Source of the DNA: an uncultured Clostridia bacterium | Lineage (GTDB): Bacteria; Bacillota; Clostridia; Christensenellales; UBA1242 | Assembly (NCBI GenBank): GCA_944376825.1 | Contig: CALWDY010000027.1 | Span: 29,583 to 93,582, forward strand | Length of the DNA: 64,000 bases | Direction: 5' to 3' | Shown here: piece by piece, positions 1 through 64,000 of the stretch | Position numbering within the stretch: position 1 is the stretch's first letter | How the letters are laid out: each line of letters starts with the position of its first letter | Notes under the pieces: generated by a model | What the model was told of the DNA's origin: nothing | Database searches by the model: none | What the model saw: the letters and a program-made list of their open reading frames with translations, nothing else | Translations under genes and position numbers: made by a program

Positions 1-204
1 AAGTTGCAATTTTTGTGGTGCTCGCATTTGCTCTAAGTGCATGTTCATTACTGCTCATTAAAATTCTATTAGAATTTGCCTCTATTACAACCATGGACTT
101 TGCAGTGTTTTGTGCTAAAACAATATCATGTTTATTTCCATAAAACATTAAACAACTTGAAAAGACTGCAATGAATAATAAAACCAAATATTTAATCTTT
201 TTCA
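1..204 (-). CDS. D-alanyl-D-alanine carboxypeptidase (S11 serine type), N-terminal 68 codons only; the gene runs off the left edge
   Basis: Not in the ORF track because it is short. A minus-strand ATG at 204 reads MKKIKYLVLLFIAVFSSCLMFYGNKHDIVLAQNTAKSMVVIEANSNRILMSSNEHALRANASTTKIAT. This is a signal-peptide-like N-terminus followed by an S-T-T-K (SxxK) active-site box in PBP5-like context. The frame is open to position 1. Confidence 0.6.
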
Positions 205-590
205 TAATTTTCTTCCTTATTTTTGTTGTTAATTTTTGAAATAAGAGTATTTGCCAAGTTTAATATTGTTTGATATGCCGTTTTGTTTTCGATGTCAATA
301 AATTTTATTTCACTTTCTGTTTCCACAATAAAACCTACTGGCGAAACGCTGACACCGCCTCCACTTCCGCCTGCAAGTGGGTATGGTAACTTTTTAGCAA
401 CTGAATTATATTCTCCCGCTCCCACAACATATCCAACAGAAACTTTGCTAATTGGTATTATGATACTACCACTAGGGCTTAAAATAGGATTGCCAATAAT
501 TGTATTTGTTTCTGCCAATTGCCTAATTTGTGATATAGAAGAATTAACAAGATTTTCAAGATATTTTTGATTTTCTGGCATCTCTTTCAT
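192..590 (-). CDS. ytfJ: Sporulation protein YtfJ (GerW family)
   Basis: 132 aa. The GNPILSPSGSIIIPISKVSVGYVVGAGEY...GGSGGGVSVSPVGFIV pattern is typical of YtfJ/GerW. It lies directly downstream of a DUF2953 (YtfI-like) gene, as in Bacillus. Confidence 0.85.
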   Translation of the reverse strand: MKEMPENQKYLENLVNSSISQIRQLAETNTIIGNPILSPSGSIIIPISKVSVGYVVGAGEYNSVAKKLPYPLAGGSGGGVSVSPVGFIVETESEIKFIDIENKTAYQTILNLANTLISKINNKNKEENYEKD

Positions 591-1134
591 ATTTTTTACT
601 CCTTAAACTAAATAATGAAATAACAATACTATACAATAGGTCGAATAGTGTTATAGAAAAACTTGCATACAAACTAAACAGCATGATATCTTTATTGAAA
701 CATGGACTAATATTATTTTCCATAGAACAAGTTGGTTTTTTGTTTTTTATATAACAAAATATTATTTCAATAAATGTTATGAGTGTTGAACATGCCATTG
801 CTGTTTTGTATGCATCAACTAAACCAACCTTTCCATATATGCAAATTTTTTTTATTTGCGTTTTACTTTTTAAATTGTTTGTTAATTGTTCAACAAAATA
901 AATTTGTTTTATAGATAAGGAAAATTCTATTTCTTTTTTATGTTTTTTTGTTGTTACAATTATTGACTTATCCTTTGGAAAAATTTTAAAAAGAACAAGT
1001 TTAAGTTTCCACAAAAAAATTGAAACATAAACCATTTCATTTTGTGCGTTAAAACACAACTTTATTTTTATATTTAAAGGGATAACAAGTGCAACAATAA
1101 AAAATAGTGGCAATAGAAAATATAAACTTTCCAT
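556..1134 (-). CDS. YtfI-like sporulation membrane protein (DUF2953)
   Basis: 192 aa with an N-terminal TM segment. It is paired with and overlaps ytfJ, which is the ytfI-ytfJ arrangement. Confidence 0.55.
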   Translation of the reverse strand: MESLYFLLPLFFIVALVIPLNIKIKLCFNAQNEMVYVSIFLWKLKLVLFKIFPKDKSIIVTTKKHKKEIEFSLSIKQIYFVEQLTNNLKSKTQIKKICIYGKVGLVDAYKTAMACSTLITFIEIIFCYIKNKKPTCSMENNISPCFNKDIMLFSLYASFSITLFDLLYSIVISLFSLRSKKYERDARKSKIS

Positions 1135-1172
1135 GTCACTATTGTTTGTTTATTTTTAATTTTTATGCAACT

Positions 1173-1922
1173 TTAAATGGCTGTTCCTTCATTTTGTTTT
1201 TGAGTAAAGTCCATTTTTTGAATGTTATTTTGTTTCAAAATCTCATCAATATGATCTAACATTTCTTTGTCATCTGCTTTAATTTGTTTTAAATCTTTTT
1301 CATCCTTTAAAAATTCAGGAATTTCTTCTTCTTGTGGAACTTCGTAATCTCTATATAGTCCATCACTTGCAAGTTGGTTATCGTAAGTTTCGCTTTTGAT
1401 AACCTCAATTCTTTCAAGCAAACTTTCATAATCTGGCAATTCATCAATATTCTTCAAATTAAATCTTTTTAAAAACTCATCCGTTGTTCCAAAAAGATAA
1501 GGTTTGCCAACGGCATCTTTTCTTCCTACAACCTCAATTAATTTATTATCCAATAAAACCTGAATAGCATAATCTGCCGAATTTATTTTTCTTATTTCTT
1601 CTATTTCTAATTTTGTTATTGGCTGTTTATAGGCAATGATAGCAATTGTTTCAAGTGCAGCTTTTGTTAGAGCTTTTTCTCGTATTGGATTAAGGACAGT
1701 AGAAATTTGTTCTGCATATAAAGGATTTGAGCACAACTGAATTTTATTTTTATATTCAATAAGTTTTATTCCACTAAAATCATCATAATCTTTTTTAATC
1801 TCATCTATTGTTTTATTAAATGTTTTTTTGTCTATTTCAAGTTTTTCCATTATTGTATCAATTTCGACCCCATCACCTGAAATAAATAAAATTGCTTTAA
1901 TAATCTCCTTCAAGTTGTTCAT
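1173..1922 (-). CDS. scpB: Segregation and condensation protein B
   Basis: The N-terminus IIKAILFISGDGV...LNPIREKALTKAALETIAIIAYKQPITKLEIEEIR is the ScpB winged-helix signature. It overlaps scpA. Confidence 0.9.
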   Translation of the reverse strand: MNNLKEIIKAILFISGDGVEIDTIMEKLEIDKKTFNKTIDEIKKDYDDFSGIKLIEYKNKIQLCSNPLYAEQISTVLNPIREKALTKAALETIAIIAYKQPITKLEIEEIRKINSADYAIQVLLDNKLIEVVGRKDAVGKPYLFGTTDEFLKRFNLKNIDELPDYESLLERIEVIKSETYDNQLASDGLYRDYEVPQEEEIPEFLKDEKDLKQIKADDKEMLDHIDEILKQNNIQKMDFTQKQNEGTAI

Positions 1923-2697
1923 TAATCTCTATCTCCTTATCTATTCCTTCTTCATTTGAAATAATGTCTATTTCTCCAAAAATTGCACTTTGTTGTGCTT
2001 TTAAAATCTGCATTTTTAACAATTCTAAAAGCGCCAAAAATGTGTTAATAAGTTCACTTTTTGTTAAGTCATCATCAAATAAATCACTAAATTTAATCAT
2101 TTTTTTGTCTTTAACTTCGTTTTTTATAGATATAATTTTTTCTGCAACGGTAAATCTATCTTTTACAATTTGTTTTGCTTCTTGCTCCACAATTTTTTTG
2201 GGTGCAGTTGCCATCATTATTGCAAAAGCGTTAAGCATGCTGTCTAATACCATATCCTTTAAAACTATCTTAACATTATTTGCCATTTTATCAGGTTTTT
2301 TATACAACTTGTCTAAATCTTCAATATTTGCCAATTTTTCACTTGCTTCTCTAAATAGTTTAAGCTCTTTTAATCTAGACAATAAATTTACTTCTGGATC
2401 ATCGTCAATTTGTTCTTCTTCTACATCTGGTGGAAGAAGCGTTCTTGATTTAATTTCAATTAGTTGTGCTGCAATTTCAATAAATTCACTTGCATTTTCC
2501 ATATCCAACTTTTCTATTCCAGAAATGTATTCTAAATATTGCTCTGTCAAGTCTGCAAGTTTTAAAGTTTCAATATCCATTTTATTATCTTTAATAATTT
2601 GCAACAATAAATCGAGTGGTCCCTCAAAGTTTTCAAGTTTTACTTTGTATATTTTTGTACTATCAACATTTTGTTCTTGATTTAAAACCTCTTCCAT
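1897..2697 (-). CDS. scpA: Segregation and condensation protein A (kleisin)
   Basis: KVKLENFEGPLDLLLQIIKDNKMDI is the conserved ScpA N-terminus. The likely start is the ATG at 2697 (MEEVLNQ), which overlaps the upstream stop as TAATG. The ORF track extends the ORF to 2721. Confidence 0.9.
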   Translation of the reverse strand: MEEVLNQEQNVDSTKIYKVKLENFEGPLDLLLQIIKDNKMDIETLKLADLTEQYLEYISGIEKLDMENASEFIEIAAQLIEIKSRTLLPPDVEEEQIDDDPEVNLLSRLKELKLFREASEKLANIEDLDKLYKKPDKMANNVKIVLKDMVLDSMLNAFAIMMATAPKKIVEQEAKQIVKDRFTVAEKIISIKNEVKDKKMIKFSDLFDDDLTKSELINTFLALLELLKMQILKAQQSAIFGEIDIISNEEGIDKEIEINEQLEGDY

Positions 2698-3362
2698 TAA
2701 ACAAACAACCCCCAAAACCAAAAAAAGACATTAATAAGACCACTTGTTACATAAGAAAATACAATATCAAATATAGGAGTAATTAAGAATATTAACAAAA
2801 TTATAGTTCCATATCTTTGCATAAATTGTATAAATCTATTGCCGGACGGAGTTATTGCTTTTATAAAATTAAAACCGTCAAGCGGAAAAATTGGAATAAG
2901 GTTAAAAACAAACAAAGATAAATTTAAAATTATCATGTAAAATAAAAAGTAATACAAAAATATTAAAAACAAGTTTGTGGATGACAAAAGAAATTGCCCA
3001 ACAAAAAAATATATGCCACTAAAAATAAAAGCCAAAACCAAATTTGCAGTAACACCTGCTAATGAAACTAAAACTAATCCTTTTCTGTAATGCTTAAAAT
3101 GCAGTGGATTTATTTCTACTGGTTTCGCCCAGCCAAATCCAAAAAAGAACAAACATAAAAAACCAAGTGGATCAATATGTTTAAAAGGATTTAAAGTTAA
3201 TCTTCCAAGTGCTTTTGCAGTAGGATCACCCATTTTATATGCAACATATGCATGAGAAAATTCATGTGAGCAAAATGCCAACATGAGTGCTAATACATAC
3301 GCAACAACCACTGCTAATATTTCAATAAAAGGTAAATTTGACCCAATTAAATCATAAATCAT
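2697..3362 (-). CDS. Site-2 protease family (M50) membrane metalloprotease
   Basis: HEFSHAYVA (HExxH) sits in a TM helix. The protein is polytopic and has a later FPLDG motif. Confidence 0.8.
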   Translation of the reverse strand: MIYDLIGSNLPFIEILAVVVAYVLALMLAFCSHEFSHAYVAYKMGDPTAKALGRLTLNPFKHIDPLGFLCLFFFGFGWAKPVEINPLHFKHYRKGLVLVSLAGVTANLVLAFIFSGIYFFVGQFLLSSTNLFLIFLYYFLFYMIILNLSLFVFNLIPIFPLDGFNFIKAITPSGNRFIQFMQRYGTIILLIFLITPIFDIVFSYVTSGLINVFFWFWGLFV

Positions 3363-3413
3363 ACCACTAATTATACATTATTAAACCTATTATTGCAAGA
3401 GATAATAAAAGAT

Positions 3414-3441
3414 AAAAAAAGAAAGGTCGCCCTTTCTTTTT
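3414..3441 (-). terminator. Rho-independent terminator after the carboxypeptidase gene
   Basis: The minus strand reads GAAAGG-GCGA-CCTTTC followed by a T7 run. Confidence 0.6.
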
Positions 3442-3454
3442 CAATTTCGCTTTT

Positions 3455-4621
3455 TCACCAATTTTCAGCAATTATTTTTATTGAATCGTAATATCCTATT
3501 TTTTGAATATCATCTTTTACAATTAAGTCAATTTCTTTAACAACATTTCCATCTTTTGTAATAGTCAAAGTCCCCACCTTTTCACCGCTAACAAGTGGTG
3601 CTTTTAACTTGTTGTTTATTGTGTAAGAAATATCGTAACCAGTATTCGAACCTTTTTTACAAAGTCCATAATAACTTTCCTTTGCATAAATGTTTGCAAC
3701 TTTGCATTTTGATTGCAAAATTTCATAATTTTCTAATATTGGAACATTACAATCTAAAACATTTTTGTTCTCGTAATTTGCAAAGCCATAATTAAATAAT
3801 TCTATAACACCATTAAATCTTTCTTGTCCCGTTTTTGAACCAACAACAACGGCAATAAGTCTAAAATTATTTTTTTCAGCAGATGCTGTTAAACAATATC
3901 CTGCCTCCGATGTTGAACCTGTTTTTCCGCTATCGCAACCCTTGTAATATCTAACAAGTTTGTTTGTGTTAACAAGTTCTGTTTCTCTTCCAGAAGGATG
4001 TGTTAATTTATCCATCCATACATAACTTACAGTATGGTAATGGTCATGCTTTAACAATTCTTTCAACAATATTGCACAATCGTAAGCACATGAATATTGT
4101 TCCGGGGCTGGAAGTCCTGTGCAATTTGCATATAAAGTATTATCCATCTTTAAAGACTTTGCCCTGTCGTTCATTTTTTGCACAAAAGCACTTTCACTGC
4201 CTGCAATATATTCGGCAAGTGCCACACTAGCATCATTTGCTGACATCATTATAACACTTTTAATTAAATCTTCGGCTTTATATTCAACATACGGATCAAT
4301 AAAAACTTGCGACCCACCCATTTTTGAAGCATTTTCAGTTGTTGTTATCATTGTGTCAAGCGTTAAACTTCCGTTATCTATCGCTTCGTAAGTTAAAAGT
4401 AATGTCATAATTTTTACCATGCTAGCAACGGGCAATCTAGTTTTTGAATTGTTTTCATAAATTATTGTGTTTGTATTGTAATCCATCAAAAGTGATGATT
4501 TTGAATTTATTTCCAGTACATCACTCTCTGCATACAATATGGCATTTGTTTTCATAGCACCACCACATATTGGCAGTGCAACTAAACATAGCACACAAAA
4601 TATTGCAAATATTTTTTTCAT
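3455..4621 (-). CDS. D-alanyl-D-alanine carboxypeptidase (S11; DacB/DacF-like)
   Basis: Signal peptide plus all three PBP5 boxes: SMVKIM (SxxK), SAND (SxN) and KTGST (KTG). Confidence 0.9.
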   Translation of the reverse strand: MKKIFAIFCVLCLVALPICGGAMKTNAILYAESDVLEINSKSSLLMDYNTNTIIYENNSKTRLPVASMVKIMTLLLTYEAIDNGSLTLDTMITTTENASKMGGSQVFIDPYVEYKAEDLIKSVIMMSANDASVALAEYIAGSESAFVQKMNDRAKSLKMDNTLYANCTGLPAPEQYSCAYDCAILLKELLKHDHYHTVSYVWMDKLTHPSGRETELVNTNKLVRYYKGCDSGKTGSTSEAGYCLTASAEKNNFRLIAVVVGSKTGQERFNGVIELFNYGFANYENKNVLDCNVPILENYEILQSKCKVANIYAKESYYGLCKKGSNTGYDISYTINNKLKAPLVSGEKVGTLTITKDGNVVKEIDLIVKDDIQKIGYYDSIKIIAENW

Positions 4622-4670
4622 AATAAAAACTACTCCTTTTATAGAAGTAGTTTTTTCAAATTTATTTTTT

Positions 4671-5459
4671 TTATTCTTTTATTAAATTATAAAGTATAGT
4701 TTTAATTTTATTACATGCTTTTTTAGCATTTGTTAAAACTTCTTCATGTGTTAAATTTTCCTTTGCCCCATCAAAAACATTCACAACACTTGCAATTGCA
4801 CAAACTTTAAATTTAAAATAGTTAGATATAATGCAATCAAAAACCGTACTCATCGAAACAGTATCCGCCCCAAAATTCCTTAGCATATCAACTTCTGCCA
4901 TGGTTTCATAACTTGGTCCCAACAATTGAGTGTGAATTCCCTGTCTAACGCTTATATCATTTTTTTCAGCGATTTTTTTCATTTTGTTAAATAATTCTTC
5001 ATCATAAGCGTTTGTCATAGAGATAAACTCTAATGGCTCAACTGCAACCAATGGATTTTGACCTGTAAAATTTATATGGTCTTTAATAAGCATAATATCA
5101 CCAACATTAAAAGTTTTATTTATTCCACCACAAGAAGTTAAAAGTATTATATTTTTTGTTTTTAGCAAACTTAAAATTTTAAACGGCAAAATAACATTTT
5201 TCATATTGCCACTTTCGTAATAATGAAGTCTTGAAACAAGCACTACATTTTTGTTGTTTATTTTTCCAAAAACAAATTTACCGCTATGCCCCTTTACTTT
5301 TGATTTTGGCATTTTTAAATTTTTATACTCTACAATTTTGACATCTTCTAAGCTTGGTATAGCTTCCATAAGCCCACTTCCAACAACAATCGCATAATCA
5401 ACATCGTTAATATTGTATTTGTTTTTTAATATTCTAACAATTTTATCTACATTAATCAT
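4671..5459 (-). CDS. punA: Purine nucleoside phosphorylase (PNP family I, inosine/guanosine type)
   Basis: 262 aa. The motifs GSGL...GHSGKFVFG...SRLHYYE...GPSYET..E are diagnostic of PunA-type PNP. Confidence 0.85.
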   Translation of the reverse strand: MINVDKIVRILKNKYNINDVDYAIVVGSGLMEAIPSLEDVKIVEYKNLKMPKSKVKGHSGKFVFGKINNKNVVLVSRLHYYESGNMKNVILPFKILSLLKTKNIILLTSCGGINKTFNVGDIMLIKDHINFTGQNPLVAVEPLEFISMTNAYDEELFNKMKKIAEKNDISVRQGIHTQLLGPSYETMAEVDMLRNFGADTVSMSTVFDCIISNYFKFKVCAIASVVNVFDGAKENLTHEEVLTNAKKACNKIKTILYNLIKE

Positions 5460-5504
5460 AATTCACCCTAATCATTTTTACAATAACAGAATAATATTGT
5501 CAAC

Positions 5505-6128
5505 TTATATAACCAATATAACATTACTTCTAAAAATAAATAACAAAAAGGTTTCAACGAGATTAATTAAAGTTAGTACAAGCGTTGCAATTAAAAAAGG
5601 ATATAATATGTTTGAAAATTTTTTACATTTTAAATATTTGTTTATTCTAATTTGTTTACACATAAAAACAAAAAAGGCAATTAAAACAATTAGCATTAAA
5701 ATTTGACATGGTAGAATTATTAACAATGATTTTATTATTCCATTAAAACTAAAAACCAAAATAATCATAATGCAATTTATAGATATTAAAAATGCTCTAT
5801 AAGCAAGAAGACACCAGCCGAATAAATACATAATTGGATTTAGTGAAAAAACAAATAAAAGAACCAAAACAATTTCATAAGAAATTAATCTTCCAAAAAA
5901 ATTTTGTGAAAATTTTTCTAAATCTTCAAGTTGATAAGTTAAATTAAAGTCTTCAAACACATCGCTATCGCCTAAATTGTATAATTTTATTGCCGTAAAT
6001 ATTCCCGTTAATAAACCAACTAAACAAAACAATAGGCAAATAATTAGTTTGTATCTATTTTGTGTAAAAAACTCAGTTGCTGTATATCTTAAAGAATATA
6101 AATTTTGTGTTATTCTTTTTGATTTCAT
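5505..6128 (-). CDS. spoIIM: Stage II sporulation protein M-like polytopic membrane protein
   Basis: 207 aa with about 5 TM segments. Its size and topology resemble SpoIIM (DUF95), and it is adjacent to spoIVB. Confidence 0.5.
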   Translation of the reverse strand: MKSKRITQNLYSLRYTATEFFTQNRYKLIICLLFCLVGLLTGIFTAIKLYNLGDSDVFEDFNLTYQLEDLEKFSQNFFGRLISYEIVLVLLFVFSLNPIMYLFGWCLLAYRAFLISINCIMIILVFSFNGIIKSLLIILPCQILMLIVLIAFFVFMCKQIRINKYLKCKKFSNILYPFLIATLVLTLINLVETFLLFIFRSNVILVI

Positions 6129-6163
6129 ATTATATAGTTATTCACAAAAAAATCAAATATTCG

Positions 6164-7378
6164 TCAAGAAACCTCATTTAGCATCCAATCACTATAAACC
6201 CCATAACCTTTTGTAGGATCATACAAGAAAACATGAGTAACTGCACCTATAAGTTTGCCATCTTGAACAATTGGAGAACCACTCATTCCCTGTACAATGC
6301 CACCAGTTAAATCCAATAATCTTTTGTCCTTTACTCTAAATATAAAACTTTTATCAGATGTTGAATGTTGATTATATGTTTTGATAATTTCTATATCATA
6401 TTCTTCCCTAATGCCACTAACTGAACTAATTATTTTCGCATTTCCAACTCTAACCAAAAGTCTTGAAGCAATAGGACAAGATAGATTTTTATCTATTATG
6501 TTTTCATTGTTTGTAATTTCTCCAAACACACCACAATCTGTGTTTTTTTCAATGTTACCATTTGACATTGAACCCTGAACAAACAGACACCTAAGTTCAC
6601 CAGCCTTGCCTTTTGTTCCTTTTGTAATGCCAAGCATGGTGCAAGGATAGATGTTGCCATCATTTACAGGTATCTCTACCCCAGTTTCAAAGTCTGTTAT
6701 AGAATGTCCCAATGCTCCAAATTCATTGTCTTCGGTTACAAAAGTCAATGTTCCTATGCCTTGTGCATCATTTCTTATCCATATACCCAATTTATATTCA
6801 TTTGTTTGTGAATCTAGTATTGGCGTTAAAGTTGTTGTTTGTTCTTTGTCATTCCTGATATAAGTAACATTAACATCATTACCGTTACTTTCTTTTAATT
6901 GCTTTTTTATATCATCTACATTAAAAATGTTTACCCCATTAATTTTTGTAACAATGTCTCCACTATTTAATTTTGTTTTGTTGTTTTGATTTGAAGTTGA
7001 AACAACGCTATTTGTTCCAACCACAATGACACCTTTTGTTGTAACACTAAACCCTAGCGGAACTCCGCCAAGGTAAACTGATTTATCATCACAAACAACA
7101 ACTGTTGTTTTTTTGATTGGAATAAAACCAAATAGTTTTATAACTAGAGAAGTTTTCTTTTCCTTTACTCCTCCCGTTGTCCAAATATCCTCTGTGAGTT
7201 TTGTTTCAACAAAATCTCCAAGTAAATTGTTTTGGTTCAATTGTTCTAAATTTGAAAGAGTTATAGGCGTGTTTTCATTTAAAGAATATATTGTTTTAAA
7301 ATCAACATTTTGCAAGGTAACAACAAAACAACTTGCAAATACAACACCCAATATTTTTAATATAACTTTTTTAAACAT
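6164..7378 (-). CDS. spoIVB: SpoIVB signalling serine peptidase (S55)
   Basis: N-terminal TM segment, a PDZ-like segment (GDIVTKINGVNI), and the catalytic GTLTFV..GALGH and GMSGSPIV motifs. It lies directly downstream of recN, as in Bacillus subtilis. Confidence 0.9.
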   Translation of the reverse strand: MFKKVILKILGVVFASCFVVTLQNVDFKTIYSLNENTPITLSNLEQLNQNNLLGDFVETKLTEDIWTTGGVKEKKTSLVIKLFGFIPIKKTTVVVCDDKSVYLGGVPLGFSVTTKGVIVVGTNSVVSTSNQNNKTKLNSGDIVTKINGVNIFNVDDIKKQLKESNGNDVNVTYIRNDKEQTTTLTPILDSQTNEYKLGIWIRNDAQGIGTLTFVTEDNEFGALGHSITDFETGVEIPVNDGNIYPCTMLGITKGTKGKAGELRCLFVQGSMSNGNIEKNTDCGVFGEITNNENIIDKNLSCPIASRLLVRVGNAKIISSVSGIREEYDIEIIKTYNQHSTSDKSFIFRVKDKRLLDLTGGIVQGMSGSPIVQDGKLIGAVTHVFLYDPTKGYGVYSDWMLNEVS

Positions 7379-7426
7379 AAAAAAACCACCTTATTAAATC
7401 CATAAAGTAGTTTACTTTTTTTTTAG

Positions 7427-9109
7427 TTAATTATTCAAAGATTGTTTATAGTCATTTGACATATTTAGAAGTTCTTTTGAGTGCATAAGAGCAATTTCGC
7501 TTGATTTGCTTCCAAATAAAGTTGCCAAATATTTTAATAATTCGTTTTCATTTAAATATTTTGCAACACTCTTAGTTTGATTGTTTTCAACTGTTTTGCT
7601 TATATATATGTGTTTGTCTGCAAGTGCGGTAACTTGTGCAAGATGAGTTATACATATAATTTGATATCTTTTAGAAAGCATTGCTAATTTTTGACCAACT
7701 TTATATCCTATCTCTCCACTTACTCCTGCATCCACCTCATCAAAAACTAAAACTGATACATCGTTTGCATTAGCAAAAACATTTTTAATTGCAAGCATAA
7801 ATCTGCTCATCTCTCCGCCGGAAATTGTTTTTGCCAAACTTTTTTGTTCTTCGCCAACATTGGCAGAAAACAAAAATTCCACTTCGTCAATTCCATTATT
7901 GGTAAAGTCACATTCATTTTCTTGTTTTAAGTTTTTAAAACTAATTTTAAATTGTGTGTTTTCCATGCCAAGAGAAAAAAGTTCATTTTTAACTTTTTGT
8001 TCTACTTCTTCACTTAACTCTAATCTTAAATTGTGAAGTTTTAGGCACTCGTTGTATAATTTATGTTTAATTTCATTTTGATTGGTTATTAGTTTTTTTA
8101 ATATAGCTTCACTGTTTATGATGTCGTCATATTCTTTTTTTATTTTGTTCAAATAAATTTCAATATCTTCAAGAGAAGAGCCATATTTTTTCTTTAATGA
8201 TTTAATTTGATCTTTCCTTTCACTTATACTGTCAAGTTCTGTTTCCGAGAAAGACATGTTAGATAAATACTCTTTTATCGATGCACATATATCTTCTATT
8301 TCAATTATACATCCGTTTAACCTTTCGTTATATTGAAACAGTTTGCCATCATATTCTTTTGCAATGTTTAAATTGGACAAAGCATTGTTTAACTCATTGT
8401 TTTTTAAAGAATTATAACATTGATTTAGGGATGTTGAAATTTTTTCGTAATTTGAAAGTGCTTTTATTTTTTCTTCCAAAACAACATCTTCATTTTTTTC
8501 TAATTTTGCATTTTCTATTTCTTTAATTTGATAAGAAAGCAAATCCAATGTTCTCTCTCTATCTTCACCATGCCCGCCTATTTTTTCAATTTCCTTGTTT
8601 ATGTCTTTATATGATTGCAAAAGATTTGCTATGTTTTCTTTTGTTTTTTCAAGCAAGTTTGGTTTATACGAATCTAACAACTTGATATGATTTTTTACAT
8701 TTAAAATGCTAACGCTTTCATTTTGTCCATAAAAATCTAAAATTAAAGCTCCTATTTGTTTTAACATAGAAACAGTAACAGGTTCTCCATTTAACAAGCA
8801 AAAAGACTTTCCCTCAATATTAAAACTTCTAGAAACAATCAGCATGTCTTCACATTCAATTTCAAATTCATTTAACTTTTCAATTACCTTTTCCCCAATA
8901 TTTTCAAATATTGCTTTTACAACTAGTTCAGTTGCTCCGTGTCTTATATTGTCTTTTGACGGTTTATCTCCAAGAACAAAATTTAATGCATCTAATATAA
9001 TACTTTTACCCGCTCCCGTTTCTCCAACCAAAACATTAAAGCCTAAGTGAAAACTTAGACTTGTATTTTCAATAATCGCAAAATTTTTTATGGTTAATGT
9101 TTTTAACAT
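7427..9109 (-). CDS. recN: DNA repair protein RecN
   Basis: Walker A GETGAGKS, long coiled coils, an SGGE signature and a C-terminal Walker B VLVFDEVDAG. Confidence 0.95.
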   Translation of the reverse strand: MLKTLTIKNFAIIENTSLSFHLGFNVLVGETGAGKSIILDALNFVLGDKPSKDNIRHGATELVVKAIFENIGEKVIEKLNEFEIECEDMLIVSRSFNIEGKSFCLLNGEPVTVSMLKQIGALILDFYGQNESVSILNVKNHIKLLDSYKPNLLEKTKENIANLLQSYKDINKEIEKIGGHGEDRERTLDLLSYQIKEIENAKLEKNEDVVLEEKIKALSNYEKISTSLNQCYNSLKNNELNNALSNLNIAKEYDGKLFQYNERLNGCIIEIEDICASIKEYLSNMSFSETELDSISERKDQIKSLKKKYGSSLEDIEIYLNKIKKEYDDIINSEAILKKLITNQNEIKHKLYNECLKLHNLRLELSEEVEQKVKNELFSLGMENTQFKISFKNLKQENECDFTNNGIDEVEFLFSANVGEEQKSLAKTISGGEMSRFMLAIKNVFANANDVSVLVFDEVDAGVSGEIGYKVGQKLAMLSKRYQIICITHLAQVTALADKHIYISKTVENNQTKSVAKYLNENELLKYLATLFGSKSSEIALMHSKELLNMSNDYKQSLNN

Positions 9110-9119
9110 TTTTATTCCT

Positions 9120-9572
9120 TTATCTTATTAATTGCTCCAAAGTTTGAGAAGTTGCTTGTGCCCCTTGATTATTAGGCAAGATTACCATAACTGTATCATC
9201 GCCATAAACAGAACCTAAAACATTTTCTAAATTTAACTTATCTATCATACAGCATATTCCGCATGCTAACCCTTTAACTGTTTTAATAACGCATAAATTG
9301 TTTGCAGGTTTAACAGATATAACAGACTCTCTAAAAATAGAAATGTTTTTGTTTGATACTGTTTGTTCTCCATTGTCCATCAAAGCATACTTATATTTAC
9401 CGTCGTTAGTTAAAATTTTAATAAGCCCAAGTTCTTTTATGTCCCTTGAAATAGTTGCTTGAGTTATATCAAAATTTGCTGCTTTTAAGCATGCAACCAA
9501 TTCATCTTGTGATGAAATTTCATGTGTTGATATTAATTCGAGTATTTTTGATTGTCTTGATGACCTTGCCAT
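9120..9572 (-). CDS. argR: Arginine repressor
   Basis: The N-terminal winged helix is RQSKILELI...QDELV..L...GFDITQATISRDIKEL and the C-terminal GDDTV oligomerisation motif is present. It lies upstream of recN, as ahrC-recN. Confidence 0.9.
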   Translation of the reverse strand: MARSSRQSKILELISTHEISSQDELVACLKAANFDITQATISRDIKELGLIKILTNDGKYKYALMDNGEQTVSNKNISIFRESVISVKPANNLCVIKTVKGLACGICCMIDKLNLENVLGSVYGDDTVMVILPNNQGAQATSQTLEQLIR

Positions 9573-9626
9573 TTTGCATTTCTCCTTAAAGGCTGGAACC
9601 CTTTGTTTATAAGGCTTTCAGCATGT

Positions 9627-9644
9627 TATGAATAAATATTCATG
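9627..9644 (-). promoter_or_regulatory. ARG-box-like operator in the argR leader
   Basis: The plus strand reads TATGAATAAATATTCATG, with palindromic arms TGAAT/ATTCA around an AT-rich core. This is close to the ARG box consensus TNTGAATWWWWATTCANW. A half-degenerate copy (TGCATACTTATTCA) abuts it. Confidence 0.5.
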
Positions 9645-9670
9645 CATACTTATTCAACCGATTTGGAATT

Positions 9671-9699
9671 ATTATACAATGTAATTTATAATTATGCAA
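9671..9699 (-). promoter_or_regulatory. Sigma-A type promoter for argR-recN
   Basis: The minus strand reads TTGCAT, a 17-nt spacer, then TATAAT. The ARG box lies about 25-45 nt downstream of the -10. Confidence 0.5.
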
Positions 9700-9793
9700 G
9701 TGTTTTTTGTATAATTATTCATTGGTTTTTTTATGATTATTTATGTTTGTAAATTTTTATAAAAACATGTTTTATATTTATGCAATATAATAA

Positions 9794-9819
9794 TAAAAAA
9801 AATAGACACTTGCCTATTT
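9794..9819 (-). terminator. Weak AT-rich terminator after the OapA-like gene
   Basis: The minus strand reads AAATAG-GCAAGTGT-CTATTT followed by a T8 run. Confidence 0.4.
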
Positions 9820-9853
9820 CTTTTATGTTTACACTTTTTTAAATTTTGTTTGA

Positions 9854-10534
9854 TTACTTTTTACAATTACCACCCTGCTCTTTCAAACTCTCATCTTGAC
9901 ACTTTTCATTTTCAGTGCTTTCAACCTCTTTACCATCTTCTTTATTTTTTTTGATTTTTGATTTGTTTTGTGGAGTAAAAAAACTTAATACCTTACCAAC
10001 AACCAAAACTATTTTACTTGAATTATCAATAGCATATTTTTTACATACAGACTTTCCAAATATGGTTAAACTTGCAACAATTGCACTAATTAAAGATGCA
10101 ATAATTATATTTAATGCAGAATTGGATTCAATAGCAACTTTCACAGTTATACTAGCTCCCGCAGCCCCAGATAAAATTCCACACACATCACCAATAACAT
10201 CACAGCAAATTGAAGAAACCCTATCAGCTTTTAGCAACAATTTAATTGATTCCTTTGCCCCCCTAACCTTTTTTGATGCCATTGCTCTAAATGGTTGTAT
10301 GTTCGCCGCAGTTGTCGCAACCCCTATCGTGTCTGCCACAATTGAAATTGCAACAAACACTACTATAATTAAAATTGCAATAAATAGCCCCGTTCCACTT
10401 AAAACCATTTCACTTAAAATACCAAAACAAATAGATAATGCAAAAGATAAAACTAAAATTTTTATAGACCATACCATTTGCTTATGGTTATTATTTTTAT
10501 TACTTTTTTGTTTGGGCTTGGATTTATAATCCAC
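9854..10534 (-). CDS. oapA: Four-TM membrane protein, OLE-associated protein A candidate
   Basis: GTG start at 10534 with AAGGAGA 8 nt upstream. It has four hydrophobic helices and twin acidic motifs (VADTIGVA and CDVIGDVCG), plus basic N- and C-terminal tails. It lies immediately downstream of the large structured RNA, which is the position OapA always occupies next to OLE RNA. Confidence 0.65.
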   Translation of the reverse strand: MDYKSKPKQKSNKNNNHKQMVWSIKILVLSFALSICFGILSEMVLSGTGLFIAILIIVVFVAISIVADTIGVATTAANIQPFRAMASKKVRGAKESIKLLLKADRVSSICCDVIGDVCGILSGAAGASITVKVAIESNSALNIIIASLISAIVASLTIFGKSVCKKYAIDNSSKIVLVVGKVLSFFTPQNKSKIKKNKEDGKEVESTENEKCQDESLKEQGGNCKK

Positions 10535-10552
10535 TTTGTTTCTCCTTTATTT

Positions 10553-10571
10553 AAAAAGGCACCAAGTGCCT
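10553..10571 (-). terminator. Short hairpin plus T-run between the RNA and oapA (probably leaky)
   Basis: The minus strand reads AGGCAC-TTG-GTGCCT followed by TTTTAAATAA. It ends 12 nt before the oapA RBS. Confidence 0.35.
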
Positions 10572-10614
10572 CTTTTATACATATATTCAATAGATTTACT
10601 ATATATTTAAAAAA

Positions 10615-11181
10615 TATGAAGGCAACACTTTAAGTAAACCTTGTGGCATAGGTTCGGTAGGATTTCCCAAATTTTGCACCCACCGTCACCGCATGGGCAG
10701 TTTCCTTTTACGCAAAATTTTAACACCGAATCGCCACTTAGACCACACTATAATCCCCAAAGTGTTTGAATATTCAACAGTCTAGAAGTTTTCCTTAACG
10801 CCTTAAACTATTCTTAGCTTTTTTTGCAAGTTAAATTTCATGTATATAACCAAAATTCAAATTGGCCAATTTAAAATTTAGTTTTTGCATACAATCCCAA
10901 TAAACTCACTCAAAGCAGGCTACTCTGCACACAGCCATGTTTTTAAACCGCAATGCAGGTTCTTACCCCAAGTAGTACAATTTAACAATGCACCATTTTG
11001 GGCCTCCACGATAATTGGGTCGGGTGCTATATGCCATTATAGCGCGCCCAAAAATCTTAACTTCCAGCACACACCCCAATTTGGGCAATCAAAGCATGCA
11101 CAAGAAACTTCACAGTTGTGCCCTTCGTTGCTTATCTTTCAACTTCCAAATAATTTAAGACGACTAGAATACTGCGCCTTC
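10615..11181 (-). ncRNA. Large structured non-coding RNA, OLE (ornate large extremophilic) class candidate; the ends are approximate
   Basis: This lies in a 760-nt gap with no credible ORF. It is locally G+C rich: I counted 26/60 G+C at 10981-11040 against 14/60 in xseA at 12301-12360. The 3' domain has five strictly nested helices (plus coordinates 10625-31/10759-65, 10631-35/10736-40, 10643-47/10733-37, 10653-59/10724-30, 10678-82/10694-98). UUGGG/CCCAA motifs recur. The synteny nusB-xseA-xseB-RNA-4TM protein...argR-recN matches published OLE loci. Confidence 0.7.
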
Positions 11182-11187
11182 ATTAAT

Positions 11188-11216
11188 ATTATAACATACA
11201 CACATTAATATTTCAA
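11188..11216 (-). promoter_or_regulatory. Strong sigma-A promoter directly upstream of the structured RNA
   Basis: The minus strand reads TTGAAA, a 17-nt spacer, then TATAAT, with TG at the extended -10 position (aTGtTATAAT). Confidence 0.6.
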
Positions 11217-11294
11217 GTATTTACACTCAAATACAACAAATTTAAATTCAATATTTAGTATTACTTTTTTAAATAATACCTATTATATTGTGTA

Positions 11295-11501
11295 TTATTT
11301 AAAATCTTTTTCTAATAAAACATCTAATTCGTTAGATATAATTGTTATCTTTCCTTTGTTTTCGTTCAACTGTTGACTGCATTTTTCTGCCAACAACTTA
11401 CCCTCTTCAAATAATTTTGTAGCTTCATCAAAATCACACTCGCCACTTTCTAACTGATTAACAATTTCTTCAAGGCGTTTTAACATTTTTTCAAATTCCA
11501 C
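11295..11501 (-). CDS. xseB: Exodeoxyribonuclease VII small subunit
   Basis: 68 aa. FEKMLKRLEEIVNQLESGE..FDEATKLFEEG is the XseB signature. It overlaps xseA. Confidence 0.9.
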   Translation of the reverse strand: MEFEKMLKRLEEIVNQLESGECDFDEATKLFEEGKLLAEKCSQQLNENKGKITIISNELDVLLEKDFK

Positions 11502-12684
11502 TTTTTTCTCCTTTAATTTTTAAAACTTCAACAATGGCTTCCCCATCAATAAATGTCAATTGTAAATTGTCATTTGGTTTTATATTTTTTATAGACAAAA
11601 TTTTTTCATTGCCTTTTTTTACACTTGCATATCCTAACTTCAAAACTTCTTTTGGGTTTAATTTTTTTAGCATCGAAGAAAGCATTTCAAATTTATGTTG
11701 TTTTGCCTCTGCAAATGTTTTTATTGCATGCATAAATTTTATTAATGTATTATTAAAGCGATTTTGATACCTTATATTTATATTTTTATAATTTTTATAA
11801 AAATCTTTACAAACATCAATAAAATTTTGTTGTTTATCTATATAAACACCCTTTATTGATTGTTTCAGCTTTGCTATGCATTGCTTAAAGTTTAAAATAT
11901 AATCTTTAATGTTGCTAAAAACAAGTTCTGCACCCGCACTTGGCGTAGGAGCTCTCAAATCACTGCAAAAATCACAAATAGTAAAATCAGTTTCATGGCC
12001 AACGGCCGACACAATAAATTTTTGACAGTTATATACTGCGTCAGCAACAATCTCGGTATTAAATGGTTGCAGGTCTTCAAGCGAGCCTCCTCCCCTTGCG
12101 ACAATAATAACATCAACATTATAATTATCAAAAAAACTAATTCCTTTTGCAATTTCATTCTCAGCGTTTACACCTTGAACTTTTACAGGATACAAAACTA
12201 TGTCTATAAAAGGATTTCTTCGAGTCCCAACATTTATTATATCTTGAATTACTGCCCCTTCCTTACTAGTTACAACACCAATCCTTTTTATGTTTGATGG
12301 CAAAATTTTTTTTCTGCCTTTATCAAAATACCCTTTTTTTCCCAATTTATTTTTAAGTTCAAGAAATTTTTGATATAACTCTCCCATTCCATATTTTGCT
12401 ATTTTAACAACATTAAAATTTAATTTTCCGCCTTTAACATAATACCTTGGAGTTCCTGTAACTATAACACTTTCACCATTAGAATACAAAAAATTAGATG
12501 TATCAAAACATACACAAGAAAGCGTTGCGTTTTCATCTTTTAGTGTAAAATACGCCACACCCCTAACAATACTCAACCCAGAAATTTCACCCAAAACTTT
12601 TATGTTATAAAGCATTTCTTCCGCATCAAATATTTGTTTTATATACATCGACAATTGAGAAACTGTAATAGGTTTTTCTTCCAT
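11491..12684 (-). CDS. xseA: Exodeoxyribonuclease VII large subunit
   Basis: N-terminal OB fold (VSQLSMYIKQIFD...VLGEISG), then IGVVTS..GA..QDI and ARGGGS.EDL motifs. Confidence 0.95.
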   Translation of the reverse strand: MEEKPITVSQLSMYIKQIFDAEEMLYNIKVLGEISGLSIVRGVAYFTLKDENATLSCVCFDTSNFLYSNGESVIVTGTPRYYVKGGKLNFNVVKIAKYGMGELYQKFLELKNKLGKKGYFDKGRKKILPSNIKRIGVVTSKEGAVIQDIINVGTRRNPFIDIVLYPVKVQGVNAENEIAKGISFFDNYNVDVIIVARGGGSLEDLQPFNTEIVADAVYNCQKFIVSAVGHETDFTICDFCSDLRAPTPSAGAELVFSNIKDYILNFKQCIAKLKQSIKGVYIDKQQNFIDVCKDFYKNYKNINIRYQNRFNNTLIKFMHAIKTFAEAKQHKFEMLSSMLKKLNPKEVLKLGYASVKKGNEKILSIKNIKPNDNLQLTFIDGEAIVEVLKIKGEKSGI

Positions 12685-13076
12685 TATTTATCCTCAATAA
12701 CTTTTTTTAATAATCCATTTACAAAAGAATAACTTTTATCTGTGCCATATTTTTTTGCAAGTTCAACAGCCTCATTTATAACAACAGCAATAGGCGTTTT
12801 TTTATAATAATTCATTTCAATAATGGCAGTGCATAAAATTGCCCTGTCTATTTTAAATATTCTTTCAGGAGTATAATCAATTAACAAATTATTAATTGTT
12901 TGCTCAACCTCATTTTTGTTGGTTTCATAAAGATCAAAAAGGGTGTTTGAAAAATCCTTATCATCTTGTGATTTCAAACAAGAAAAATCAGGCAACACAA
13001 AATTTTGACTGTCGCCATCTTGAAACAAACTTACATATATTTTTTTAAAAACATATTCTCTTGCAAATTTTCTCAT
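12684..13076 (-). CDS. nusB: Transcription antitermination factor NusB
   Basis: RKFAREYVFKKIY...DRAILCTAIIEM......P..VVINEAVELAKKYG is the NusB fold signature. The likely start is MRKF at 13076; the ORF track extends the ORF to 13097. Confidence 0.9.
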   Translation of the reverse strand: MRKFAREYVFKKIYVSLFQDGDSQNFVLPDFSCLKSQDDKDFSNTLFDLYETNKNEVEQTINNLLIDYTPERIFKIDRAILCTAIIEMNYYKKTPIAVVINEAVELAKKYGTDKSYSFVNGLLKKVIEDK

Positions 13077-13096
13077 AATCTCTCCTATAATAACCA

Positions 13097-13122
13097 AAAT
13101 CCCACAAAATAGTGGGATTTTA
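13097..13122 (-). terminator. Hairpin between asp23 and nusB
   Basis: AAAATCCCAC-loop-GTGGGATTTT, a 9-10 bp perfect stem. The U-tract is partly inside the stem. Confidence 0.45.
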
Positions 13123-13124
13123 TG

Positions 13125-13562
13125 TTAAAGTTGTTCTTCTGTTTTAAAATCAACACCAACAATATGAATGTTAATTTTGCTAATCCTCATATCCACCATA
13201 GAAACGATATTGTTTTTAATGTTCTCTTGAACTTTAAATGCAATTTCTGGAACAGTGTTTCCACTATAGATTCTTATAAACACATCTATAACCAATTGTC
13301 CATTGCTTGCGAATTTAAGTTTAACACCTTTTGAATCTGCTTTGGAAAAGAGTTTTTTTAATTTCATTGAAAAACTATCTTGCAATTTTGAAACACCGCT
13401 TATTTCTTTTGTGGCAAGTGAAATAATAGAAAGTAAAATGTTTCTATCACATGTAATTTTTCCTTTATCTTCTTGTAACTCATTAAAAAATTCAGCCACA
13501 ATATTCCTCTCTTTAATTATATTATATAAACTATGAATAATGTTTATACTAATCTTTCGCAT
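13125..13562 (-). CDS. Asp23/Gls24 family envelope stress protein
   Basis: NILLSIISLATKEISGV...VKL...G.LVIDVFI...G..VPEIAFKVQENIK..I..MV......INIHIVGV is typical of Asp23. Confidence 0.85.
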   Translation of the reverse strand: MRKISINIIHSLYNIIKERNIVAEFFNELQEDKGKITCDRNILLSIISLATKEISGVSKLQDSFSMKLKKLFSKADSKGVKLKFASNGQLVIDVFIRIYSGNTVPEIAFKVQENIKNNIVSMVDMRISKINIHIVGVDFKTEEQL

Positions 13563-13594
13563 AATAATATAACATAATTAAAGTTATTTTGCAA

Positions 13595-14092
13595 TTATTC
13601 TACTGGAATTATTTTTATATTCTCTAACGACTTTGAGGTTTGTTCTTTTACAATTTCAACAATTTGTGCAACTTGAGAACTTTCTAAACTAGCGCATTTA
13701 ACAATAACATTAACATTTGTTGCAGAGTTTGTTACAATGGCATCTTCAAAACCTTTTGCTTTTATGAGTCCCTCCATAACAAGTTCGGCTTCCATTGTAT
13801 TTATTATTTCCATCTTTTTTTCTTCTGCTGATTTTATTGCTTCTTCAGATGAATTATTTGCATTTATAATGGCATCGTAATATAAAAGTTCTTGGTCTCT
13901 TGTTGCTTGTCTATCCTCTCTATATGTATCAAAATAATTCATTTGTGTTACATTTCCCGATGTAGGGTTTGATACGCTATTATTTAAAGCAATATTCAAA
14001 TATCCCGTAACACCCAAAAGCAAAACCATTGCAACTATAATAATAACTTTTGTTCTTTTCTTTAACATAATAAATCTCCTTTTATTTACCAA
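13595..14092 (-). CDS. spoIIIAH: Stage III sporulation protein AH
   Basis: N-terminal TM segment plus a YscJ/FliF-like C-terminal domain. It is the last gene of the spoIIIA operon. The start may be the internal MLKK at 14068. Confidence 0.8.
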   Translation of the reverse strand: MVNKRRFIMLKKRTKVIIIVAMVLLLGVTGYLNIALNNSVSNPTSGNVTQMNYFDTYREDRQATRDQELLYYDAIINANNSSEEAIKSAEEKKMEIINTMEAELVMEGLIKAKGFEDAIVTNSATNVNVIVKCASLESSQVAQIVEIVKEQTSKSLENIKIIPVE

Positions 14093-14633
14093 CTAAAATT
14101 TCTATATCATTTTCATCTAATTCCAAAAGTGCCTCTACTGCTTTTTGCAGTTCTAATCTTACGCTTATGTTATTTGCCCCACTTGCAACAATTACAACTC
14201 CACTCACCTTTGGCAAATTTTCTTTTAGAATTATTGGAGATGCTTTGCCTGAAACAGAAACCAATATAATTTCTTCTGTTATTGTAGTTTGAGATGTTGT
14301 TGTTCCTGATACAGTTGATGATGTGGTTTCTTCTGTTTTGTTAGTTGCATACACATATTCAACTCCACATTCTAGCGTAACCATAACACTAACATTTCCA
14401 GCTCCGTTGATATGTGATAATACATTACTTAATTTATTCTCCAAATATGTTGCATATTCTTCTGTTGTTAAAGTTGTTGTGGTAACATTTTCACTTTTTT
14501 TTGTATTAAATGTCGAAGCATAAATTAGAAGCAAGATTGCACAAAATACAATAACAACTATAATTTCAAAATGCTTAATACTTTTTAATTTTTCAACAAA
14601 CGAAAATTTACTGTCTTTTTTTTTGTTATCCAC
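14082..14633 (-). CDS. spoIIIAG: Stage III sporulation protein AG
   Basis: TM segment, then GAGNVSVMVTLE...EEIILV......P.I.KE..PKVSGVVIVA.GA. It is in the expected operon position. Confidence 0.85.
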   Translation of the reverse strand: MDNKKKDSKFSFVEKLKSIKHFEIIVVIVFCAILLLIYASTFNTKKSENVTTTTLTTEEYATYLENKLSNVLSHINGAGNVSVMVTLECGVEYVYATNKTEETTSSTVSGTTTSQTTITEEIILVSVSGKASPIILKENLPKVSGVVIVASGANNISVRLELQKAVEALLELDENDIEILVGK

Positions 14634-15111
14634 TAAAATTTATGTTCTCCTTTTTAATATCAATAAATGAAACAATTACCTCAATAACTTCATTCTCTAT
14701 ATTTATATGCGATGAGTTTTCTTGTATAACTAAATTACTTAAATCGACATAAACCGCATCAATTGTCATTTGCAATGTAAAAATATCTGCTGAAATGCTT
14801 ATATCAATGTTGCTTAACCCATCCTCAGACAACTTGTTTTCAATTGACTTTTCCAGCATTGTAAGTTTATCGCGATTTAATTGATATATATAATCTTCTT
14901 GAATAACAATTTCATCTTTATTAAATATAATAGATGCACTAAAATCTTTTTTCAACAAATTAGGAAGTGGTGCAATTATAACTAAGATTATAACGAAGTT
15001 AAATAAAGTTTTAATATGAGATGAAGAATTTCCATCAGGCAAAAACAAATCTATTAAAACCGACAATATACAAATACCAGCAATAGACAATATCCAAGAT
15101 GAAACCGTCAT
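14626..15111 (-). CDS. spoIIIAF: Stage III sporulation protein AF
   Basis: Two N-terminal TM helices. Size and operon position match. Confidence 0.75.
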   Translation of the reverse strand: MTVSSWILSIAGICILSVLIDLFLPDGNSSSHIKTLFNFVIILVIIAPLPNLLKKDFSASIIFNKDEIVIQEDYIYQLNRDKLTMLEKSIENKLSEDGLSNIDISISADIFTLQMTIDAVYVDLSNLVIQENSSHINIENEVIEVIVSFIDIKKENINFSG

Positions 15112-15119
15112 AAGACCTC

Positions 15120-16328
15120 CTATATAAAGTTTGCACTAAGCATTATCATGCCAGAAACTAATACATACATAAAGGCACAACCCACTATAATTACAATCAA
15201 AAGTGAGATACTTTTAGCAAGCATTGAAATAAAATTAGAAATCCTAGAATCAGTAATAGGTTCAAGTATTGCAGATGCAAGTTTTAAAGAAAACATAAAA
15301 ACCACAAGTTTGACTATTGGAACAATTATTGTTGAAAATAAAAGCAATAATCCACATGCACCCACAGCATTTTTTATTAACACGCTACTAGCAACAATCA
15401 AGTTTAGCCCATCAGAAATATAAGATCCCAAAAGTGGAATAGTATTTTTTATTGCGTATTTTGCCGTTCTAAAAGATATCCCATCAACACTTCCTGCAAT
15501 TATGCCTTGAATAGCTATAAAGGCTGAAAAAATTGTAAACACTGAACCAATTATCCATTTAAATGCACTAGAAAAAAACGAGGCAAATTTTTCCAGTTTA
15601 ACATTATTTGATAAATTTGAAATTATTGAAAAAACCAATCTAAATATAAATATTGGCATTAATACTGTGGTAAAAATGTTTGTTATAGTTCCACTTAAAA
15701 CTGCAACAGCGGGTTGATAAACACTCACTGACACAACTCCGCCGATTGCTGTCATAACAGTAAGCAAAATAGGAAAAGCAATATCCATTTGAGACTTTAT
15801 AGACTGTATTGTTGATGATGTTAAATTAATCATTGAAATTGTGCATGTAACCAAAATTACAATAATAGTACCATAACAAACAAAATGAATTACATCACCA
15901 AGTGATTTTGTTTTTCCATTTGGCTTTGATGATGATACCAAACTAAAAGTTACACTAATTGCTATTACCATTGCAATTAAAGGCAAAAAAGATAACACAT
16001 CATCAAAAAATAAGTTAATAATTGCATTCCAAACAGATTCTTGATTTTCGCTAAATTCCCCAGATATAACTTTTTTTATTTTATCCAAAAACGATGCCGA
16101 ACCAAAAATTTGTTTTTCATCGTCGCCTAGTTCATTTAAAATTTCCTCAAAATCTGAAAAATCTAAATCGCCAAGTTGAGAACTTATGCTGTCTTCTATA
16201 ATTTCTTGTATTTCATCTGCAGTCATTTCATCATCACAATATACAGCACCATTTTTATGCTCCGATGTTAAAAAAGGGACTCCCACAAAAAACAATAAAC
16301 ATATAAATATTACAAAAATTTTTTTCAT
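15120..16328 (-). CDS. spoIIIAE: Stage III sporulation protein AE
   Basis: 402 aa. It has a signal peptide and a polytopic membrane domain, and it is in the expected operon position. Confidence 0.85.
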   Translation of the reverse strand: MKKIFVIFICLLFFVGVPFLTSEHKNGAVYCDDEMTADEIQEIIEDSISSQLGDLDFSDFEEILNELGDDEKQIFGSASFLDKIKKVISGEFSENQESVWNAIINLFFDDVLSFLPLIAMVIAISVTFSLVSSSKPNGKTKSLGDVIHFVCYGTIIVILVTCTISMINLTSSTIQSIKSQMDIAFPILLTVMTAIGGVVSVSVYQPAVAVLSGTITNIFTTVLMPIFIFRLVFSIISNLSNNVKLEKFASFFSSAFKWIIGSVFTIFSAFIAIQGIIAGSVDGISFRTAKYAIKNTIPLLGSYISDGLNLIVASSVLIKNAVGACGLLLLFSTIIVPIVKLVVFMFSLKLASAILEPITDSRISNFISMLAKSISLLIVIIVGCAFMYVLVSGMIMLSANFI

Positions 16329-16711
16329 GGCAACAACTCCATGATAATTTCTAGTATTCTTGTTACTATTGGAAGTGCAATAAACAAAATTATAATTTTC
16401 CCAGCAAACAATATTTTGTCAGCAATGCTAGAACTTCCAGCATCGTTGCAAACATTTGCAGAAAATTCTGTTAAGTATCCAACTCCAATAATTTTTAGTA
16501 CTATCTTTAACAATTCAAAATCTAGCCCACTTTTTTCAACTAAACTTGTAAAAGAGTTTATTATATCTAAGATATAATTTATAGTTTGAGACAAAATTAA
16601 AATTCCACCACACAAACCAATTATTATACTTATTTCCGGTTTTAATGGTTTCACAATCATTGAAGCCACTACTGTTATAAGACCTATACCAATTATTCTT
16701 ATTATGTCCAT
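16325..16711 (-). CDS. spoIIIAD: Stage III sporulation protein AD
   Basis: MDIIRIIGIGLITVV... is the typical SpoIIIAD start, with a GAGG RBS upstream of the ATG at 16711. The ORF track extends the ORF to 16750. Confidence 0.85.
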   Translation of the reverse strand: MDIIRIIGIGLITVVASMIVKPLKPEISIIIGLCGGILILSQTINYILDIINSFTSLVEKSGLDFELLKIVLKIIGVGYLTEFSANVCNDAGSSSIADKILFAGKIIILFIALPIVTRILEIIMELLP

Positions 16712-16718
16712 AGAAACC

Positions 16719-16913
16719 TCACAAGCCAAAAAGATTTCTAACTGTATCAAAAAGCGTATTAATTAAATCTAAAACCATTAAAAGAACAATAATAAGCCCT
16801 GCAAGTGTTGAAAAAGTAGCAATTTCATCTTTGCCACTTTGTTTTAAAATTTGCCCTACAACTGTCGTCAATATTCCAACAGCAGCAATTTTGAATATTA
16901 CTTCAACCCCCAT
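16719..16913 (-). CDS. spoIIIAC: Stage III sporulation protein AC
   Basis: 64 aa with two TM helices. IFKIAAVGILTTVV.QILKQSGKDE is typical of SpoIIIAC. Confidence 0.85.
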   Translation of the reverse strand: MGVEVIFKIAAVGILTTVVGQILKQSGKDEIATFSTLAGLIIVLLMVLDLINTLFDTVRNLFGL

Positions 16914-16922
16914 ATTCTCTCC

Positions 16923-17417
16923 TTAAATAATTAATAAGCACACAAGTATTCCAAAAATAATTCCAAGCTTTATAAATAGACTGGCATATTTTTTACATTC
17001 ATCATTTGCAACATCATACAACTCGTCAATTTTATTTTGATACATTTTTATTTCTTTGCTTTGAGATGAAGCATCAAATCTACCAAGTGAACTAAAAAAT
17101 GAAAATATAATATCCTTTTCTTCTTTTTTTAAAATTTTAATTTCATTAAAAATTTCATAATCAATTTTTTGCTTTTTATCTAGCAAACCAAAAACATTTT
17201 CACATAAAACATTCAATTCTTTACTAGACACATTTTCACTATTTTTTTTAATAAGATTTTTCAATTTGTCTTGTGAAAACGAAACATCCAACTCCAAATT
17301 AGACATAAGCACTTGCATTGAAGAAAAAAATTTTTTTCTATTTATGTAAAAAGTTGATAATTTATATCCAATTAGCCCAAAACAAAATATAATAATAATA
17401 ACTAAAATAATTGTCAT
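16923..17417 (-). CDS. spoIIIAB: Stage III sporulation protein AB
   Basis: 164 aa with terminal TM helices. Operon position matches. Confidence 0.75.
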   Translation of the reverse strand: MTIILVIIIIFCFGLIGYKLSTFYINRKKFFSSMQVLMSNLELDVSFSQDKLKNLIKKNSENVSSKELNVLCENVFGLLDKKQKIDYEIFNEIKILKKEEKDIIFSFFSSLGRFDASSQSKEIKMYQNKIDELYDVANDECKKYASLFIKLGIIFGILVCLLII

Positions 17418-17420
17418 AGA

Positions 17421-18332
17421 TCACCATTTGACTATTTTTGCAAATTTTTCATTATATGTCCCTTCGTATGTTCCCGGTCCTTCCCTATTTGAAAAAAGCA
17501 CATATCTTTCAAAATAATAAGGAGGTAGTTTTTCAAAAAATTTTTTATGTTTAAGCTCTTCAATGCTTGATGCGTGAATTGTTGCCATAACTTTAACACC
17601 GCAATTCATTGCATCTATCAAGCATTGACAGTCTTCTTCTGTACCTATTTCATCCGTTACAATAAGCGATGGATTCATTGACCTTATGCTAAGAGAAAAC
17701 CCCTGTTTCTTTGTGCTATAACTTATTACATCACAAAAATTACCCAAATTTATTCCGCTGTTATCCCCACCTGCAATTTCACCTCTTTCATCTATAACAC
17801 AAACATTTAAACAATAATTGCTTTCACTTAGTTGATAAATAAAATCTCTTAAAAAGGTGGTTTTACCCGCACCCGGCGGAGATATAATTAAAGTATTTTT
17901 AATTCCAAATTCGCTTACAATATCATCAAACGCACAAAGTGATATGTTTTTTATTTGATGCGGAATTCTTATATTTAAACTTGTCCAATTTTTCATTGTT
18001 TTTGTTTGATTATTCTCAGTTACAACACTTCCGCAAAGACCAATCCTCACTCCATTTTCAAGCATAATAAAACCTTGTTTTATTTGCTCATTTACAGAAT
18101 AAATAGAGAAATCGCTTGCCTTATAAACAATATCTTCAATCATTTCTTTACTAGCGAAAATTGCATTGTTTATATTGCAAGTCAATCCCTTTTCATTTAT
18201 GTAATAAGGTTGTCCTTTTATAAAAACAACAATAGGCTTGTTTTTTCTTATTCTTATTTCTGTTAATTGACTAAACGCAATTTTATAATTGATAATATTT
18301 GATAATTCTTCCGACAAAACTTCTTGTAACAT
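17421..18332 (-). CDS. spoIIIAA: Stage III sporulation protein AA (AAA-type ATPase)
   Basis: Walker A SPPGAGKTT and Walker B LIVTDEIG. It is the first gene of the spoIIIA operon. Confidence 0.9.
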   Translation of the reverse strand: MLQEVLSEELSNIINYKIAFSQLTEIRIRKNKPIVVFIKGQPYYINEKGLTCNINNAIFASKEMIEDIVYKASDFSIYSVNEQIKQGFIMLENGVRIGLCGSVVTENNQTKTMKNWTSLNIRIPHQIKNISLCAFDDIVSEFGIKNTLIISPPGAGKTTFLRDFIYQLSESNYCLNVCVIDERGEIAGGDNSGINLGNFCDVISYSTKKQGFSLSIRSMNPSLIVTDEIGTEEDCQCLIDAMNCGVKVMATIHASSIEELKHKKFFEKLPPYYFERYVLFSNREGPGTYEGTYNEKFAKIVKW

Positions 18333-18387
18333 CTGCTTTCTCCCTAAGATAATATATTTTTAAACTTTGTGGAAGATAACAGAAAAT

Positions 18388-18423
18388 AAAAAAAAATATG
18401 TAATACTAAAAAGTACTACATAT
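18388..18423 (-). terminator. Rho-independent terminator after efp
   Basis: The minus strand reads ATATGTAGTAC-loop-AGTATTACATAT (one mismatch) followed by a T9 run. Confidence 0.65.
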
Positions 18424-18440
18424 TTCGACATATATTTAAA

Positions 18441-19001
18441 TTATTTAACTCTTTCCATATATGATCCATCTCTTGTATCTACACGAATCTTTTCGCCGTT
18501 ATTAACAAAAAGTGGAACATTTATTGTGTAACCTGTTTCTAACTTTGCTGGTTTATAACTTGATTTTGCTGTATCTCCTTGAATTCCAGGTTCGCAATCA
18601 ACAATAGTCAATTCAACAAATGTTGGCGGTTCAACAGAGAATGCTGTGCCTTTATAAAATTGAATTGTGGCTGTCATATTTTCAGTCATAAAATTCATTG
18701 CATCTTCAACTTGTGATTTATTTAATGGAATTTGATCATATGTTTCCATGTCCATAAAATAATATAAACCACCTTCGTTATAAAGGTATTGCATTTCTTT
18801 TCTTTCTATAACTGCAACTTGAAATTTGTCTGTTGGGTTAAATGTTCTTTCTAAAACTTGACCAGTAACAACATTTTTAATTTTTGTTCTTACAAATGGA
18901 GAACCTTTTCCTGGTTTAACATGAAGGAAATCAACAACAACATATACATTTCCTTCCATTTCAAAAGTTACACCTTTTCTAAAATCACCTGCTGTAATCA
19001 T
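18441..19001 (-). CDS. efp: Translation elongation factor P
   Basis: [34 protein letters not shown] is the canonical EF-P sequence. Confidence 0.97.
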
Positions 19002-19032
19002 GTATATTTACTCCTTAATTAAAATCTAGTTT

Positions 19033-19061
19033 AGTATATCACACATAAATTTAATAATCAA
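19033..19061 (-). promoter_or_regulatory. Sigma-A promoter for efp
   Basis: The minus strand reads TTGATT, a 17-nt spacer, then TATACT with an extended -10 TG (TGaTATACT). Confidence 0.5.
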
Positions 19062-19069
19062 CCTTTTTT

Positions 19070-19624
19070 TTAATGACCAAAAAATAAATTATAGTTGCCA
19101 TTTAAATATGGTTTCAGTTTATTTATACTATTAATAAGCTCTTGAGCTGACCCATCATAAAAATCAGTTCTTCCAACACCATTTTTAAAAATTGTATCAC
19201 CTAAAAAAACATTATTTTTGTAAACTAACACAACGCTTCCCTTACTGTGTCCGGGTGTGTGAATAACATTAAAAATAAAGTTTCCTATTATAATTTTTCC
19301 CTCATCAAATTTAAAATCTGCATCTAAATTTTGAAAAGTTTTACCAAACAAATGAGAAAGGTTTTTGTTGGTTGATAATTTATCTGCATCTAGTTTATGA
19401 ACATAAACTTTAACACCTAAATCTTGAAATTGTTTGCATGATGCACAATGATCAAAATGTGCATGTGTTAATATTATACCCTTTATGTTTAAGTTTTTTT
19501 TGTTAACAAAATTAATAATTTTTTCAAATTCTTCACCAGCATCAATTATAACACATTCATTTTTTTCGTTTGCTACAACATAACAATTTTCTTGAAAATC
19601 GCCTAAACACAACTTATATATCAT
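19070..19624 (-). CDS. MBL-fold metallo-hydrolase (glyoxalase II-like)
   Basis: THAHFDH metal motif, HTPGHS, and a C-terminal GH. Confidence 0.8.
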   Translation of the reverse strand: MIYKLCLGDFQENCYVVANEKNECVIIDAGEEFEKIINFVNKKNLNIKGIILTHAHFDHCASCKQFQDLGVKVYVHKLDADKLSTNKNLSHLFGKTFQNLDADFKFDEGKIIIGNFIFNVIHTPGHSKGSVVLVYKNNVFLGDTIFKNGVGRTDFYDGSAQELINSINKLKPYLNGNYNLFFGH

Positions 19625-19627
19625 AAA

Positions 19628-20491
19628 TTACACACTTTCATAGATATTTTTTAATATTAAACTATCCGACATCATTCTATCTTTAGATTCACATATTATG
19701 GTTGGAGTAAGATTTAAATCTTTTATAACTTTTGCAAGTGGTTTAAAGTCGGGACCATATATTGTATCATCATAATTTAAATGTCTAATTTCACCTTTAT
19801 TTCCAAATTCAATTTTAGAAAAATGTATATGACAAGATTTTGCTCTATCCCCCAATTTTTCAAGCGCCATATCAAATATCTTTTTATAATCATCGTATGT
19901 CTTTAAACATCCGCCACCGAGTGCATTTATATGTCCAAAGTCAAAAGTAGGAACCAAACACTCATCAATTGTACACAAATTGATTATCTCTTCGTATGTT
20001 CCAATTTGCTGAGGTTTCCCCATTGTTTCCAAACATAATTTTTTGCCGTTTATTAAGCCATTTTCTTTTACAATTTTTATTATTCTTTTTAGGTTTGTTT
20101 TTACAAGATCCATTGCAACATTTCTTTCAAGTTTACCACATGAACCAACATGAACAACATAATCTTTGCCACCGAAACAATTTAATAAATATAAACCTTT
20201 TTCAATGTATGCAAAAGATTTTTGTATCATTTCTTCATTTGGATTTGCCAAATTAATATAATAAGGTGCATGGGCAGAAACCAATATATCATTATCTTTT
20301 GCATTTTTCCCAATTATTTTTGCGGTTTCCTCACTAACATTGATTCCTCTTCCAAATGAAAATTCATAAGCACTTAGCCCCTTTTCTTTTAACCACTTTG
20401 GTGCTTGCGATGAACTTTTATTTCCCTCATCATAAAAACTTTGTTCGTTTCCAGATGGACCAAATCTTATTCTATCCATATACTTCTCCAT
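19628..20491 (-). CDS. Endonuclease IV / xylose-isomerase-like TIM barrel protein
   Basis: HAPYYINLA, VVHVGS, LCLET and FDFGH metal-ligand blocks resemble the Nfo family. Confidence 0.6.
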   Translation of the reverse strand: MEKYMDRIRFGPSGNEQSFYDEGNKSSSQAPKWLKEKGLSAYEFSFGRGINVSEETAKIIGKNAKDNDILVSAHAPYYINLANPNEEMIQKSFAYIEKGLYLLNCFGGKDYVVHVGSCGKLERNVAMDLVKTNLKRIIKIVKENGLINGKKLCLETMGKPQQIGTYEEIINLCTIDECLVPTFDFGHINALGGGCLKTYDDYKKIFDMALEKLGDRAKSCHIHFSKIEFGNKGEIRHLNYDDTIYGPDFKPLAKVIKDLNLTPTIICESKDRMMSDSLILKNIYESV

Positions 20492-21162
20492 TAAATTTCA
20501 TAAAATTTAAAATTGTTTTGTTTTATATCTTCAATAGTACAACTTTGATCAATCGAAAATTTACCACATGTTGTACGAATAATGGCAAGCATAGTACCAT
20601 ATGTTGACAATTTGTATGCGATATCTCTGCAAATACTTCTTATGTATGTTCCACTTGAACATTTTATTTCAAACATAAATGTATTTTTTGCAATTTCGTT
20701 TAAAACTTTACAACTGTAAATAGTAATGTGCCTGGTTTTTAATTCTATCTCTTTCCCTTGCCTAGCAAGTTCATATGCTTTTTTCCCATTTATTTTTTTT
20801 GCTGAATAATTTGGGGGCAATTGATCAAATTCACCTTCAAATTCTTTTGATATTTTTTCAACTTGCTCTAAAGAAATACTAACATCATTTGATTTTATTA
20901 CATTTCCTTCGCTATCAAGTGTATCAGTTTCTTTTCCAAAATAAAATATTGCTTTATAGGTTTTATCTTTTTTTAAATATTCATCAAACAGTTTAGTCGC
21001 CTTATTAACTGCAATAAGCAAAATTCCAGTACCCAGTGGGTCCAAAGTCCCTAAATGCCCTATTTTATTTGGCTTTAATGTTCTTTTTATAATTTGCACC
21101 GCCAAACTAGATGACATACCAGTAGGCTTATTTAAAACAATTAGTCCATTTTTTTCAAACAT
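20491..21162 (-). CDS. truB: tRNA pseudouridine-55 synthase (short form without a PUA domain)
   Basis: GLIVLNKPTGMSS......IKR......KIGHLGTLDPLGTGILLIAV contains the catalytic Asp motif. It lies downstream of rbfA-nrnA. Confidence 0.9.
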   Translation of the reverse strand: MFEKNGLIVLNKPTGMSSSLAVQIIKRTLKPNKIGHLGTLDPLGTGILLIAVNKATKLFDEYLKKDKTYKAIFYFGKETDTLDSEGNVIKSNDVSISLEQVEKISKEFEGEFDQLPPNYSAKKINGKKAYELARQGKEIELKTRHITIYSCKVLNEIAKNTFMFEIKCSSGTYIRSICRDIAYKLSTYGTMLAIIRTTCGKFSIDQSCTIEDIKQNNFKFYEI

Positions 21163-22135
21163 TAGAATCTCCTAATTTTATTGCTTTTAAACATTCTGCT
21201 ACAACCAGTTTTTCACATTCTTCAAGTTTTCCTTTTATTTCGCCACCTGATGCTTGCTTATGTCCACCACCTTTAAATATTTTTGCAACTTTTGAAACAT
21301 CATAATTTATTAAACTTCTAAAACTTATAGAAAAAACAGATTTTTGTTTTTCGGTCATTACAAAAGCAATTTTTGTGTGCTCCAAATTAACAAGTTTGTT
21401 TACATAATCACCTATATCGTGTTTTGTACAATTGTTTTTTTTCATAAAATCAGCTGTAATAATTATATATTTAATACCTTCAATTGTTTTTATTTCACTG
21501 TTTAATTTGTTAGTAATATCAAATGTTTTTTGTGTTGTTAATTTAAAAATATTGTAATTAACAAGTTTGTAATTTGCACATAATTTAAACAATTCACTTG
21601 CTATCAAGTGAGAATAATATTCGGTGTTATCGTGCACAAAGCATCCTGTATCATCTGCAATCCCCAAATACAAAAGTGTAGCCAAATTTGAATCTATTTT
21701 AAGTTTGCTTTTCTTTATAACATTGTAAACAATTTCGCAATTTGAAGCTTTTGTACAATCTATAAAATTTATTTTTCCAAATAAATCTCTATTTAAATGA
21801 TGATCAATGACAATTGTATTTGAATGTTTAACAAAATCATTTCCATATTTCCCTAACAATTTTAAACTCGCCACATCAACGCTTATTAACAAATCATATT
21901 TGTTTAATTCTACATCATCATTTTTCAAAAAGTCAAAATTTAAAAAGTTATACTTTTGTGGTATTAAGTCATCAATAAAAACATCAACATTTTTATTAAA
22001 ATTTTTACATAAAAAATATATGGCAGATATACTGCCCAAACAATCACCATCCGGCGACTGATGACCAAAAACTGCCACATTTTTACTTTGTTTAATTTTT
22101 TTCAACAGAAGTTTAATCTTCATTAATATCTTCAC
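21155..22135 (-). CDS. nrnA: DHH/DHHA1 phosphoesterase (NrnA-type nanoRNase / pAp phosphatase)
   Basis: HQSPDGDCLGS, DHH (VIDHH) and GGGH motifs. Confidence 0.85.
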   Translation of the reverse strand: MKILMKIKLLLKKIKQSKNVAVFGHQSPDGDCLGSISAIYFLCKNFNKNVDVFIDDLIPQKYNFLNFDFLKNDDVELNKYDLLISVDVASLKLLGKYGNDFVKHSNTIVIDHHLNRDLFGKINFIDCTKASNCEIVYNVIKKSKLKIDSNLATLLYLGIADDTGCFVHDNTEYYSHLIASELFKLCANYKLVNYNIFKLTTQKTFDITNKLNSEIKTIEGIKYIIITADFMKKNNCTKHDIGDYVNKLVNLEHTKIAFVMTEKQKSVFSISFRSLINYDVSKVAKIFKGGGHKQASGGEIKGKLEECEKLVVAECLKAIKLGDSNV

Positions 22136-22481
22136 TCTCTTTTGGTATATTTAAAGTGCTTAAAATAGCATTTATATCTTCACTGTGCTTTGCACCCTCA
22201 TCAAGTATAAAAGTAAGTTCTGGTGTGTATGGAAGTTTAACCTCTTTTACAAGTTCTCTTTTAATGAACCCTTCACTTTTCCTTAATTGTTTCATTATTA
22301 TATTTTTTTCACCTGTAAAAATGCTTACTCCAACTTTACAATGCCTAAAATCTACAGACAAATTAACATAAGTAATAGTTATAAATTCATTTAACCTAGG
22401 ATCATTTACTTTATTTCGCAAAATATTGCTTAACGCTTTTAAAGTTTCTGCATTTGCCCTTTCAATTCTAAGATTTTGCAT
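22113..22481 (-). CDS. rbfA: Ribosome-binding factor A
   Basis: The pattern RANAETLKALSNILRN.VNDPRL...ITIT.V.LS.D...CKV.VS matches RbfA. It lies downstream of infB. Confidence 0.9.
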   Translation of the reverse strand: MQNLRIERANAETLKALSNILRNKVNDPRLNEFITITYVNLSVDFRHCKVGVSIFTGEKNIIMKQLRKSEGFIKRELVKEVKLPYTPELTFILDEGAKHSEDINAILSTLNIPKESEDINED

Positions 22482-22482
22482 A

Positions 22483-25041
22483 TTACCCTCTTTTTACTTC
22501 AACTTTTTGATATACTTCAAATATGTCACCAACAACAATGCCGGTTGAATCTTTTAGTTTTATACCGCATTCATAACCATAATTTACTTCAGCCTTGTCA
22601 TCTTTTTGTATTCTTAATGCTTCAACAGATGTTTCTAAAATTTTTTCATTGTTTCTGTAAACATTAACAAATGAATTTCTTGTAACCTTTCCATCTTTCA
22701 CATAACAACCGCAAACAATACCGCTAGTAGACAATTTAAACATTGCTCTTACTTCTGCATGTCCTATAATTTGTTCTTCATATTTTACAGAAAGCATTCC
22801 GTTAACTGCATTGGTTATTTCATCAACAACCTCATAAATTACCTTATAAGATTTTACTTGAACACCCATAGATTCTGCTAATTGCTCTATTTTTGAAGAT
22901 AATTTTAAATTAAAATTAATAACAATTGCACTTGAAGCTTGTGCAAGCAACAAATCGGATTCAGTAACACCACCTGCTGCACTGTGGATACAAACAACTT
23001 TAACTTCCTCATTTTTAATCGCAGTAAGTGACTGTTTTAACGCTTCAACAGAGCCTTGAACATCTGCTTTTATGATAATGTTGAGTGCTTTAAGTTTTCC
23101 TTCATTAACCCTATCCATAAAGTCTTCAAGAGACACTCCACTTGTTGAATTTGCACGGTTTTCTTTTGCTTTTGCAATTCTTTCTTGTATAACTTGTTTT
23201 GATAATTTTTCATCAACAGCAAATACTTTTTCACCAGAATTAGGCACAGAATCTAGTCCTAAAACAGCGACAGGAGTGCTTGGTGTGGCAAATTTAACAG
23301 CTTTACCGTTTTCATCAAACATTGCTCTAACCTTTCCATAAGACACACCAGTCATAATAGAATCTCCAACTCTAAGCGTTCCCGATTGAACAAGTATAGT
23401 TGCAACAGGCCCTCTATTTTTGTCAAGTTCTGCTTCAATTATCGTTCCAACGGCACTTTGATTTGGATTGGCTTTTAATTCTTGCAATTCAGCAACTAAA
23501 AGAATCATTTTCAACAGTTCTTCAATTCCCAAACCTTTTTTTGCAGAAACAGGAACAAGTATTGCATCGCCACCCCAATCTTCTGGAAGAACTCCGTTTT
23601 CTGCAAGTTGTTGTTTAACTCTATCAATGTTTGCTTCTGGTTTATCCATTTTATTTATAGCTACAATCATTGGCACATTGGCAACTTTAATATGATTAAT
23701 AGCTTCCACTGTTTGTGGCATAATTCCATCATCTGCCGCAACAACTAAAACTGCTATATCGGTTACTTTTGCACCACGAGCGCGCATAGAAGTAAAAGCA
23801 GCATGACCAGGGGTATCAATAAATGTTATTTTCTCATCATTTATTGTTACTTGATATGCGCCTATTTTTTGAGTAATACCACCAGCTTCTCCGCTAACAA
23901 CATTGGTTTTTCTTATTGCATCAAGTAAAGATGTTTTGCCATGGTCAACATGTCCCATAACAGTTACAACAGGTGGGCGTTTCTCTAAACCCTCTTCGCT
24001 TTGTTGATGTTCTTTAACATCTTCCAACATCTGCTCTTCAAATGTTTTTTCAAATTTTTGTTCAAGTTTTACACCCAATTCTCCTGCAACAAGTTCTGCT
24101 GTAACAAAATCAATGCTACTATTTATATTTGCCATTACACCCAACATCATTAATTGCTTTATTATTTCAGCAACAGGTCTCCCTGTTTTTTCTGACAATG
24201 TTTTTACGGTTACATTAGGCGTTGTAATAACAGCACTTTCAATTTTTGGAGCAACAAAAACTTTTTGTTCTTTTTTCTTTTTTGCAAGTTTTCTATTGCC
24301 CATTCTTTCGCCATCAAAGTCTTCTAAGTCTATATCGTCAACAATTATATTTTTTCTTAAAAGAGTTTTTTTGCTAACTTGTTTCTTTTCTTCTATTTGT
24401 CTATTGGATTTGTTTTTGTTTCCATAATTTCTTTCAGGTTGAGACAAAACAGAACTGCTTTCTGTTGGTTGAAAAACTTTAAAAGAATTTGCTTTCGAAG
24501 TTGCGAAATTATTATTTCTTTGAACAAATGGTTTGTTTTGGCCATTTTTGTTCCAAGTTTTTTGTGTTCCATTGTTTACAAAGCGTGTTCCATTTGAATT
24601 TTGAGGCTTTGGCCCCCATGGTTTTTGAAAATTGTTGTTTCTTTCCCTGTTAAATGGTTTATTGTAATTGTTTTTTTCTTTATTAAAATTGTTGTTATTA
24701 AATTTATTTTGAGATGATTTATTGTTGAGAGATTCAAATTTTGTTTTAGTGTTAACATCAACACTGTTACTTGCAATTGCCACTGTTGCGTCATTTTTTT
24801 TCTCTGCTTGTTGTGAAATTTGATTTGTTACTTCAATTTTTGGAGTTTCTTGTTTCAAAGTAGCATTGACTTTTTTCTGTTCTTGCATTTTTTTTATAAC
24901 ATCATCCAATTGATTTTTTGATGCCCTTAAATCACGAAGAAAAACTTGAATCGCTCCGCTTGTTTGAATTTTGTATATGGATTTTAGATTGTTTAATCCA
25001 TTAGAATTTTGTTTTTCTGCTTTGTTAGTCAATATAATCAC
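22483..25041 (-). CDS. infB: Translation initiation factor IF-2
   Basis: G domain [21 protein letters not shown] and NKMD, followed by conserved C-terminal domains. The N-terminal third is N/Q/K-rich and low complexity. Confidence 0.97.
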
Positions 25042-25339
25042 CTCTCAAATATTTAATAATTTCTTCCGATATTCCTTTGTTCTTTATTCCTAAAACTTTA
25101 CAATTTGGAACACTTACCATTTCTTTAAAACTTTCTGTATCTATTTTACAAGAAACACAATTTGTGTGTAATTGGGTTTTATTTACAATTTTTTCGGTGT
25201 TTTTTCCTATATCCGAACTATATATCATCAAATATAATTTTTTATTATAACCCTTTAAGGCGTCAGCTCCTATAATAAGATATCCCGCCTTGTTTGCTAT
25301 ATTTATTAATCCTTTTATTTTAATTATGTTTTGTTTCAA
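25025..25339 (-). CDS. ylxQ: L7Ae-family RNA-binding protein YlxQ
   Basis: 104 aa with GLINIANKAGYLIIG. It lies between ylxR and infB. Confidence 0.8.
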   Translation of the reverse strand: MKQNIIKIKGLINIANKAGYLIIGADALKGYNKKLYLMIYSSDIGKNTEKIVNKTQLHTNCVSCKIDTESFKEMVSVPNCKVLGIKNKGISEEIIKYLRGDYID

Positions 25340-25583
25340 TTAGTTCCTCACCGATTTTTTTATAAACTTCACTGTTAAAATTATATTTAAAAACTTTGTT
25401 TAAAATTTTTTTGTTTAAAAGCATTGTTATGCAATCAAAATTTTTACAGACATATGTTGCTTTCCCACCAAATTGTTTTTTTTCATCTATTACAATTTTT
25501 TCATTTTGTTTTGAAATTCTATGCAAATCATTTTTTTTGTGTTTTGTTCTGCAAGCACAACAAGTTCTTAAAACTTCTTTCAT
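25320..25583 (-). CDS. ylxR: YlxR/RnpM family RNA-binding protein (DUF448)
   Basis: RTCCACR.K..K..L.RI motif. It lies directly downstream of nusA. Confidence 0.85.
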   Translation of the reverse strand: MKEVLRTCCACRTKHKKNDLHRISKQNEKIVIDEKKQFGGKATYVCKNFDCITMLLNKKILNKVFKYNFNSEVYKKIGEELIETKHN

Positions 25584-26730
25584 TACTCACCATCTTCAGT
25601 TATATCTTCTAGATCTTCCAAAGTTGCAAATGAATCGTCTTCATCTCCTAAATCAGTTAGTTCATATTCAACTTCTTTAACTTCATTTGCATTTAATGAA
25701 CTTTCAGGTTTTACATCTATCTTCCAACCAGTAAGTCTTGCTGCAAGCCTTACATTTTGCCCCATTTTCCCAATTGCCAATGACAATTTATCATCTGGAA
25801 CAATAACCCTTGATGATTTTAAACTTTCATTAATTTCTACACTTAACACTTTTGCAGGACTTAGAGCATTTGCAATGTACTCCAATGGATCATCTGAGTA
25901 TGGAACCAAATCTATTTTTTCGCCATTTATCTCATTCATAATTGTGTTAATTCTAACGCCTCTATTTCCTACACAAGCACCAAGTGCATCTATATGGGAT
26001 TTTGTAGCCATAATGGCAACTTTACTTCTATTCCCTGGATCTCTTGCTATGTTTTTTATAACAACTTCACCATTTTCTATTTCTGGAACCTCAATTTCAA
26101 AAAGTTTTCTTAAAAATCCAACATTGCTTCTTGAAACTTGAATTTGAACTCCTTTAAAAGAATCTTTAATTTTTTTAACATATACCTTTATTCTATCATT
26201 AACATGGAATTTTTCACCTGGTATTTGATCTTGTTCAAGCATAACACCTTCTGTGTGAGAACCAGCAATTTGAACATAAACAACATTTTGTTCAATTCTT
26301 TTTACTATTGTTGTAAGAAGTTCATCTTCCTTTTCGCTTAATTCATCAACAGCAATTTGTCTTTCCATTTCTTTTAATTTTTGCATAACAACTTGTTTAG
26401 CCGTTTGTGCTGCAATTCTTCCAAAATCTTTTGTGTTTTCTTCTTGCATAATTTCATCGCCAATTTTGTAAGAAGATTTTATTTTTTGAGCATCTTGCAA
26501 AGAAATTTCTTTGTCTGGATTTTTAACTTCTTCTACAACAGTTTTGTAACTATATATTTTAATTGCGTTTTTTTCTGGGACAAGTTTTACTTGTGCGCTT
26601 TTTGCTTCTCCATACATTTTTTATAAGCAGAAGTAAGTGCCGATTCTAATGTTTCTATAAGTTGTTGTGCATTTATTTTTTTAGTAGACTCTATCTCTTC
26701 TAATGCTTGAAAAAAATCTTTATTTACCAT
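25583..26730 (-). CDS. nusA: Transcription termination/antitermination factor NusA, interrupted by a 1-nt frameshift in an A6 run
   Basis: The main ORF (25583-26617) carries the S1 and KH domains. The 38-codon N-terminus MVNKDFFQALEEIESTKKINAQQLIETLESALTSAYKK, from the ATG at 26730, is in another frame. The span is 1148 nt, which is not a multiple of 3. The junction is the T6 run on plus at 26617-26622. Confidence 0.85.
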
Positions 26731-26740
26731 TTTTTACTCC

Positions 26741-27202
26741 TTAAAATTCTATTACAGGGCTTACTTGCGCCACATTCTTTTTTTCGAACTGTATCATGAT
26801 GTTATTGTCTTCGATTTCTACAAATTCATCATCAAATTTTTTTAATAGTCCTTTATACTTCTTTTTTCCATTTTGCGAACTATATAAGGTGATTTCAACA
26901 AGTTTATCTTTGTTCCTTAAAAAATCTCTTTGAGATTTAATAGGTCTGTCTAAACCGGGTGAACTCACATTTAAAATGTAGGTCGCATCATTTGTTGGAT
27001 TAATTTCATCTAAAAGCGGTTCTATAATATCATTAACCTTTTCACAATCTTCAATGGTTATTCCATTGTCGTTGTCTATATAAAAAGTTAAATTCATTCC
27101 ATCAACTTTTTTAACATATTCAACTTCTACAACTTCATAACCCATTTTTTCTATTATTGGATTAATTTTTTCTTCGCATATTTGTGCAACTTTTCCAGCC
27201 AT
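26741..27202 (-). CDS. rimP: Ribosome maturation factor RimP
   Basis: 153 aa with GYEVVEVEY.K.....L.FYID...GI...DCEKV...I...LD and VSSPGLDRPIK. Confidence 0.9.
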   Translation of the reverse strand: MAGKVAQICEEKINPIIEKMGYEVVEVEYVKKVDGMNLTFYIDNDNGITIEDCEKVNDIIEPLLDEINPTNDATYILNVSSPGLDRPIKSQRDFLRNKDKLVEITLYSSQNGKKKYKGLLKKFDDEFVEIEDNNIMIQFEKKNVAQVSPVIEF

Positions 27203-27223
27203 ACAACCCCCATTCTACAATTA

Positions 27224-27246
27224 AGAGTGGGTTCATCACCCACTCT
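27224..27246 (-). promoter_or_regulatory. G+C-rich 9-bp hairpin in the rimP-nusA leader
   Basis: AGAGTGGGT-5 nt loop-ACCCACTCT. There is no clear U-tract, so it may be an attenuator or processing element. Confidence 0.3.
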
Positions 27247-27309
27247 CAATCTAGCATACCAAAGTATATCATAAATATAAATACAAATCAATAATTTTTA
27301 TAATATTTT

Positions 27310-28881
27310 TTAAATTTCGTTTAATTTTAAAAAAACTTCCGCTGTAGCCGTTGCATCGGCAAGTGCTCTATGAGCATTATTTAATGTTAAATTTAGTGCT
27401 TCAACAACATTTATTAGTCTATATCTTGGCAAATACAATTTGTTTTTTGCAATCACCATGGCATCATATGTTTGATTATTAAAAAACAAACCAGCTTTTT
27501 GCGCACTGTTATTAATAAAAGCAAAGTCAAAAGCAACATTATAACCAACTAAAATGCAGTTTTCACAAAACTTAAAGAAATCGGCTATTGCATCGTTATT
27601 GTTAGGTGCATTTTTTACCATATCGTTTGTGATTGTTGTCAAATTTGTTATTTCTTCTGGAATTTCGTTTTCAGGGCAAATTAAAGTTTGAAATTGCTCT
27701 TTAATTTTTCCATCCACAATTTTAACAGCACCAATTTCTATCACTTCATTTACAATCGGATCAAGCCCCGTTGTTTCAACATCAAACACAACAAAATTGT
27801 TATTATTGATAAAGTCATTATAAATTGGTTTTTTATCAAAAATATTTTCCTGTTTAAGTGGCATATATATTGTAGGCTTAACAACTTTATAATTTTCAAA
27901 ATGAATGTTTTGCGTTGGTTTCTGCACTTCTACTTTTGATTCTAATTTTTTTTCTTGTTTAATAATTTCACAAATAGAAATACTTTTTAAACTTAAAGTC
28001 TTTTCCCTTTGACCTTTTTTTATATCTCCAATAACCAAAATTTTATCGCCATCTTTTAAGGTTTTAGCTTTCTTGTATGTAGTTTTATTAGAAAAATAAA
28101 TTGCAGATATACTTGCTGTTTCATCTGTAAGAGTAAAAGTATAATAATAACTTTCTTCGCTACCACCTTTCTTTTTGGTTCTCCTAGATATATAAGTTTT
28201 TTCCGCCAAATTGCTTATTTGCCCTGCCAAAATAACAGACTGTTTTTCTTCTGGCTGATCTTTTATATATTCAGGCATTGGCGTTATGTCCACGCCAATA
28301 ATTTTTTCAGGTTCATAAACCTCGTAACGAACAACTTTTTTGGGTTTTGGTAAATTTTTAATAAGTTCCTCTTCACGCTTTAATAAAATTTTATCATCCA
28401 TTATTTCTTGTTTATTTTCTAAAATATCAACACTAAAATTTGCAATAAAATTTTTATTTAATTCTTTTAATATATCATCTTTTAAATTATTGTAAATAAA
28501 ATAATCATATATTTCTTTTATTAAATTAAACTTAACAACAATATTAAATTCATTTCTAATTACATTAATATTTTCATCTTTATAATATGCAAATAATGAA
28601 GAATTAACATTTTTTAAATATTTTATTAAATGTTTTTTTATTAAATTTTCATCTAAATAACTTTTTTTAAATTTAATTTTAATTTCACATAATAAATTTA
28701 ATTCTTTTTTAATAAATTCTATTATTTCTTTTTTTTCATCATCTTCTAAATCTTTAATATTTTCCGGATACAAAAACCAAATTTCCGCACATGATAAAAG
28801 AGTGTTATATTCAACTTTTAACACTCTTAAAAAATCATATTTAAAATTAAACTCTTTGTTTATATTATCTAATATTTCCAT
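27310..28881 (-). CDS. PolC-like N-terminal/OB-fold plus DnaQ-type 3'-5' exonuclease protein lacking PHP and polymerase domains
   Basis: 523 aa. The OB segment is ILAGQISNLAEKTYISRRTKKKGGSEESYYYTFTLTDETASISAIYFSNK. Exo I is FVVFDVETTGL and Exo III is HRALADATATAEVF. It lies between rseP and rimP, where polC normally lies. Confidence 0.7.
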   Translation of the reverse strand: MEILDNINKEFNFKYDFLRVLKVEYNTLLSCAEIWFLYPENIKDLEDDEKKEIIEFIKKELNLLCEIKIKFKKSYLDENLIKKHLIKYLKNVNSSLFAYYKDENINVIRNEFNIVVKFNLIKEIYDYFIYNNLKDDILKELNKNFIANFSVDILENKQEIMDDKILLKREEELIKNLPKPKKVVRYEVYEPEKIIGVDITPMPEYIKDQPEEKQSVILAGQISNLAEKTYISRRTKKKGGSEESYYYTFTLTDETASISAIYFSNKTTYKKAKTLKDGDKILVIGDIKKGQREKTLSLKSISICEIIKQEKKLESKVEVQKPTQNIHFENYKVVKPTIYMPLKQENIFDKKPIYNDFINNNNFVVFDVETTGLDPIVNEVIEIGAVKIVDGKIKEQFQTLICPENEIPEEITNLTTITNDMVKNAPNNNDAIADFFKFCENCILVGYNVAFDFAFINNSAQKAGLFFNNQTYDAMVIAKNKLYLPRYRLINVVEALNLTLNNAHRALADATATAEVFLKLNEI

Positions 28882-30141
28882 TTATAATCCCACAACAGCA
28901 ATATGCACAATATCAACCACAATTACAAATAACAATAAAACCAAAAGCCCATAAAAATGAATATAGTTTTCAACTTTTCTGCTTACAACAGGTTTGCCAA
29001 AAATCCATTCTAGCAGTGTAAATACAGCATGCGAACCATCTAGTGCCGGAATAGGAAGAAAGTTAAACACAGCAAGATTTGCGGAAAGTAATGGTAACAA
29101 AATTAAGAAATTCATAAAACCACTTTGAGTTATAGTTGAAATCATACCAATTGTTGATATTGGTCCTCCAAGTTGACTAAATGCAATTTGTCCTGTTATA
29201 ATTTGCCAAAATCCTTTAAGAACAACCCACGCAAACCCAATTGAAACTTCAAAACTTCTGCCAAGCGCTTCAAAAAATGAGTGTTTATATGGTTGCATAG
29301 AATAAAGATTTGAATATTCACTTATTCCTTCTTCTTGGTTGTACACTTTATATTGAACAACTATTTCTTTTTCTTGGTTGTTACTTTTTACAGTGATTGT
29401 AAAATCTGTGTTAGGTTCGATACTTGACAAATGCTGTGACAAAGTTCCCGTTAATATACTAACTCTTTGTCCGTTCACTTTTACAATAACATCATCTTCA
29501 TTTAATTGTGTGCTATAAATTAAAATAGTGTTGTTTTGCAAGCATTGCAAATCACCTGCCGAAAGTAATTTTGCCTGAGGGATATCATAACCGTATGAAA
29601 CAAGCAAAATAAACGAAAACACAATAGCACTTAAAAAGTTAAAAAACACACCAGCGCCATAAACAAGCAATCTTTTCCATGCTTTTTGATTATTAAATGC
29701 ATCCTTGTTGTAAGGTTTTTTTTCTTTAATTTTGTCTATATCATTTGTTGTTATTTCATTAATTTCACTTAAAATTTGTGTTGTTTCTTTTTTATCAACA
29801 TTTAAATTTTTTGTTTCACTTTTTTTATATTCTTTCTTTTTACCATTTTTATCAAGTTTTTCAGTTTTTATATCATCATCCTCGTCGTCGTCGCCTTCTC
29901 CTTCAAAAGCACAATATCCACCAAGTGGAAAAATACGAAGTGAAATCTTTTCACCTCTTTTGTTAATTTTTGTAAATATTGCTTTACCAAATCCTATTGA
30001 AAATTCGGTTATTTTAAAACCTAGCATTCTTCCAACAACATAATGCCCTACTTCATGAATTAGCACCATTAAAAGCAAAATGCAAATTGCCAAGAAAACA
30101 TATAAAACCGTACTAAATAACCCGGCACATAAAAAACTCAT
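28882..30141 (-). CDS. rseP: RIP zinc metalloprotease RseP/RasP (M50 with PDZ domain)
   Basis: HEVGHY in TM1, a PDZ-like segment, and a C-terminal NLLPIPALDG-type motif (NFLPIPALDG). It has an acidic/basic insertion after the first membrane domain. Confidence 0.9.
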   Translation of the reverse strand: MSFLCAGLFSTVLYVFLAICILLLMVLIHEVGHYVVGRMLGFKITEFSIGFGKAIFTKINKRGEKISLRIFPLGGYCAFEGEGDDDEDDDIKTEKLDKNGKKKEYKKSETKNLNVDKKETTQILSEINEITTNDIDKIKEKKPYNKDAFNNQKAWKRLLVYGAGVFFNFLSAIVFSFILLVSYGYDIPQAKLLSAGDLQCLQNNTILIYSTQLNEDDVIVKVNGQRVSILTGTLSQHLSSIEPNTDFTITVKSNNQEKEIVVQYKVYNQEEGISEYSNLYSMQPYKHSFFEALGRSFEVSIGFAWVVLKGFWQIITGQIAFSQLGGPISTIGMISTITQSGFMNFLILLPLLSANLAVFNFLPIPALDGSHAVFTLLEWIFGKPVVSRKVENYIHFYGLLVLLLFVIVVDIVHIAVVGL

Positions 30142-30150
30142 GATATCTCC

Positions 30151-31098
30151 TTATAATAATATAATTAAAAAAACAAATACAACAGGCGCACAGAATATAT
30201 GGCTGTCCACTCTATCTAAAATTCCGCCATGTCCTGGCAAAATATCACCCGCATCTTTAACATTTGCTTTTCTTTTTAAATAACTTTCAAACAAATCTCC
30301 AAGCATGCAAGTTATAGATGCTAAAAATCCTAAAATTATAAATTGCCAAAATGCAAAACCAACATTTGCAAACGCTTCATTATATTCAGGAATTGAGTTA
30401 AATATTAAAAATATTGCAACCGAACCAATTATTCCCCAAAAAACACCACCAATAGCACCAGATATAGTTTTATTTGGACTTATTTTAGGACAAAGTTTTG
30501 GTCCTTTAAAAAGTATTCCTGTTAAATAGGCAAAAGTATCTGTAAAAATTGGAATTGTGAAAGTTAAAATTAAAGCAAAAACTGAAATATAAGTTAAATA
30601 CATAACAGGAACATCAAATAAATATCCCATGTTTTGTATGTTATTTATTGCCACAAAAAACAAAATTAAAAGCGAAGGATAAAAATAAGCAAACATTGTA
30701 TGAATTGTTTTATACATTGAAAATCTTTCAACTCTAATTTTTAGATTTCTTGTTGCAATTTCATTTTTGGTTTTCTTTGAGAAAATAATTCCCAAAAATG
30801 CCAAAACGCCAAAATAAGCAACAATCAACAAAAGTTCAATTAAAATAATCATATACCATTTCATTGATATGTTTATACCAAGAATAAACAAACCATATGC
30901 AAAAAATGGATAACTTAACGCAAAATATTTATTATTGTACAAATTCATTTTTGCAAGCAAATTTGTCATTTCATAGGTTGCAATAAAACTAAGTAGCAAA
31001 ATAAATGCATCAAAAATGTATGTTGTTAATTGCCTTGCAAGCAAAACCAAAATTATTGTTGCAACAATAATTGCTCCGGTAATTGTTCTTTGTTTCAT
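30151..31098 (-). CDS. cdsA: Phosphatidate cytidylyltransferase
   Basis: Polytopic membrane protein with the C-terminal CDS signature S..KR...VKD.G.ILPGHGGILDR.DS. Confidence 0.9.
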   Translation of the reverse strand: MKQRTITGAIIVATIILVLLARQLTTYIFDAFILLLSFIATYEMTNLLAKMNLYNNKYFALSYPFFAYGLFILGINISMKWYMIILIELLLIVAYFGVLAFLGIIFSKKTKNEIATRNLKIRVERFSMYKTIHTMFAYFYPSLLILFFVAINNIQNMGYLFDVPVMYLTYISVFALILTFTIPIFTDTFAYLTGILFKGPKLCPKISPNKTISGAIGGVFWGIIGSVAIFLIFNSIPEYNEAFANVGFAFWQFIILGFLASITCMLGDLFESYLKRKANVKDAGDILPGHGGILDRVDSHIFCAPVVFVFLIILL

Positions 31099-31811
31099 TT
31101 GTTTTTCTCCTGTTTAATTTTGCCAAATCTTCTATCTCGTGATTGGTAGTTTTTAATTGCTTTTACAAGATGTTTTTTAGTAAAATCTGGCCAATATGTT
31201 TTTGTAAAATACAATTCAGCATATGCTGACTGAAACAACATAAAGTTACTTAAACGCTGTTCTCCACTAGTCCTAATTATTAAATCAGGATCTTTCATTG
31301 ATGCTGTATACAATTCACTTGCAAAATCTTGCAAAGTAATGTTCTTTTTGCCTTTTTCAATAAGTTTGTTACATGCTCTAACAACCTCTGCTCGAGATCC
31401 ATAATTTAAAGCAATATTCACCACAAATTCAGTGTTGTGTTTTGTTTTTTCAGTGATATCAATTAATAATCTATAAAGTTTTTGAGGCAGTTTTGAAATA
31501 TCTCCCATTGTGGTAATTGTGACTTTTTCTTCTATAAACTTTTCAAAGTTTTCTTCAAGATGCTTTTCAATCAAATCAAAAATACCATCTACCTCTTCTT
31601 TATCTCTTTGCCAATTTTCTGTTGAAAAAGCAAAAAATGATAATTCCTTTATACCCAATTCTCTTGCAGCACTGGTAACTCTTTTTAATGCTTCCACGCC
31701 AGCCTTGTGTCCGGCAAGTCTTGGAAGAAGTCTTTTTTGAGCCCATCTTCCATTTCCATCCATAATAAATCCCACATGATACGGAATTTTGTTTTTATTT
31801 ATTTTAAACAT
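31095..31811 (-). CDS. uppS: Undecaprenyl-diphosphate synthase (cis-prenyltransferase)
   Basis: HVGFIMDGNGRWA, FAFSTENW.R and RTSGE.RLSNF.L.Q..YAEL. Confidence 0.95.
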   Translation of the reverse strand: MFKINKNKIPYHVGFIMDGNGRWAQKRLLPRLAGHKAGVEALKRVTSAARELGIKELSFFAFSTENWQRDKEEVDGIFDLIEKHLEENFEKFIEEKVTITTMGDISKLPQKLYRLLIDITEKTKHNTEFVVNIALNYGSRAEVVRACNKLIEKGKKNITLQDFASELYTASMKDPDLIIRTSGEQRLSNFMLFQSAYAELYFTKTYWPDFTKKHLVKAIKNYQSRDRRFGKIKQEKNK

Positions 31812-31815
31812 TGCA

Positions 31816-32007
31816 TTAGTCCTTTAAATTAAATATAAAACTGCCAATGGTAAGCACCATTGTTTTATCCTCAAGTTGTGTAACATTGGTAACAAGATAA
31901 ATATCCCCATCAACATTATGATTATTGTTCACAACTATATAAGCGATACCTTTTTTATTTAATTCTTCTTTTGCATCTTCAATGTTTAAACCTATTAAAT
32001 GGTTCAT
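31816..32007 (-). CDS. Small PASTA-like single-domain protein, hypothetical
   Basis: 63 aa. The start overlaps the frr stop as TAATG. The pattern LIGLNIEDAKEELNKKGIAYIVV...GDIYLVTNV...MVLTIG resembles a PASTA-type fold. Confidence 0.45.
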   Translation of the reverse strand: MNHLIGLNIEDAKEELNKKGIAYIVVNNNHNVDGDIYLVTNVTQLEDKTMVLTIGSFIFNLKD

Positions 32008-32579
32008 TAAATTTCCATAACCTCTTTTTCTTTGTCTAAACTTTCTTTGTCACATAGAGATATATATTTATCTTGTAATTTTTGAACCTCTGTTTCTAGT
32101 GTTGCGAATTCATCTTCGCTTAGTTCATTGTCTTTTTTCATTTGTTTGTACATGTCCAAACAATCTCTTCTTGCATTGCGCATAACAACTTTTGTTTCTT
32201 CACACAATTTTTTAACTTGTTTTACAATTTCTTTTCTTCTCTCTTCTGTAAGTGCAGGAAAAACAAGCCTTATAACCCTGCCATCATCGCTAGGTGTAAC
32301 TCCTATGTCAGATGCCATAATTGCTTTTGAAATTTCCTTTACTTGACTTTGATCCCAAACACTTATTAAAATCATTCTCGCTTCGGGTACAGAAATGTTT
32401 GCCATTTGATTTATTGGGGTTGACACTCCATAATATTCTACGAAAACTTTGTCTAAAATATGTGGATTTGCTCTTCCAGCACGAATAACTTGATATTCGC
32501 CTATTAGATGATCTAGTGCCTTTTTTAAATCTTGCTCATAACCATCTTTAACTTCCTTCACCATTTCGCTATCTTGCAT
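32007..32579 (-). CDS. frr: Ribosome recycling factor
   Basis: IRAGRANPHILD.V.VEYYG..TPINQMANISVPE.RM, LTEERRKE and further conserved blocks. Confidence 0.95.
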   Translation of the reverse strand: MQDSEMVKEVKDGYEQDLKKALDHLIGEYQVIRAGRANPHILDKVFVEYYGVSTPINQMANISVPEARMILISVWDQSQVKEISKAIMASDIGVTPSDDGRVIRLVFPALTEERRKEIVKQVKKLCEETKVVMRNARRDCLDMYKQMKKDNELSEDEFATLETEVQKLQDKYISLCDKESLDKEKEVMEI

Positions 32580-32663
32580 AATTTCTCCTTAAAATATAAT
32601 ATATATATGTTACTATATATCAAGATTTATTGCAAATGTTTTAAATTAAATTAGTTTTATACA

Positions 32664-32692
32664 AATAAAAATATCCACTTATTAGTGGATAC
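32664..32692 (-). terminator. Rho-independent terminator after tsf
   Basis: The minus strand reads GTATCCACT-AATA-AGTGGATAT followed by TTTTTATTT. Confidence 0.6.
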
Positions 32693-32697
32693 TTTTA

Positions 32698-33345
32698 TTA
32701 TATTTTAGACATTTTTGCAACTTCTTCTGCTAAATTGTCAACTCTTTTTGTAAGACCTTCACCCATTTCATAACGAACAAATCTTCTTACATTTATTTTT
32801 TCACCAATTGAAAGAACTGCCTCATTGATGATTTCTTTTACTGTTTTTGAAGAATCTTTAACAAAATCTTGTTCTAACAAACAAATTTCTTTATAAAATT
32901 TGTGAATTCTACCTTCAACCATTTTTTCAACTACATTTGCTGGTTTTCCTTCGTTTAATGATTGAGCAGTTAAAACTTCTTTTTCTTTATCAACTTCTTC
33001 ACTTGGAACTTCATCAATTGTAACATATTTTGGGTTTGCAGCAGCAATTTGCATTGCAATATCTTTCAACAAGTTTTGGAATTGTGCACTTCTTGCAACG
33101 AAATCGGTTTCACAATTGATTTCAACAAGAACTCCAATTTTTCCACCCATATGAATATAAGAACCAACAGCACCTTCGGCTGCAATTCTATCGGCTTTTT
33201 TAGCAGCAGCAGCAATCCCTTTTTCTCTAAGCCAAATAACTGCCTTATCAAAATCACCATCGCTTTCTGTTAACGCTTTTTTACAATCCATCATACCAGC
33301 ACCTGTGCTAGCACGAAGTTTTACAACATCTTGTGCAGTAAACAT
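32698..33345 (-). CDS. tsf: Translation elongation factor Ts (short form)
   Basis: [31 protein letters not shown] and [11 protein letters not shown]. Confidence 0.95.
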
Positions 33346-33349
33346 ATTA

Positions 33350-34303
33350 TTATTCTCCTTTTGGTTCTTCTTTTTCAGTTGATTTTACTTGTTTTTTTGA
33401 CCTTGTTTTTTTGGCAGGTTTTTCTTCTTCTGTTGCTTCCTCAGCGCTTACTTCTGTTGTTGTTTCCTTGCTTTCTTCAACCTTAACTGCTTTTTTTGCT
33501 CTTGTTTTTTTAACATGTTTAACTTCATCTTCTTCTTTTGTTTCTGTTGGTTTAACATCTGCTAGCACTGCGTTCATATCAACAATTTCTTCATCTTCAT
33601 CTGTGTTTTTATTTAAAGAAACACCTTCTCTTGCTTCAATAACTGCATCAGCAATTGCACTTGCAATTAGTTTAACTGAACGAATTGCATCATCGTTTCC
33701 TGGAATAACATAATCAATTCCTGTTGGATCACAGTTTGTATCAATAAGTCCAACTAGTGGAATATTTAATGCTTTTGCTTCTTTAACACAAATGTGTTCT
33801 TTTGAAGAGTCAACTACAAATATAACCCCTGGCATTTCTCTCATATCTTTAATTCCACCAAGGTTTGCTTCTAATTTTTCTCTTTCATGTTTTAAAAGAG
33901 CAACTTCTTTTTTTGGTAACAAGTTGAATTCTCCAACTTTTTCCATTTGATTAAGTTTGTTTAATCTTTCAATTCTTAATCTTATTGTTTTAAAGTTTGT
34001 TAAGCAACCACCAAGCCAACGATTGTTAACATAAAACATTCCACAACGTTCTGCTTCTTCTTTTACAGCTTCTTGTGCTTGTTTTTTTGTTCCTACAAAA
34101 AGAACTGATTTTCCTGATGCTACTACATCTCTAACAAAAGCATATGCTTTGTCAACTAGCACCGATGTTTCTTCTAGGTTGATGATATGAATATCATTTC
34201 TTGCAGTAAAAATATATTTTGCCATTTTTGGATTCCATTTTCTTGTTTGGTGACCAAAATGTACGCCTGCTTCTAGAAGTTGTTTCATTGAAATAACTGA
34301 CAT
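33350..34303 (-). CDS. rpsB: 30S ribosomal protein S2 with a charged C-terminal extension of about 85 aa
   Basis: [33 protein letters not shown]. The tail after about residue 230 is E/K/T rich. Confidence 0.95.
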
Positions 34304-34468
34304 AAATTTTTATCCTCCTTGTTTTTAGTCTTCCCCAGCATTTTAAATCTCCCTTCACAACCTGCAAACTGCATAGGCAACCGTGTTGGAATCTACACTA
34401 GGTGTTAATTTGTCAATGACGACTTTATACAAATATCATATATACAAAAATAAATCAAGTGTTTTATA

Positions 34469-34496
34469 TAAAAAAGCCAAAACTTTAGTTTTGACT
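34469..34496 (-). terminator. Rho-independent terminator after the surface-protein operon
   Basis: The minus strand reads AGTCAAAAC-TAAA-GTTTTGGCT followed by a T6 run. Confidence 0.65.
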
Positions 34497-34504
34497 TTAT
34501 AATT

Positions 34505-37500
34505 TTATTGCTCTTCATCTATGTTTATATCAACATTTTTATTTTCATCTTCAATGTCTTTTTTCTCGCCTTTGATGTTTTTTTTATGGCGATTGAGTTT
34601 ATCACTTTCTTCCTTTGTTTTCTTTATAGTATTTACAGCAAAAATGTACATTTTAATAGAAACCCAAGCAATTATAGACACAAGAATAGCCCCCACTCCA
34701 ACTGTTACATATAAAAGCCAAGGTGGATTTGTTTGATTTTGTGCCAATGCAAATTTTAAACTTAAATCACTAATTTCAAAAACAATCATATTATCTACAA
34801 TTTGATAACCAACTTCTTTAATTTCGTTTTTATCATTGTATAAATAAATATTTAAATTTTCATTACTGTTTACATTTAATCTAACAACAACTTTTGTGTT
34901 TTTTGGGACATTACCTTCCACAGTAAACGAATATGAAACCAAAACTTTTTTTGAAGTTAACATATTGTTTATCTTTGATAATGTTTTACTTGATGTATCT
35001 TCGCACAACTCAACTTGCACATCGTTTAAAACCAAGTCTCCATATTTATCAAAAACTTCATTCCCATTTTGATTTATAAATGTTGGTGCCTTTATTATTT
35101 TTAAAACACCCGTAATAGAGCCTTTGTAGTTTTGTTCGTTTACAATAATTTCAAAATCGTAATCACCTATTTCTATCGCATTTAACACATTCATTTTTAC
35201 AACAGCCAAGCAATCTTTACTTAAACTAAATTTAGGCAATTTACTTTGGCCATCATAAACAAAAGTATCTTCTTCAACTGTTATAAAAACAGATTGTTTT
35301 TCTATTGTTAAAGTTGCCTCGTTTGAAATAGAACTATTATAATTTTCATTACCGTCAAAATATGCAACAACTTTGTAAATTCCTGCATTTATAGGGGTTT
35401 CCACTGATATGCCATTTTGAGTATAAACATAATTTAACTTTAAATTTTCTATTTCGTCAACGCTGTGAACTTTTCCATCATAAACAACATTTTTATCATT
35501 TAATGTTATATTTACATTTGCCTTTTGTATTTCAAAAAAACATTCGTTATAATTTGTTATTATATAATTTTGCAGTTCACAATTTTGCACCAATAATTTA
35601 TAACTGCCTACATTCTCTCCTTCTTCTCTATACACTAATAAGTCAAAAGGAATTTCATCACAACTTACATTGAATTGAATTTCTGGGTCATTTTGTCCAT
35701 ATAGTTTATTTTGATTTGGCAAAAATTCAAGTGTTATTTGTTTTTTGGTAATTACAAAATCATTTCCATGAAAAATTATGCTATAATTTTGCAAATTGTT
35801 CTCATCAAGTAAAATGTTATATACACCAACATTTTCGCCTTGTTGTCTAGTTAAATTTATTATAACAGAATCGTTATATTTTAATCCTTCTAAAACATAA
35901 GTAAGCGCGCAATCATCATCACCATATTGTTTTTCTTTTCTGTCAGCAAAAACATTTAAATCGGCTTTTTCAATGATGTATTTTGCCTCAACAAATTCAA
36001 TGTCATAGTTAGGATTATTTAAAGAGCCAATTGTGATATCATAAACACCAACATTTGTGCCATTTACTCTTGACAAAGTGCCAACAAAACTATCACCTTC
36101 CAAAATGTTAGAAGAATATGTTAATTGTTTATCTTCGTCTCCGTAAACCGAAGTTACATTATCTGCAACAACATTTACTTTGCGTTTTAATATTTCTAAC
36201 ACTCCTTGCATGTAAACAATTTCATAATTAGTATTTGATGATTTTATATCAATTAAATACGAACCAACATTTTCTCCATTTTCTCTTACATACTCATAAA
36301 TTAGTTGGTCATCATTTACAATGTCACCATAAATAACATCAAAAGTAAACATTGGGTCATTATCTCTATAAACCTTAGATAATGAATTTATTTTTATAAC
36401 AATCTTTCTTTTGTTGATTTTATAAGAAAAAGTTACCAAGTCAATTTTATAATTATCATTATTAACACTAACATCGTTTATTGCATAAGTTCCAACATCT
36501 TCCCCTTGTTGTCTTTGAATAGAAAACTCTAAAATATCACCATCTACAACATCTTCAATATTGTAAGTATATTTTATTGGCTGATCTTCTTCTCCATAAG
36601 TTTTTTGGTTATCGTTAGAAATGTAAACATGAATTGTTTTTTGTTCAATTGTAAGATTTCCATTTACATAGCTAATTACATAATTTTTATACTCTTTTGG
36701 TGTTATACAAATTTCATATTGTCCAACATTATTACTAGCGTTTTTAATATAAGCATTAAACACCAAATTATCTTCCTCTATTGCATTAGTTACAACACAA
36801 GAAATGTCATTTATAATTTCGCCATATGTAATTGTTTTGTTGACTGCTGTAACGGTTATTTCTCTTGGTAAAATTGTGTATGAGAACTGGCTTTTAGCAA
36901 AATAATTTTCTTCATTAATAGTTACAACAATTTCATATGTTCCTGCATTTATTGGACTAACTTGCTCATTATTTTTGTAAACTGCAAAAGTATAAGGTAG
37001 TTTGTTTTCTACTGTTATGACAGGGAATTTTTCTTGCTTATCATAAACAAAACTTTCACCATTAAAATCAATGCTTACACTTGCCCTTTTTATTTCAAAT
37101 TGCCCTGCTGTTTCACCGAAATAATTTTCATCTTGAATGCTAACAGTGTATTCATAAACACCAGCATTTATTGGATTTGCTACAAGCCCATTTTGAAAAT
37201 ATTGAATGGACATATGTTTATTTAATGAGTTGTTCGCAACAATATTTTTTTCTGTTCCATCGTATGCAAAATCAATGTCGTTAACAACTATTTCTAATTG
37301 TTTTTTGACAATTGTAAAACCTAAAACTCCGCTTCCTTCAAATTCGGTTGAACTTACACTATATTTTACAATATATTCTCCCACGCTAAATGGCGTAATT
37401 TCATTTTCCAAATCTTGTTTTTTATAGTAATTAAAAGAAATTAAACTATCATCAACATTAGATGTAAAATCTAAAAGAAAACCACTTTCATCAAAAATAT

Positions 37501-39178
37501 ATTCAGTTTTGTTTAGCTCCACAATTGCAATTTGTTTTTGAGAAATTGAAGCAAACAATTCTCCACTACCAACATAATTTTCTGTATCAATGCTGTATAC
37601 AATTTTATATTCCCCTGGATTTATAAAATCTACCATTAAATCATTTTGATAATAAACAAGTTTTAAATCTGTTAAATCATCAATATTGGCTGATAAATTT
37701 AATTCAACTTTATTTCCAGTATATGAGTACACATTTGTTAAAAGGCTAACATTAACTATTTTTCTAAATTGCACATAAACATTGTAATTTTCTTTTATAG
37801 TTAAATTGAAACTATTTCCAACAACATCAACTATTTCTTCATTTACTTTTACATAATAAAACTCGTAACCATCTTGTGCATTAAATGTTACTAATTGCTC
37901 TTGACCATATCGTAAATTATTATTTGAGCCAAAAACTTCTCCACCAGCAGAACATGAGACATTAACATTATAAAAATTATCATCAACATAAAAAGTAAAC
38001 TCTTGAATTTCATTGCTATTTAATGCTTCATCAAAAGAAGTAACTTTTAATGTATACATGCCATTTTCTGCCACCTCAATTGTATTTGTGCCATTAAAAA
38101 GTCTTTCACTGCTTTGTGTTGGCGTAGTACCATCTATTGTATATACAAAATATTCAGTTGCACAATTTGTTGTATTTTCATTAAAAGAAGCTTCAAAAGT
38201 AACTGTTTTTGTGTAATAAATTTCTTTCAATGAACTAACAAAAATTATTTCAGGCTTTTGAGTGTCAATTTTTTCTTCAACATAGTTAGAAGTATATGCA
38301 TTTCCTACATTGTCTACTGCCAAAATTTCATAATTGCCGTTTTGTGATATCTCATATGTATAAGTTGCTGTTTTTGTATCTTCACTAATTTCAAAATTTA
38401 ACAATTTGGCATTTCCAAAAGAAAATGTATTTATGCCTGACTCTGTATCTTGCACATTAATTGTTACAATTCTTTTTTGTTCATAATTTTGCGAATTTAA
38501 ATTTAAACTTACAGTTGGCGATGTCGTGTCTGTTGTGTTAAAAGTTAAAGTTGGCTCTTTAACTCTCATAATTTCATAAACTTCTTTTTTATATAACTCT
38601 TCAAATTTTAGTTGTAAATATGTTGCATTTTGTGGTTCAATTTCCAAAACATCAGGGCTATCTTTATAATCGTAAGATGTATAATCAACATAATTGGATG
38701 ATAAAACTTGATTATTTGAATCAAATGAACTAAAACTCATTCTAAGTTCGTCTTTGCCATCATCAACAAACCAAATTTTGCCACCATATTCGGATGCAAA
38801 ATAAGCACTTGCACTAACAGTTAGATATCCATTTCTGCTTGCCATTTGTAAATTATTTGCCAAATTTATTGTTGAAATAAATTTGGCTGTGGTTGATGCA
38901 AATTGAGTGTTGCTTTTGTGGTAGTGATAAAGTTCATTTTCTCTTTGTTGCCACATGTTTTTATCAGCAATATATTCAAAATAATCACAAATACTACTTA
39001 CCCCATTATTATTTGGATATAAATAATAGGTTCCTATTTTATCTATTGTTAAAATTTGCGATTGACCAACATTGGTTTCCGCAAAAACTTCACTGTTGCC
39101 TTTATTAAAAGAAAAAGCAATAGAAAAAACACAACAAATGATAAGTAATGAAATTGTTGATTTATATAATTTATTCAT
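34505..39178 (-). CDS. Giant surface protein: signal peptide, Ig-like and MBG (YG-x-x-DP..LTY) repeats, C-terminal TM anchor plus charged tail
   Basis: 1557 aa. At least 6 repeats are of the form YG(D/E).D..(L/I).Y....(G/D)..(Q/R).GE.VG.Y.I......NY.I, and there are further N(A/P)G.Y repeats. The C-terminal helix is WLLYVTVGVGAILVSIIAWVSI. No LPXTG motif is present. Confidence 0.75.
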   Translation of the reverse strand: MNKLYKSTISLLIICCVFSIAFSFNKGNSEVFAETNVGQSQILTIDKIGTYYLYPNNNGVSSICDYFEYIADKNMWQQRENELYHYHKSNTQFASTTAKFISTINLANNLQMASRNGYLTVSASAYFASEYGGKIWFVDDGKDELRMSFSSFDSNNQVLSSNYVDYTSYDYKDSPDVLEIEPQNATYLQLKFEELYKKEVYEIMRVKEPTLTFNTTDTTSPTVSLNLNSQNYEQKRIVTINVQDTESGINTFSFGNAKLLNFEISEDTKTATYTYEISQNGNYEILAVDNVGNAYTSNYVEEKIDTQKPEIIFVSSLKEIYYTKTVTFEASFNENTTNCATEYFVYTIDGTTPTQSSERLFNGTNTIEVAENGMYTLKVTSFDEALNSNEIQEFTFYVDDNFYNVNVSCSAGGEVFGSNNNLRYGQEQLVTFNAQDGYEFYYVKVNEEIVDVVGNSFNLTIKENYNVYVQFRKIVNVSLLTNVYSYTGNKVELNLSANIDDLTDLKLVYYQNDLMVDFINPGEYKIVYSIDTENYVGSGELFASISQKQIAIVELNKTEYIFDESGFLLDFTSNVDDSLISFNYYKKQDLENEITPFSVGEYIVKYSVSSTEFEGSGVLGFTIVKKQLEIVVNDIDFAYDGTEKNIVANNSLNKHMSIQYFQNGLVANPINAGVYEYTVSIQDENYFGETAGQFEIKRASVSIDFNGESFVYDKQEKFPVITVENKLPYTFAVYKNNEQVSPINAGTYEIVVTINEENYFAKSQFSYTILPREITVTAVNKTITYGEIINDISCVVTNAIEEDNLVFNAYIKNASNNVGQYEICITPKEYKNYVISYVNGNLTIEQKTIHVYISNDNQKTYGEEDQPIKYTYNIEDVVDGDILEFSIQRQQGEDVGTYAINDVSVNNDNYKIDLVTFSYKINKRKIVIKINSLSKVYRDNDPMFTFDVIYGDIVNDDQLIYEYVRENGENVGSYLIDIKSSNTNYEIVYMQGVLEILKRKVNVVADNVTSVYGDEDKQLTYSSNILEGDSFVGTLSRVNGTNVGVYDITIGSLNNPNYDIEFVEAKYIIEKADLNVFADRKEKQYGDDDCALTYVLEGLKYNDSVIINLTRQQGENVGVYNILLDENNLQNYSIIFHGNDFVITKKQITLEFLPNQNKLYGQNDPEIQFNVSCDEIPFDLLVYREEGENVGSYKLLVQNCELQNYIITNYNECFFEIQKANVNITLNDKNVVYDGKVHSVDEIENLKLNYVYTQNGISVETPINAGIYKVVAYFDGNENYNSSISNEATLTIEKQSVFITVEEDTFVYDGQSKLPKFSLSKDCLAVVKMNVLNAIEIGDYDFEIIVNEQNYKGSITGVLKIIKAPTFINQNGNEVFDKYGDLVLNDVQVELCEDTSSKTLSKINNMLTSKKVLVSYSFTVEGNVPKNTKVVVRLNVNSNENLNIYLYNDKNEIKEVGYQIVDNMIVFEISDLSLKFALAQNQTNPPWLLYVTVGVGAILVSIIAWVSIKMYIFAVNTIKKTKEESDKLNRHKKNIKGEKKDIEDENKNVDINIDEEQ

Positions 39179-42100
39179 TGTCTTCTCCTTTTAATTTATT
39201 TGGCAAACAGTAGAGTGTTTGCTGTTGATTTTTTATTTCAAACTTCAACGAAATTTTTATATCATTTATATCAATATCCGTTAATGTTGTATCTTTGTCA
39301 TAAACCATGTAAGTTTCTGTTATTTCGCTGGTACCAGTAACTGTAACAACTACATTTATTTCGTATTGTTCGCTTATTTGAAGTGTTCTTATAAAACCAT
39401 TTTCATCAATTGTATAGGTTAAATTGCAATAGTTAAATTTTGATGGCGTTTGACCACTGAGTGCTGACATTTGTTTTATATAGTTTGATACCGCAGTACT
39501 TGGATTTAAAACAAAAGTAAATATTGTGTTTGTTCCATTTTTTGCTAGTCCATTAATGCTTTTAATTGTTGATTTGTTAATTGTGTAAGCAAAATGATCG
39601 TATGGATACAAACCATAAATTGATTTATAATTTTCAGGTGTTGTATCGGTAAAGTTTCCATATGTTGCTTCATAATTTGAATTAACATCTTTAACCTGTT
39701 GATACTTAGTTTCTCCTGTATTGTTATTGTAATATGTTAAAAGTGATACTCTTGGATCAACTCCTGCCACCTTTTCACCATAATTTAATTTTTCAGTTAA
39801 AGTTATTCCGTTTGAATCTGTTTTCCTTATTCCTCTAACCTGCTGAGTTCCTCCCATAGTCAAGTTTACAGTTCCCACAATATTAACATATGAACTATTT
39901 GCTTCTCTTAAAAGTTGATATCCTTTTTGGAAAACAAAATATGTATAATCTACTGATGGAATAACAAAATTATGTAAAGTTTCATCTACAACCTGAACAC
40001 TAGAAGTTTCAAGCGATTCACAATTTAAGTACGATAATGTACCTTTAATAATGTTTGTGCCAACTAAACCACTTAAAACAAAATCTCCGTTTGAATTTGT
40101 ATAAACATAATTATTTCCTGCCGTTATCTTCATACCGATAACAGGAACATTGCTTCCTTCAACTGTAACTCTACCACTTATTTTATACGATTTTTGAATT
40201 GCAATGGAAATTGCACTTGGAGATTTTACTCCAATTATTTGTGGATTAAATACAAATCCATCTTTTTCAAAAGAAAGATAAACTTGTCCACTAACATTTT
40301 TCAAAATATAATTTGATGATGATATTGTGTGAATTTGATTTTCAATTCCATTTTGCTGTACTGTAAGAATTATATTTGAATACTCTGTTATTCCACTGAA
40401 ATTTATTGAAATATTGTAAGTTAAATTAATATTTTCATTTTCGGCAAAATCACTGTAAGTTTTTGATACAGAATTATAACCTGACTTTATAAATTCCACT
40501 TGACTGTTTGCATCCAAATTATTAAGTTCAAAATATCCACTTTCATTTGTGATTGTTTCATTATCGCCACATCTAACAATAACATCACCAAGTGCAATTT
40601 CGTTTGAATTTACATAACCACAAATTGTAAACATTGCTTCAAAATCTATTTGCTTGCTTATGTTGTAATTCAATCCCCCCCTAAATGAATATCCTCTTTT
40701 TTCTATAAGCAAAGTTCCCGAGCCAACTAAATTATCAAAAGAGTAAAATCCATTTTCATCCGTTAAAATGCTTTGACTTTGAGTTGAAACCATAACCCCT
40801 TGCATTTTAACGCCATTAAACGAAACATAACCGTATATCCTATATGAAGCATTTACATCATAATTTTGTGGAGCTATAACATTATAAGAAGAAAATTTAT
40901 AACCGTCTTTTTCAAACGACAACGACTTTTCACCTTCAATATTACTTATTTGAAACTGACCTAAATTATTTGTAAAATATTCTTCTTCACCTAAAATTAT
41001 TTTTACATTATCAAGTAATACATCGTTTGATTTAATCGTCCCACTAATAGTATAACTTGCACTTATTATTTGATTTTCAAAACTATTTATATCAAAATTT
41101 TTTAAATCAAAAGCATAACCTTCTTTTGAACATAAAATATTCGCCTCATCATTATATAACACAAAAGAAAATTCACCTTGACTGTTAGTTAAATATTCTT
41201 CATCACCTACACAAACTAAAACATTACTTACAAATAAACTTCCACTTTTTATAGTCCCTTGAATGATTTTTCCAGCATTAATAGTTAAATTATCATAACC
41301 ACTAATAAGTGTGGCATCTTCAAATTGAAATCCTGTTTTATTTAAATATAAAAAATTTTCGCCACTAAGATTATTAATTTTAAAATATCCATTTTCATTT
41401 GTTTGGGTTATTATTTCACCAACTCTTATGTCTACATTGTTTAATTTTGTGTTTCCCCAAGTTACATAACCCTCCACAAAGTAAGATGCTTCAAAATTTA
41501 TATCTTTTCTTTCATTATCATCACTCGTAACAAAAATGCTTGCTGGCAAAAATGTATATCCTTGCTTAAATGCTAACAATTCACAATCATTTTTTAGTAA
41601 ATTAAAATAGTAATACCCCTTTTCATTTGTTGTAACCGTTTGTTCGCCCGCTGTAATTGTAACGCCACTAACAGGATTACCGTTTGACATAACAAAGCCA
41701 CCAAGTTCAAAACCATTTAACACAAAATCATATTGCCCACCAAATGTAACATCGTATGATGTTGGTCTTAGTTTCAACCCATCTTCATTTTCATAAAATA
41801 GTATATTTTTACCTTCAATATCAATAAATTCAAAATATCCTAAATTGTTAGTAAGTATTTGTTGTGATATATTTGTTTGATAGTTTGTAACAAAAATTTT
41901 TGTGTTTGCTAATGGAGTTTCTTCACTAATTGCGTACCCAAAAACTTTATATTTGACATTTATTACAACATTTTGTGTATTCTCATTAACAACAACACTG
42001 CTTGTTGTGGTGATACAATCATGATTGCAAGACAAAGTATTTGTTCCTTGAAGATTGAAAATTTCAAAGAAACCTTGACTATTTGTAAATGTACTATTTT

Positions 42101-43814
42101 CATTATAGGAAACTTCAACATTTGGCATAACGATGTTTTGACTATACACATAACCTGAAACATTATAAGTCAAATTAATTTGTTGATTATTGTTATTATA
42201 ATTTGCTTCAATATTTAAAGGATTGTAACCTTCACACAAAATGCTAAAAATTTGCGTTCCGTGCAAATTATTTATTGCTATTATTCCATCTTGATTAGTT
42301 GTGAATTGTTTGTCATTTATTGTAATATTTTTGTTTTTTAAAATTATTTCTCCTGTTTTTATAACTGCACTAAATGAATAAACTTTTTCCATTTTTACGG
42401 TGTAAATTAGTTGACTTTCATTTAATGTAATAGAATTACAATAATAACCATTCAAAATAAACTCACAACAATAATCATCAAACAAATTTATTAGTTTAAT
42501 TTGTCCGAGATCATCGGTAACATAACTATTTGAGTTTACAAAAATTTCAGTGTTTTTTAGCAATTCGCCATCATCATCAATAAATTTTATAGTAGCATCA
42601 TAAAATTTGTAAGCATCAACAATAAAGTTTTGATTTGGTTCACTTACAATAACTTTATCGGGCATAAACTTATAACCTTCAAGACTAAATGCTATTGTTT
42701 CACCTAATATAATTTTGTTTAAGTTAAATTCACCATCAGCACTTGATATTACATTATTTTTTCCATAAGATACCAAAACATTTTCTAGTGGTTTGTTTTT
42801 TGTTAAAATGTTTCCACAAACTTCTGTATAGCCAATTATGTTTAATTTTGTGTTATTTTCATCGCAACTTATTTTGTCAAAATAAAAGTCTGTGTGTGAT
42901 ATTTCTATTTCATTATCACCATATAGATTATCCAGTGCAAATTCCCCATTTTCATTTGTTAGAGTTTCTTTGTCTAAAACTTTAATAGTTGCATTTTGTA
43001 TTGGATAATCACCACTTTTTACACAACCATCTATTGAATAAATTTTATAAGCCCTAACTAAAAGATTTTCATTTTCTTTTTCTATGGTAAACTCACCAGG
43101 GATAAATTTTAAATTATTATTTATTAGTTTAATTTTTGAACCCAGTTTTAAATTTTTTAAAACAGCGTTTGTTTGACCAAAACTTTCTGCATTCCCATCG
43201 ATTTCAATTTGAGTTTCATTAATAAAATCGTTTGAAAGTCCAACATAATCAATATTTAAATTAGCACTGGTAGTTGCATTAATTTCTATATTGTTGCAAT
43301 TAGTATAATCACAGTTTACATCAAAAAACAAAAAGCCGTTTTTTTCAGCTGTTAATGTTGCTGGACCAGCAACATTATATATAACAAATTCTCCATTTTC
43401 ATTTGTAACAGTGTATCCACCTTTTATTGCTGATGCATATACCATTACACTATTGACACCCACATCTTCACTTTTTACTTTTCCAGAAATTGTATAATAT
43501 CTATATGCTGTAAAATTTGCATTTTCAGTTGCCGAAAAAAATGTTTGCGTTGAATTTTCAAACACATATCCATCTTTATTTGCTTCAATAGTTATTCCTG
43601 TTGAAATTTGATTAAAGCAAAAATAACCATTTTCATCTGTTGTGACATTTCCCGCTTCGGATGAAAGTAAAACACCTTCAACCCCTTTTCCATCTTCTAA
43701 AACATATCCTGATATGTTAAATGTAGCAGGAGGAGTTTCTCCGCACGCACAAAACAAACAAAATCCGCATAATAAAACACTTAGTACTGCGATAATCTTA
43801 TGTAAATTTTTCAT
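39171..43814 (-). CDS. Giant secreted (possibly lipid-anchored) protein with about 16 carboxypeptidase-regulatory-like beta-sandwich repeats and a unique C-terminal module
   Basis: 1547 aa. The N-terminus LSVLLCGFCLFCAC is signal/lipobox-like. A roughly 85-aa unit recurs: ISGYV...G.pv.gV.V.....T(D/N)(E/S)(N/Q)G.F.(F/I).NL.G...L...K.GY.F. The stop overlaps the next gene's start as ATGAATAA. Confidence 0.75.
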   Translation of the reverse strand: MKNLHKIIAVLSVLLCGFCLFCACGETPPATFNISGYVLEDGKGVEGVLLSSEAGNVTTDENGYFCFNQISTGITIEANKDGYVFENSTQTFFSATENANFTAYRYYTISGKVKSEDVGVNSVMVYASAIKGGYTVTNENGEFVIYNVAGPATLTAEKNGFLFFDVNCDYTNCNNIEINATTSANLNIDYVGLSNDFINETQIEIDGNAESFGQTNAVLKNLKLGSKIKLINNNLKFIPGEFTIEKENENLLVRAYKIYSIDGCVKSGDYPIQNATIKVLDKETLTNENGEFALDNLYGDNEIEISHTDFYFDKISCDENNTKLNIIGYTEVCGNILTKNKPLENVLVSYGKNNVISSADGEFNLNKIILGETIAFSLEGYKFMPDKVIVSEPNQNFIVDAYKFYDATIKFIDDDGELLKNTEIFVNSNSYVTDDLGQIKLINLFDDYCCEFILNGYYCNSITLNESQLIYTVKMEKVYSFSAVIKTGEIILKNKNITINDKQFTTNQDGIIAINNLHGTQIFSILCEGYNPLNIEANYNNNNQQINLTYNVSGYVYSQNIVMPNVEVSYNENSTFTNSQGFFEIFNLQGTNTLSCNHDCITTTSSVVVNENTQNVVINVKYKVFGYAISEETPLANTKIFVTNYQTNISQQILTNNLGYFEFIDIEGKNILFYENEDGLKLRPTSYDVTFGGQYDFVLNGFELGGFVMSNGNPVSGVTITAGEQTVTTNEKGYYYFNLLKNDCELLAFKQGYTFLPASIFVTSDDNERKDINFEASYFVEGYVTWGNTKLNNVDIRVGEIITQTNENGYFKINNLSGENFLYLNKTGFQFEDATLISGYDNLTINAGKIIQGTIKSGSLFVSNVLVCVGDEEYLTNSQGEFSFVLYNDEANILCSKEGYAFDLKNFDINSFENQIISASYTISGTIKSNDVLLDNVKIILGEEEYFTNNLGQFQISNIEGEKSLSFEKDGYKFSSYNVIAPQNYDVNASYRIYGYVSFNGVKMQGVMVSTQSQSILTDENGFYSFDNLVGSGTLLIEKRGYSFRGGLNYNISKQIDFEAMFTICGYVNSNEIALGDVIVRCGDNETITNESGYFELNNLDANSQVEFIKSGYNSVSKTYSDFAENENINLTYNISINFSGITEYSNIILTVQQNGIENQIHTISSSNYILKNVSGQVYLSFEKDGFVFNPQIIGVKSPSAISIAIQKSYKISGRVTVEGSNVPVIGMKITAGNNYVYTNSNGDFVLSGLVGTNIIKGTLSYLNCESLETSSVQVVDETLHNFVIPSVDYTYFVFQKGYQLLREANSSYVNIVGTVNLTMGGTQQVRGIRKTDSNGITLTEKLNYGEKVAGVDPRVSLLTYYNNNTGETKYQQVKDVNSNYEATYGNFTDTTPENYKSIYGLYPYDHFAYTINKSTIKSINGLAKNGTNTIFTFVLNPSTAVSNYIKQMSALSGQTPSKFNYCNLTYTIDENGFIRTLQISEQYEINVVVTVTGTSEITETYMVYDKDTTLTDIDINDIKISLKFEIKNQQQTLYCLPNKLKGEDNE

Positions 43815-43908
43815 ATATCTATATCTCTAACAGCATTTGCTGTGTAACTTTTATTTAAATTTAATTTATTTTATATATATATAAAATAATTGTAAAGCAT
43901 ATGAACAT

Positions 43909-43937
43909 ATATTAGCACAAATTTATGATTTTGTAAA
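43909..43937 (-). promoter_or_regulatory. Sigma-A promoter for the two-gene surface-protein operon
   Basis: The minus strand reads TTTACA, a 17-nt spacer, then TAATAT with an extended -10 (TGcTAATAT). Confidence 0.5.
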
Positions 43938-43940
43938 CAT

Positions 43941-43968
43941 AAAAAAATAATCTCTTGCGAGATTATTT
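43941..43968 (-). terminator. Rho-independent terminator after yloV
   Basis: The minus strand reads AAATAATCTC-GCAA-GAGATTATTT followed by a T-run. Confidence 0.6.
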
Positions 43969-45605
43969 TATTCCATTGATATAATATAGTAATAAACAGG
44001 TTGTCCACCATCAATCACGGTTATTTCACAATCTGGATATTTTTGAGAAAGCACTTCTTTTAATTTTTCTGCCTCTTCTTGTTTAACGTCTTCACCATAA
44101 AAAAGAGTAATGCTAACCATGCTTTCATCAATCATTTTTGCAATCAAATCCTCTGTTGTAGGATTAACCAAATTGCCTTTTGCAAGAATTGCTTTATCGT
44201 CAAGCCCAATAACTTCTCCAACAGAAAGGTCAAACCCATCCACATGTGTCGCCCTAACTGCATAAGTTACTGATGCACTTTTAACATTTGTATACGCACC
44301 ACTCATGTTTGCTGAATTTTCTTCAACAGTTGCTTCTGGATTAAATGCTAGCGATGCAGAAATACCCTCTGGAATGCTTCTTGTAGGAATAACAATAAGA
44401 TTTTTTGTTGTTAAACCTTTGGCTTGCTCTGCTGCAAGTATAATATTTTTGTTATTAGGAAAAACAAAAACTGTTTTTGCAGGAACCTTATCAACTGCTT
44501 GAGCAATGTCAGCAGCACTAGGGTTCATTGTTTGTCCACCTTGAATTATTTCATCTATCATAAGATCTTTCATAAGTTCTGCAATTCCTTTGCCAGGTGC
44601 GACAGAAACCATACCCATTTCTTTTAGTTCTTCTTGTTTTTGACCTGCTTTCTTTTTGAGTTCGCGGTTTTGTTCTCTCATGTTCTCAATTTTTAAATTG
44701 TACAATTCTCCAAGTTCCAAAGCATAACCTAAAGCTAAGTTTGGTTGATTTGTATGAACATGAACCTTTACTAAAAGCAAATCGCCTATACACAACACAG
44801 AATCACCAATTTGCATAAGTTTTTCTTTAAGTTTTTCAATGTCAGCTTCGGTTGTCTTTTTGTGCATATTAATAATCATATACTCTGTACAATATCCAAA
44901 TTCAATGTCTGCAAGATTATTAATGTCAGCTATAACATCATCAGCTGTTTGAATAGGTTGTCCATCTTCAAAAACTGTATTAAAATCTTCTTCTCCAATA
45001 AGTGCTTTATAAAAGCCAGTAAAAATTACAATAATGCCCCTTCCACCAGCATCAACAACTCCTGCCTTTTTAAGAACAGGCAACATTTCTGGGGTTTGTT
45101 GTAAAATTTCTTCACCTTTGTCTATCACTTGTTTTAAAAAATCTTCTAAATCGGATGTTCTTTTTGCAATTTCAACAGCTTGCTCACCCATGGTACGAAT
45201 AATTGTAAGAATTGTTCCCTCTTTTGGTTTGGTAACAGCCTTATATGCAACTTTACTACCTTCCACAATTGCTTTTGCAAAAATTTTTGTTGTTATGTTT
45301 TCAACACCAGAAAGAACCGATGTCATACCCTTTACAATTTGTGAAGTTATAACACCCGAATTTCCTCTTGCACCTCTTAGTGCACCCTTTGCAAATGCTT
45401 CGCACAAATTTTGAAGAGAATTGTCTGGACAATTATTAACTTCATTTCCAGCTGATTTCATAGTTAAAAACATGTTTGTACCCGTATCGCCATCAGGAAC
45501 AGGAAAAACATTTAAAGAATCTACTAGTTGTTTATTTTGATCAAGAAGCGCAACTCCCCCAAGCACCATTTTTCTAAAAGTTGCACCATTTATTGCCTTT
45601 TGCAT
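43968..45605 (-). CDS. yloV: DAK2 domain-containing protein YloV
   Basis: 545 aa with LN.LNVFPVPDGDTGTNM. It is paired with the upstream Asp23 gene and is divergent from rpmB. Confidence 0.9.
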   Translation of the reverse strand: MQKAINGATFRKMVLGGVALLDQNKQLVDSLNVFPVPDGDTGTNMFLTMKSAGNEVNNCPDNSLQNLCEAFAKGALRGARGNSGVITSQIVKGMTSVLSGVENITTKIFAKAIVEGSKVAYKAVTKPKEGTILTIIRTMGEQAVEIAKRTSDLEDFLKQVIDKGEEILQQTPEMLPVLKKAGVVDAGGRGIIVIFTGFYKALIGEEDFNTVFEDGQPIQTADDVIADINNLADIEFGYCTEYMIINMHKKTTEADIEKLKEKLMQIGDSVLCIGDLLLVKVHVHTNQPNLALGYALELGELYNLKIENMREQNRELKKKAGQKQEELKEMGMVSVAPGKGIAELMKDLMIDEIIQGGQTMNPSAADIAQAVDKVPAKTVFVFPNNKNIILAAEQAKGLTTKNLIVIPTRSIPEGISASLAFNPEATVEENSANMSGAYTNVKSASVTYAVRATHVDGFDLSVGEVIGLDDKAILAKGNLVNPTTEDLIAKMIDESMVSITLFYGEDVKQEEAEKLKEVLSQKYPDCEITVIDGGQPVYYYIISME

Positions 45606-45614
45606 TATTTACTC

Positions 45615-45965
45615 CTAAACTCTTACACCGACAACATGAATGTTTACAGTATCAACTATCATACCTGTAAATTTTTCTACGCTAAACTTTATTGTCTTTT
45701 TTAAACTTTCTGCAACAGCGCTGACTGAAATACCGTATTTTAAAATACAGTAAATGTCGATGAATATTCTATTTTCTACATTATTTATCTTTATTCCACG
45801 GGAATAAGGTTGTTTTACTAAAAGTTCACGAATTCCATCTTTAAGGTTTTTTGACACCAAATCTACAACCCCATACGAATCAAGAGTAGCAAAACCAGCA
45901 ACAGTAGCAATTGCTTCGTCCGATATTGTAATCTTGCCATAGAAATTGTTTGTTTCGACAGACAT
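45615..45965 (-). CDS. yloU: Asp23/Gls24 family protein (YloU-like)
   Basis: MSVETNNFYGKITISDEAIATVAGFATLDSYGVVDL... NIHVVGV. The start is taken at the internal ATG at 45965; the ORF track extends the ORF to 46037. Confidence 0.85.
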   Translation of the reverse strand: MSVETNNFYGKITISDEAIATVAGFATLDSYGVVDLVSKNLKDGIRELLVKQPYSRGIKINNVENRIFIDIYCILKYGISVSAVAESLKKTIKFSVEKFTGMIVDTVNIHVVGVRV

Positions 45966-46062
45966 CTTCCCTCCATATAACAAATTCGCAAAATAAATAT
46001 ACAATAAAAAAAACTTTTCTTCAAGTATTTTTAACATTTTTTTAAAAAATCACATAAAACTC

Positions 46063-46091
46063 TTGATTTGTTTTTAAAAAAATGCTAGTAT
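46063..46091 (+). promoter_or_regulatory. Sigma-A promoter for rpmB
   Basis: TTGATT, a 17-nt spacer, then TAGTAT with an extended -10 (TGcTAGTAT). Confidence 0.5.
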
Positions 46092-46131
46092 GTGTGTTGT
46101 AAAAATTAAAAATATTCTAACGGAGGATACA

Positions 46132-46314
46132 ATGAGCAGAGTATGTGAAATATGTGGAAAAGGCAAAATGGCAGGACACAATGTAAGCCACAGCAATCGT
46201 AAATCAAACCGTACTTATGAAGTTAATTTACAAAAAACAACAATGGTTGTAGACGGAAAAGAACAAAAAGTTAAGGCTTGCACAAAATGTATTAAAACAG
46301 CAAAAAAAGTTTAA
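46132..46314 (+). CDS. rpmB: 50S ribosomal protein L28
   Basis: MSRVCEICGKGKMAGHNVSHSNRKSNRTYEVNLQK. A GGAGGA RBS at 46123-46128 precedes the ATG at 46132. The ORF track starts earlier, at 46090. Confidence 0.95.
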   Translation: MSRVCEICGKGKMAGHNVSHSNRKSNRTYEVNLQKTTMVVDGKEQKVKACTKCIKTAKKV

Positions 46315-46333
46315 AACAAATATAAATATAATT

Positions 46334-46357
46334 ACTCACCTGTTGGTGAGTTTTTTA
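46334..46357 (+). terminator. Rho-independent terminator after rpmB
   Basis: ACTCACC-TGTT-GGTGAGT followed by a T6 run. Confidence 0.75.
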
Positions 46358-46407
46358 ATTTATTAAACATTGACTTTTATATACTCAATATGTAACATTT
46401 TGTTATG

Positions 46408-46488
46408 TTATTTTATAATTATTCTTCTGCAAATGAGTTTTAAAATCCCAGATAAAAACTTTGGTGCTTTGACACATATTATTTTCAT
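46408..46488 (-). CDS. spoVM: Stage V sporulation protein M (26-aa amphipathic spore-coat morphogenetic peptide)
   Basis: Absent from the ORF track because it is too short. A GGAG RBS lies 7 nt upstream of the ATG at 46488. The peptide is MKIICVKAPKFLSGILKLICRRIIIK, against B. subtilis SpoVM MKFYTIKLPKFLGGIVRAMLGSFRKD. The two have the same length and share the K.PKFL.GI core. It has the same genomic slot, between rpe and rpmB. Confidence 0.75.
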   Translation of the reverse strand: MKIICVKAPKFLSGILKLICRRIIIK

Positions 46489-46506
46489 ATTTTTTCTCCT
46501 TGTATA

Positions 46507-46514
46507 ATAGTATG
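46507..46514 (-). promoter_or_regulatory. Sigma-E-like -10 element upstream of spoVM
   Basis: The minus strand reads CATACTAT, against the sigma-E -10 consensus CATACA-T, about 20 nt upstream of the spoVM RBS. The -35 is not convincing. Confidence 0.3.
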
Positions 46515-46535
46515 CCATTTACATTTTAAAAGTGA

Positions 46536-47192
46536 TTATCTTAAACTACTTATTGCCACTTGTCTATTTTCGCTTGAAAAAACATAACTCCCACTAACGA
46601 TAACGTTGGCGCCTAGCATTTTAAGTCTATGACTTATTTCCGGATTTATCCCTCCATCAACTTCAATTTTTAATCTAATGCCATAATCTATTTTTATTTT
46701 ATTAATTTCACTAACCTTTCCATAAGTTTTCTCAATAAATTTTTGTCCACTTTTACCCGGCTCAACACTCATTATTAAAACAAAATCACAATATCCAATT
46801 ATTGACACAACCTCGCCAATTTCTGTGTTTGGTTTTATACTAAGTCCACTTAATGCCCCCAATTTTCTTATTAATTTTAAATCCCTTATTAATCTATTTT
46901 TTGATTTGTATGCTTCATAATGTACTGTTATTATGTTTGCACCACTTTGTGCAAATTTTTTTATTAGTTTTGTTGGTTTTTCAATCATCAAGTGCACATC
47001 AAGTGGCAAAAGAGTTTTTTCTTTTAAAATTCCTAAAACATCATAAGAAAAAGTTTTATTTTCAACAAACTTTCCATCCATAATATCGCAATGCAATAAA
47101 TCGGCATCGTTTTTTATTTCATCAGCATATTTAATTAGATCTTCAACCGTTTTAACAGGGTCAGTTGAAGGTGCAATCAATAATTTATCCAT
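46536..47192 (-). CDS. rpe: Ribulose-phosphate 3-epimerase
   Basis: IAPS....D...L.........AD.LH.DIMDG.FV.N.TF, VHLM and VDGGIN. Confidence 0.93.
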   Translation of the reverse strand: MDKLLIAPSTDPVKTVEDLIKYADEIKNDADLLHCDIMDGKFVENKTFSYDVLGILKEKTLLPLDVHLMIEKPTKLIKKFAQSGANIITVHYEAYKSKNRLIRDLKLIRKLGALSGLSIKPNTEIGEVVSIIGYCDFVLIMSVEPGKSGQKFIEKTYGKVSEINKIKIDYGIRLKIEVDGGINPEISHRLKMLGANVIVSGSYVFSSENRQVAISSLR

Positions 47193-48081
47193 GCGTTTTC
47201 ACCCACTTTTCTTCTAAAATTTTATATATTTTTCTATATCTTTCATATCTAGATTTATCCAATTTATTATCATTTACAAGTTGTTTAATTTTACAATCAA
47301 CCATAGGTTCGTTATAATGCATACAACTTGAATATTTACATTCGCTTTTAAATTGGTTATAGTCAGGATAATAATATGGCAATTCATAATATGCAATAGG
47401 CAACAATTTTTCGTCTAGTGATGTGAAACCAGAGGTATCTGCAATCATAATATTTTCATGAAAATATATTTCACTATGTCTTGTTGTGTTTTTACCTCTG
47501 TTAATTTTTGTGCTCAGTTCCCCTTCAAGCGCTGTTTCTTTTTTTAGCAACATATTTATTAATGCAGATTTTCCAACTGCCGACTGCCCCGCAAATGCAG
47601 ACACTTTGTTGGTTAAAATTTCTTTAAGTTCACCTATGTTTTTCTTTGTTTTTGCAGAAACAAAAATTATTTTAACAAATTTCTCATAAGAAAAACTTAC
47701 ATACTTATTTTCACTTTCACTTAAATCTTGCTTATTTACAACTATGATTGGTGTTATACCATATGAATATGCAAATAATATAAGTTTATCAACAATCATA
47801 TAATCAGGTTTTGGAACGCTTGAAATAACAATTATAAGTTGGTCCAAATTTGCAATTGGTGGTCTAATTAGAATATTTGTTCTTTCATGAACTTTTTCTA
47901 TCACATACAAATTATTTTGTAGTGATATATCAACAATATCACCAACATAAATTCCACTAGATTTTAATGAACCCCTTGGTTTACACTTAATTGTGTTATT
48001 ATTTACATAAACCCAAAAATCGTCGGCAAGTTTTTTTACAACTCTTCCTTTTAATTCCATATTTCTCCTATTATAATTCAC
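47185..48081 (-). CDS. rsgA: Ribosome small-subunit-dependent GTPase A
   Basis: OB fold, circularly permuted GTPase (NKQDL ... GQSAVGKSALIN) and a C-terminal Zn knuckle (C..C.H..E..C). Confidence 0.92.
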   Translation of the reverse strand: MNYNRRNMELKGRVVKKLADDFWVYVNNNTIKCKPRGSLKSSGIYVGDIVDISLQNNLYVIEKVHERTNILIRPPIANLDQLIIVISSVPKPDYMIVDKLILFAYSYGITPIIVVNKQDLSESENKYVSFSYEKFVKIIFVSAKTKKNIGELKEILTNKVSAFAGQSAVGKSALINMLLKKETALEGELSTKINRGKNTTRHSEIYFHENIMIADTSGFTSLDEKLLPIAYYELPYYYPDYNQFKSECKYSSCMHYNEPMVDCKIKQLVNDNKLDKSRYERYRKIYKILEEKWVKTHG

Positions 48082-48121
48082 GCATAGCGTTACATGTTGC
48101 GTATTTTATTTTTGCATAATA

Positions 48122-49162
48122 CTATATATTGTTGTTTATATATTTTGCTCTTAATTGACCACATGCACCATCTATATCTTCACCCATTGTTCTTCTTACA
48201 GTTGCTGATATATTATTAGATAAAAGTCTATCCATAAATGCATACGCTCTTTTCTTTGTTGTCCCCTTTAAACTTCTTTCTTTTACATCGTTTAAAGGAA
48301 TCAAATTTACATGACAACTCAATCCCCTCAATAGTTTACCAAGTTCATCTGCACAGTCAAAACAATCATTTACATTTTCAATTAAAGCATACTCAAAAAC
48401 TATTCTTCTTTTAGTTTTATTAAAATATCTTTTTGTTGCTTCAATCAACTCTTTAATTTTATATTTATTAGCAATAGGCATTGTTTGTTTTCTTATCTCA
48501 TCGTTTGACGCGTGAAGAGAAATTGTGAGTGTTATTTGTAAATTTTCATCTTTCAACATATCAATTTTTTCAACAAGTCCACATGTTGAAAGTGATATAT
48601 TTCTTTGACTTATATTAATACCCTTATCACACGAAACCATTTTTATAAATTTTACAACATTATCATAATTATCTAATGGTTCTCCACTTCCCATAAGAAC
48701 TATATTGGTAATTTTTCTATCTTGATATGTTCCTTTAAGTTCTTTATTAACGCAAAGCACTTGTGCCAATATTTCTCCACTAGTCAAATTTCTCACAAGC
48801 CCATTAAGTGTTGAAGCACAAAATTTGCACCCCATTCTACAACCAACCTGCGTTGATACACAAAGTGTATTTCCGTATTTGTAAGACATTAAAACACCTT
48901 CAATAATATTACCATCATAAAGTTTATACAAAAACTTTATTGTACCATCTTTTCCTGTTTGCTTTTTTATTATAGTTAATGGACAAAAGATATATTTTTC
49001 ACTTAAATTGGCAACAAAGGTTTTTGGCAAATTTGTGATTTCATTTGCATTTTTATAATTTTGCAATGCACTATAAAGTTGATTTGTTCTATATTTTGGC
49101 TGATTAAATGACAAAACGATATCATTTAATTCTTCAAAAGTATAATCTAATAAATTATCCAT
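48122..49162 (-). CDS. rlmN: 23S rRNA/tRNA adenine-C2 methyltransferase RlmN (radical SAM)
   Basis: CVSTQVGCRMGCKFCAS (CxxxCxxC), GMGEP-like MGSGEPLDN and a C-terminal GEDIDGACGQL. Confidence 0.93.
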   Translation of the reverse strand: MDNLLDYTFEELNDIVLSFNQPKYRTNQLYSALQNYKNANEITNLPKTFVANLSEKYIFCPLTIIKKQTGKDGTIKFLYKLYDGNIIEGVLMSYKYGNTLCVSTQVGCRMGCKFCASTLNGLVRNLTSGEILAQVLCVNKELKGTYQDRKITNIVLMGSGEPLDNYDNVVKFIKMVSCDKGINISQRNISLSTCGLVEKIDMLKDENLQITLTISLHASNDEIRKQTMPIANKYKIKELIEATKRYFNKTKRRIVFEYALIENVNDCFDCADELGKLLRGLSCHVNLIPLNDVKERSLKGTTKKRAYAFMDRLLSNNISATVRRTMGEDIDGACGQLRAKYINNNI

Positions 49163-50090
49163 TCACAACTATTCCCACTTCAATTTTCTTTCCATTTAAA
49201 TAACTTTTAGCCGTCATCCTTTTTGATGAAGGAGCTTGAAATTCCACAACTTCCACAGCACCATCAAAACATTTAATAATTAAGCCTTGTTTACTGTTTG
49301 CAACTAAAACTTCACCATTTTTAGCATTGTCATTTACTATGTTTGATTTTTTTAAAGAGAAAACCTTAAAGGTGTTTTCAAACAAATTAAATTTTGCTAT
49401 TGGACTTGGATTAAATGCCCTAACTTTGTTAATCAAATTTTCCATAGTATCGTTAAAATCAAGTTGTTCATCTTCTTTTTTTATGAGTTTTGTATATGTT
49501 GCATCTTCATTGTTTTGCGGAGTTTTTGTTATTGTTTTATTTTCAATTTTATCTAGTGCTTCAACAACCAAATCTCCACCAACTTTTGCAAGTTTCTCGG
49601 CAAGGGTTCCATATGTGTCATCATCTTTTATATCTACTTTTTTCGTTAATAAAATATCTCCCGTATCCATGCCAAGTTCTGTTTCCATTATGGTTATCCC
49701 GGTCTCTGTTTCGCCATTTAAAATTGCATATTGAATAGGAGATGCCCCACGATACTTTGGTAAAAGTGAGCCATGAACATTTATTATTTTATTTGGACAT
49801 ATATCAATTATTTCTTGGCTTAATAGTTGTCCATACGCAGCAGTTACCATTATATCAGCGTTTAAACTTTTAAGAATTTCAACGCCTTCCTTTTTTATTT
49901 TATCAAATTGATAACAAGGTATATTTAACTCGTTTGCCAAAACTTTTACTGGCGAAAACACAAGTTTGTTACCTCTACCAGAAATTTTATCAGGTTGACA
50001 TACAACAGCAACCACACTGTGTTTGGATTGCTCAATAGCCTTTAAACATGTTGCACCAAATTGTGGTGTACCCAAAAAAATTACTTTCAT
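49155..50090 (-). CDS. fmt: Methionyl-tRNA formyltransferase
   Basis: MKVIFLGTPQF, the INVHGSLLPKYRGASPIQ motif, and the position downstream of def. Confidence 0.95.
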   Translation of the reverse strand: MKVIFLGTPQFGATCLKAIEQSKHSVVAVVCQPDKISGRGNKLVFSPVKVLANELNIPCYQFDKIKKEGVEILKSLNADIMVTAAYGQLLSQEIIDICPNKIINVHGSLLPKYRGASPIQYAILNGETETGITIMETELGMDTGDILLTKKVDIKDDDTYGTLAEKLAKVGGDLVVEALDKIENKTITKTPQNNEDATYTKLIKKEDEQLDFNDTMENLINKVRAFNPSPIAKFNLFENTFKVFSLKKSNIVNDNAKNGEVLVANSKQGLIIKCFDGAVEVVEFQAPSSKRMTAKSYLNGKKIEVGIVVNG

Positions 50091-50098
50091 AATACTCC

Positions 50099-50539
50099 TT
50101 ATTTTATAGTCTTATCAATAAATAACACACCATTTAAGTGATCAATTTCGTGACAAAGACATCTTGCTAAATATTTTTCTCCTGTAATGGTAAACTCATA
50201 ACCGTACCTATCTTGCGCTTTTACAGTTACTTTCATAGGACGCTTTACTTTACCTCTAATTTTTCCACAACTCAAACAGCCTTCCTCTTCTATGTCAACG
50301 CCTTCACTTTTTAAAATAACAGGATTTACAAGTTCTAGTCTCATATTATTTACATCCATAACAACAATTCGCTTTAATATTCCAACTTGTGGCCCAGCAA
50401 GTCCCATACCATTAAATGCATACATGGTTTCCCACATATCATCTATTATATCTTCAAGTTTTTCATCAAAAACCTTAACCTCTTTTGATGTTTTTCTAAG
50501 CAAGTCATCTCCAACTTGCAACACTTCTCTAACTGCCAT
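50099..50539 (-). CDS. def: Peptide deformylase
   Basis: The three PDF motifs are present: GLAGPQVG, EGCLS and HEIDHLNG. Confidence 0.95.
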   Translation of the reverse strand: MAVREVLQVGDDLLRKTSKEVKVFDEKLEDIIDDMWETMYAFNGMGLAGPQVGILKRIVVMDVNNMRLELVNPVILKSEGVDIEEEGCLSCGKIRGKVKRPMKVTVKAQDRYGYEFTITGEKYLARCLCHEIDHLNGVLFIDKTIK

Positions 50540-50551
50540 ATCTTATTCCTT

Positions 50552-52747
50552 TTAACTTAAATTTTGAGGGTTAATTTCAACAAATACACTAACCTTTCCA
50601 TTTTTATATTTGTCGCATATATCGTATATTTTTTCTATGATATCGTCTTTGTTTTCATTTTTTATTCTTGCTAAAATTTGATATCTAATTTTGTTTTTTA
50701 TTTTGCCTATTGGACTTTTCATAACATCCAAATAAACAAAATCGTTTAATCTATCATCTCTTAACTTTCTTATGTCATTATAACACATTTTAGTGATTTC
50801 TCTAACAGTTTCGTCAACTTGTGATGTAAAAAGTAATCTTAAAATAGTGGTAAATGGTGGAAAATATGTTGTTTTTCTTAAATTTAGTTCCTTTGTAAAA
50901 AAACTTTTATAATCATAATTTGCTATAAACCTATAAGCATAATGCCTTGGTGCATATGTTTGAAGTATTACAAACCCCTCATCATTTGCTCTACCTGCAC
51001 GCCCACTCATTTGTGTGATAAGTTCAAAAGTCTTTTCTGTGCTTTTGTAGTCTGAATGGTATAAACTTTGGTCTGCATCAATAATTCCAACAAGCGTTAC
51101 ATCTTTAAAGTCGTGTCCTTTTGCAATCATTTGAGTTCCAACCAATATACCTGGTTTAGAATTTCCAAATTCTGTTAATATTTTTTGATAAGCATTTTTT
51201 GTTCGCGTTGTATCATTGTCCATTCTAAGTATATTAACATTAGGATATAGTTCTTTAAGTTTAGCTACAACTTGTTCTGTTCCTATTGCACCGTTTCTAA
51301 TGCTTTCACTTCCACACTCTGGACATTTTGTCAATGCCTTGTACCTTTTTCCGCAATAATGACATTTCAATTTGTTTTCACTTTTGTGATAAACCAGCGA
51401 AACATCACAATCTGTGCATTTTGCAATATACCCGCAATTGATGCACCTCATAAACGAACTATAACCTCGCCTGTTGATAAAAAACATTGCTTGATGCTTT
51501 TGCTTTATGCACTTATCAAGTTCGTTTAAAAGAACACTTGAAAACATTCCACTATTGCCATTTCTAAGTTCTGTAAGCATATCAACAATTTGAATTTTGG
51601 GCATTTTATTTCCATTTACCCTTTCCGGCAATTCAATGAGTTTATACTCGCCACAATTAGCCTTATTGAAAGATTCTATACTTGGAGTTGCACTTGCCAA
51701 TACCAACGAGCAATTATTAAATTCTCTTCTAAATTTTGCAATATCAAAAGTGTTGTATCTTGGATTGCTTTCACTTATATAACTTGTTTCATGCTCTTCG
51801 TCAATTATTATTGTTCCTATGTTTTCAAGTGGAGCAAAAATTGCCGATCTTGCACCTACTACAATTTTTGCTTTATTAAATAAAATCCTTTGCCATTCAT
51901 CAAAGCGTTCGCCAGCACTAAGCCCACTGTGAAGAATTGCAACTTCATTTCCAAATCTTGCCTTAAAATTTGAAAGGACTTGTGGAGTTAAAGAAATTTC
52001 AGGAACAAGCATTATTGCTGTTTTGCCATTTTTAATTACATCTTCAATAACACTCATATAAACTTCGGTTTTTCCGCTCCCTGTTACACCAAACAATAAA
52101 AATGTATCGTTTGAAGAGAGTATTGTGTTTATTGCTCTGTTTTGAAGTGGTGTGTGAACAACACTTGTTTTTTCTATCTTATTAAAATCTGGTTGCCTGT
52201 AATTTGTTTCTTTATATTCTATTAAAACATTATCATCAATTAATTTTTTTACTGTTTGTCTGGAAAATTGTTCAATTAATTTAGATTTTAAATAAACCTT
52301 GTCATCTTTAACAAAATCACACAGTGCTTGTTGATTTTTTGCATTTGCCCTAATAGAATTTTTATATTCACAAAAATCAATTTTGTTGTTTATTTTTACA
52401 TAATTAACAAAAAGTGGTTTAACGCTTTCGCTACGCATTTCACTAGGAATGAATAATCTAAGGCAATCGGCATACCTTAAATGATATTTTTTTACCATAA
52501 AACACATTAGTTTGATAAGCTCTTCTTTAATCACAACATAATCATCAACAAAACTTATAACTTTTTTCAATTTTGATTTTTCAACAGTTGTATTATCTTT
52601 TATATTTATTATAAATCCTTGAATAACACGGCTTCCAAAAGGGACAAGAACTCTCATTCCAACCTTGCCCATTTCATCTATTTCATAATCAAAAATTTTG
52701 TCCACCTGACTGTTTGTTATATCAACAATAACTTCTGCTATTCTCAT
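50552..52747 (-). CDS. priA: Primosomal replication restart helicase PriA
   Basis: MRIAEVIVD...FDY start, Walker A GVTGSGKTE, DEEH, and the Cys-rich zinc region C..C......C..C......H......L.CH.CG. The start is taken at 52747. Confidence 0.93.
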   Translation of the reverse strand: MRIAEVIVDITNSQVDKIFDYEIDEMGKVGMRVLVPFGSRVIQGFIINIKDNTTVEKSKLKKVISFVDDYVVIKEELIKLMCFMVKKYHLRYADCLRLFIPSEMRSESVKPLFVNYVKINNKIDFCEYKNSIRANAKNQQALCDFVKDDKVYLKSKLIEQFSRQTVKKLIDDNVLIEYKETNYRQPDFNKIEKTSVVHTPLQNRAINTILSSNDTFLLFGVTGSGKTEVYMSVIEDVIKNGKTAIMLVPEISLTPQVLSNFKARFGNEVAILHSGLSAGERFDEWQRILFNKAKIVVGARSAIFAPLENIGTIIIDEEHETSYISESNPRYNTFDIAKFRREFNNCSLVLASATPSIESFNKANCGEYKLIELPERVNGNKMPKIQIVDMLTELRNGNSGMFSSVLLNELDKCIKQKHQAMFFINRRGYSSFMRCINCGYIAKCTDCDVSLVYHKSENKLKCHYCGKRYKALTKCPECGSESIRNGAIGTEQVVAKLKELYPNVNILRMDNDTTRTKNAYQKILTEFGNSKPGILVGTQMIAKGHDFKDVTLVGIIDADQSLYHSDYKSTEKTFELITQMSGRAGRANDEGFVILQTYAPRHYAYRFIANYDYKSFFTKELNLRKTTYFPPFTTILRLLFTSQVDETVREITKMCYNDIRKLRDDRLNDFVYLDVMKSPIGKIKNKIRYQILARIKNENKDDIIEKIYDICDKYKNGKVSVFVEINPQNLS

Positions 52748-52783
52748 AAAACAAAACAATTCTACCACAAAATGGTAGAATTG
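52748..52783 (-). terminator. Perfect 11-bp hairpin plus U-tract between rpoZ and priA
   Basis: The minus strand reads CAATTCTACCA-TTTTG-TGGTAGAATTG followed by TTTTGTTTT. It ends at the priA start codon. Confidence 0.55.
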
Positions 52784-52806
52784 AAAAGTTAAAAAGATAC
52801 ATAAAT

Positions 52807-53013
52807 TTATTGATTTACACTATCGCTAGAAATAATTTCGCCATTATAAATTTCGTCAGCAGCAAGGCTTATTGCCTTTTTGTCACTTTTTTCAATTTCT
52901 GCTGGAATTCTTTTTTCAAGTTCTTTGGCTCTTTTTGCCATTACGCAACATAGTTTATATTTGTTTCCGCCTATTTTTTTTACCAATTCATCAATTGGTG
53001 GTTCAATCATCAT
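52807..53013 (-). CDS. rpoZ: DNA-directed RNA polymerase subunit omega
   Basis: 68 aa with MIEPPIDELV......KY.L....AKRAKEL. Confidence 0.85.
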   Translation of the reverse strand: MMIEPPIDELVKKIGGNKYKLCCVMAKRAKELEKRIPAEIEKSDKKAISLAADEIYNGEIISSDSVNQ

Positions 53014-53082
53014 AATAATACACCTCTTTTACAATATCGCTAAATAGTATAACACATATATTTTATTTTGTGAATAAAATTT

Positions 53083-57260
<4,178 letters not shown>

Positions 57261-57295
57261 AAAATTAGTATATCACAGTAAACTAACCATTGCAA

Positions 57296-57640
57296 TTAAT
57301 AAACTTCTTTTATTTTTTCATTTTCGTAAATTTGTTTTAGTTGTCTATATTTATCTGCCATTTTAAAAAAGTATCTTTCTTTTTGTTCATTTGAAAGTGT
57401 TTTATAATAATTAAAATCTATAAGTTCGCTAAGCGGATTTATTGAATCACTATTTATACTGTCTTTTACTTTTGCATACATATCCTTGTCTATATTGTTA
57501 GATATAGTAATTGTTTTTATATAATTTTCTCCGTTTCTCAAACAAGTAACATTTCCTTTTGTTATTAAACTAACATGTTTTCCTTGCAATCTGTCCTTTG
57601 CTTGTTTTGCCATTTGTTTTAATAATTCTCTACCGTTCAT
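57296..57640 (-). CDS. Hypothetical protein
   Basis: 114-aa ORF with an RBS-like GGAGAAAAAT upstream. I did not recognise a family. Confidence 0.5.
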   Translation of the reverse strand: MNGRELLKQMAKQAKDRLQGKHVSLITKGNVTCLRNGENYIKTITISNNIDKDMYAKVKDSINSDSINPLSELIDFNYYKTLSNEQKERYFFKMADKYRQLKQIYENEKIKEVY

Positions 57641-57754
57641 ATTTTTCTCCTTTTGTTACACAAAAAATTGTATAACTTTTTAATAAAAATAGTAAAATAA
57701 AAAATTTGCCTAATATTAACTTTAAAAGTCGAATATTTGAATGTTATGGTTTTA

Positions 57755-57790
57755 AATGCAAAATAATCTCACATTACTGTGAGATTATTT
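57755..57790 (-). terminator. Hairpin terminator after the U32 gene
   Basis: The minus strand reads AAATAATCTCACA-GTAA-TGTGAGATTATTT followed by TGCATTT. Confidence 0.5.
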
Positions 57791-57791
57791 A

Positions 57792-58988
57792 TCACTTTCT
57801 TAATATATCACCTTTTTTTAGGTTTAAATTTGTGTAAATATATAACTTTTGCTGAACATTTTTAGCATCTAAAACTTCTGCACCAACTTCATCTGTCATT
57901 TTATTTAATTTTATTTTTTTATTAAATGTATCGTTTGGCGATAATATCTCTAATTCGTCGCCTATTTTAAATCTATTTCTTTGTTCTATTAAAACCTTTT
58001 CACCATCTGCATCATCAATAACAACCGCCATAAATTCACTTGTTTGAACAGGCATTGAACTTGATAAACATTCTTTGTTATTTTCTCCCAAATAAAAACC
58101 CGTTGTGTATTGCCTATGACTTGTTTTATAAAGTTCATTTTTTAAAGATTCCATTTCTTCATTCGAAATGTTATCTTTTAAATTTAATGCTCGTCTATAA
58201 GCATTTACAACATTTGCAACATAATATGGAGATTTCATTCTCCCCTCAATTTTAAAACTCATTACCCCAGCACTTTCCAGTTCTTTTAAATGTTCTATCA
58301 TGTTAAGGTCTTTTGAATTTAGAATATATGTGCCTCTATCATCTTCTTGAATTTCGTATTTGTCACCATTTCTTGATTTTTCAGTTATTGTATACTCCCA
58401 TCTGCAACATTGTGCGCACGCCCCACGGTTTGAATCTCTGCCTGTTAAATAGTTTGAAAGCAAACATCTTCCACTATAAGAAATACACATCGCGCCATGA
58501 ACAAAACATTCTAATTCAATTTCGCTTGGTATGTTTGCTCTTATTTTTTTTATTTCTTCCAAATTAAGTTCCCTAGCAAGTACAATTCTTTTAACGCCCA
58601 GCTTTGCCATAAATTTTATTGCATAACTGTTTAAAATATTAGCCTGGGTGCTAACATGAATTGTAAGCGATGGTGCAAACTCCTTTATAAAATTTATAAT
58701 TCCCAAATCAGAAACAATAACGGCATCAACCTTTGCCATTTCAAGGTTCTTTAAGTATTCTTGCAAGCCATCAAAATCATCTTCATGAGCCAATATGTTT
58801 AATGTAACATAAACTTTCTTGCCCAAATTATGTGCATATTGTGTTGCTTTTAAAATTTCCTCATCGGTAAAATTGCCGGCAAAAGCTCTAAGCCCAAATT
58901 TTTTTCCAGCAAAATACACGGCATCTGCACCAAAATAAAAAGCAGTTTGCATTTTCTCAAAAGTTCCAGCAGGTGCAAGTAATTCCAT
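57792..58988 (-). CDS. Peptidase U32 family protein (Fe-S dependent hydroxylase-like)
   Basis: MELLAPAG......A...GADAVY......FG.R, E.FVHGA.C.SYSG.C.LS and GR.KS..YV are U32 signatures. Confidence 0.85.
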   Translation of the reverse strand: MELLAPAGTFEKMQTAFYFGADAVYFAGKKFGLRAFAGNFTDEEILKATQYAHNLGKKVYVTLNILAHEDDFDGLQEYLKNLEMAKVDAVIVSDLGIINFIKEFAPSLTIHVSTQANILNSYAIKFMAKLGVKRIVLARELNLEEIKKIRANIPSEIELECFVHGAMCISYSGRCLLSNYLTGRDSNRGACAQCCRWEYTITEKSRNGDKYEIQEDDRGTYILNSKDLNMIEHLKELESAGVMSFKIEGRMKSPYYVANVVNAYRRALNLKDNISNEEMESLKNELYKTSHRQYTTGFYLGENNKECLSSSMPVQTSEFMAVVIDDADGEKVLIEQRNRFKIGDELEILSPNDTFNKKIKLNKMTDEVGAEVLDAKNVQQKLYIYTNLNLKKGDILRK

Positions 58989-59044
58989 TGTGATATAATC
59001 CTCCTAAACCATTGTAGTATATCACAACCAAAAAACAAAAACAA

Positions 59045-59326
59045 TTATTTAATTTTAATTACTTTTTGATTTAAACCAATTCCCACAACTTGATATATTC
59101 CAGCAAATGTATCAAAATATCGTCTTGATAAAATTTGCTGTACATTTTTTATATACATACTAGAAAACTTAACTGAAATGCCACATGATACATTTACAAT
59201 TCTTGGAGTGTTGATTATTTGGCAAGGAATTTTGTACGATTGCAACAAATTAGCAAAATTTATTGTGTGCGACCTGGCCCTAAACACAATAATCATATAG
59301 TCCATAATCTTCTCCTTTGTAGTCAA
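59045..59326 (-). CDS. DUF3343-type putative sulfur/selenium carrier protein
   Basis: About 85-93 aa. The pattern IIVFRARSHTINFANLLQSYKIPCQIINTPRIVNVSCGISVKF is typical of DUF3343. It is divergent from a cysteine desulfurase gene. Confidence 0.6.
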   Translation of the reverse strand: MTTKEKIMDYMIIVFRARSHTINFANLLQSYKIPCQIINTPRIVNVSCGISVKFSSMYIKNVQQILSRRYFDTFAGIYQVVGIGLNQKVIKIK

Positions 59327-59383
59327 TTATTGATATTTTTTCATATCATATTATATTACTAAATAAAGAGAGAAAAAGTTAAT

Positions 59384-60514
59384 ATGATATATCTTGATAA
59401 CAGTGCAAGCACATATATAAAACCTAAGGAAGTAATTAACGCTACTATGTTAGGATTAACAAAATATTCAGCAAACCCCGGTAGAAGTGGCCATAAATTA
59501 AGTATGGACAGCGCTATTATGGTTGAAAAAGTTAGAGAAAAAGTTTGCAAGTTTGTAAATGCACCGCAGGCAGTTTTCACAGAAAATTGTACAGATGCTT
59601 TGAATCTTGCAATATTAGGAACATTTAAAGAAGACGGACATGTGATATGCACTATAAATGACCACAACGCAAGCGTAAGACCTCTTTTTGAATTACAAAA
59701 AAAATATGGACTTGAAATAAGCATTGCAAGTCCAAAAACTCCTGGGACAATTACCCTAGAAGACATAAAACAACATATAAAGCAAAACACATATTTAATT
59801 TGTGTAAATCACATGTCTAATGTTGATGGCGAAATAACAGATATAGAATCAATTGGCAACTATTGTAAAGAGCACAATATCATTTTTTTGGTTGATTGTG
59901 CTCAAAGTGCAGGACATATAAAAATAGACATGGAAAAAATGGGAATAAATTTTTTGGCACTTGCACCACACAAGGCTCTTTACAGTCCGCAAGGCGTTGG
60001 AGTTTTAGCATACAAAGAAAATTTCAAATTAAATCCCATAAGATTTGGCGGAACAGGAACAGAGAGCGAAAATGTTTATCAACCCTTAGGAACGGTTGAA
60101 ACTTACGAAAGCGGAACACTTCCAACCCCTAATATTTTAGGACTAGGAGCCGGAATTGACTTTGTAGAAAAAAATTTTAGCATTATAAACGAAAAAATTG
60201 ATGACCTTTCAACATACTTAAACTTTGAGCTTAGCAGTATTAATGGAGTTAAGGTTTACACTCACCCAAACAACTCTTTTGGTGTAATTGGTTTTAATAT
60301 ACACGACTTTGGTTCTACAGATGTAAGCCAAATTCTTAGTGATAAATACGGCATTTGCACTCGTGGTGGCTTGCATTGCGCAGGACTTAAACATAAATTT
60401 TTAGGAACGCTAAATCAAGGAATTGTAAGAGCGTCCTTATCATTTTTCAATAATTTTAGCGATTGTCAAAAACTTGTTAAAGCAGTTAAACACATCGCCA
60501 AGTCGGGCTACTAA
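59384..60514 (+). CDS. Class V aminotransferase-fold cysteine desulfurase family protein
   Basis: IYLDN.AST, NHMSNV.G, DCAQSAGH, the PLP lysine in APHKALY, and the active-site loop TRGGLHCAG. Confidence 0.85.
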   Translation: MIYLDNSASTYIKPKEVINATMLGLTKYSANPGRSGHKLSMDSAIMVEKVREKVCKFVNAPQAVFTENCTDALNLAILGTFKEDGHVICTINDHNASVRPLFELQKKYGLEISIASPKTPGTITLEDIKQHIKQNTYLICVNHMSNVDGEITDIESIGNYCKEHNIIFLVDCAQSAGHIKIDMEKMGINFLALAPHKALYSPQGVGVLAYKENFKLNPIRFGGTGTESENVYQPLGTVETYESGTLPTPNILGLGAGIDFVEKNFSIINEKIDDLSTYLNFELSSINGVKVYTHPNNSFGVIGFNIHDFGSTDVSQILSDKYGICTRGGLHCAGLKHKFLGTLNQGIVRASLSFFNNFSDCQKLVKAVKHIAKSGY

Positions 60515-60582
60515 AACAATGTTCTAATAAAAATATATTTATATTTTTTAGTTTATTCAAATTAAATTAAACATCAAAAGGT

Positions 60583-61326
60583 TTAATGTGACATAATTCT
60601 TTTTAAATATTCTTCTTTGCTTTGTTCTTTAACTGCCACACTAAAACCTAAATTTTTTGCTTTTGAAACCGTTTCATCACCATTAAAATGCATACAATAA
60701 ATTTGTTTTCTTAACTTTTCATCATAAATTTCGGCAAGTTTTTCCAAATTTATATGAAGTTCATTAATTTCATCACAGCAATCAGTATAAATCAAGTCAT
60801 TTACACCTAGTTTTTTTGCAAGTGATTTATGATATTTCTCATCATTGTTATCACCTAAATAATATATTTTACCATTGTCAAAAGTCATCTCAATTGCATA
60901 AGATTTTAAATTTTGACTGTGTTTAACTGACCTAAAATTAATTTTTAAAAGTGTTTCATTTAAAATCAAGTCAACATCGTTTACTAACTCATATATGTCC
61001 TGAGTTACCCCTTGCAAAAACAAGAAATTTATTATATCTTGTTTTTGTTCTTCATCTTCACTTGGAACAACAATTTTAGGAATTATATTTTTTTCTAAAT
61101 TTAAATAAGAAATTAAACTTGCTAGCCCACCTATATGGTCTGGATGCATATGCGTGATTGCAATATAAGCAGTGTCTACATCTTCAAATAAATTTAGTTC
61201 AAGCATTCTTTTAAAAGACATAACTCCACAGTCTATAATAAAAAGTTTGTTTTCTTGTTTTATGTACGCACTTGTATTTAATAACTCCTCATTTGCTAAA
61301 TTACCAATTCCAATAAATTTTAACAT
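60583..61326 (-). CDS. MBL-fold metallo-hydrolase
   Basis: ITHMHPDHIGG motif in an N-terminal beta-lactamase-fold context. Confidence 0.75.
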   Translation of the reverse strand: MLKFIGIGNLANEELLNTSAYIKQENKLFIIDCGVMSFKRMLELNLFEDVDTAYIAITHMHPDHIGGLASLISYLNLEKNIIPKIVVPSEDEEQKQDIINFLFLQGVTQDIYELVNDVDLILNETLLKINFRSVKHSQNLKSYAIEMTFDNGKIYYLGDNNDEKYHKSLAKKLGVNDLIYTDCCDEINELHINLEKLAEIYDEKLRKQIYCMHFNGDETVSKAKNLGFSVAVKEQSKEEYLKRIMSH

Positions 61327-61339
61327 TTTTATCTCCTTT

Positions 61340-62590
61340 TTATCTAAATTTTTTTCTTATTAAATTCTTTTCTTTTCCATTACTGCTTGGCACATAATAA
61401 ATTTTATCTTTTAATTTATCTGGCAAATATTGTTGCTTTACATATCCACCATAATCATGCGGATACTTATATTGTGTTTTGGGGCCATTTATTGAAGGAT
61501 GATTTTTTAAATGATTTGGTATGTTATCATCTTTTACATTTTCCGCATCATCTTTTGCTGCGTTTAATGCAACTACAACAGAATTGGATTTTTCTGCTTC
61601 ACATGCATAAATTATAGCATGACTAAGTGGCAACAAACATTCAGGAAGTCCTAAATTTTGCACAGCAAACATGGCACTTGTTGCCAAAAGCAATGCATTA
61701 CTATCTGCCATACCAATATCTTCGCTAGCATGAGCGATTAGCCTTCTTGCAATGATAAGTGGATCACAACCTGCACTAATTAACCGTTGTGAATAATATA
61801 GTGCCGCATCAGTATCACTGCCTCGTATACTTTTACAAAAACAACTAAGCATGTCATAAAATTGAGTTTCATCTATAGATAATGCTTTTTTTTGAATACT
61901 TTGCTCCGCTACTGTTTTGTCAACTACAATTATTTTATCTTTATTAAGCGGGGTTGTTCTAACTGCAAGTTCCAGTGCGTTAAGTGCCATTCTCAAATCT
62001 CCCGAACTTGCCCAAGCCAAATGTTTTAGAGCATCATCACTTATTTCTATATTTAAATTACCCAACCCGTTTGTTTTATCTACAATTGCCTTTTTCATTG
62101 CATCAATCAAATCTTGATTAGATAATGATTTAAATTCAAACACACGACACCTTGAAACAATTGCTCTTGTCATTGATGTAAAAGGATTTTCAGTTGTAGA
62201 GCCAATAAAAATTATACTACCATCTTCAATTGCCGACAAAACACAATCACTTTGTGCTTTGTTCCATCTATGACATTCATCAAGGAGCAAATATGTTTGT
62301 TTGCCATATAAAGTTTTATTTCTTCTTGCTTCTTCAATTACTTGTTTTGCATCACTTACTCCGCTAGAAACAGCATTTAATTTTCTAAAATTTCCATTTA
62401 AAGTATTTGAAATTATGTTTGCAAGTGTTGTTTTTCCCGTTCCTGGCGGTCCATAAAAAATACAACTGCCAATCTCCCCCATCATTATAGCACGGTTAAG
62501 TAGCATATTCTTTCCAACTATATGTTTTTGACCAACAAAATCATCAAGAGTTTTAGGTCTCATCCTTTCAGCAAGTGGTATTTTTTCCAT
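61340..62590 (-). CDS. rarA: Replication-associated recombination protein A (AAA ATPase RarA/MgsA)
   Basis: PLAERMRPKTLDDFVGQ.H, GPPGTGKTT, LLDECHR..K.QSD and the C-terminal MgsA domain (Y.H.Y......QQYLP). Confidence 0.93.
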   Translation of the reverse strand: MEKIPLAERMRPKTLDDFVGQKHIVGKNMLLNRAIMMGEIGSCIFYGPPGTGKTTLANIISNTLNGNFRKLNAVSSGVSDAKQVIEEARRNKTLYGKQTYLLLDECHRWNKAQSDCVLSAIEDGSIIFIGSTTENPFTSMTRAIVSRCRVFEFKSLSNQDLIDAMKKAIVDKTNGLGNLNIEISDDALKHLAWASSGDLRMALNALELAVRTTPLNKDKIIVVDKTVAEQSIQKKALSIDETQFYDMLSCFCKSIRGSDTDAALYYSQRLISAGCDPLIIARRLIAHASEDIGMADSNALLLATSAMFAVQNLGLPECLLPLSHAIIYACEAEKSNSVVVALNAAKDDAENVKDDNIPNHLKNHPSINGPKTQYKYPHDYGGYVKQQYLPDKLKDKIYYVPSSNGKEKNLIRKKFR

Positions 62591-62623
62591 TCTATCTCCT
62601 GTGTTATTCTAGCACAAAACATG

Positions 62624-64000
62624 CTAAACTACAAGCATTAATTTATCAATTGCATCAAGATTTTGCTTTGATATAAGATTGCAATTATGAAATTTAACAC
62701 CATTTATAAGCATATATTTTTGTGATTTCATATTTTTAAAAACTATTTCTTTTGTTTTATTGTTAAATGTGTAATAAATTACAAAATCCTCTTCAAGTTT
62801 TGTATTGAATTTTAAAAAATTTTCATTTTCAATTAAACCCACATAAAAATGCTTTAACCACAAATAAAAACTTAAACTTGAAAGTTTTTTTTGCTTAAAT
62901 AAAAAATAACACTCTTCAAAATTATCAGCATTTGCATTGTCTAATTCATTTAAATCTTCAAGTATAATTCTATTTGGCAAATAATAATTAATCAAATACT
63001 CTAATGTTTTATTTCTACATTTTATTTTAAAATTAACAATATCATCAATCTTTCTTTTGTATAAAATTAAACTTTCATAAAGATCATTTTTAGTTATTTG
63101 CCTATTGCCAATATATAAAACAAATTGTTCTTCGCTGTTTGGTTTTAAACTAAAACATTTATATAGTTTTAAAAAAGGAAGAGTTATTTCTTTTATCATA
63201 TTATTTGGATATAAATATTTAATGTTTGCACTATTACAAAAAAACAATAATTGATTTTGTAAAATTTCTCTAACCCTTAAACCGTTTGGAATTTTATGAT
63301 ATTCATAATATTTACCTAGCAATTTATAATTATAATTAACCTCAACTCTTTGCATTATGTTTGATTTGTTTAAAATTTTAAAATATAAAAATTCGCCATT
63401 GTTTAAGCATTTTTTTACTTCTACATAAACATTATTGTTATTGTATATCTCGCAAAGAAAATTATTTTCTATTTTTGTATTTGGAACTAATATGTCTTTA
63501 TTATTTTTAATTTCAAAATTATAAAAATTATCTTCTTTTTTTACTTTAAATTTGTTTTCTGTATTTATATTAAGCGCCATTATATTATTTAATAATTTTA
63601 TACTGGCAAACTTAGTGTTTAATATAAAATATTTAATCTTATTTAATTTTTTGAATTTTATAAAATTATCTTCATTAAAAATTAAATTAAATTTAACGTA
63701 ATTTTTTGCATAAATTAAATTTTTTACATATTTTTTGTTGTACTCTTTAACAAAAAAAACAGGCAAATTTATATCAATACCAAAATTTTTAAGAATTATG
63801 TTATCTATGTGTAAATTGTATGTTATTGGAGTTTTATATAATACACAAGATATTATATGGTCAACATCCTTTAATGTTTTTAAGGATTTAAATGTTTTAT
63901 AATTGTTAGTTTTAAAATAATTTAACATTAAACAAACATCTGTAAATGTTTTAGATTTTGGCTTTGCTAAAAAAAATTTTTTTTTACACTTTAAAAATTT
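62624..64000 (-). CDS. Hypothetical N/K/I/F-rich protein; the 5' end lies beyond the right edge
   Basis: The ORF track starts it at the ATG at 63928. I translated the same frame upstream (KFLKCKKKFFLAKPKSKTFTDVCL-M...) and found no stop through position 64000. I did not recognise a family. Confidence 0.5.
   Translation of the reverse strand, partial: KFLKCKKKFFLAKPKSKTFTDVCLMLNYFKTNNYKTFKSLKTLKDVDHIISCVLYKTPITYNLHIDNIILKNFGIDINLPVFFVKEYNKKYVKNLIYAKNYVKFNLIFNEDNFIKFKKLNKIKYFILNTKFASIKLLNNIMALNINTENKFKVKKEDNFYNFEIKNNKDILVPNTKIENNFLCEIYNNNNVYVEVKKCLNNGEFLYFKILNKSNIMQRVEVNYNYKLLGKYYEYHKIPNGLRVREILQNQLLFFCNSANIKYLYPNNMIKEITLPFLKLYKCFSLKPNSEEQFVLYIGNRQITKNDLYESLILYKRKIDDIVNFKIKCRNKTLEYLINYYLPNRIILEDLNELDNANADNFEECYFLFKQKKLSSLSFYLWLKHFYVGLIENENFLKFNTKLEEDFVIYYTFNNKTKEIVFKNMKSQKYMLINGVKFHNCNLISKQNLDAIDKLMLVV

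Follow-up and report, generated by a model that had tools for sequence, protein, structure and literature searches.

OLE (ornate, large, extremophilic) RNA is known as an abundant, membrane-localised transcript with associated stress phenotypes, and is on record from thousands of Bacillota, among them gut clades that are uncultured and have reduced genomes (PMC11332333). Its partner OapA (OLE-associated protein A), for which a DxxxD sequence has been named as the distinctive motif (PMC11332333), is published to bind the RNA cooperatively (2:1) and to recruit it to the membrane. The primary binding site of OapB, a KOW protein of the YbzG type, is the hairpin P13, which bears a GNRA loop and a single-nucleotide bulge (PMC7936274). 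Work covering 2,822 OLE genomes has already reported that OLE RNAs lose P13 in gut clades with reduced genomes (Fernando and Breaker 2024, PMC11332333); the gut clades with reduced OLE mostly lack OapB and OapC (YbxF) (PMC11332333). In Halalkalibacterium halodurans, OLE is produced from a long polycistronic transcript and processed out of it. We take the gene order in that species to be ispA-ole-oapA-dxs, and folD, ispA, dxs and yqxC to be the canonical OLE neighbours.

The locus described here lies in a 64-kb stretch of DNA from an uncultured Clostridia bacterium, the whole of which is called the window. It is one more member of this well-catalogued family and no new kind of element. The explanation as a whole, that the locus encodes OLE RNA and its membrane partner OapA, is one that we hold with high confidence.

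The OLE RNA gene and its neighbourhood

A first-pass annotation, made from the sequence, had identified an OLE RNA between xseB and a gene for a small membrane protein, and had named a search with the OLE covariance model as the way to check it. The Rfam model (RF01071) matches the minus strand at 10603-11196 with 401.6 bits against a gathering score of 50 (E = 1.7e-114). The match extends untruncated over positions 1-616 of the 616 in the model, spans 594 nt and is the sole Rfam match in the window. Taken with the covariation described below and the presence of oapA downstream, it establishes the identification as correct. The main features are as follows.

11295..11501, minus strand: xseB (exonuclease VII small subunit), the upstream neighbour (PF02609, 62.9 bits)
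10603..11196, minus strand: OLE RNA gene, given as the extent of the RF01071 match
10542..10547, minus strand: Shine-Dalgarno-like AAGGAG, read from the sequence, 7 nt before the GTG start codon of oapA
9854..10534, minus strand: oapA, the gene for OLE-associated protein A, a polytopic membrane protein of 226 aa that carries DxxxD (D112-D116) and a basic loop, FRAMASKKVRGAKE
9120..9572, minus strand: argR (arginine repressor), the downstream neighbour (PF01316 and PF02863)

The mature RNA probably runs from about 11183 to about 10612, its ends being set by helix P1. At 37.9% G+C the OLE region stands out from the window (29.0%), only 0.2% of 594-nt segments being as high, and the earlier counts of 26/60 at 10981-11040 and 14/60 at 12301-12360 were exact. 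Folding of the region is also better than that of shuffled sequences (z = -3.2, with none of 100 shuffles its equal).

The same annotation had seen no credible reading frame beside the RNA, and there is indeed none in 10535-11294. A 107-aa ORF with a TTG start codon does exist on the plus strand at 10885-11208, and the intergenic region might be supposed to code for this protein, with the RNA signal incidental. However, the ORF runs antisense to the 401-bit OLE match, only 3 of 69 relatives have an open frame of 95 codons or more over the corresponding segment, and substitutions among relatives track base pairing, not codons. We rejected the candidate, and regard this reading as barely credible.

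Pfam bears out the gene order Asp23/yqhY-nusB-xseA-xseB-RNA-membrane protein-argR-recN-spoIVB. The oapA gene starts 69 nt past the Rfam match, on the same strand. As in the full-length systems, oapA is immediately downstream of the RNA and the host is a spore former of the Bacillota, but ispA and dxs, neighbours in the usual arrangement, are missing from this locus, as are folD and yqxC. The OLE-oapA pair is the sole constant part of the neighbourhood across the gut Clostridia examined, which supports the published view of OapA as an indispensable partner. That oapA directly follows the RNA is true of 73 of 80 related loci, so the 'always' of the first-pass annotation was too strong. Four loci with complete flanks (L024, L028, L042 and L050) have an OapA homologue with no OLE nearby. 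The idea that such homologues are those that have lost the basic loop was rejected, there being no clear pattern: the loop is lost in L042 only and kept by L024, L028 and L050.

The nearest relatives of the locus are in uncultured Clostridia and Christensenellaceae metagenome-assembled genomes (MAGs). The window contains spoIIIAA-AH, spoIVB and ytfJ, in agreement with the earlier description of the host as a spore former; that it is not an obvious extremophile, also remarked upon, is nothing unusual for OLE. The description 'gene-poor' does not hold, since about 94% of the window is taken up by non-overlapping ORFs of 70 codons or more, a figure that includes the spurious ORF antisense to OLE.

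Conserved architecture and the loss of P13

Covariation was assessed in the window copy and 68 related loci (69 sequences), for the 147 pairs that make up 20 helices. These sequences were aligned with MAFFT and given the structure of the window row, a procedure that favours the fraction of paired cells but not the compensatory counts; paired cells amount to 82.3% across the 69 sequences, compared with 40-47% in slid controls. Compensatory changes occur at 124 of the 147 pairs, and none of 500 shuffles attains the observed values. Covariation in homologous loci, another check that had been named for the RNA, is strong. In the window copy itself, 137 of the 147 pairs projected from the Rfam model are canonical. 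With 594 nt and 20 helices, plus P1 and P3, the RNA is of the size typical of the family (about 600 nt, roughly 20-25 covarying helices), and 85 alignment columns are invariant and 79 nearly so, near-invariance at about 25% of positions being a family trait. The principal elements, all on the minus strand, are these.

11176..11183, minus strand: P1, 5' strand AUGAAGGC, pairing with GCCUUCAU at 10616-10623 and closing the entire RNA
11164..11175, minus strand: P3/P3.1, 5' strand GCAGU...CUAG, pairing with CUAGACUGU at 10777-10785 and enclosing domain 1 (P3-P9)
11061..11107, minus strand: 20-bp hairpin with conserved apical loop UUGCCCAAA (helix 3 of the covariation set)
11010..11056, minus strand: stem with an internal hairpin, loop AAUGGCAU, flanked by conserved GUUAAG and CGUGGAG segments
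10817..10916, minus strand: P9 arm of about 100 nt (helices 10-13), with palindromic end loop UUGGCCAA, GGCC at 10864-10867
10624..10766, minus strand: 3' domain, nested helices 10766-10756/10634-10624, 10747-10743/10646-10642 and 10730-10725/10658-10653 (P12 series)
10719-10712/10677-10669 and 10698-10690/10685-10678, minus strand: P14/P14.1 of the 3' domain, with a GUGA loop
10720..10724, minus strand: site of the missing P13 hairpin, about 5 nt being left between P12.2 and P14

P1 is paired in 86% of cells over the 69 sequences, with exchanges UA<->CG, AU<->GC, AU<->UA and CG<->UA, and is present in the minimum free energy fold too. In P3, whose name and proposed membrane-spanning role come from PMC12265935, eight of nine pairs are formed in all 69 sequences and the outermost G-U in 62; the pair 11172/10780 changes from GC to UA eight times and to CG twice. 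The 20-bp hairpin is 94.3% paired, with compensatory change at 17 of its 20 pairs, and its apical loop reads UGCCCAA in 48 of the 69 sequences and CGCCCAG in 16. The repeats noticed earlier on the minus strand (UUGGG six times and CCCAA, found three times) come largely from this stem and neighbouring ones. Helices 4 and 5, at 11010-11056, are 81.6% and 99.1% paired, and 68 of the 69 sequences have AAUGGCAU or AACGGCAU as the loop of the internal hairpin; by analogy with published models, in which the GUUAAG/CGUGGAG region is a k-turn (PMC9723947, PMC12286853), the window copy may bend in the same way. The apical tetranucleotide of P9 alternates among the palindromes GGCC, GUAC, GCGC and ACGU across relatives. 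Such switching has been taken in published work (PMC12286853) to support a kissing loop between the two molecules of the OLE homodimer, and the loop seen here is consistent with that dimer bridge, the dimer itself being putative in this lineage. Helices 16-18, in the 3' domain, are 95.7-99.8% paired with numerous compensatory changes. The conserved OLE architecture, comprising P1, P3 enclosing domain 1, a long P9 and the 3' domain 2, is complete but for P13.

Five helices had been proposed for the 3' part by eye, and three belong to the conserved structure: ACACUUU/AAAGUGU (7 of 7 pairs), UUCGGUG/UACCGAA (6 of 7) and GCCCA/UGGGU (5 of 5). The other two, UAAGU/ACUUA and GUGGC/GCCAC, are absent from the Rfam structure, each with 0 of 5 pairs. 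GUGGC was rejected as the partner of CCACA: relatives pair CCACA with UGUGG at 10747-10743 (98.8% paired, with compensatory changes), and the 91.6% pairing of GUGGC carries little covariation because the segment is nearly invariant. Nor are the five strictly nested, as had been claimed, for the second and third both use 10736-10737 and the first and second both use 10631.

Comparison with full-length OLE RNAs, as in H. halodurans and Clostridium acetobutylicum, shows the end-to-end RF01071 match, P1, P3 and the long P9 with its palindromic loop to be common to both. Shared sequence blocks are GCAGUAUUCUAGUC, the GCCCA loop, the AAUGGCAU loop, CGUGGAG, GUAGCCUGC, GGAAAAC, CUAGACUGU, GGGAUUAUAGUG, AAGUGG, GGAAAC and GGGAAAUCC. 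The stems of the window copy are A-U rich because it is AT-rich (38% G+C). The structural difference lies in P13, the primary OapB site, which the window copy lacks: the Rfam alignment gives 0 nt for a 17-nt model segment. At the P13 position there are 4-5 nt in the window and 43 of the 68 relatives, and 14-23 nt in the remaining 25. P13 is typical of full-length OLE but not universal, and its absence does not exclude membership of the family, since the same loss is published for variant OLE RNAs.

Closest among those variants is 'Variant 1' of the TANB77 gut clades (Fernando and Breaker 2024, PMC11332333). Both occur in low-G+C, uncultured, gut-type Clostridia and both lack the OapB-binding nucleotides of P13. 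Variant 1 has shorter P7, P8 and P9, whereas those of the window copy, when named by helix order, are not clearly shortened (36, 34 and 100 nt against about 48, 30 and 98 positions in the Rfam consensus), the shortfall in P7 coming mostly from an 8-nt deletion in its loop. Variant 1 scores 310-390 bits with its authors' model and the window copy 401.6 bits with that of Rfam 15, although these models differ. The nearest relatives of the window copy appear to be Christensenellales-like MAGs, and are not explicitly TANB77.

The loss of P13 raises the alternative of a decaying pseudogene in a shrinking genome, in which the deletion is the first erosion. The absence of the neighbours folD, ispA, dxs and yqxC from the locus would fit such decay, as would the four related loci with an OapA homologue and no OLE nearby, which indicate that loss of OLE happens in this group. 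Against this, the score of 401.6 bits matches those of P13-bearing relatives (405 for one of them, L036), all other helices are intact, as the canonical pairs attest, and the promoter-like site described below is conserved in position. Furthermore, the same form without P13 persists in 43 relatives, the OapA proteins of which are just 44-90% identical, with the helices preserved by compensatory changes, which indicates purifying selection on the structure. We therefore consider a relic very unlikely, and favour a maintained OLE RNA. Since P13 is absent, the lineage probably runs a particle without OapB, to judge from the sequence, matching the reduced-genome gut clades.

OapA and its relation to CNNM proteins

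In a BLASTP comparison, the 226-aa protein is 38% identical to published OapA over 170 residues (E = 5e-32), the published sequence having been machine-read from the PDF of Supplementary Table 4 of Kretsch et al. 2025 (PMC12286853), so that minor errors in it are possible. The DxxxD motif is D112-V-I-G-D116, and neither aspartate varies among 34 homologues or at 14 further loci. Four hydrophobic segments, with Kyte-Doolittle peaks at residues 26-44, 49-67, 117-135 and 141-159, agree with the helices of an AF2 model. Between the second and third lies a basic loop (residues 79-106) with eight K/R against two D/E, in which F82, A84, M85, G92, A93, K94 and E95 are invariant among the 34 homologues; by analogy with OapA elsewhere, its basic cluster is a proposed RNA contact. 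These segments, the DxxxD, the basic loop, a distant CNNM/DUF21-like fold and the gene position right after ole are shared with the OapA family (H. halodurans WP_010898928.1). The window protein differs in a longer, lysine-rich, low-complexity tail (residues 187-226) and in an identity of only 38%. The comparison with OapA that the first-pass annotation had called for thus reveals a homologue with a predicted CNNM/CorB-like fold, and on this sequence and model evidence the protein is OapA.

The fold was assessed with the AF2 model, which has a pLDDT of 72.9 overall and below 50 in the C-terminal tail (187-226). Foldseek ranks 1-4 are taken by MtCorB (7M1T, 7M1U) and the CorC transmembrane domain (7CFG), with a probability of 1.00 and TM scores of 0.47-0.48 (query-normalised). 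A match to the CNNM domain PF01595 scores 20.6 bits, below the 28.4 cut-off. Fernando and Breaker (PMC11332333) have also reported a CNNM/CorB-like fold for H. halodurans OapA. Searches of PDB sequences with OapA alone or with a 34-sequence profile gave no match, even at E of 1-10. The CNNM relation is one demonstrated by fold comparison only.

Although the transmembrane fold resembles that of the CNNM-family Mg2+ transporters MpfA, CorB and CorC, the window OapA has no CBS-pair or CorC/HlyC domains, and carries a DxxxD that CNNM domains lack. CorB has three membrane helices (PMC11332333) and the window OapA four hydrophobic segments. Where the transporters have cytosolic protein domains, the partner of OapA is an RNA. 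OapA is also described as lacking a proline that CNNM domains conserve, and a published anticorrelation would make MpfA unexpected in this genome.

Among domain databases, NCBIfam has no model naming the 226-aa protein, and none of the 552 relatives retrieved in a homologue search bears an informative name. An exact-sequence look-up placed the protein on short metagenome contigs only.

Transcription and the predicted particle

Two further elements bear on expression of the RNA and of oapA.

11188..11216, minus strand: sigma-A (sigma-70-type) promoter-like site, TTGAAA at 11216-11211, a 17-nt spacer and TGtTATAAT (-10 at 11193-11188)
10553..10575, minus strand: hairpin AAAGAGGCAC-UUG-GUGCCUUUUU with AAAU after it, lying between OLE and oapA

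The promoter-like site agrees with the consensus at 11 of 12 positions, includes the TG extension and outscores every other site in 9500-11700. Of 70 loci, 45 have a site of at least 9/12 upstream of the OLE 5' end, and the -10 box is at an equal offset in most loci among those listed. Such motifs are common in DNA of 29% G+C, 16 promoter-like hexamer sites being found in the scanned region against 11.3 expected. A sigma-A-type promoter of its own seems to serve OLE here, in contrast to the OLE of H. halodurans, which is made from a long operon transcript only.

The hairpin at 10553-10575 was flagged on the plus strand as a palindrome by an automatic scan, the minus-strand reading being taken from the sequence. 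It has a folding energy of -11.9 kcal/mol (z = -2.1) and is retained, with one G-C to G-U change, in the nearest relatives L001 and L008; a hairpin with a T-run is found in 18 of 70 loci, conservation being limited to close relatives. We infer a weak intrinsic-terminator-like element or one concerned with processing or stability.

This hairpin, with its U-run just upstream of the oapA ribosome-binding site, would suit a reading in which the whole region is a very long cis-acting 5' leader that attenuates oapA, not a free-standing RNA. OLE and oapA share a strand and are 69 nt apart, and no separate strong oapA promoter lies between them, the best candidate being TTGCCT-16-TATAGT (9/12). Yet a structure of about 600 nt and some 25 helices is far beyond the needs of any known attenuator, and the hairpin is not conserved past close relatives. 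Moreover, OLE is known to act in trans, is abundant and is bound by OapA, OapB, OapC and bS21, and that of H. halodurans is processed from a polycistronic transcript. A leader is accordingly as improbable, in our judgement, as the relic considered above.

As a free-standing RNA, OLE would be transcribed from its own promoter, with a predicted start at the 5' strand of P1. The weak hairpin may then partly stop transcription or stabilise the transcript, oapA being read by read-through. By analogy with published work on H. halodurans and with Clostridium cryo-EM structures, two OLE molecules would form a dimer held by contacts between conserved loops, the palindromic one of P9 among them, and OapA dimers would bind the RNA, holding it at, and possibly through, the cell membrane. 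If the behaviour of distant species is a guide, the particle may modulate CNNM/MpfA-like divalent-cation (Mg2+) function and aid tolerance of alcohol, cold, excess Mg2+ and poor carbon sources.

A tblastn search of the 64-kb window found no OapC homologue. We suggest, tentatively and at somewhat below even likelihood, a natural two-component particle in this reduced, AT-rich gut Clostridia genome: P13-less OLE and OapA, lacking OapB and perhaps OapC as well, expressed from its own small transcription unit and having full-size P8 and P9.

OLE is among the largest conserved bacterial non-coding RNAs, and well-defined natural variants of it are of some value. The points made by the window locus refine publications of 2024-2025; they raise no new question and leave the picture of OLE function unchanged. 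The 43 P13-less relatives and the window copy indicate that the OapB docking hairpin can be lost while all other helices remain under selection. The sister lineages with OapA but no OLE nearby would offer a natural experiment on OapA acting alone. Were the two-component particle real, it would give a compact system, supplied by nature, in which the OLE-OapA core could be reconstituted and imaged.

OLE RNA in the xseB-oapA gap

OLE, a large RNA of Bacillota reportedly first described in 2006, is the only match in an Rfam 15 scan of the whole window. The match (RF01071; 401.6 bits against a gathering score of 50, E 1.7e-114) covers model positions 1-616 untruncated. It lies on the minus strand between the end of xseB (11295) and the start of a membrane-protein gene (10534), where the first-pass annotation had placed an OLE RNA with its membrane partner, OapA.

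Features of the locus (window positions)
9854-10534, minus strand: oapA, encoding the membrane protein
10603-11196, minus strand: OLE RNA
11183-11176 with 10616-10623, minus strand: helix P1, 86% paired with several exchange types

The Rfam structure projected on the window comprises 147 pairs, 137 of them canonical. Three of five helices proposed earlier coincide with the model: ACACUUU/AAAGUGU (7/7 pairs), UUCGGUG/UACCGAA (6/7) and GCCCA/UGGGU (5/5). The other two do not, UAAGU/ACUUA being absent from the model while the GCCAC of GUGGC/GCCAC, as CCACA, really pairs with UGUGG at 10747-10743. Nor are the five strictly nested as described, since they overlap in nucleotides as written.

The RNA region has a G+C content of 37.9%, against a window mean of 29.0%, and only 0.2% of 594-nt windows are as rich. 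The earlier G+C counts (26/60 and 14/60) are exact and the rise at the RNA is real, but it is not specific: a coding stretch within infB (23201-23995) equals the OLE gene (0.379), and G+C by itself would therefore not pick out the RNA. The six copies of UUGGG reported on the minus strand are likewise present, as are CCCAA-type partners, CCCAA itself occurring three times. The fold energy of the region is -167 kcal/mol, compared with -146.9 +/- 6.3 for dinucleotide shuffles (z = -3.2). As had been noted, the gap contains no credible ORF. The sole sizeable one, of 107 aa on the plus strand at 10885-11208 and antisense to the RNA, was rejected as a real gene because it is not conserved, its reading frame being open in 3 of 69 homologous sequences.

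Conservation and covariation among relatives

Relatives of the downstream protein, sought in one genome per species, gave 80 loci. Nearly all come from uncultured gut Clostridia MAGs, under titles such as 'Christensenella sp. UBA...', Candidatus Onthoplasma (Christensenellaceae according to NCBI), Clostridium sp. CAG:417 and Firmicutes bacterium CAG:884. With the window RNA as nhmmer query, 73 of the 80 proved to have an OLE homologue immediately 5' of the protein gene.

The projected Rfam structure was scored on an alignment of the window RNA with 68 full-length copies. Across these 69 sequences 82.3% of cells are paired, compared with 40-47% in controls with the 3' partners shifted by 1-3 columns. 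Two-sided changes are seen at 124 of the 147 pairs, and the covariation score is 0.417 as against 0.09-0.15 for the shifted versions, demonstrating covariation in homologous loci. None of 500 shuffles equalled any observed structure measure. The alignment also backs two long-range helices, P1 and P3/P3.1, that are unannotated in the Rfam model. In P3/P3.1 (GCAGU...CUAG with CUAGACUGU) eight of nine pairs are intact in all 69 sequences and the outermost G-U in 62, with GC replaced by UA eight times at one position.

The P13 hairpin is missing from the window copy, 17 model positions being reduced to none in the Rfam alignment. Its place is taken by 4-5 nt in the window copy, as in 43 of the 68 relatives, and by a hairpin of 14-23 nt, typically with a GNRA-type loop, in the other 25. 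In H. halodurans the GNRA loop of P13 and a bulged nucleotide form the primary binding site of a further protein, OapB (PMC7936274). P14.1, a GUGA-capped hairpin reported to be a weak secondary OapB site, is kept; P8 and P9 are not reduced in size, and P7 falls slightly short of the Rfam consensus. The Rfam score is near those of P13-bearing relatives (405 for one such locus, L036). It is unlikely that the copy is a decaying pseudogene, since relatives with an OapA down to 44% identical retain the same P13-less form, with compensatory changes.

OapA and the genomic setting

The 226-aa product has four hydrophobic segments (residues 26-44, 49-67, 117-135 and 141-159), a loop with eight K/R between the second and third, and a DxxxD motif (D112-D116) whose two aspartates do not vary in 34 homologues (identity down to 44%) or in 14 further loci. 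DxxxD is a distinctive feature of OapA that CNNM domains lack, and the sub-threshold CNNM/DUF21 match in Pfam (20.6 bits) is also as described for OapA (Fernando and Breaker, PMC11332333). PDB sequence searches with the protein gave no match. With an AlphaFold2 model (mean pLDDT 72.9; N-terminal 6 and C-terminal 37 residues disordered), the best four Foldseek matches were the archaeal CNNM protein MtCorB (7M1T chains A and B; 7M1U) and the CorC transmembrane domain (7CFG), each with probability 1.00; 7M1U is the reported top structural match of H. halodurans OapA (PMC11332333). Since 170 residues of the protein align at 38% identity (E 5e-32) with the OapA sequence given by Kretsch et al. 2025 (Supplementary Table 4), it is an OapA, as first suggested, and the DxxxD motif and CNNM-like predicted fold agree.

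In four loci (L024, L028, L042 and L050) an OapA homologue with intact DxxxD lies at about 5.5-6.6 kb of the locus, and a search of the surrounding +/-6 kb gave no OLE, even at Rfam E <= 1; it may be elsewhere in the genome or lost. L028 and L042 retain the asp23-nusB-xseA ... argR-recN context. In L042, where the basic loop of OapA has diverged, a 568-aa ORF, by its appearance a candidate prolyl-tRNA synthetase, fills the expected OLE slot.

The locus occupies the conserved Bacillota region yqhY-nusB-...-argR-recN-spoIVB, and Pfam bears out the annotated gene order with Asp23/YqhY, NusB, XseA and XseB upstream and ArgR, RecN and SpoIVB downstream. The conserved order in Bacillota, modelled on B. 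subtilis and H. halodurans, is yqhY-nusB-folD-xseA-xseB-ispA-[ole-oapA]-dxs-yqxC-argR-recN. In the window (ORF map, 9573-13097) folD, ispA, dxs and yqxC/tlyA are absent between nusB and argR, perhaps through genome reduction or because the isoprenoid genes moved elsewhere. Among the 80 loci the order asp23-nusB-xseA-xseB-OLE-oapA-argR-recN-spoIVB, whole or in part, is confined to about two dozen close relatives. The OLE-oapA pair is all that 51 loci have in common with the window, showing that it moves as a unit between genomic contexts. The idea that the RNA is purely a cis-acting leader of oapA does not fit, its size and conservation being ill suited to that role and the known biology of OLE being trans-acting.

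Other parts of the window deserve mention. The slot between ylxR and infB normally holds YlxQ, an L7Ae-family paralogue of the OLE-binding protein OapC. Here it contains a 104-aa ORF (25025-25339, minus strand) with no Pfam match, to L7Ae even at E <= 1, and no similarity to a published OapC sequence. Between the gene for an M50 (RseP-like) protease and rimP lies a 523-aa protein (27310-28881, minus strand) whose only domains are OB-fold and RNase_T/DEDD exonuclease. With no polymerase domain, it is like the N-terminal third of PolC and may represent a polC that is split or truncated, or else an exonuclease in its own right. Two adjoining giant genes (34505-43814, minus strand; 14% of the window) encode proteins of 1557 aa, with MBG-domain repeats, and 1547 aa, with CarboxypepD_reg-like repeats, that are probably cell-surface proteins. 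Two SpoIIIAC/AD-family matches fall in a single 141-aa ORF (16325-16750, minus strand), either a fusion of spoIIIAC and spoIIIAD or the result of ORF picking across a short gene boundary.

Place in the OLE family and proposed mechanism

OLE variant 1, commonest in the uncultured gut order TANB77, is shortened in P7-P9 and in many cases has no OapB site; variant 2 (RF39) is without P7 and P8, and OapB and OapC are largely missing from both clades (PMC11332333). The window copy resembles variant 1 in its loss of P13 and its gut, reduced-genome setting but does not show the clear shortening of P7-P9. It therefore sits between 'full-length' and 'variant 1', which is a question of degree inside a family already known. 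Anaerobic spore formers commonly carry OLE, and its occurrence is correlated with that of sporulation genes; hosts that are not obvious extremophiles, as the present one was remarked to be, are already well documented. The locus is a further member of a well-studied family, and its variant feature is already published.

Conserved RNA architecture, an OapA partner and the fixed adjacency of the two are established in the window and its relatives. The original interpretation was correct, and the locus very probably comprises a functional OLE gene plus OapA. A near-consensus promoter-like site (TTGAAA-17-TGtTATAAT) is located upstream of P1, ending 5-6 nt before its first nucleotide. In 45 of 70 loci a promoter-like site precedes the 5' end of OLE, most of the listed examples having the -10 box at the same offset. 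Between OLE and the ribosome-binding site of oapA there is a weak hairpin (-11.9 kcal/mol) with a U-run after it; the nearest relatives have it too, but it is not widespread (18 of 70 loci). Judged from sequence, OLE would be transcribed from its own promoter, with ends defined by P1, and oapA would be read by read-through past the hairpin. As P13 is gone, the particle here probably works without OapB. A 'two-component, independently transcribed' OLE is a reading that we put forward only tentatively.

By analogy with studied OLE RNAs, OapA dimers would bind the RNA close to P2 and P4a, keeping it at the membrane; according to a recent proposal, the P3 stems span the bilayer (PMC12265935). The particle may influence a divalent-cation function of the CNNM/MpfA type as well as the tolerance of alcohol, cold, Mg2+ and poor carbon sources. 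The RNA itself would dimerise through conserved loops. The tip of the window P9 arm (apical loop, 10862-10869) is the palindrome GGCC, and relatives switch, in lineage-specific fashion, to GUAC, GCGC or ACGU; ten sequences have no detectable palindrome and some of the shortest relatives lack the whole distal P9 arm. A 2025 cryo-EM study drew on such switching in arguing that the OLE homodimer contains an intermolecular kissing loop (PMC12286853). If the P9 loop does mediate dimerisation, different lineages use mutually incompatible 'addresses'.

Follow-up and report, generated by a model that had tools for sequence, protein, structure and literature searches.

PolC is viewed as the essential and defining replicase of the Firmicutes and serves as a clinical antibiotic target (ibezapolstat). 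In Escherichia coli, proofreading is assigned to a separate DEDDh exonuclease, epsilon (DnaQ), which carries a weak clamp-binding motif beside its exonuclease domain and forms a complex with alpha on the clamp; the work of Toste Rego from 2013, as cited in PMC12592400, is reportedly the source for this motif. In PolC itself (NF001688/TIGR01405), the DEDDh exonuclease (Exo) is inserted into the PHP domain, and true PolCs carry the N-terminal part of this domain (PHP-N, about 85-95 aa, KRVELHxHT...ITDHG) between the OB fold and Exo. Although PolC-less and DnaE1-only Clostridia exist (PMC4070872, PMC3919608), nearly all other Firmicutes possess PolC (PMC4070872). PolCs devoid of the Exo insertion are confined to Clostridia and Negativicutes, and one Clostridium with two PolCs has been described (Timinskas et al. 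2014, PMC3919608). Furthermore, the PolC exonuclease of Bacillus subtilis proofreads DnaE in trans by fixing its errors at the primer end (PMC5627055).

Here we describe a short gene that fills the slot where other Clostridia carry polC, located in a window of 64,000 nt, the whole stretch of DNA analysed, from an uncultured Clostridia bacterium of the Christensenellales (UBA1242; GCA_944376825.1, contig CALWDY010000027.1). The encoded protein is collinear with PolC residues ~38-577, while the PHP domain and everything after Exo are missing. No description of such a protein was found in the literature searched, including two surveys of C-family polymerases, and annotation pipelines label the family solely as "exonuclease domain-containing", "3'-5' exoribonuclease" or "hypothetical".

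The polC slot of the window

The short gene starts with ATG, encodes 523 aa and lies between the following features:

28882-30141, minus strand: rseP, M50 site-2 protease, the upstream gene, whose stop codon directly precedes the ATG of the short gene
27310-28881, minus strand: the whole short gene, encoding a PolC-derived NTD-OB-linker-Exo protein of 523 aa (stop codon 27310-27312), as defined by the ORF list and homologues
27203-27309, minus strand: intergenic spacer of 107 nt before rimP, with no coding remnant in its sequence
27291 to 27263 and 27241-27225, minus strand: promoter-like site and weak hairpin within the spacer, both from a consensus scan only, which says nothing about function
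26741-27202, minus strand: rimP, the downstream gene and head of rimP-nusA-ylxR-infB, with Pfam RimP_N/RimP_C assigned in a syntenic locus

As stated in the first-pass annotation, the TAA of rseP is followed at once by the ATG of the short gene, and the same adjacency is present in the syntenic loci of relatives; its claim of a clean end before rimP is confirmed by the spacer. The ancestral position of the short gene is the housekeeping cluster frr-uppS-cdsA-rseP, with translational coupling. PolC-bearing Clostridia (e.g. loci L072, L079, L080, L083 and L084) show the order rseP ... polC-rimP-nusA-infB, a synteny that agrees with the placement of the gene in the polC slot. No polymerase of any family was found among the larger ORFs of the window. 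The two giant neighbouring genes at 34505-39178 and 39171-43814, considered as a hidden polymerase, were discarded, as they encode MBG-repeat surface proteins with zero polymerase matches. The window contains no N and thus no scaffold join.

The leading strand of the window is characterized by G>C and A>T, with strong strand bias and purine asymmetry, and the A-T skew is gone at third codon positions. In one survey, the combination of A>T with G>C was seen in PolC-bearing genomes only (PMC4070872); we counted this trait against the explanation favored below, offset by the loss of the A-T skew at third positions. The co-orientation of the genes, proposed earlier as a sign of PolC-type replication, turned out to be a weak argument: co-orientation is not diagnostic of PolC, and a marked strand bias is on record for Clostridia that lack PolC (PMC4070872).

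Domain layout and kinship with PolC

Annotation of the 523-aa protein yielded the following layout, given from the N-terminus to the C-terminus:

28402-28881, minus strand: N-terminal domain (NTD), residues 1-160, two beta-beta-alpha-beta (KH-like) subdomains (AF2 pLDDT ~85-94, hhalign)
28330-28401, minus strand: variable helical linker 1, residues 161-184, with the lowest pLDDT of the N-terminal half (61-66) and a conservation of 0.22
27964-28329, minus strand: pre-OB strand and PolC-type OB fold, residues 185-306 (Pfam, hhalign, Foldseek), with G220 and F263 nearly invariant
27814-27963, minus strand: linker 2, residues 307-356, in place of PolC PHP-N, with pLDDT <50 at 310-324 (disordered)
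27838-27852, minus strand: Q344-E-N-I-F348 in linker 2, candidate beta-clamp-binding motif (consensus Q-x-[ND]-[LIM]-F), proposed from its conservation and fixed position
27313-27813, minus strand: DEDDh (DnaQ-type) 3'-5' exonuclease of PolC type, residues 357-523 (Pfam RNase_T, 2p1j)

Pfam analysis assigned the RNase_T/DEDDh exonuclease to residues 364-517 (E=8e-33; PF00929 with 114.7 bits vs a cutoff of 24) and an OB fold (tRNA_anti-codon) to residues 235-302 (E=4.5e-8). FVVFDVETTGL, HRALADATATAEVF and the OB segment are all found in the translation. In contrast to real PolCs, no Pfam match to PHP or polymerase domains (PF02811, PF07733, PF17657, PF14579) was obtained for the protein, and the HxH and DH motifs of PHP are absent from it. 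The chain stops six residues past the last helix of Exo (...FLKLNEI). Among the NCBIfam models, PolC (PRK00448/NF001688) scored best with 169 bits vs a cutoff of 873, the second PolC model TIGR01405 gave 141 bits, below its cutoff of 1043, whereas the dnaq-family domain model TIGR00573 exceeded its cutoff (95.3 vs 71.5 bits); scores for the epsilon equivalog models TIGR01406 and PRK05711 were far under their cutoffs.

BLASTP comparison with the genuine PolC of Intestinibacter (L072) gave a single collinear HSP, which aligns residues 34-520 with PolC 38-577 (E=3e-37). Profile comparison by hhalign aligned an 84-sequence family profile with PolC N-termini (95% probability, P=4e-8, 142 collinear columns) and residues 1-310 with PolC NTD and OB (99.5%, P=5e-23), while reversed-sequence controls remained at P=0.1-0.5 (P=0.3 for the NTD control). 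The PolC likeness of the first 160 residues could be recognized by profiles only, and clearly so only once a broader family profile was combined with a coherent PolC subset; an earlier hhalign run against a mixed PolC alignment gave a weak result (49%), an NTD HMM restricted to branch A retrieved no PolCs, and the Pfam PolC NI/NII models matched the NTD in none of 40 members. In structural comparison, the top Foldseek match was the full-length PolC 9qpc_A (E=2e-17, 404 columns). The isolated NTD yielded weak, generic alpha/beta tandem matches only (tandem-KH, BON, ring-building-motif), an observation we counted against the favored explanation; since the NTD is disordered in 9qpc, there is no solved PolC NTD. 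The best sequence match in the PDB was the exonuclease of Thermotoga maritima PolC (2p1j, E=8e-33), with 117 bits vs 32 bits to epsilon, and DinG and ExoX were also among the structural and sequence matches. A neighbor-joining tree of Exo domains did not have the resolution to tell whether the family falls within or next to a specific PolC lineage.

Taken together, NCBIfam, Foldseek, hhalign and BLASTP agree with the first-pass annotation of a PolC N-terminal/OB/exonuclease module lacking PHP, palm, fingers and thumb. The structure comparison that it had proposed returned PolC as best match, and PolC similarity of the first 330 residues, named there as decisive, was found by the profile searches. 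The protein has retained the NTD and the OB fold of PolC together with its DEDDh exonuclease, which is catalytically intact.

The short protein shares with PolC the homologous and collinear NTD, OB and Exo as well as the slot upstream of rimP-nusA-infB. It differs in its length of ~515 aa vs 1350-1600 aa and is devoid of both PHP halves, of palm, fingers and thumb, of (HhH)2 and of a clamp motif at the C-terminus; its Exo has no PHP on either side, and a novel linker with Qxx[LIM]F, unrelated to PHP-N, occupies the PHP-N position. As all polymerase domains are lost along with the PHP domain, the protein is unable to synthesize DNA. The likeness to epsilon lies in a separate DEDDh protein with a putative proofreading role; however, the short protein features about 350 extra N-terminal residues (PolC NTD and OB), its exonuclease is of the PolC rather than the proteobacterial DnaQ lineage, and its candidate clamp motif is located upstream of Exo, whereas that of epsilon lies downstream. 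Because the chain ends with the Exo domain, it also lacks the C-terminal alpha/PHP-binding peptide of epsilon. The Exo-less PolCs, found in the same classes, likewise uncouple PolC polymerase and DnaQ-type exonuclease, but keep the polymerase and lose Exo, the reverse of the situation in the short protein (PMC3919608). Bacteroidetes DnaE1 resembles it in having the DnaQ-type exonuclease on a flexible linker (~60 residues, N-terminal) and not inserted into PHP, but there the exonuclease is fused to the polymerase (PMC3919608), while no polymerase is part of the short chain. Trans-proofreading in B. subtilis is a functional precedent, although the exonuclease acts there within an intact, polymerizing PolC (PMC5627055).

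A conserved family of uncultured Clostridia

Within a broad clade of uncultured Clostridia, the short gene is conserved and vertically inherited. Its full-length relatives, of which at least 280 unique ones of 500-573 aa (median 516) were retrieved, form two deep branches and all originate from MAGs of uncultured Clostridia. No cultured carrier was found: the JGI-named members are metagenome bins, and the matches of branch B are MAGs only. At most of the ~60 species-level loci examined, the gene lies directly upstream of rimP-nusA-infB, and it is intact also in members in which it has been relocated away from rimP. D367, E369, D452, H504 and D509 are invariant (280/280 members), and conservation spans the full length of the protein. 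Identity to the NusA of the window amounts to 46-96% in lineages with the short gene vs 41-48% in PolC-bearing lineages, and the short-gene lineages thus group together by host housekeeping genes.

The linker peptide upstream of Exo resembles a beta-clamp-binding motif, making it a candidate tether to DnaN. A strict Qxx[LIMF]F occurs in 241 of the 280 members (86%), 18-21 residues upstream of Exo I, compared to an expectation of 0.005 for an equivalent window in other parts of these proteins. The Q is retained in 272 and the F in 248 of the 280 members, and the motif, which adjoins the segment with pLDDT <50, is conserved in branch B too; its second position is usually E, A, S or T and rarely the canonical L. 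A C-terminal-tail Qxx[LIF]F (mostly Q[LI]SLF) was found in 23 of 26 true PolCs examined, none of which has such a motif in the OB-Exo interval; of the remaining three, two lack the typical PolC tail in the ORF as read, and one ends with QMSIL. In the 523-aa protein, the C-terminal Q[LI]SLF is absent and Qxx[LIM]F is present in the internal linker instead.

With regard to a PolC polymerase encoded elsewhere, no PolC residues beyond 590 were found within 10 kb of any of the ~60 loci. In L038 and L049, the stretch that separates the short gene from rimP was inspected as a possible polymerase site and harbors unrelated genes. The metagenome matches listed contributed 16 loci, none with a polymerase nearby. 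None of the genomes behind the 80 GTDB loci listed contributed both the short gene and PolC, which gives a weak hint of a "never both" pattern among the loci listed; the NTD-OB-Exo query is blind to Exo-less PolC. When the polymerase part of the closest PolC was used as the query, the matches listed were relatives with at least 77% identity.

Candidate roles and their consequences

In the explanation that we propose, and for which we consider the odds even, the product of the short gene is a functional descendant of PolC that lacks the polymerase and works at the replication fork as a free-standing 3'-5' exonuclease for proofreading. The linker peptide would bind the beta sliding clamp (DnaN) and, to judge from the motif, replace the one lost with the C-terminus of PolC, while the NTD would keep a contact to the replisome. 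For the latter, tau is a conceivable partner, as domain V of tau is a relative of the PolC NTD, for which a contact to tau has been proposed in the literature (PMC8373059). The OB fold may hold the single-stranded template DNA, and the tethered exonuclease would strip misincorporated 3' nucleotides in trans for the C-family polymerase of the cell, by analogy with epsilon beside alpha on the clamp or with the PolC exonuclease correcting DnaE in B. subtilis. The likeliest partner would be DnaE1, which is reported as the other C-family polymerase of Clostridia; this would imply that PolC polymerase function has been lost in the short-gene clade. The need for an extra proofreader is not obvious, since the DnaE1 of Clostridia mostly comes with a PHP domain active in proofreading (PMC12926913). 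In carriers of the gene, proofreading is probably the task of a protein of its own, and replication may proceed in the absence of a PolC polymerase.

Alternatively, PolC could have been separated, with the polymerase still encoded elsewhere in the genome, either complete or lacking Exo and/or NTD-OB, and the short protein representing a detached proofreading or accessory subunit, or a subfunctionalized paralogue left in the slot after duplication. The Exo-less PolCs of Clostridia and Negativicutes and the Clostridium with two PolCs lend plausibility to this scenario, as do the near-universality of PolC in Firmicutes and the strand bias and purine asymmetry of the window; moreover, an Exo-less PolC in carrier genomes would be undetectable by the searches used. 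Still, we regard it as rather unlikely in view of the lack of polymerase-part matches within 10 kb at the ~60 loci and of genomes with both forms among the 80 GTDB loci listed. Simple gene fission is improbable because the PHP-N segment between OB and Exo is gone as well, leaving no way to rebuild the PHP barrel from two parts, and the protein's own candidate clamp motif suggests independent tethering.

Even less likely, in our estimate, is a DNA repair or end-processing exonuclease that has nothing to do with proofreading at the fork and acts, for instance, on 3' single-stranded DNA ends or flaps in recombination, gap or mismatch repair, with the OB fold binding single-stranded DNA and the PolC ancestry being merely historical. 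Repair factors are common among clamp-binding proteins, fusions of DEDDh exonucleases with other modules act in repair, DinG and ExoX appear among the matches, and the gene persists when relocated from the rimP operon. This role is at odds with the PolC-specific NTD kept throughout the family, with an Exo closest to PolC proofreading domains and not to the DinG/ExoX types, and with the ancestral, translationally coupled place in the frr-uppS-cdsA-rseP cluster. Finally, the idea that a full-length polC was truncated, either as a pseudogene or by the assembly, has in its favor only the a priori expectation of a polC of ~1400 aa at such a position. It is refuted by the uniform length (500-573 aa) of unique sequences that number at least 280 and stem from independent assemblies, the invariant catalytic residues, the conservation over the whole length, the clean 107-nt spacer and the N-free window; the recurrence of the same short gene in ~60 independent assemblies excludes the truncating join that the first-pass annotation had raised, and its view that the gene is not a decayed pseudogene holds.

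Returning to the stand-alone proofreading exonuclease, we tentatively suggest, as a possibility somewhat short of an even chance, that Clostridia of gut and rumen forming a clade of order level, with hundreds of species-level lineages, dropped the PolC polymerase and combine DnaE1 replication with a free-standing proofreading subunit, a remnant of PolC that evolved a clamp tether of its own. In this large and abundant gut clade, the polC slot holds only the accessory/proofreading third of PolC, in a family that surveys based on polymerase domains or complete genomes would miss. It becomes testable whether a replisome with DnaE1 only can work in Firmicutes, how proofreading passes from a built-in domain to a subunit of its own, which is the reverse of the presumed history of PolC and parallels epsilon, and which roles of their own the poorly understood NTD and OB of PolC play, as both are under selection here without the polymerase. 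If the PolC polymerase was indeed discarded, the short protein would amount to epsilon invented a second time, independently and from PolC, and its carriers would be a living intermediate between the two-polymerase replisome of Firmicutes and a DnaE1-only replisome. If no PolC polymerase exists in these commensals, the target of PolC-directed antibiotics would be missing and they would be intrinsically insensitive to PolC inhibitors.

The short gene and its surroundings

The ORF at 27310-28881, which the first-pass annotation had read as a PolC-like N-terminal/OB/exonuclease module without a polymerase, was confirmed at that position with its 523 aa. Its ATG directly adjoins the TAA stop codon of rseP, and the 107-nt spacer to rimP contains a promoter-like site and a weak hairpin but nothing else; the N count of the window sequence is 0. 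Pfam analysis of the 523-aa protein located an OB fold at residues 235-302 (E=4.5e-8) and an RNase_T DEDDh exonuclease (Exo) at residues 364-517 (E=8e-33), with no match to PHP or polymerase domains. The top NCBIfam model, PolC PRK00448, gave 169 bits (cutoff 873), and the protein scored above the cutoff of TIGR00573, a generic dnaq-family domain model. None of the larger ORFs in the 64-kb window, which is rich in replication and repair genes, encodes a polymerase of any family.

Features of the window
27310-28881, minus strand: short gene, 523-aa ORF with ATG start
7427-9109: SMC/RecN-type ATPase
11491-12684: XseA
50552-52768: PriA
53083-55026: LigA
55035-57260: PcrA
61340-62590: RarA/MgsA
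34505-39178, minus strand: giant ORF, 1557 aa
39171-43814, minus strand: giant ORF, 1547 aa, in tandem and slightly overlapping the former
10603-11196, minus strand: OLE (ornate large extremophilic) RNA, sole Rfam match in the window
59384-60514, plus strand: class-V aminotransferase, sole plus-strand gene among 48

The two ORFs of ~1550 aa upstream were ruled out as polymerases. Neither matched an NCBIfam model, MBG_2/MBG_3 repeats were detected by Pfam in 34505-39178 (the one of the two scanned), and both are probably MBG-repeat cell-surface proteins; L001, the locus of an 86%-identical relative, carries a similar giant MBG ORF at the same place. The OLE RNA is full-length (401.6 bits, gathering score 50), and a 434-aa ORF at 62624-63928 (minus strand) matched no Pfam family at E<=1e-5.

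The co-orientation of genes had also been noted as a pattern commonly associated with PolC-type replication. The bias itself is real, with 47 of the 48 ORFs of >=150 aa on the minus strand, a purine-rich leading strand and a GC skew of one sign across positions 1-64000. However, it is not diagnostic of PolC, since strand bias neither requires PolC nor follows from its presence (PMC4070872) and the coding-strand A-T skew is gone at third codon positions.

Family conservation and relation to PolC

Over 120 relatives, all full-length (501-538 aa; 38-100% identity), came from a protein database search, and an exhaustive profile search covering 1.84 billion representatives yielded no fewer than 150 clusters (50% identity), almost all of them 500-545 aa long and matching end to end. 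A divergent branch B, 28-35% identical to the window protein of branch A, is equally large (790 matches at E<=1e-20, the best 120 of which all measure 503-528 aa). Every named source is a MAG of uncultured Clostridia, with labels including 'Clostridia bacterium', 'uncultured Christensenella sp.', Candidatus Scatosoma and Candidatus Coproplasma, and no cultured carrier was found among the family sources, the branch B search included. Residues D367, E369, D452, H504 and D509 of the DEDDh set are invariant in 280/280 unique full-length members, and the N-terminal domain (NTD) and OB fold are conserved as well as Exo. The short gene belongs to a conserved family rather than being truncated, and the large full-length family with its invariant residues bears out the earlier view that it is not a decayed pseudogene. 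Public annotations call its members exonuclease-domain protein, exoribonuclease or hypothetical protein. Four family ORFs of 578-596 aa (L024 9632-11368, L035 6858-8645, L039 9536-11326, L045 5589-7361) show an apparent N-terminal extension of 70-90 residues, which may merely reflect an upstream in-frame start codon.

BLASTP against a real PolC gave one collinear HSP (residues 34-520 to PolC 38-577, E=3e-37), and the closest counterparts of Exo are the exonucleases of PolCs, with T. maritima 2p1j at E=8e-33. The confident AlphaFold model (mean pLDDT 87) found full-length E. faecium PolC 9qpc as its best PDB match (E=2e-17, 404 columns). For the first 160 residues, no match to the Pfam PolC NI/NII models was obtained and a narrow NTD HMM did not recognize PolC. 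An 84-sequence family profile was collinear with PolC N-termini (95% probability, P=4e-8), and residues 1-310 aligned with a PolC NTD+OB profile at 99.5% (P=5e-23), with reversed-sequence controls at P=0.1-0.5, in keeping with the PolC-like N-terminal/OB region first proposed. The modelled NTD comprises two beta-beta-alpha-beta units, matching the two KH-like subdomains described for the PolC NTD (PMC3919608). In isolation it gave weak tandem-KH, BON and ring-motif matches in Foldseek and nothing more; a solved PolC NTD for comparison is lacking because this domain is disordered in 9qpc (PMC12592400).

The short protein lacks two pieces of PolC: the PHP N-terminal segment (PHP-N; KRVELHxHT...ITDHG...), which in all true PolCs examined separates OB from Exo, and everything after Exo. 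Pfam and the alignment to true PolCs thus uphold the reported absence of PHP and polymerase parts. Since both pieces are gone, neither a simple C-terminal truncation nor a fission able to rebuild the PHP barrel would explain the origin of the gene. Unlike PolC, the short protein has no PHP and no polymerase core and scores far under the cutoff; it is not a PolC member. At the domain level, its sequence places it in the DnaQ-type DEDDh superfamily. Nor is it an orthologue of epsilon, as a polymerase-binding C-terminal peptide is absent and its exonuclease is of the PolC lineage. Two C-family polymerase surveys, of 2014 and 2026, do not describe such a protein. In some genuine PolCs (1343-1354 aa) the N-terminus is shortened, Exo I lies near residue 330, and rimP does not follow within 7 kb:

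L048, 9005-13069: PolC of a 'Clostridia bacterium' MAG
L051, 9032-13063: PolC of 'Christensenella sp. UBA7703'

Genomic position and the search for a polymerase

In most of ~45 GTDB species and ~16 further metagenome or assembly loci, rimP-nusA-ylxR-infB lies directly downstream of the short gene, and in branch A loci rseP lies directly upstream as well. In other Clostridia of the same scan, including Intestinibacter (L072), Peptoniphilus (L079) and Halanaerobiales (L080, L083), this position holds a PolC of 1350-1600 aa, a synteny that supports the assignment of the short gene to the polC slot. NusA is 46-96% identical to the window NusA in short-gene lineages versus 41-48% in PolC-bearing ones. 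Carriers group together by their flanking housekeeping proteins, which fits vertical inheritance within one broad clade. In one subclade the gene, still intact, has been relocated between tilS and sipL (a SipL-like gene), outside the rimP operon, and the frr-uppS-cdsA-rseP cluster is inverted ~8 kb away. Insertions keep the gene and rimP apart in L038 (3.6 kb) and L049 (7.8 kb), and none of their ORFs shows polymerase likeness.

L087, 10001-11527: relocated short gene
L088, 10001-11512: relocated short gene
L038, 11430-14615, minus strand: 1061-aa ORF in the insertion, opposite strand
L049, 4991-12661: insertion with a 1173-aa lipoprotein-like ORF and small genes

A PolC-type polymerase encoded elsewhere in carriers, perhaps an Exo-less PolC as known from Clostridia (PMC3919608), remains a live alternative. 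PolC residues beyond 590 had no match within 10 kb of any of ~60 loci, and no genome among the matches listed (80 GTDB loci) carried the short gene together with a PolC, in a scan of genomes including incomplete MAGs whose NTD-OB-Exo query is blind to Exo-less PolC. The matches listed for a protein search with the PolC polymerase core were close relatives of the query.

A candidate clamp-binding peptide and the proposed role

In place of PHP-N, the family carries a ~50-residue linker, partly predicted to be disordered (pLDDT <50 at residues 310-324), with the peptide Q-x-[ND]-[LIM]-F (QENIF in the window) 18-21 residues upstream of Exo I. The strict motif occurs in 241/280 members and a loose form in 29 more; for an equivalent window in other parts of these proteins the expected number is 0.005. 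Of the members, 97% retain Q344 and 89% F348 (96% with L counted), conservation in branch B is equal, and variants include QADLF and QTDMF. The bacterial beta-clamp-binding consensus is QL[SD]LF and the clamp motif of E. coli alpha is QADMF; the pattern fits this consensus, making it a candidate clamp-binding peptide. Among 26 true PolCs examined, 23 carry a Qxx[LIF]F motif (mostly Q[LI]SLF) in the C-terminal tail and have no such motif in the OB-Exo interval; two of the others are ORFs that, as read, end without the usual tail, and the third ends QMSIL. We infer that the short protein gained its own clamp tether upon loss of the C-terminus.

With a proposed replisome-contact domain, an ssDNA-binding OB fold, a nuclease and a candidate clamp-binding peptide combined, the short protein resembles a free-standing proofreading subunit. 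The kept NTD, related in PolC to tau domain V with a proposed tau contact (PMC8373059), would contact the replisome, the OB fold would bind template ssDNA, Exo would be the active proofreading nuclease, and the added linker peptide would bind the clamp. E. coli epsilon would be its functional analogue, and a direct precedent comes from B. subtilis, where DnaE errors are corrected in trans by the exonuclease of PolC (PMC5627055). As Clostridia pair PolC with DnaE1, some having DnaE1 only (PMC3919608), and two PolC-less Clostridia are documented (PMC4070872), DnaE1 is the most plausible partner polymerase. Should a PolC polymerase really be absent from the carriers, the significance for the evolution of the replisome, and for the bacterial spectrum covered by PolC inhibitors, would be considerably greater.
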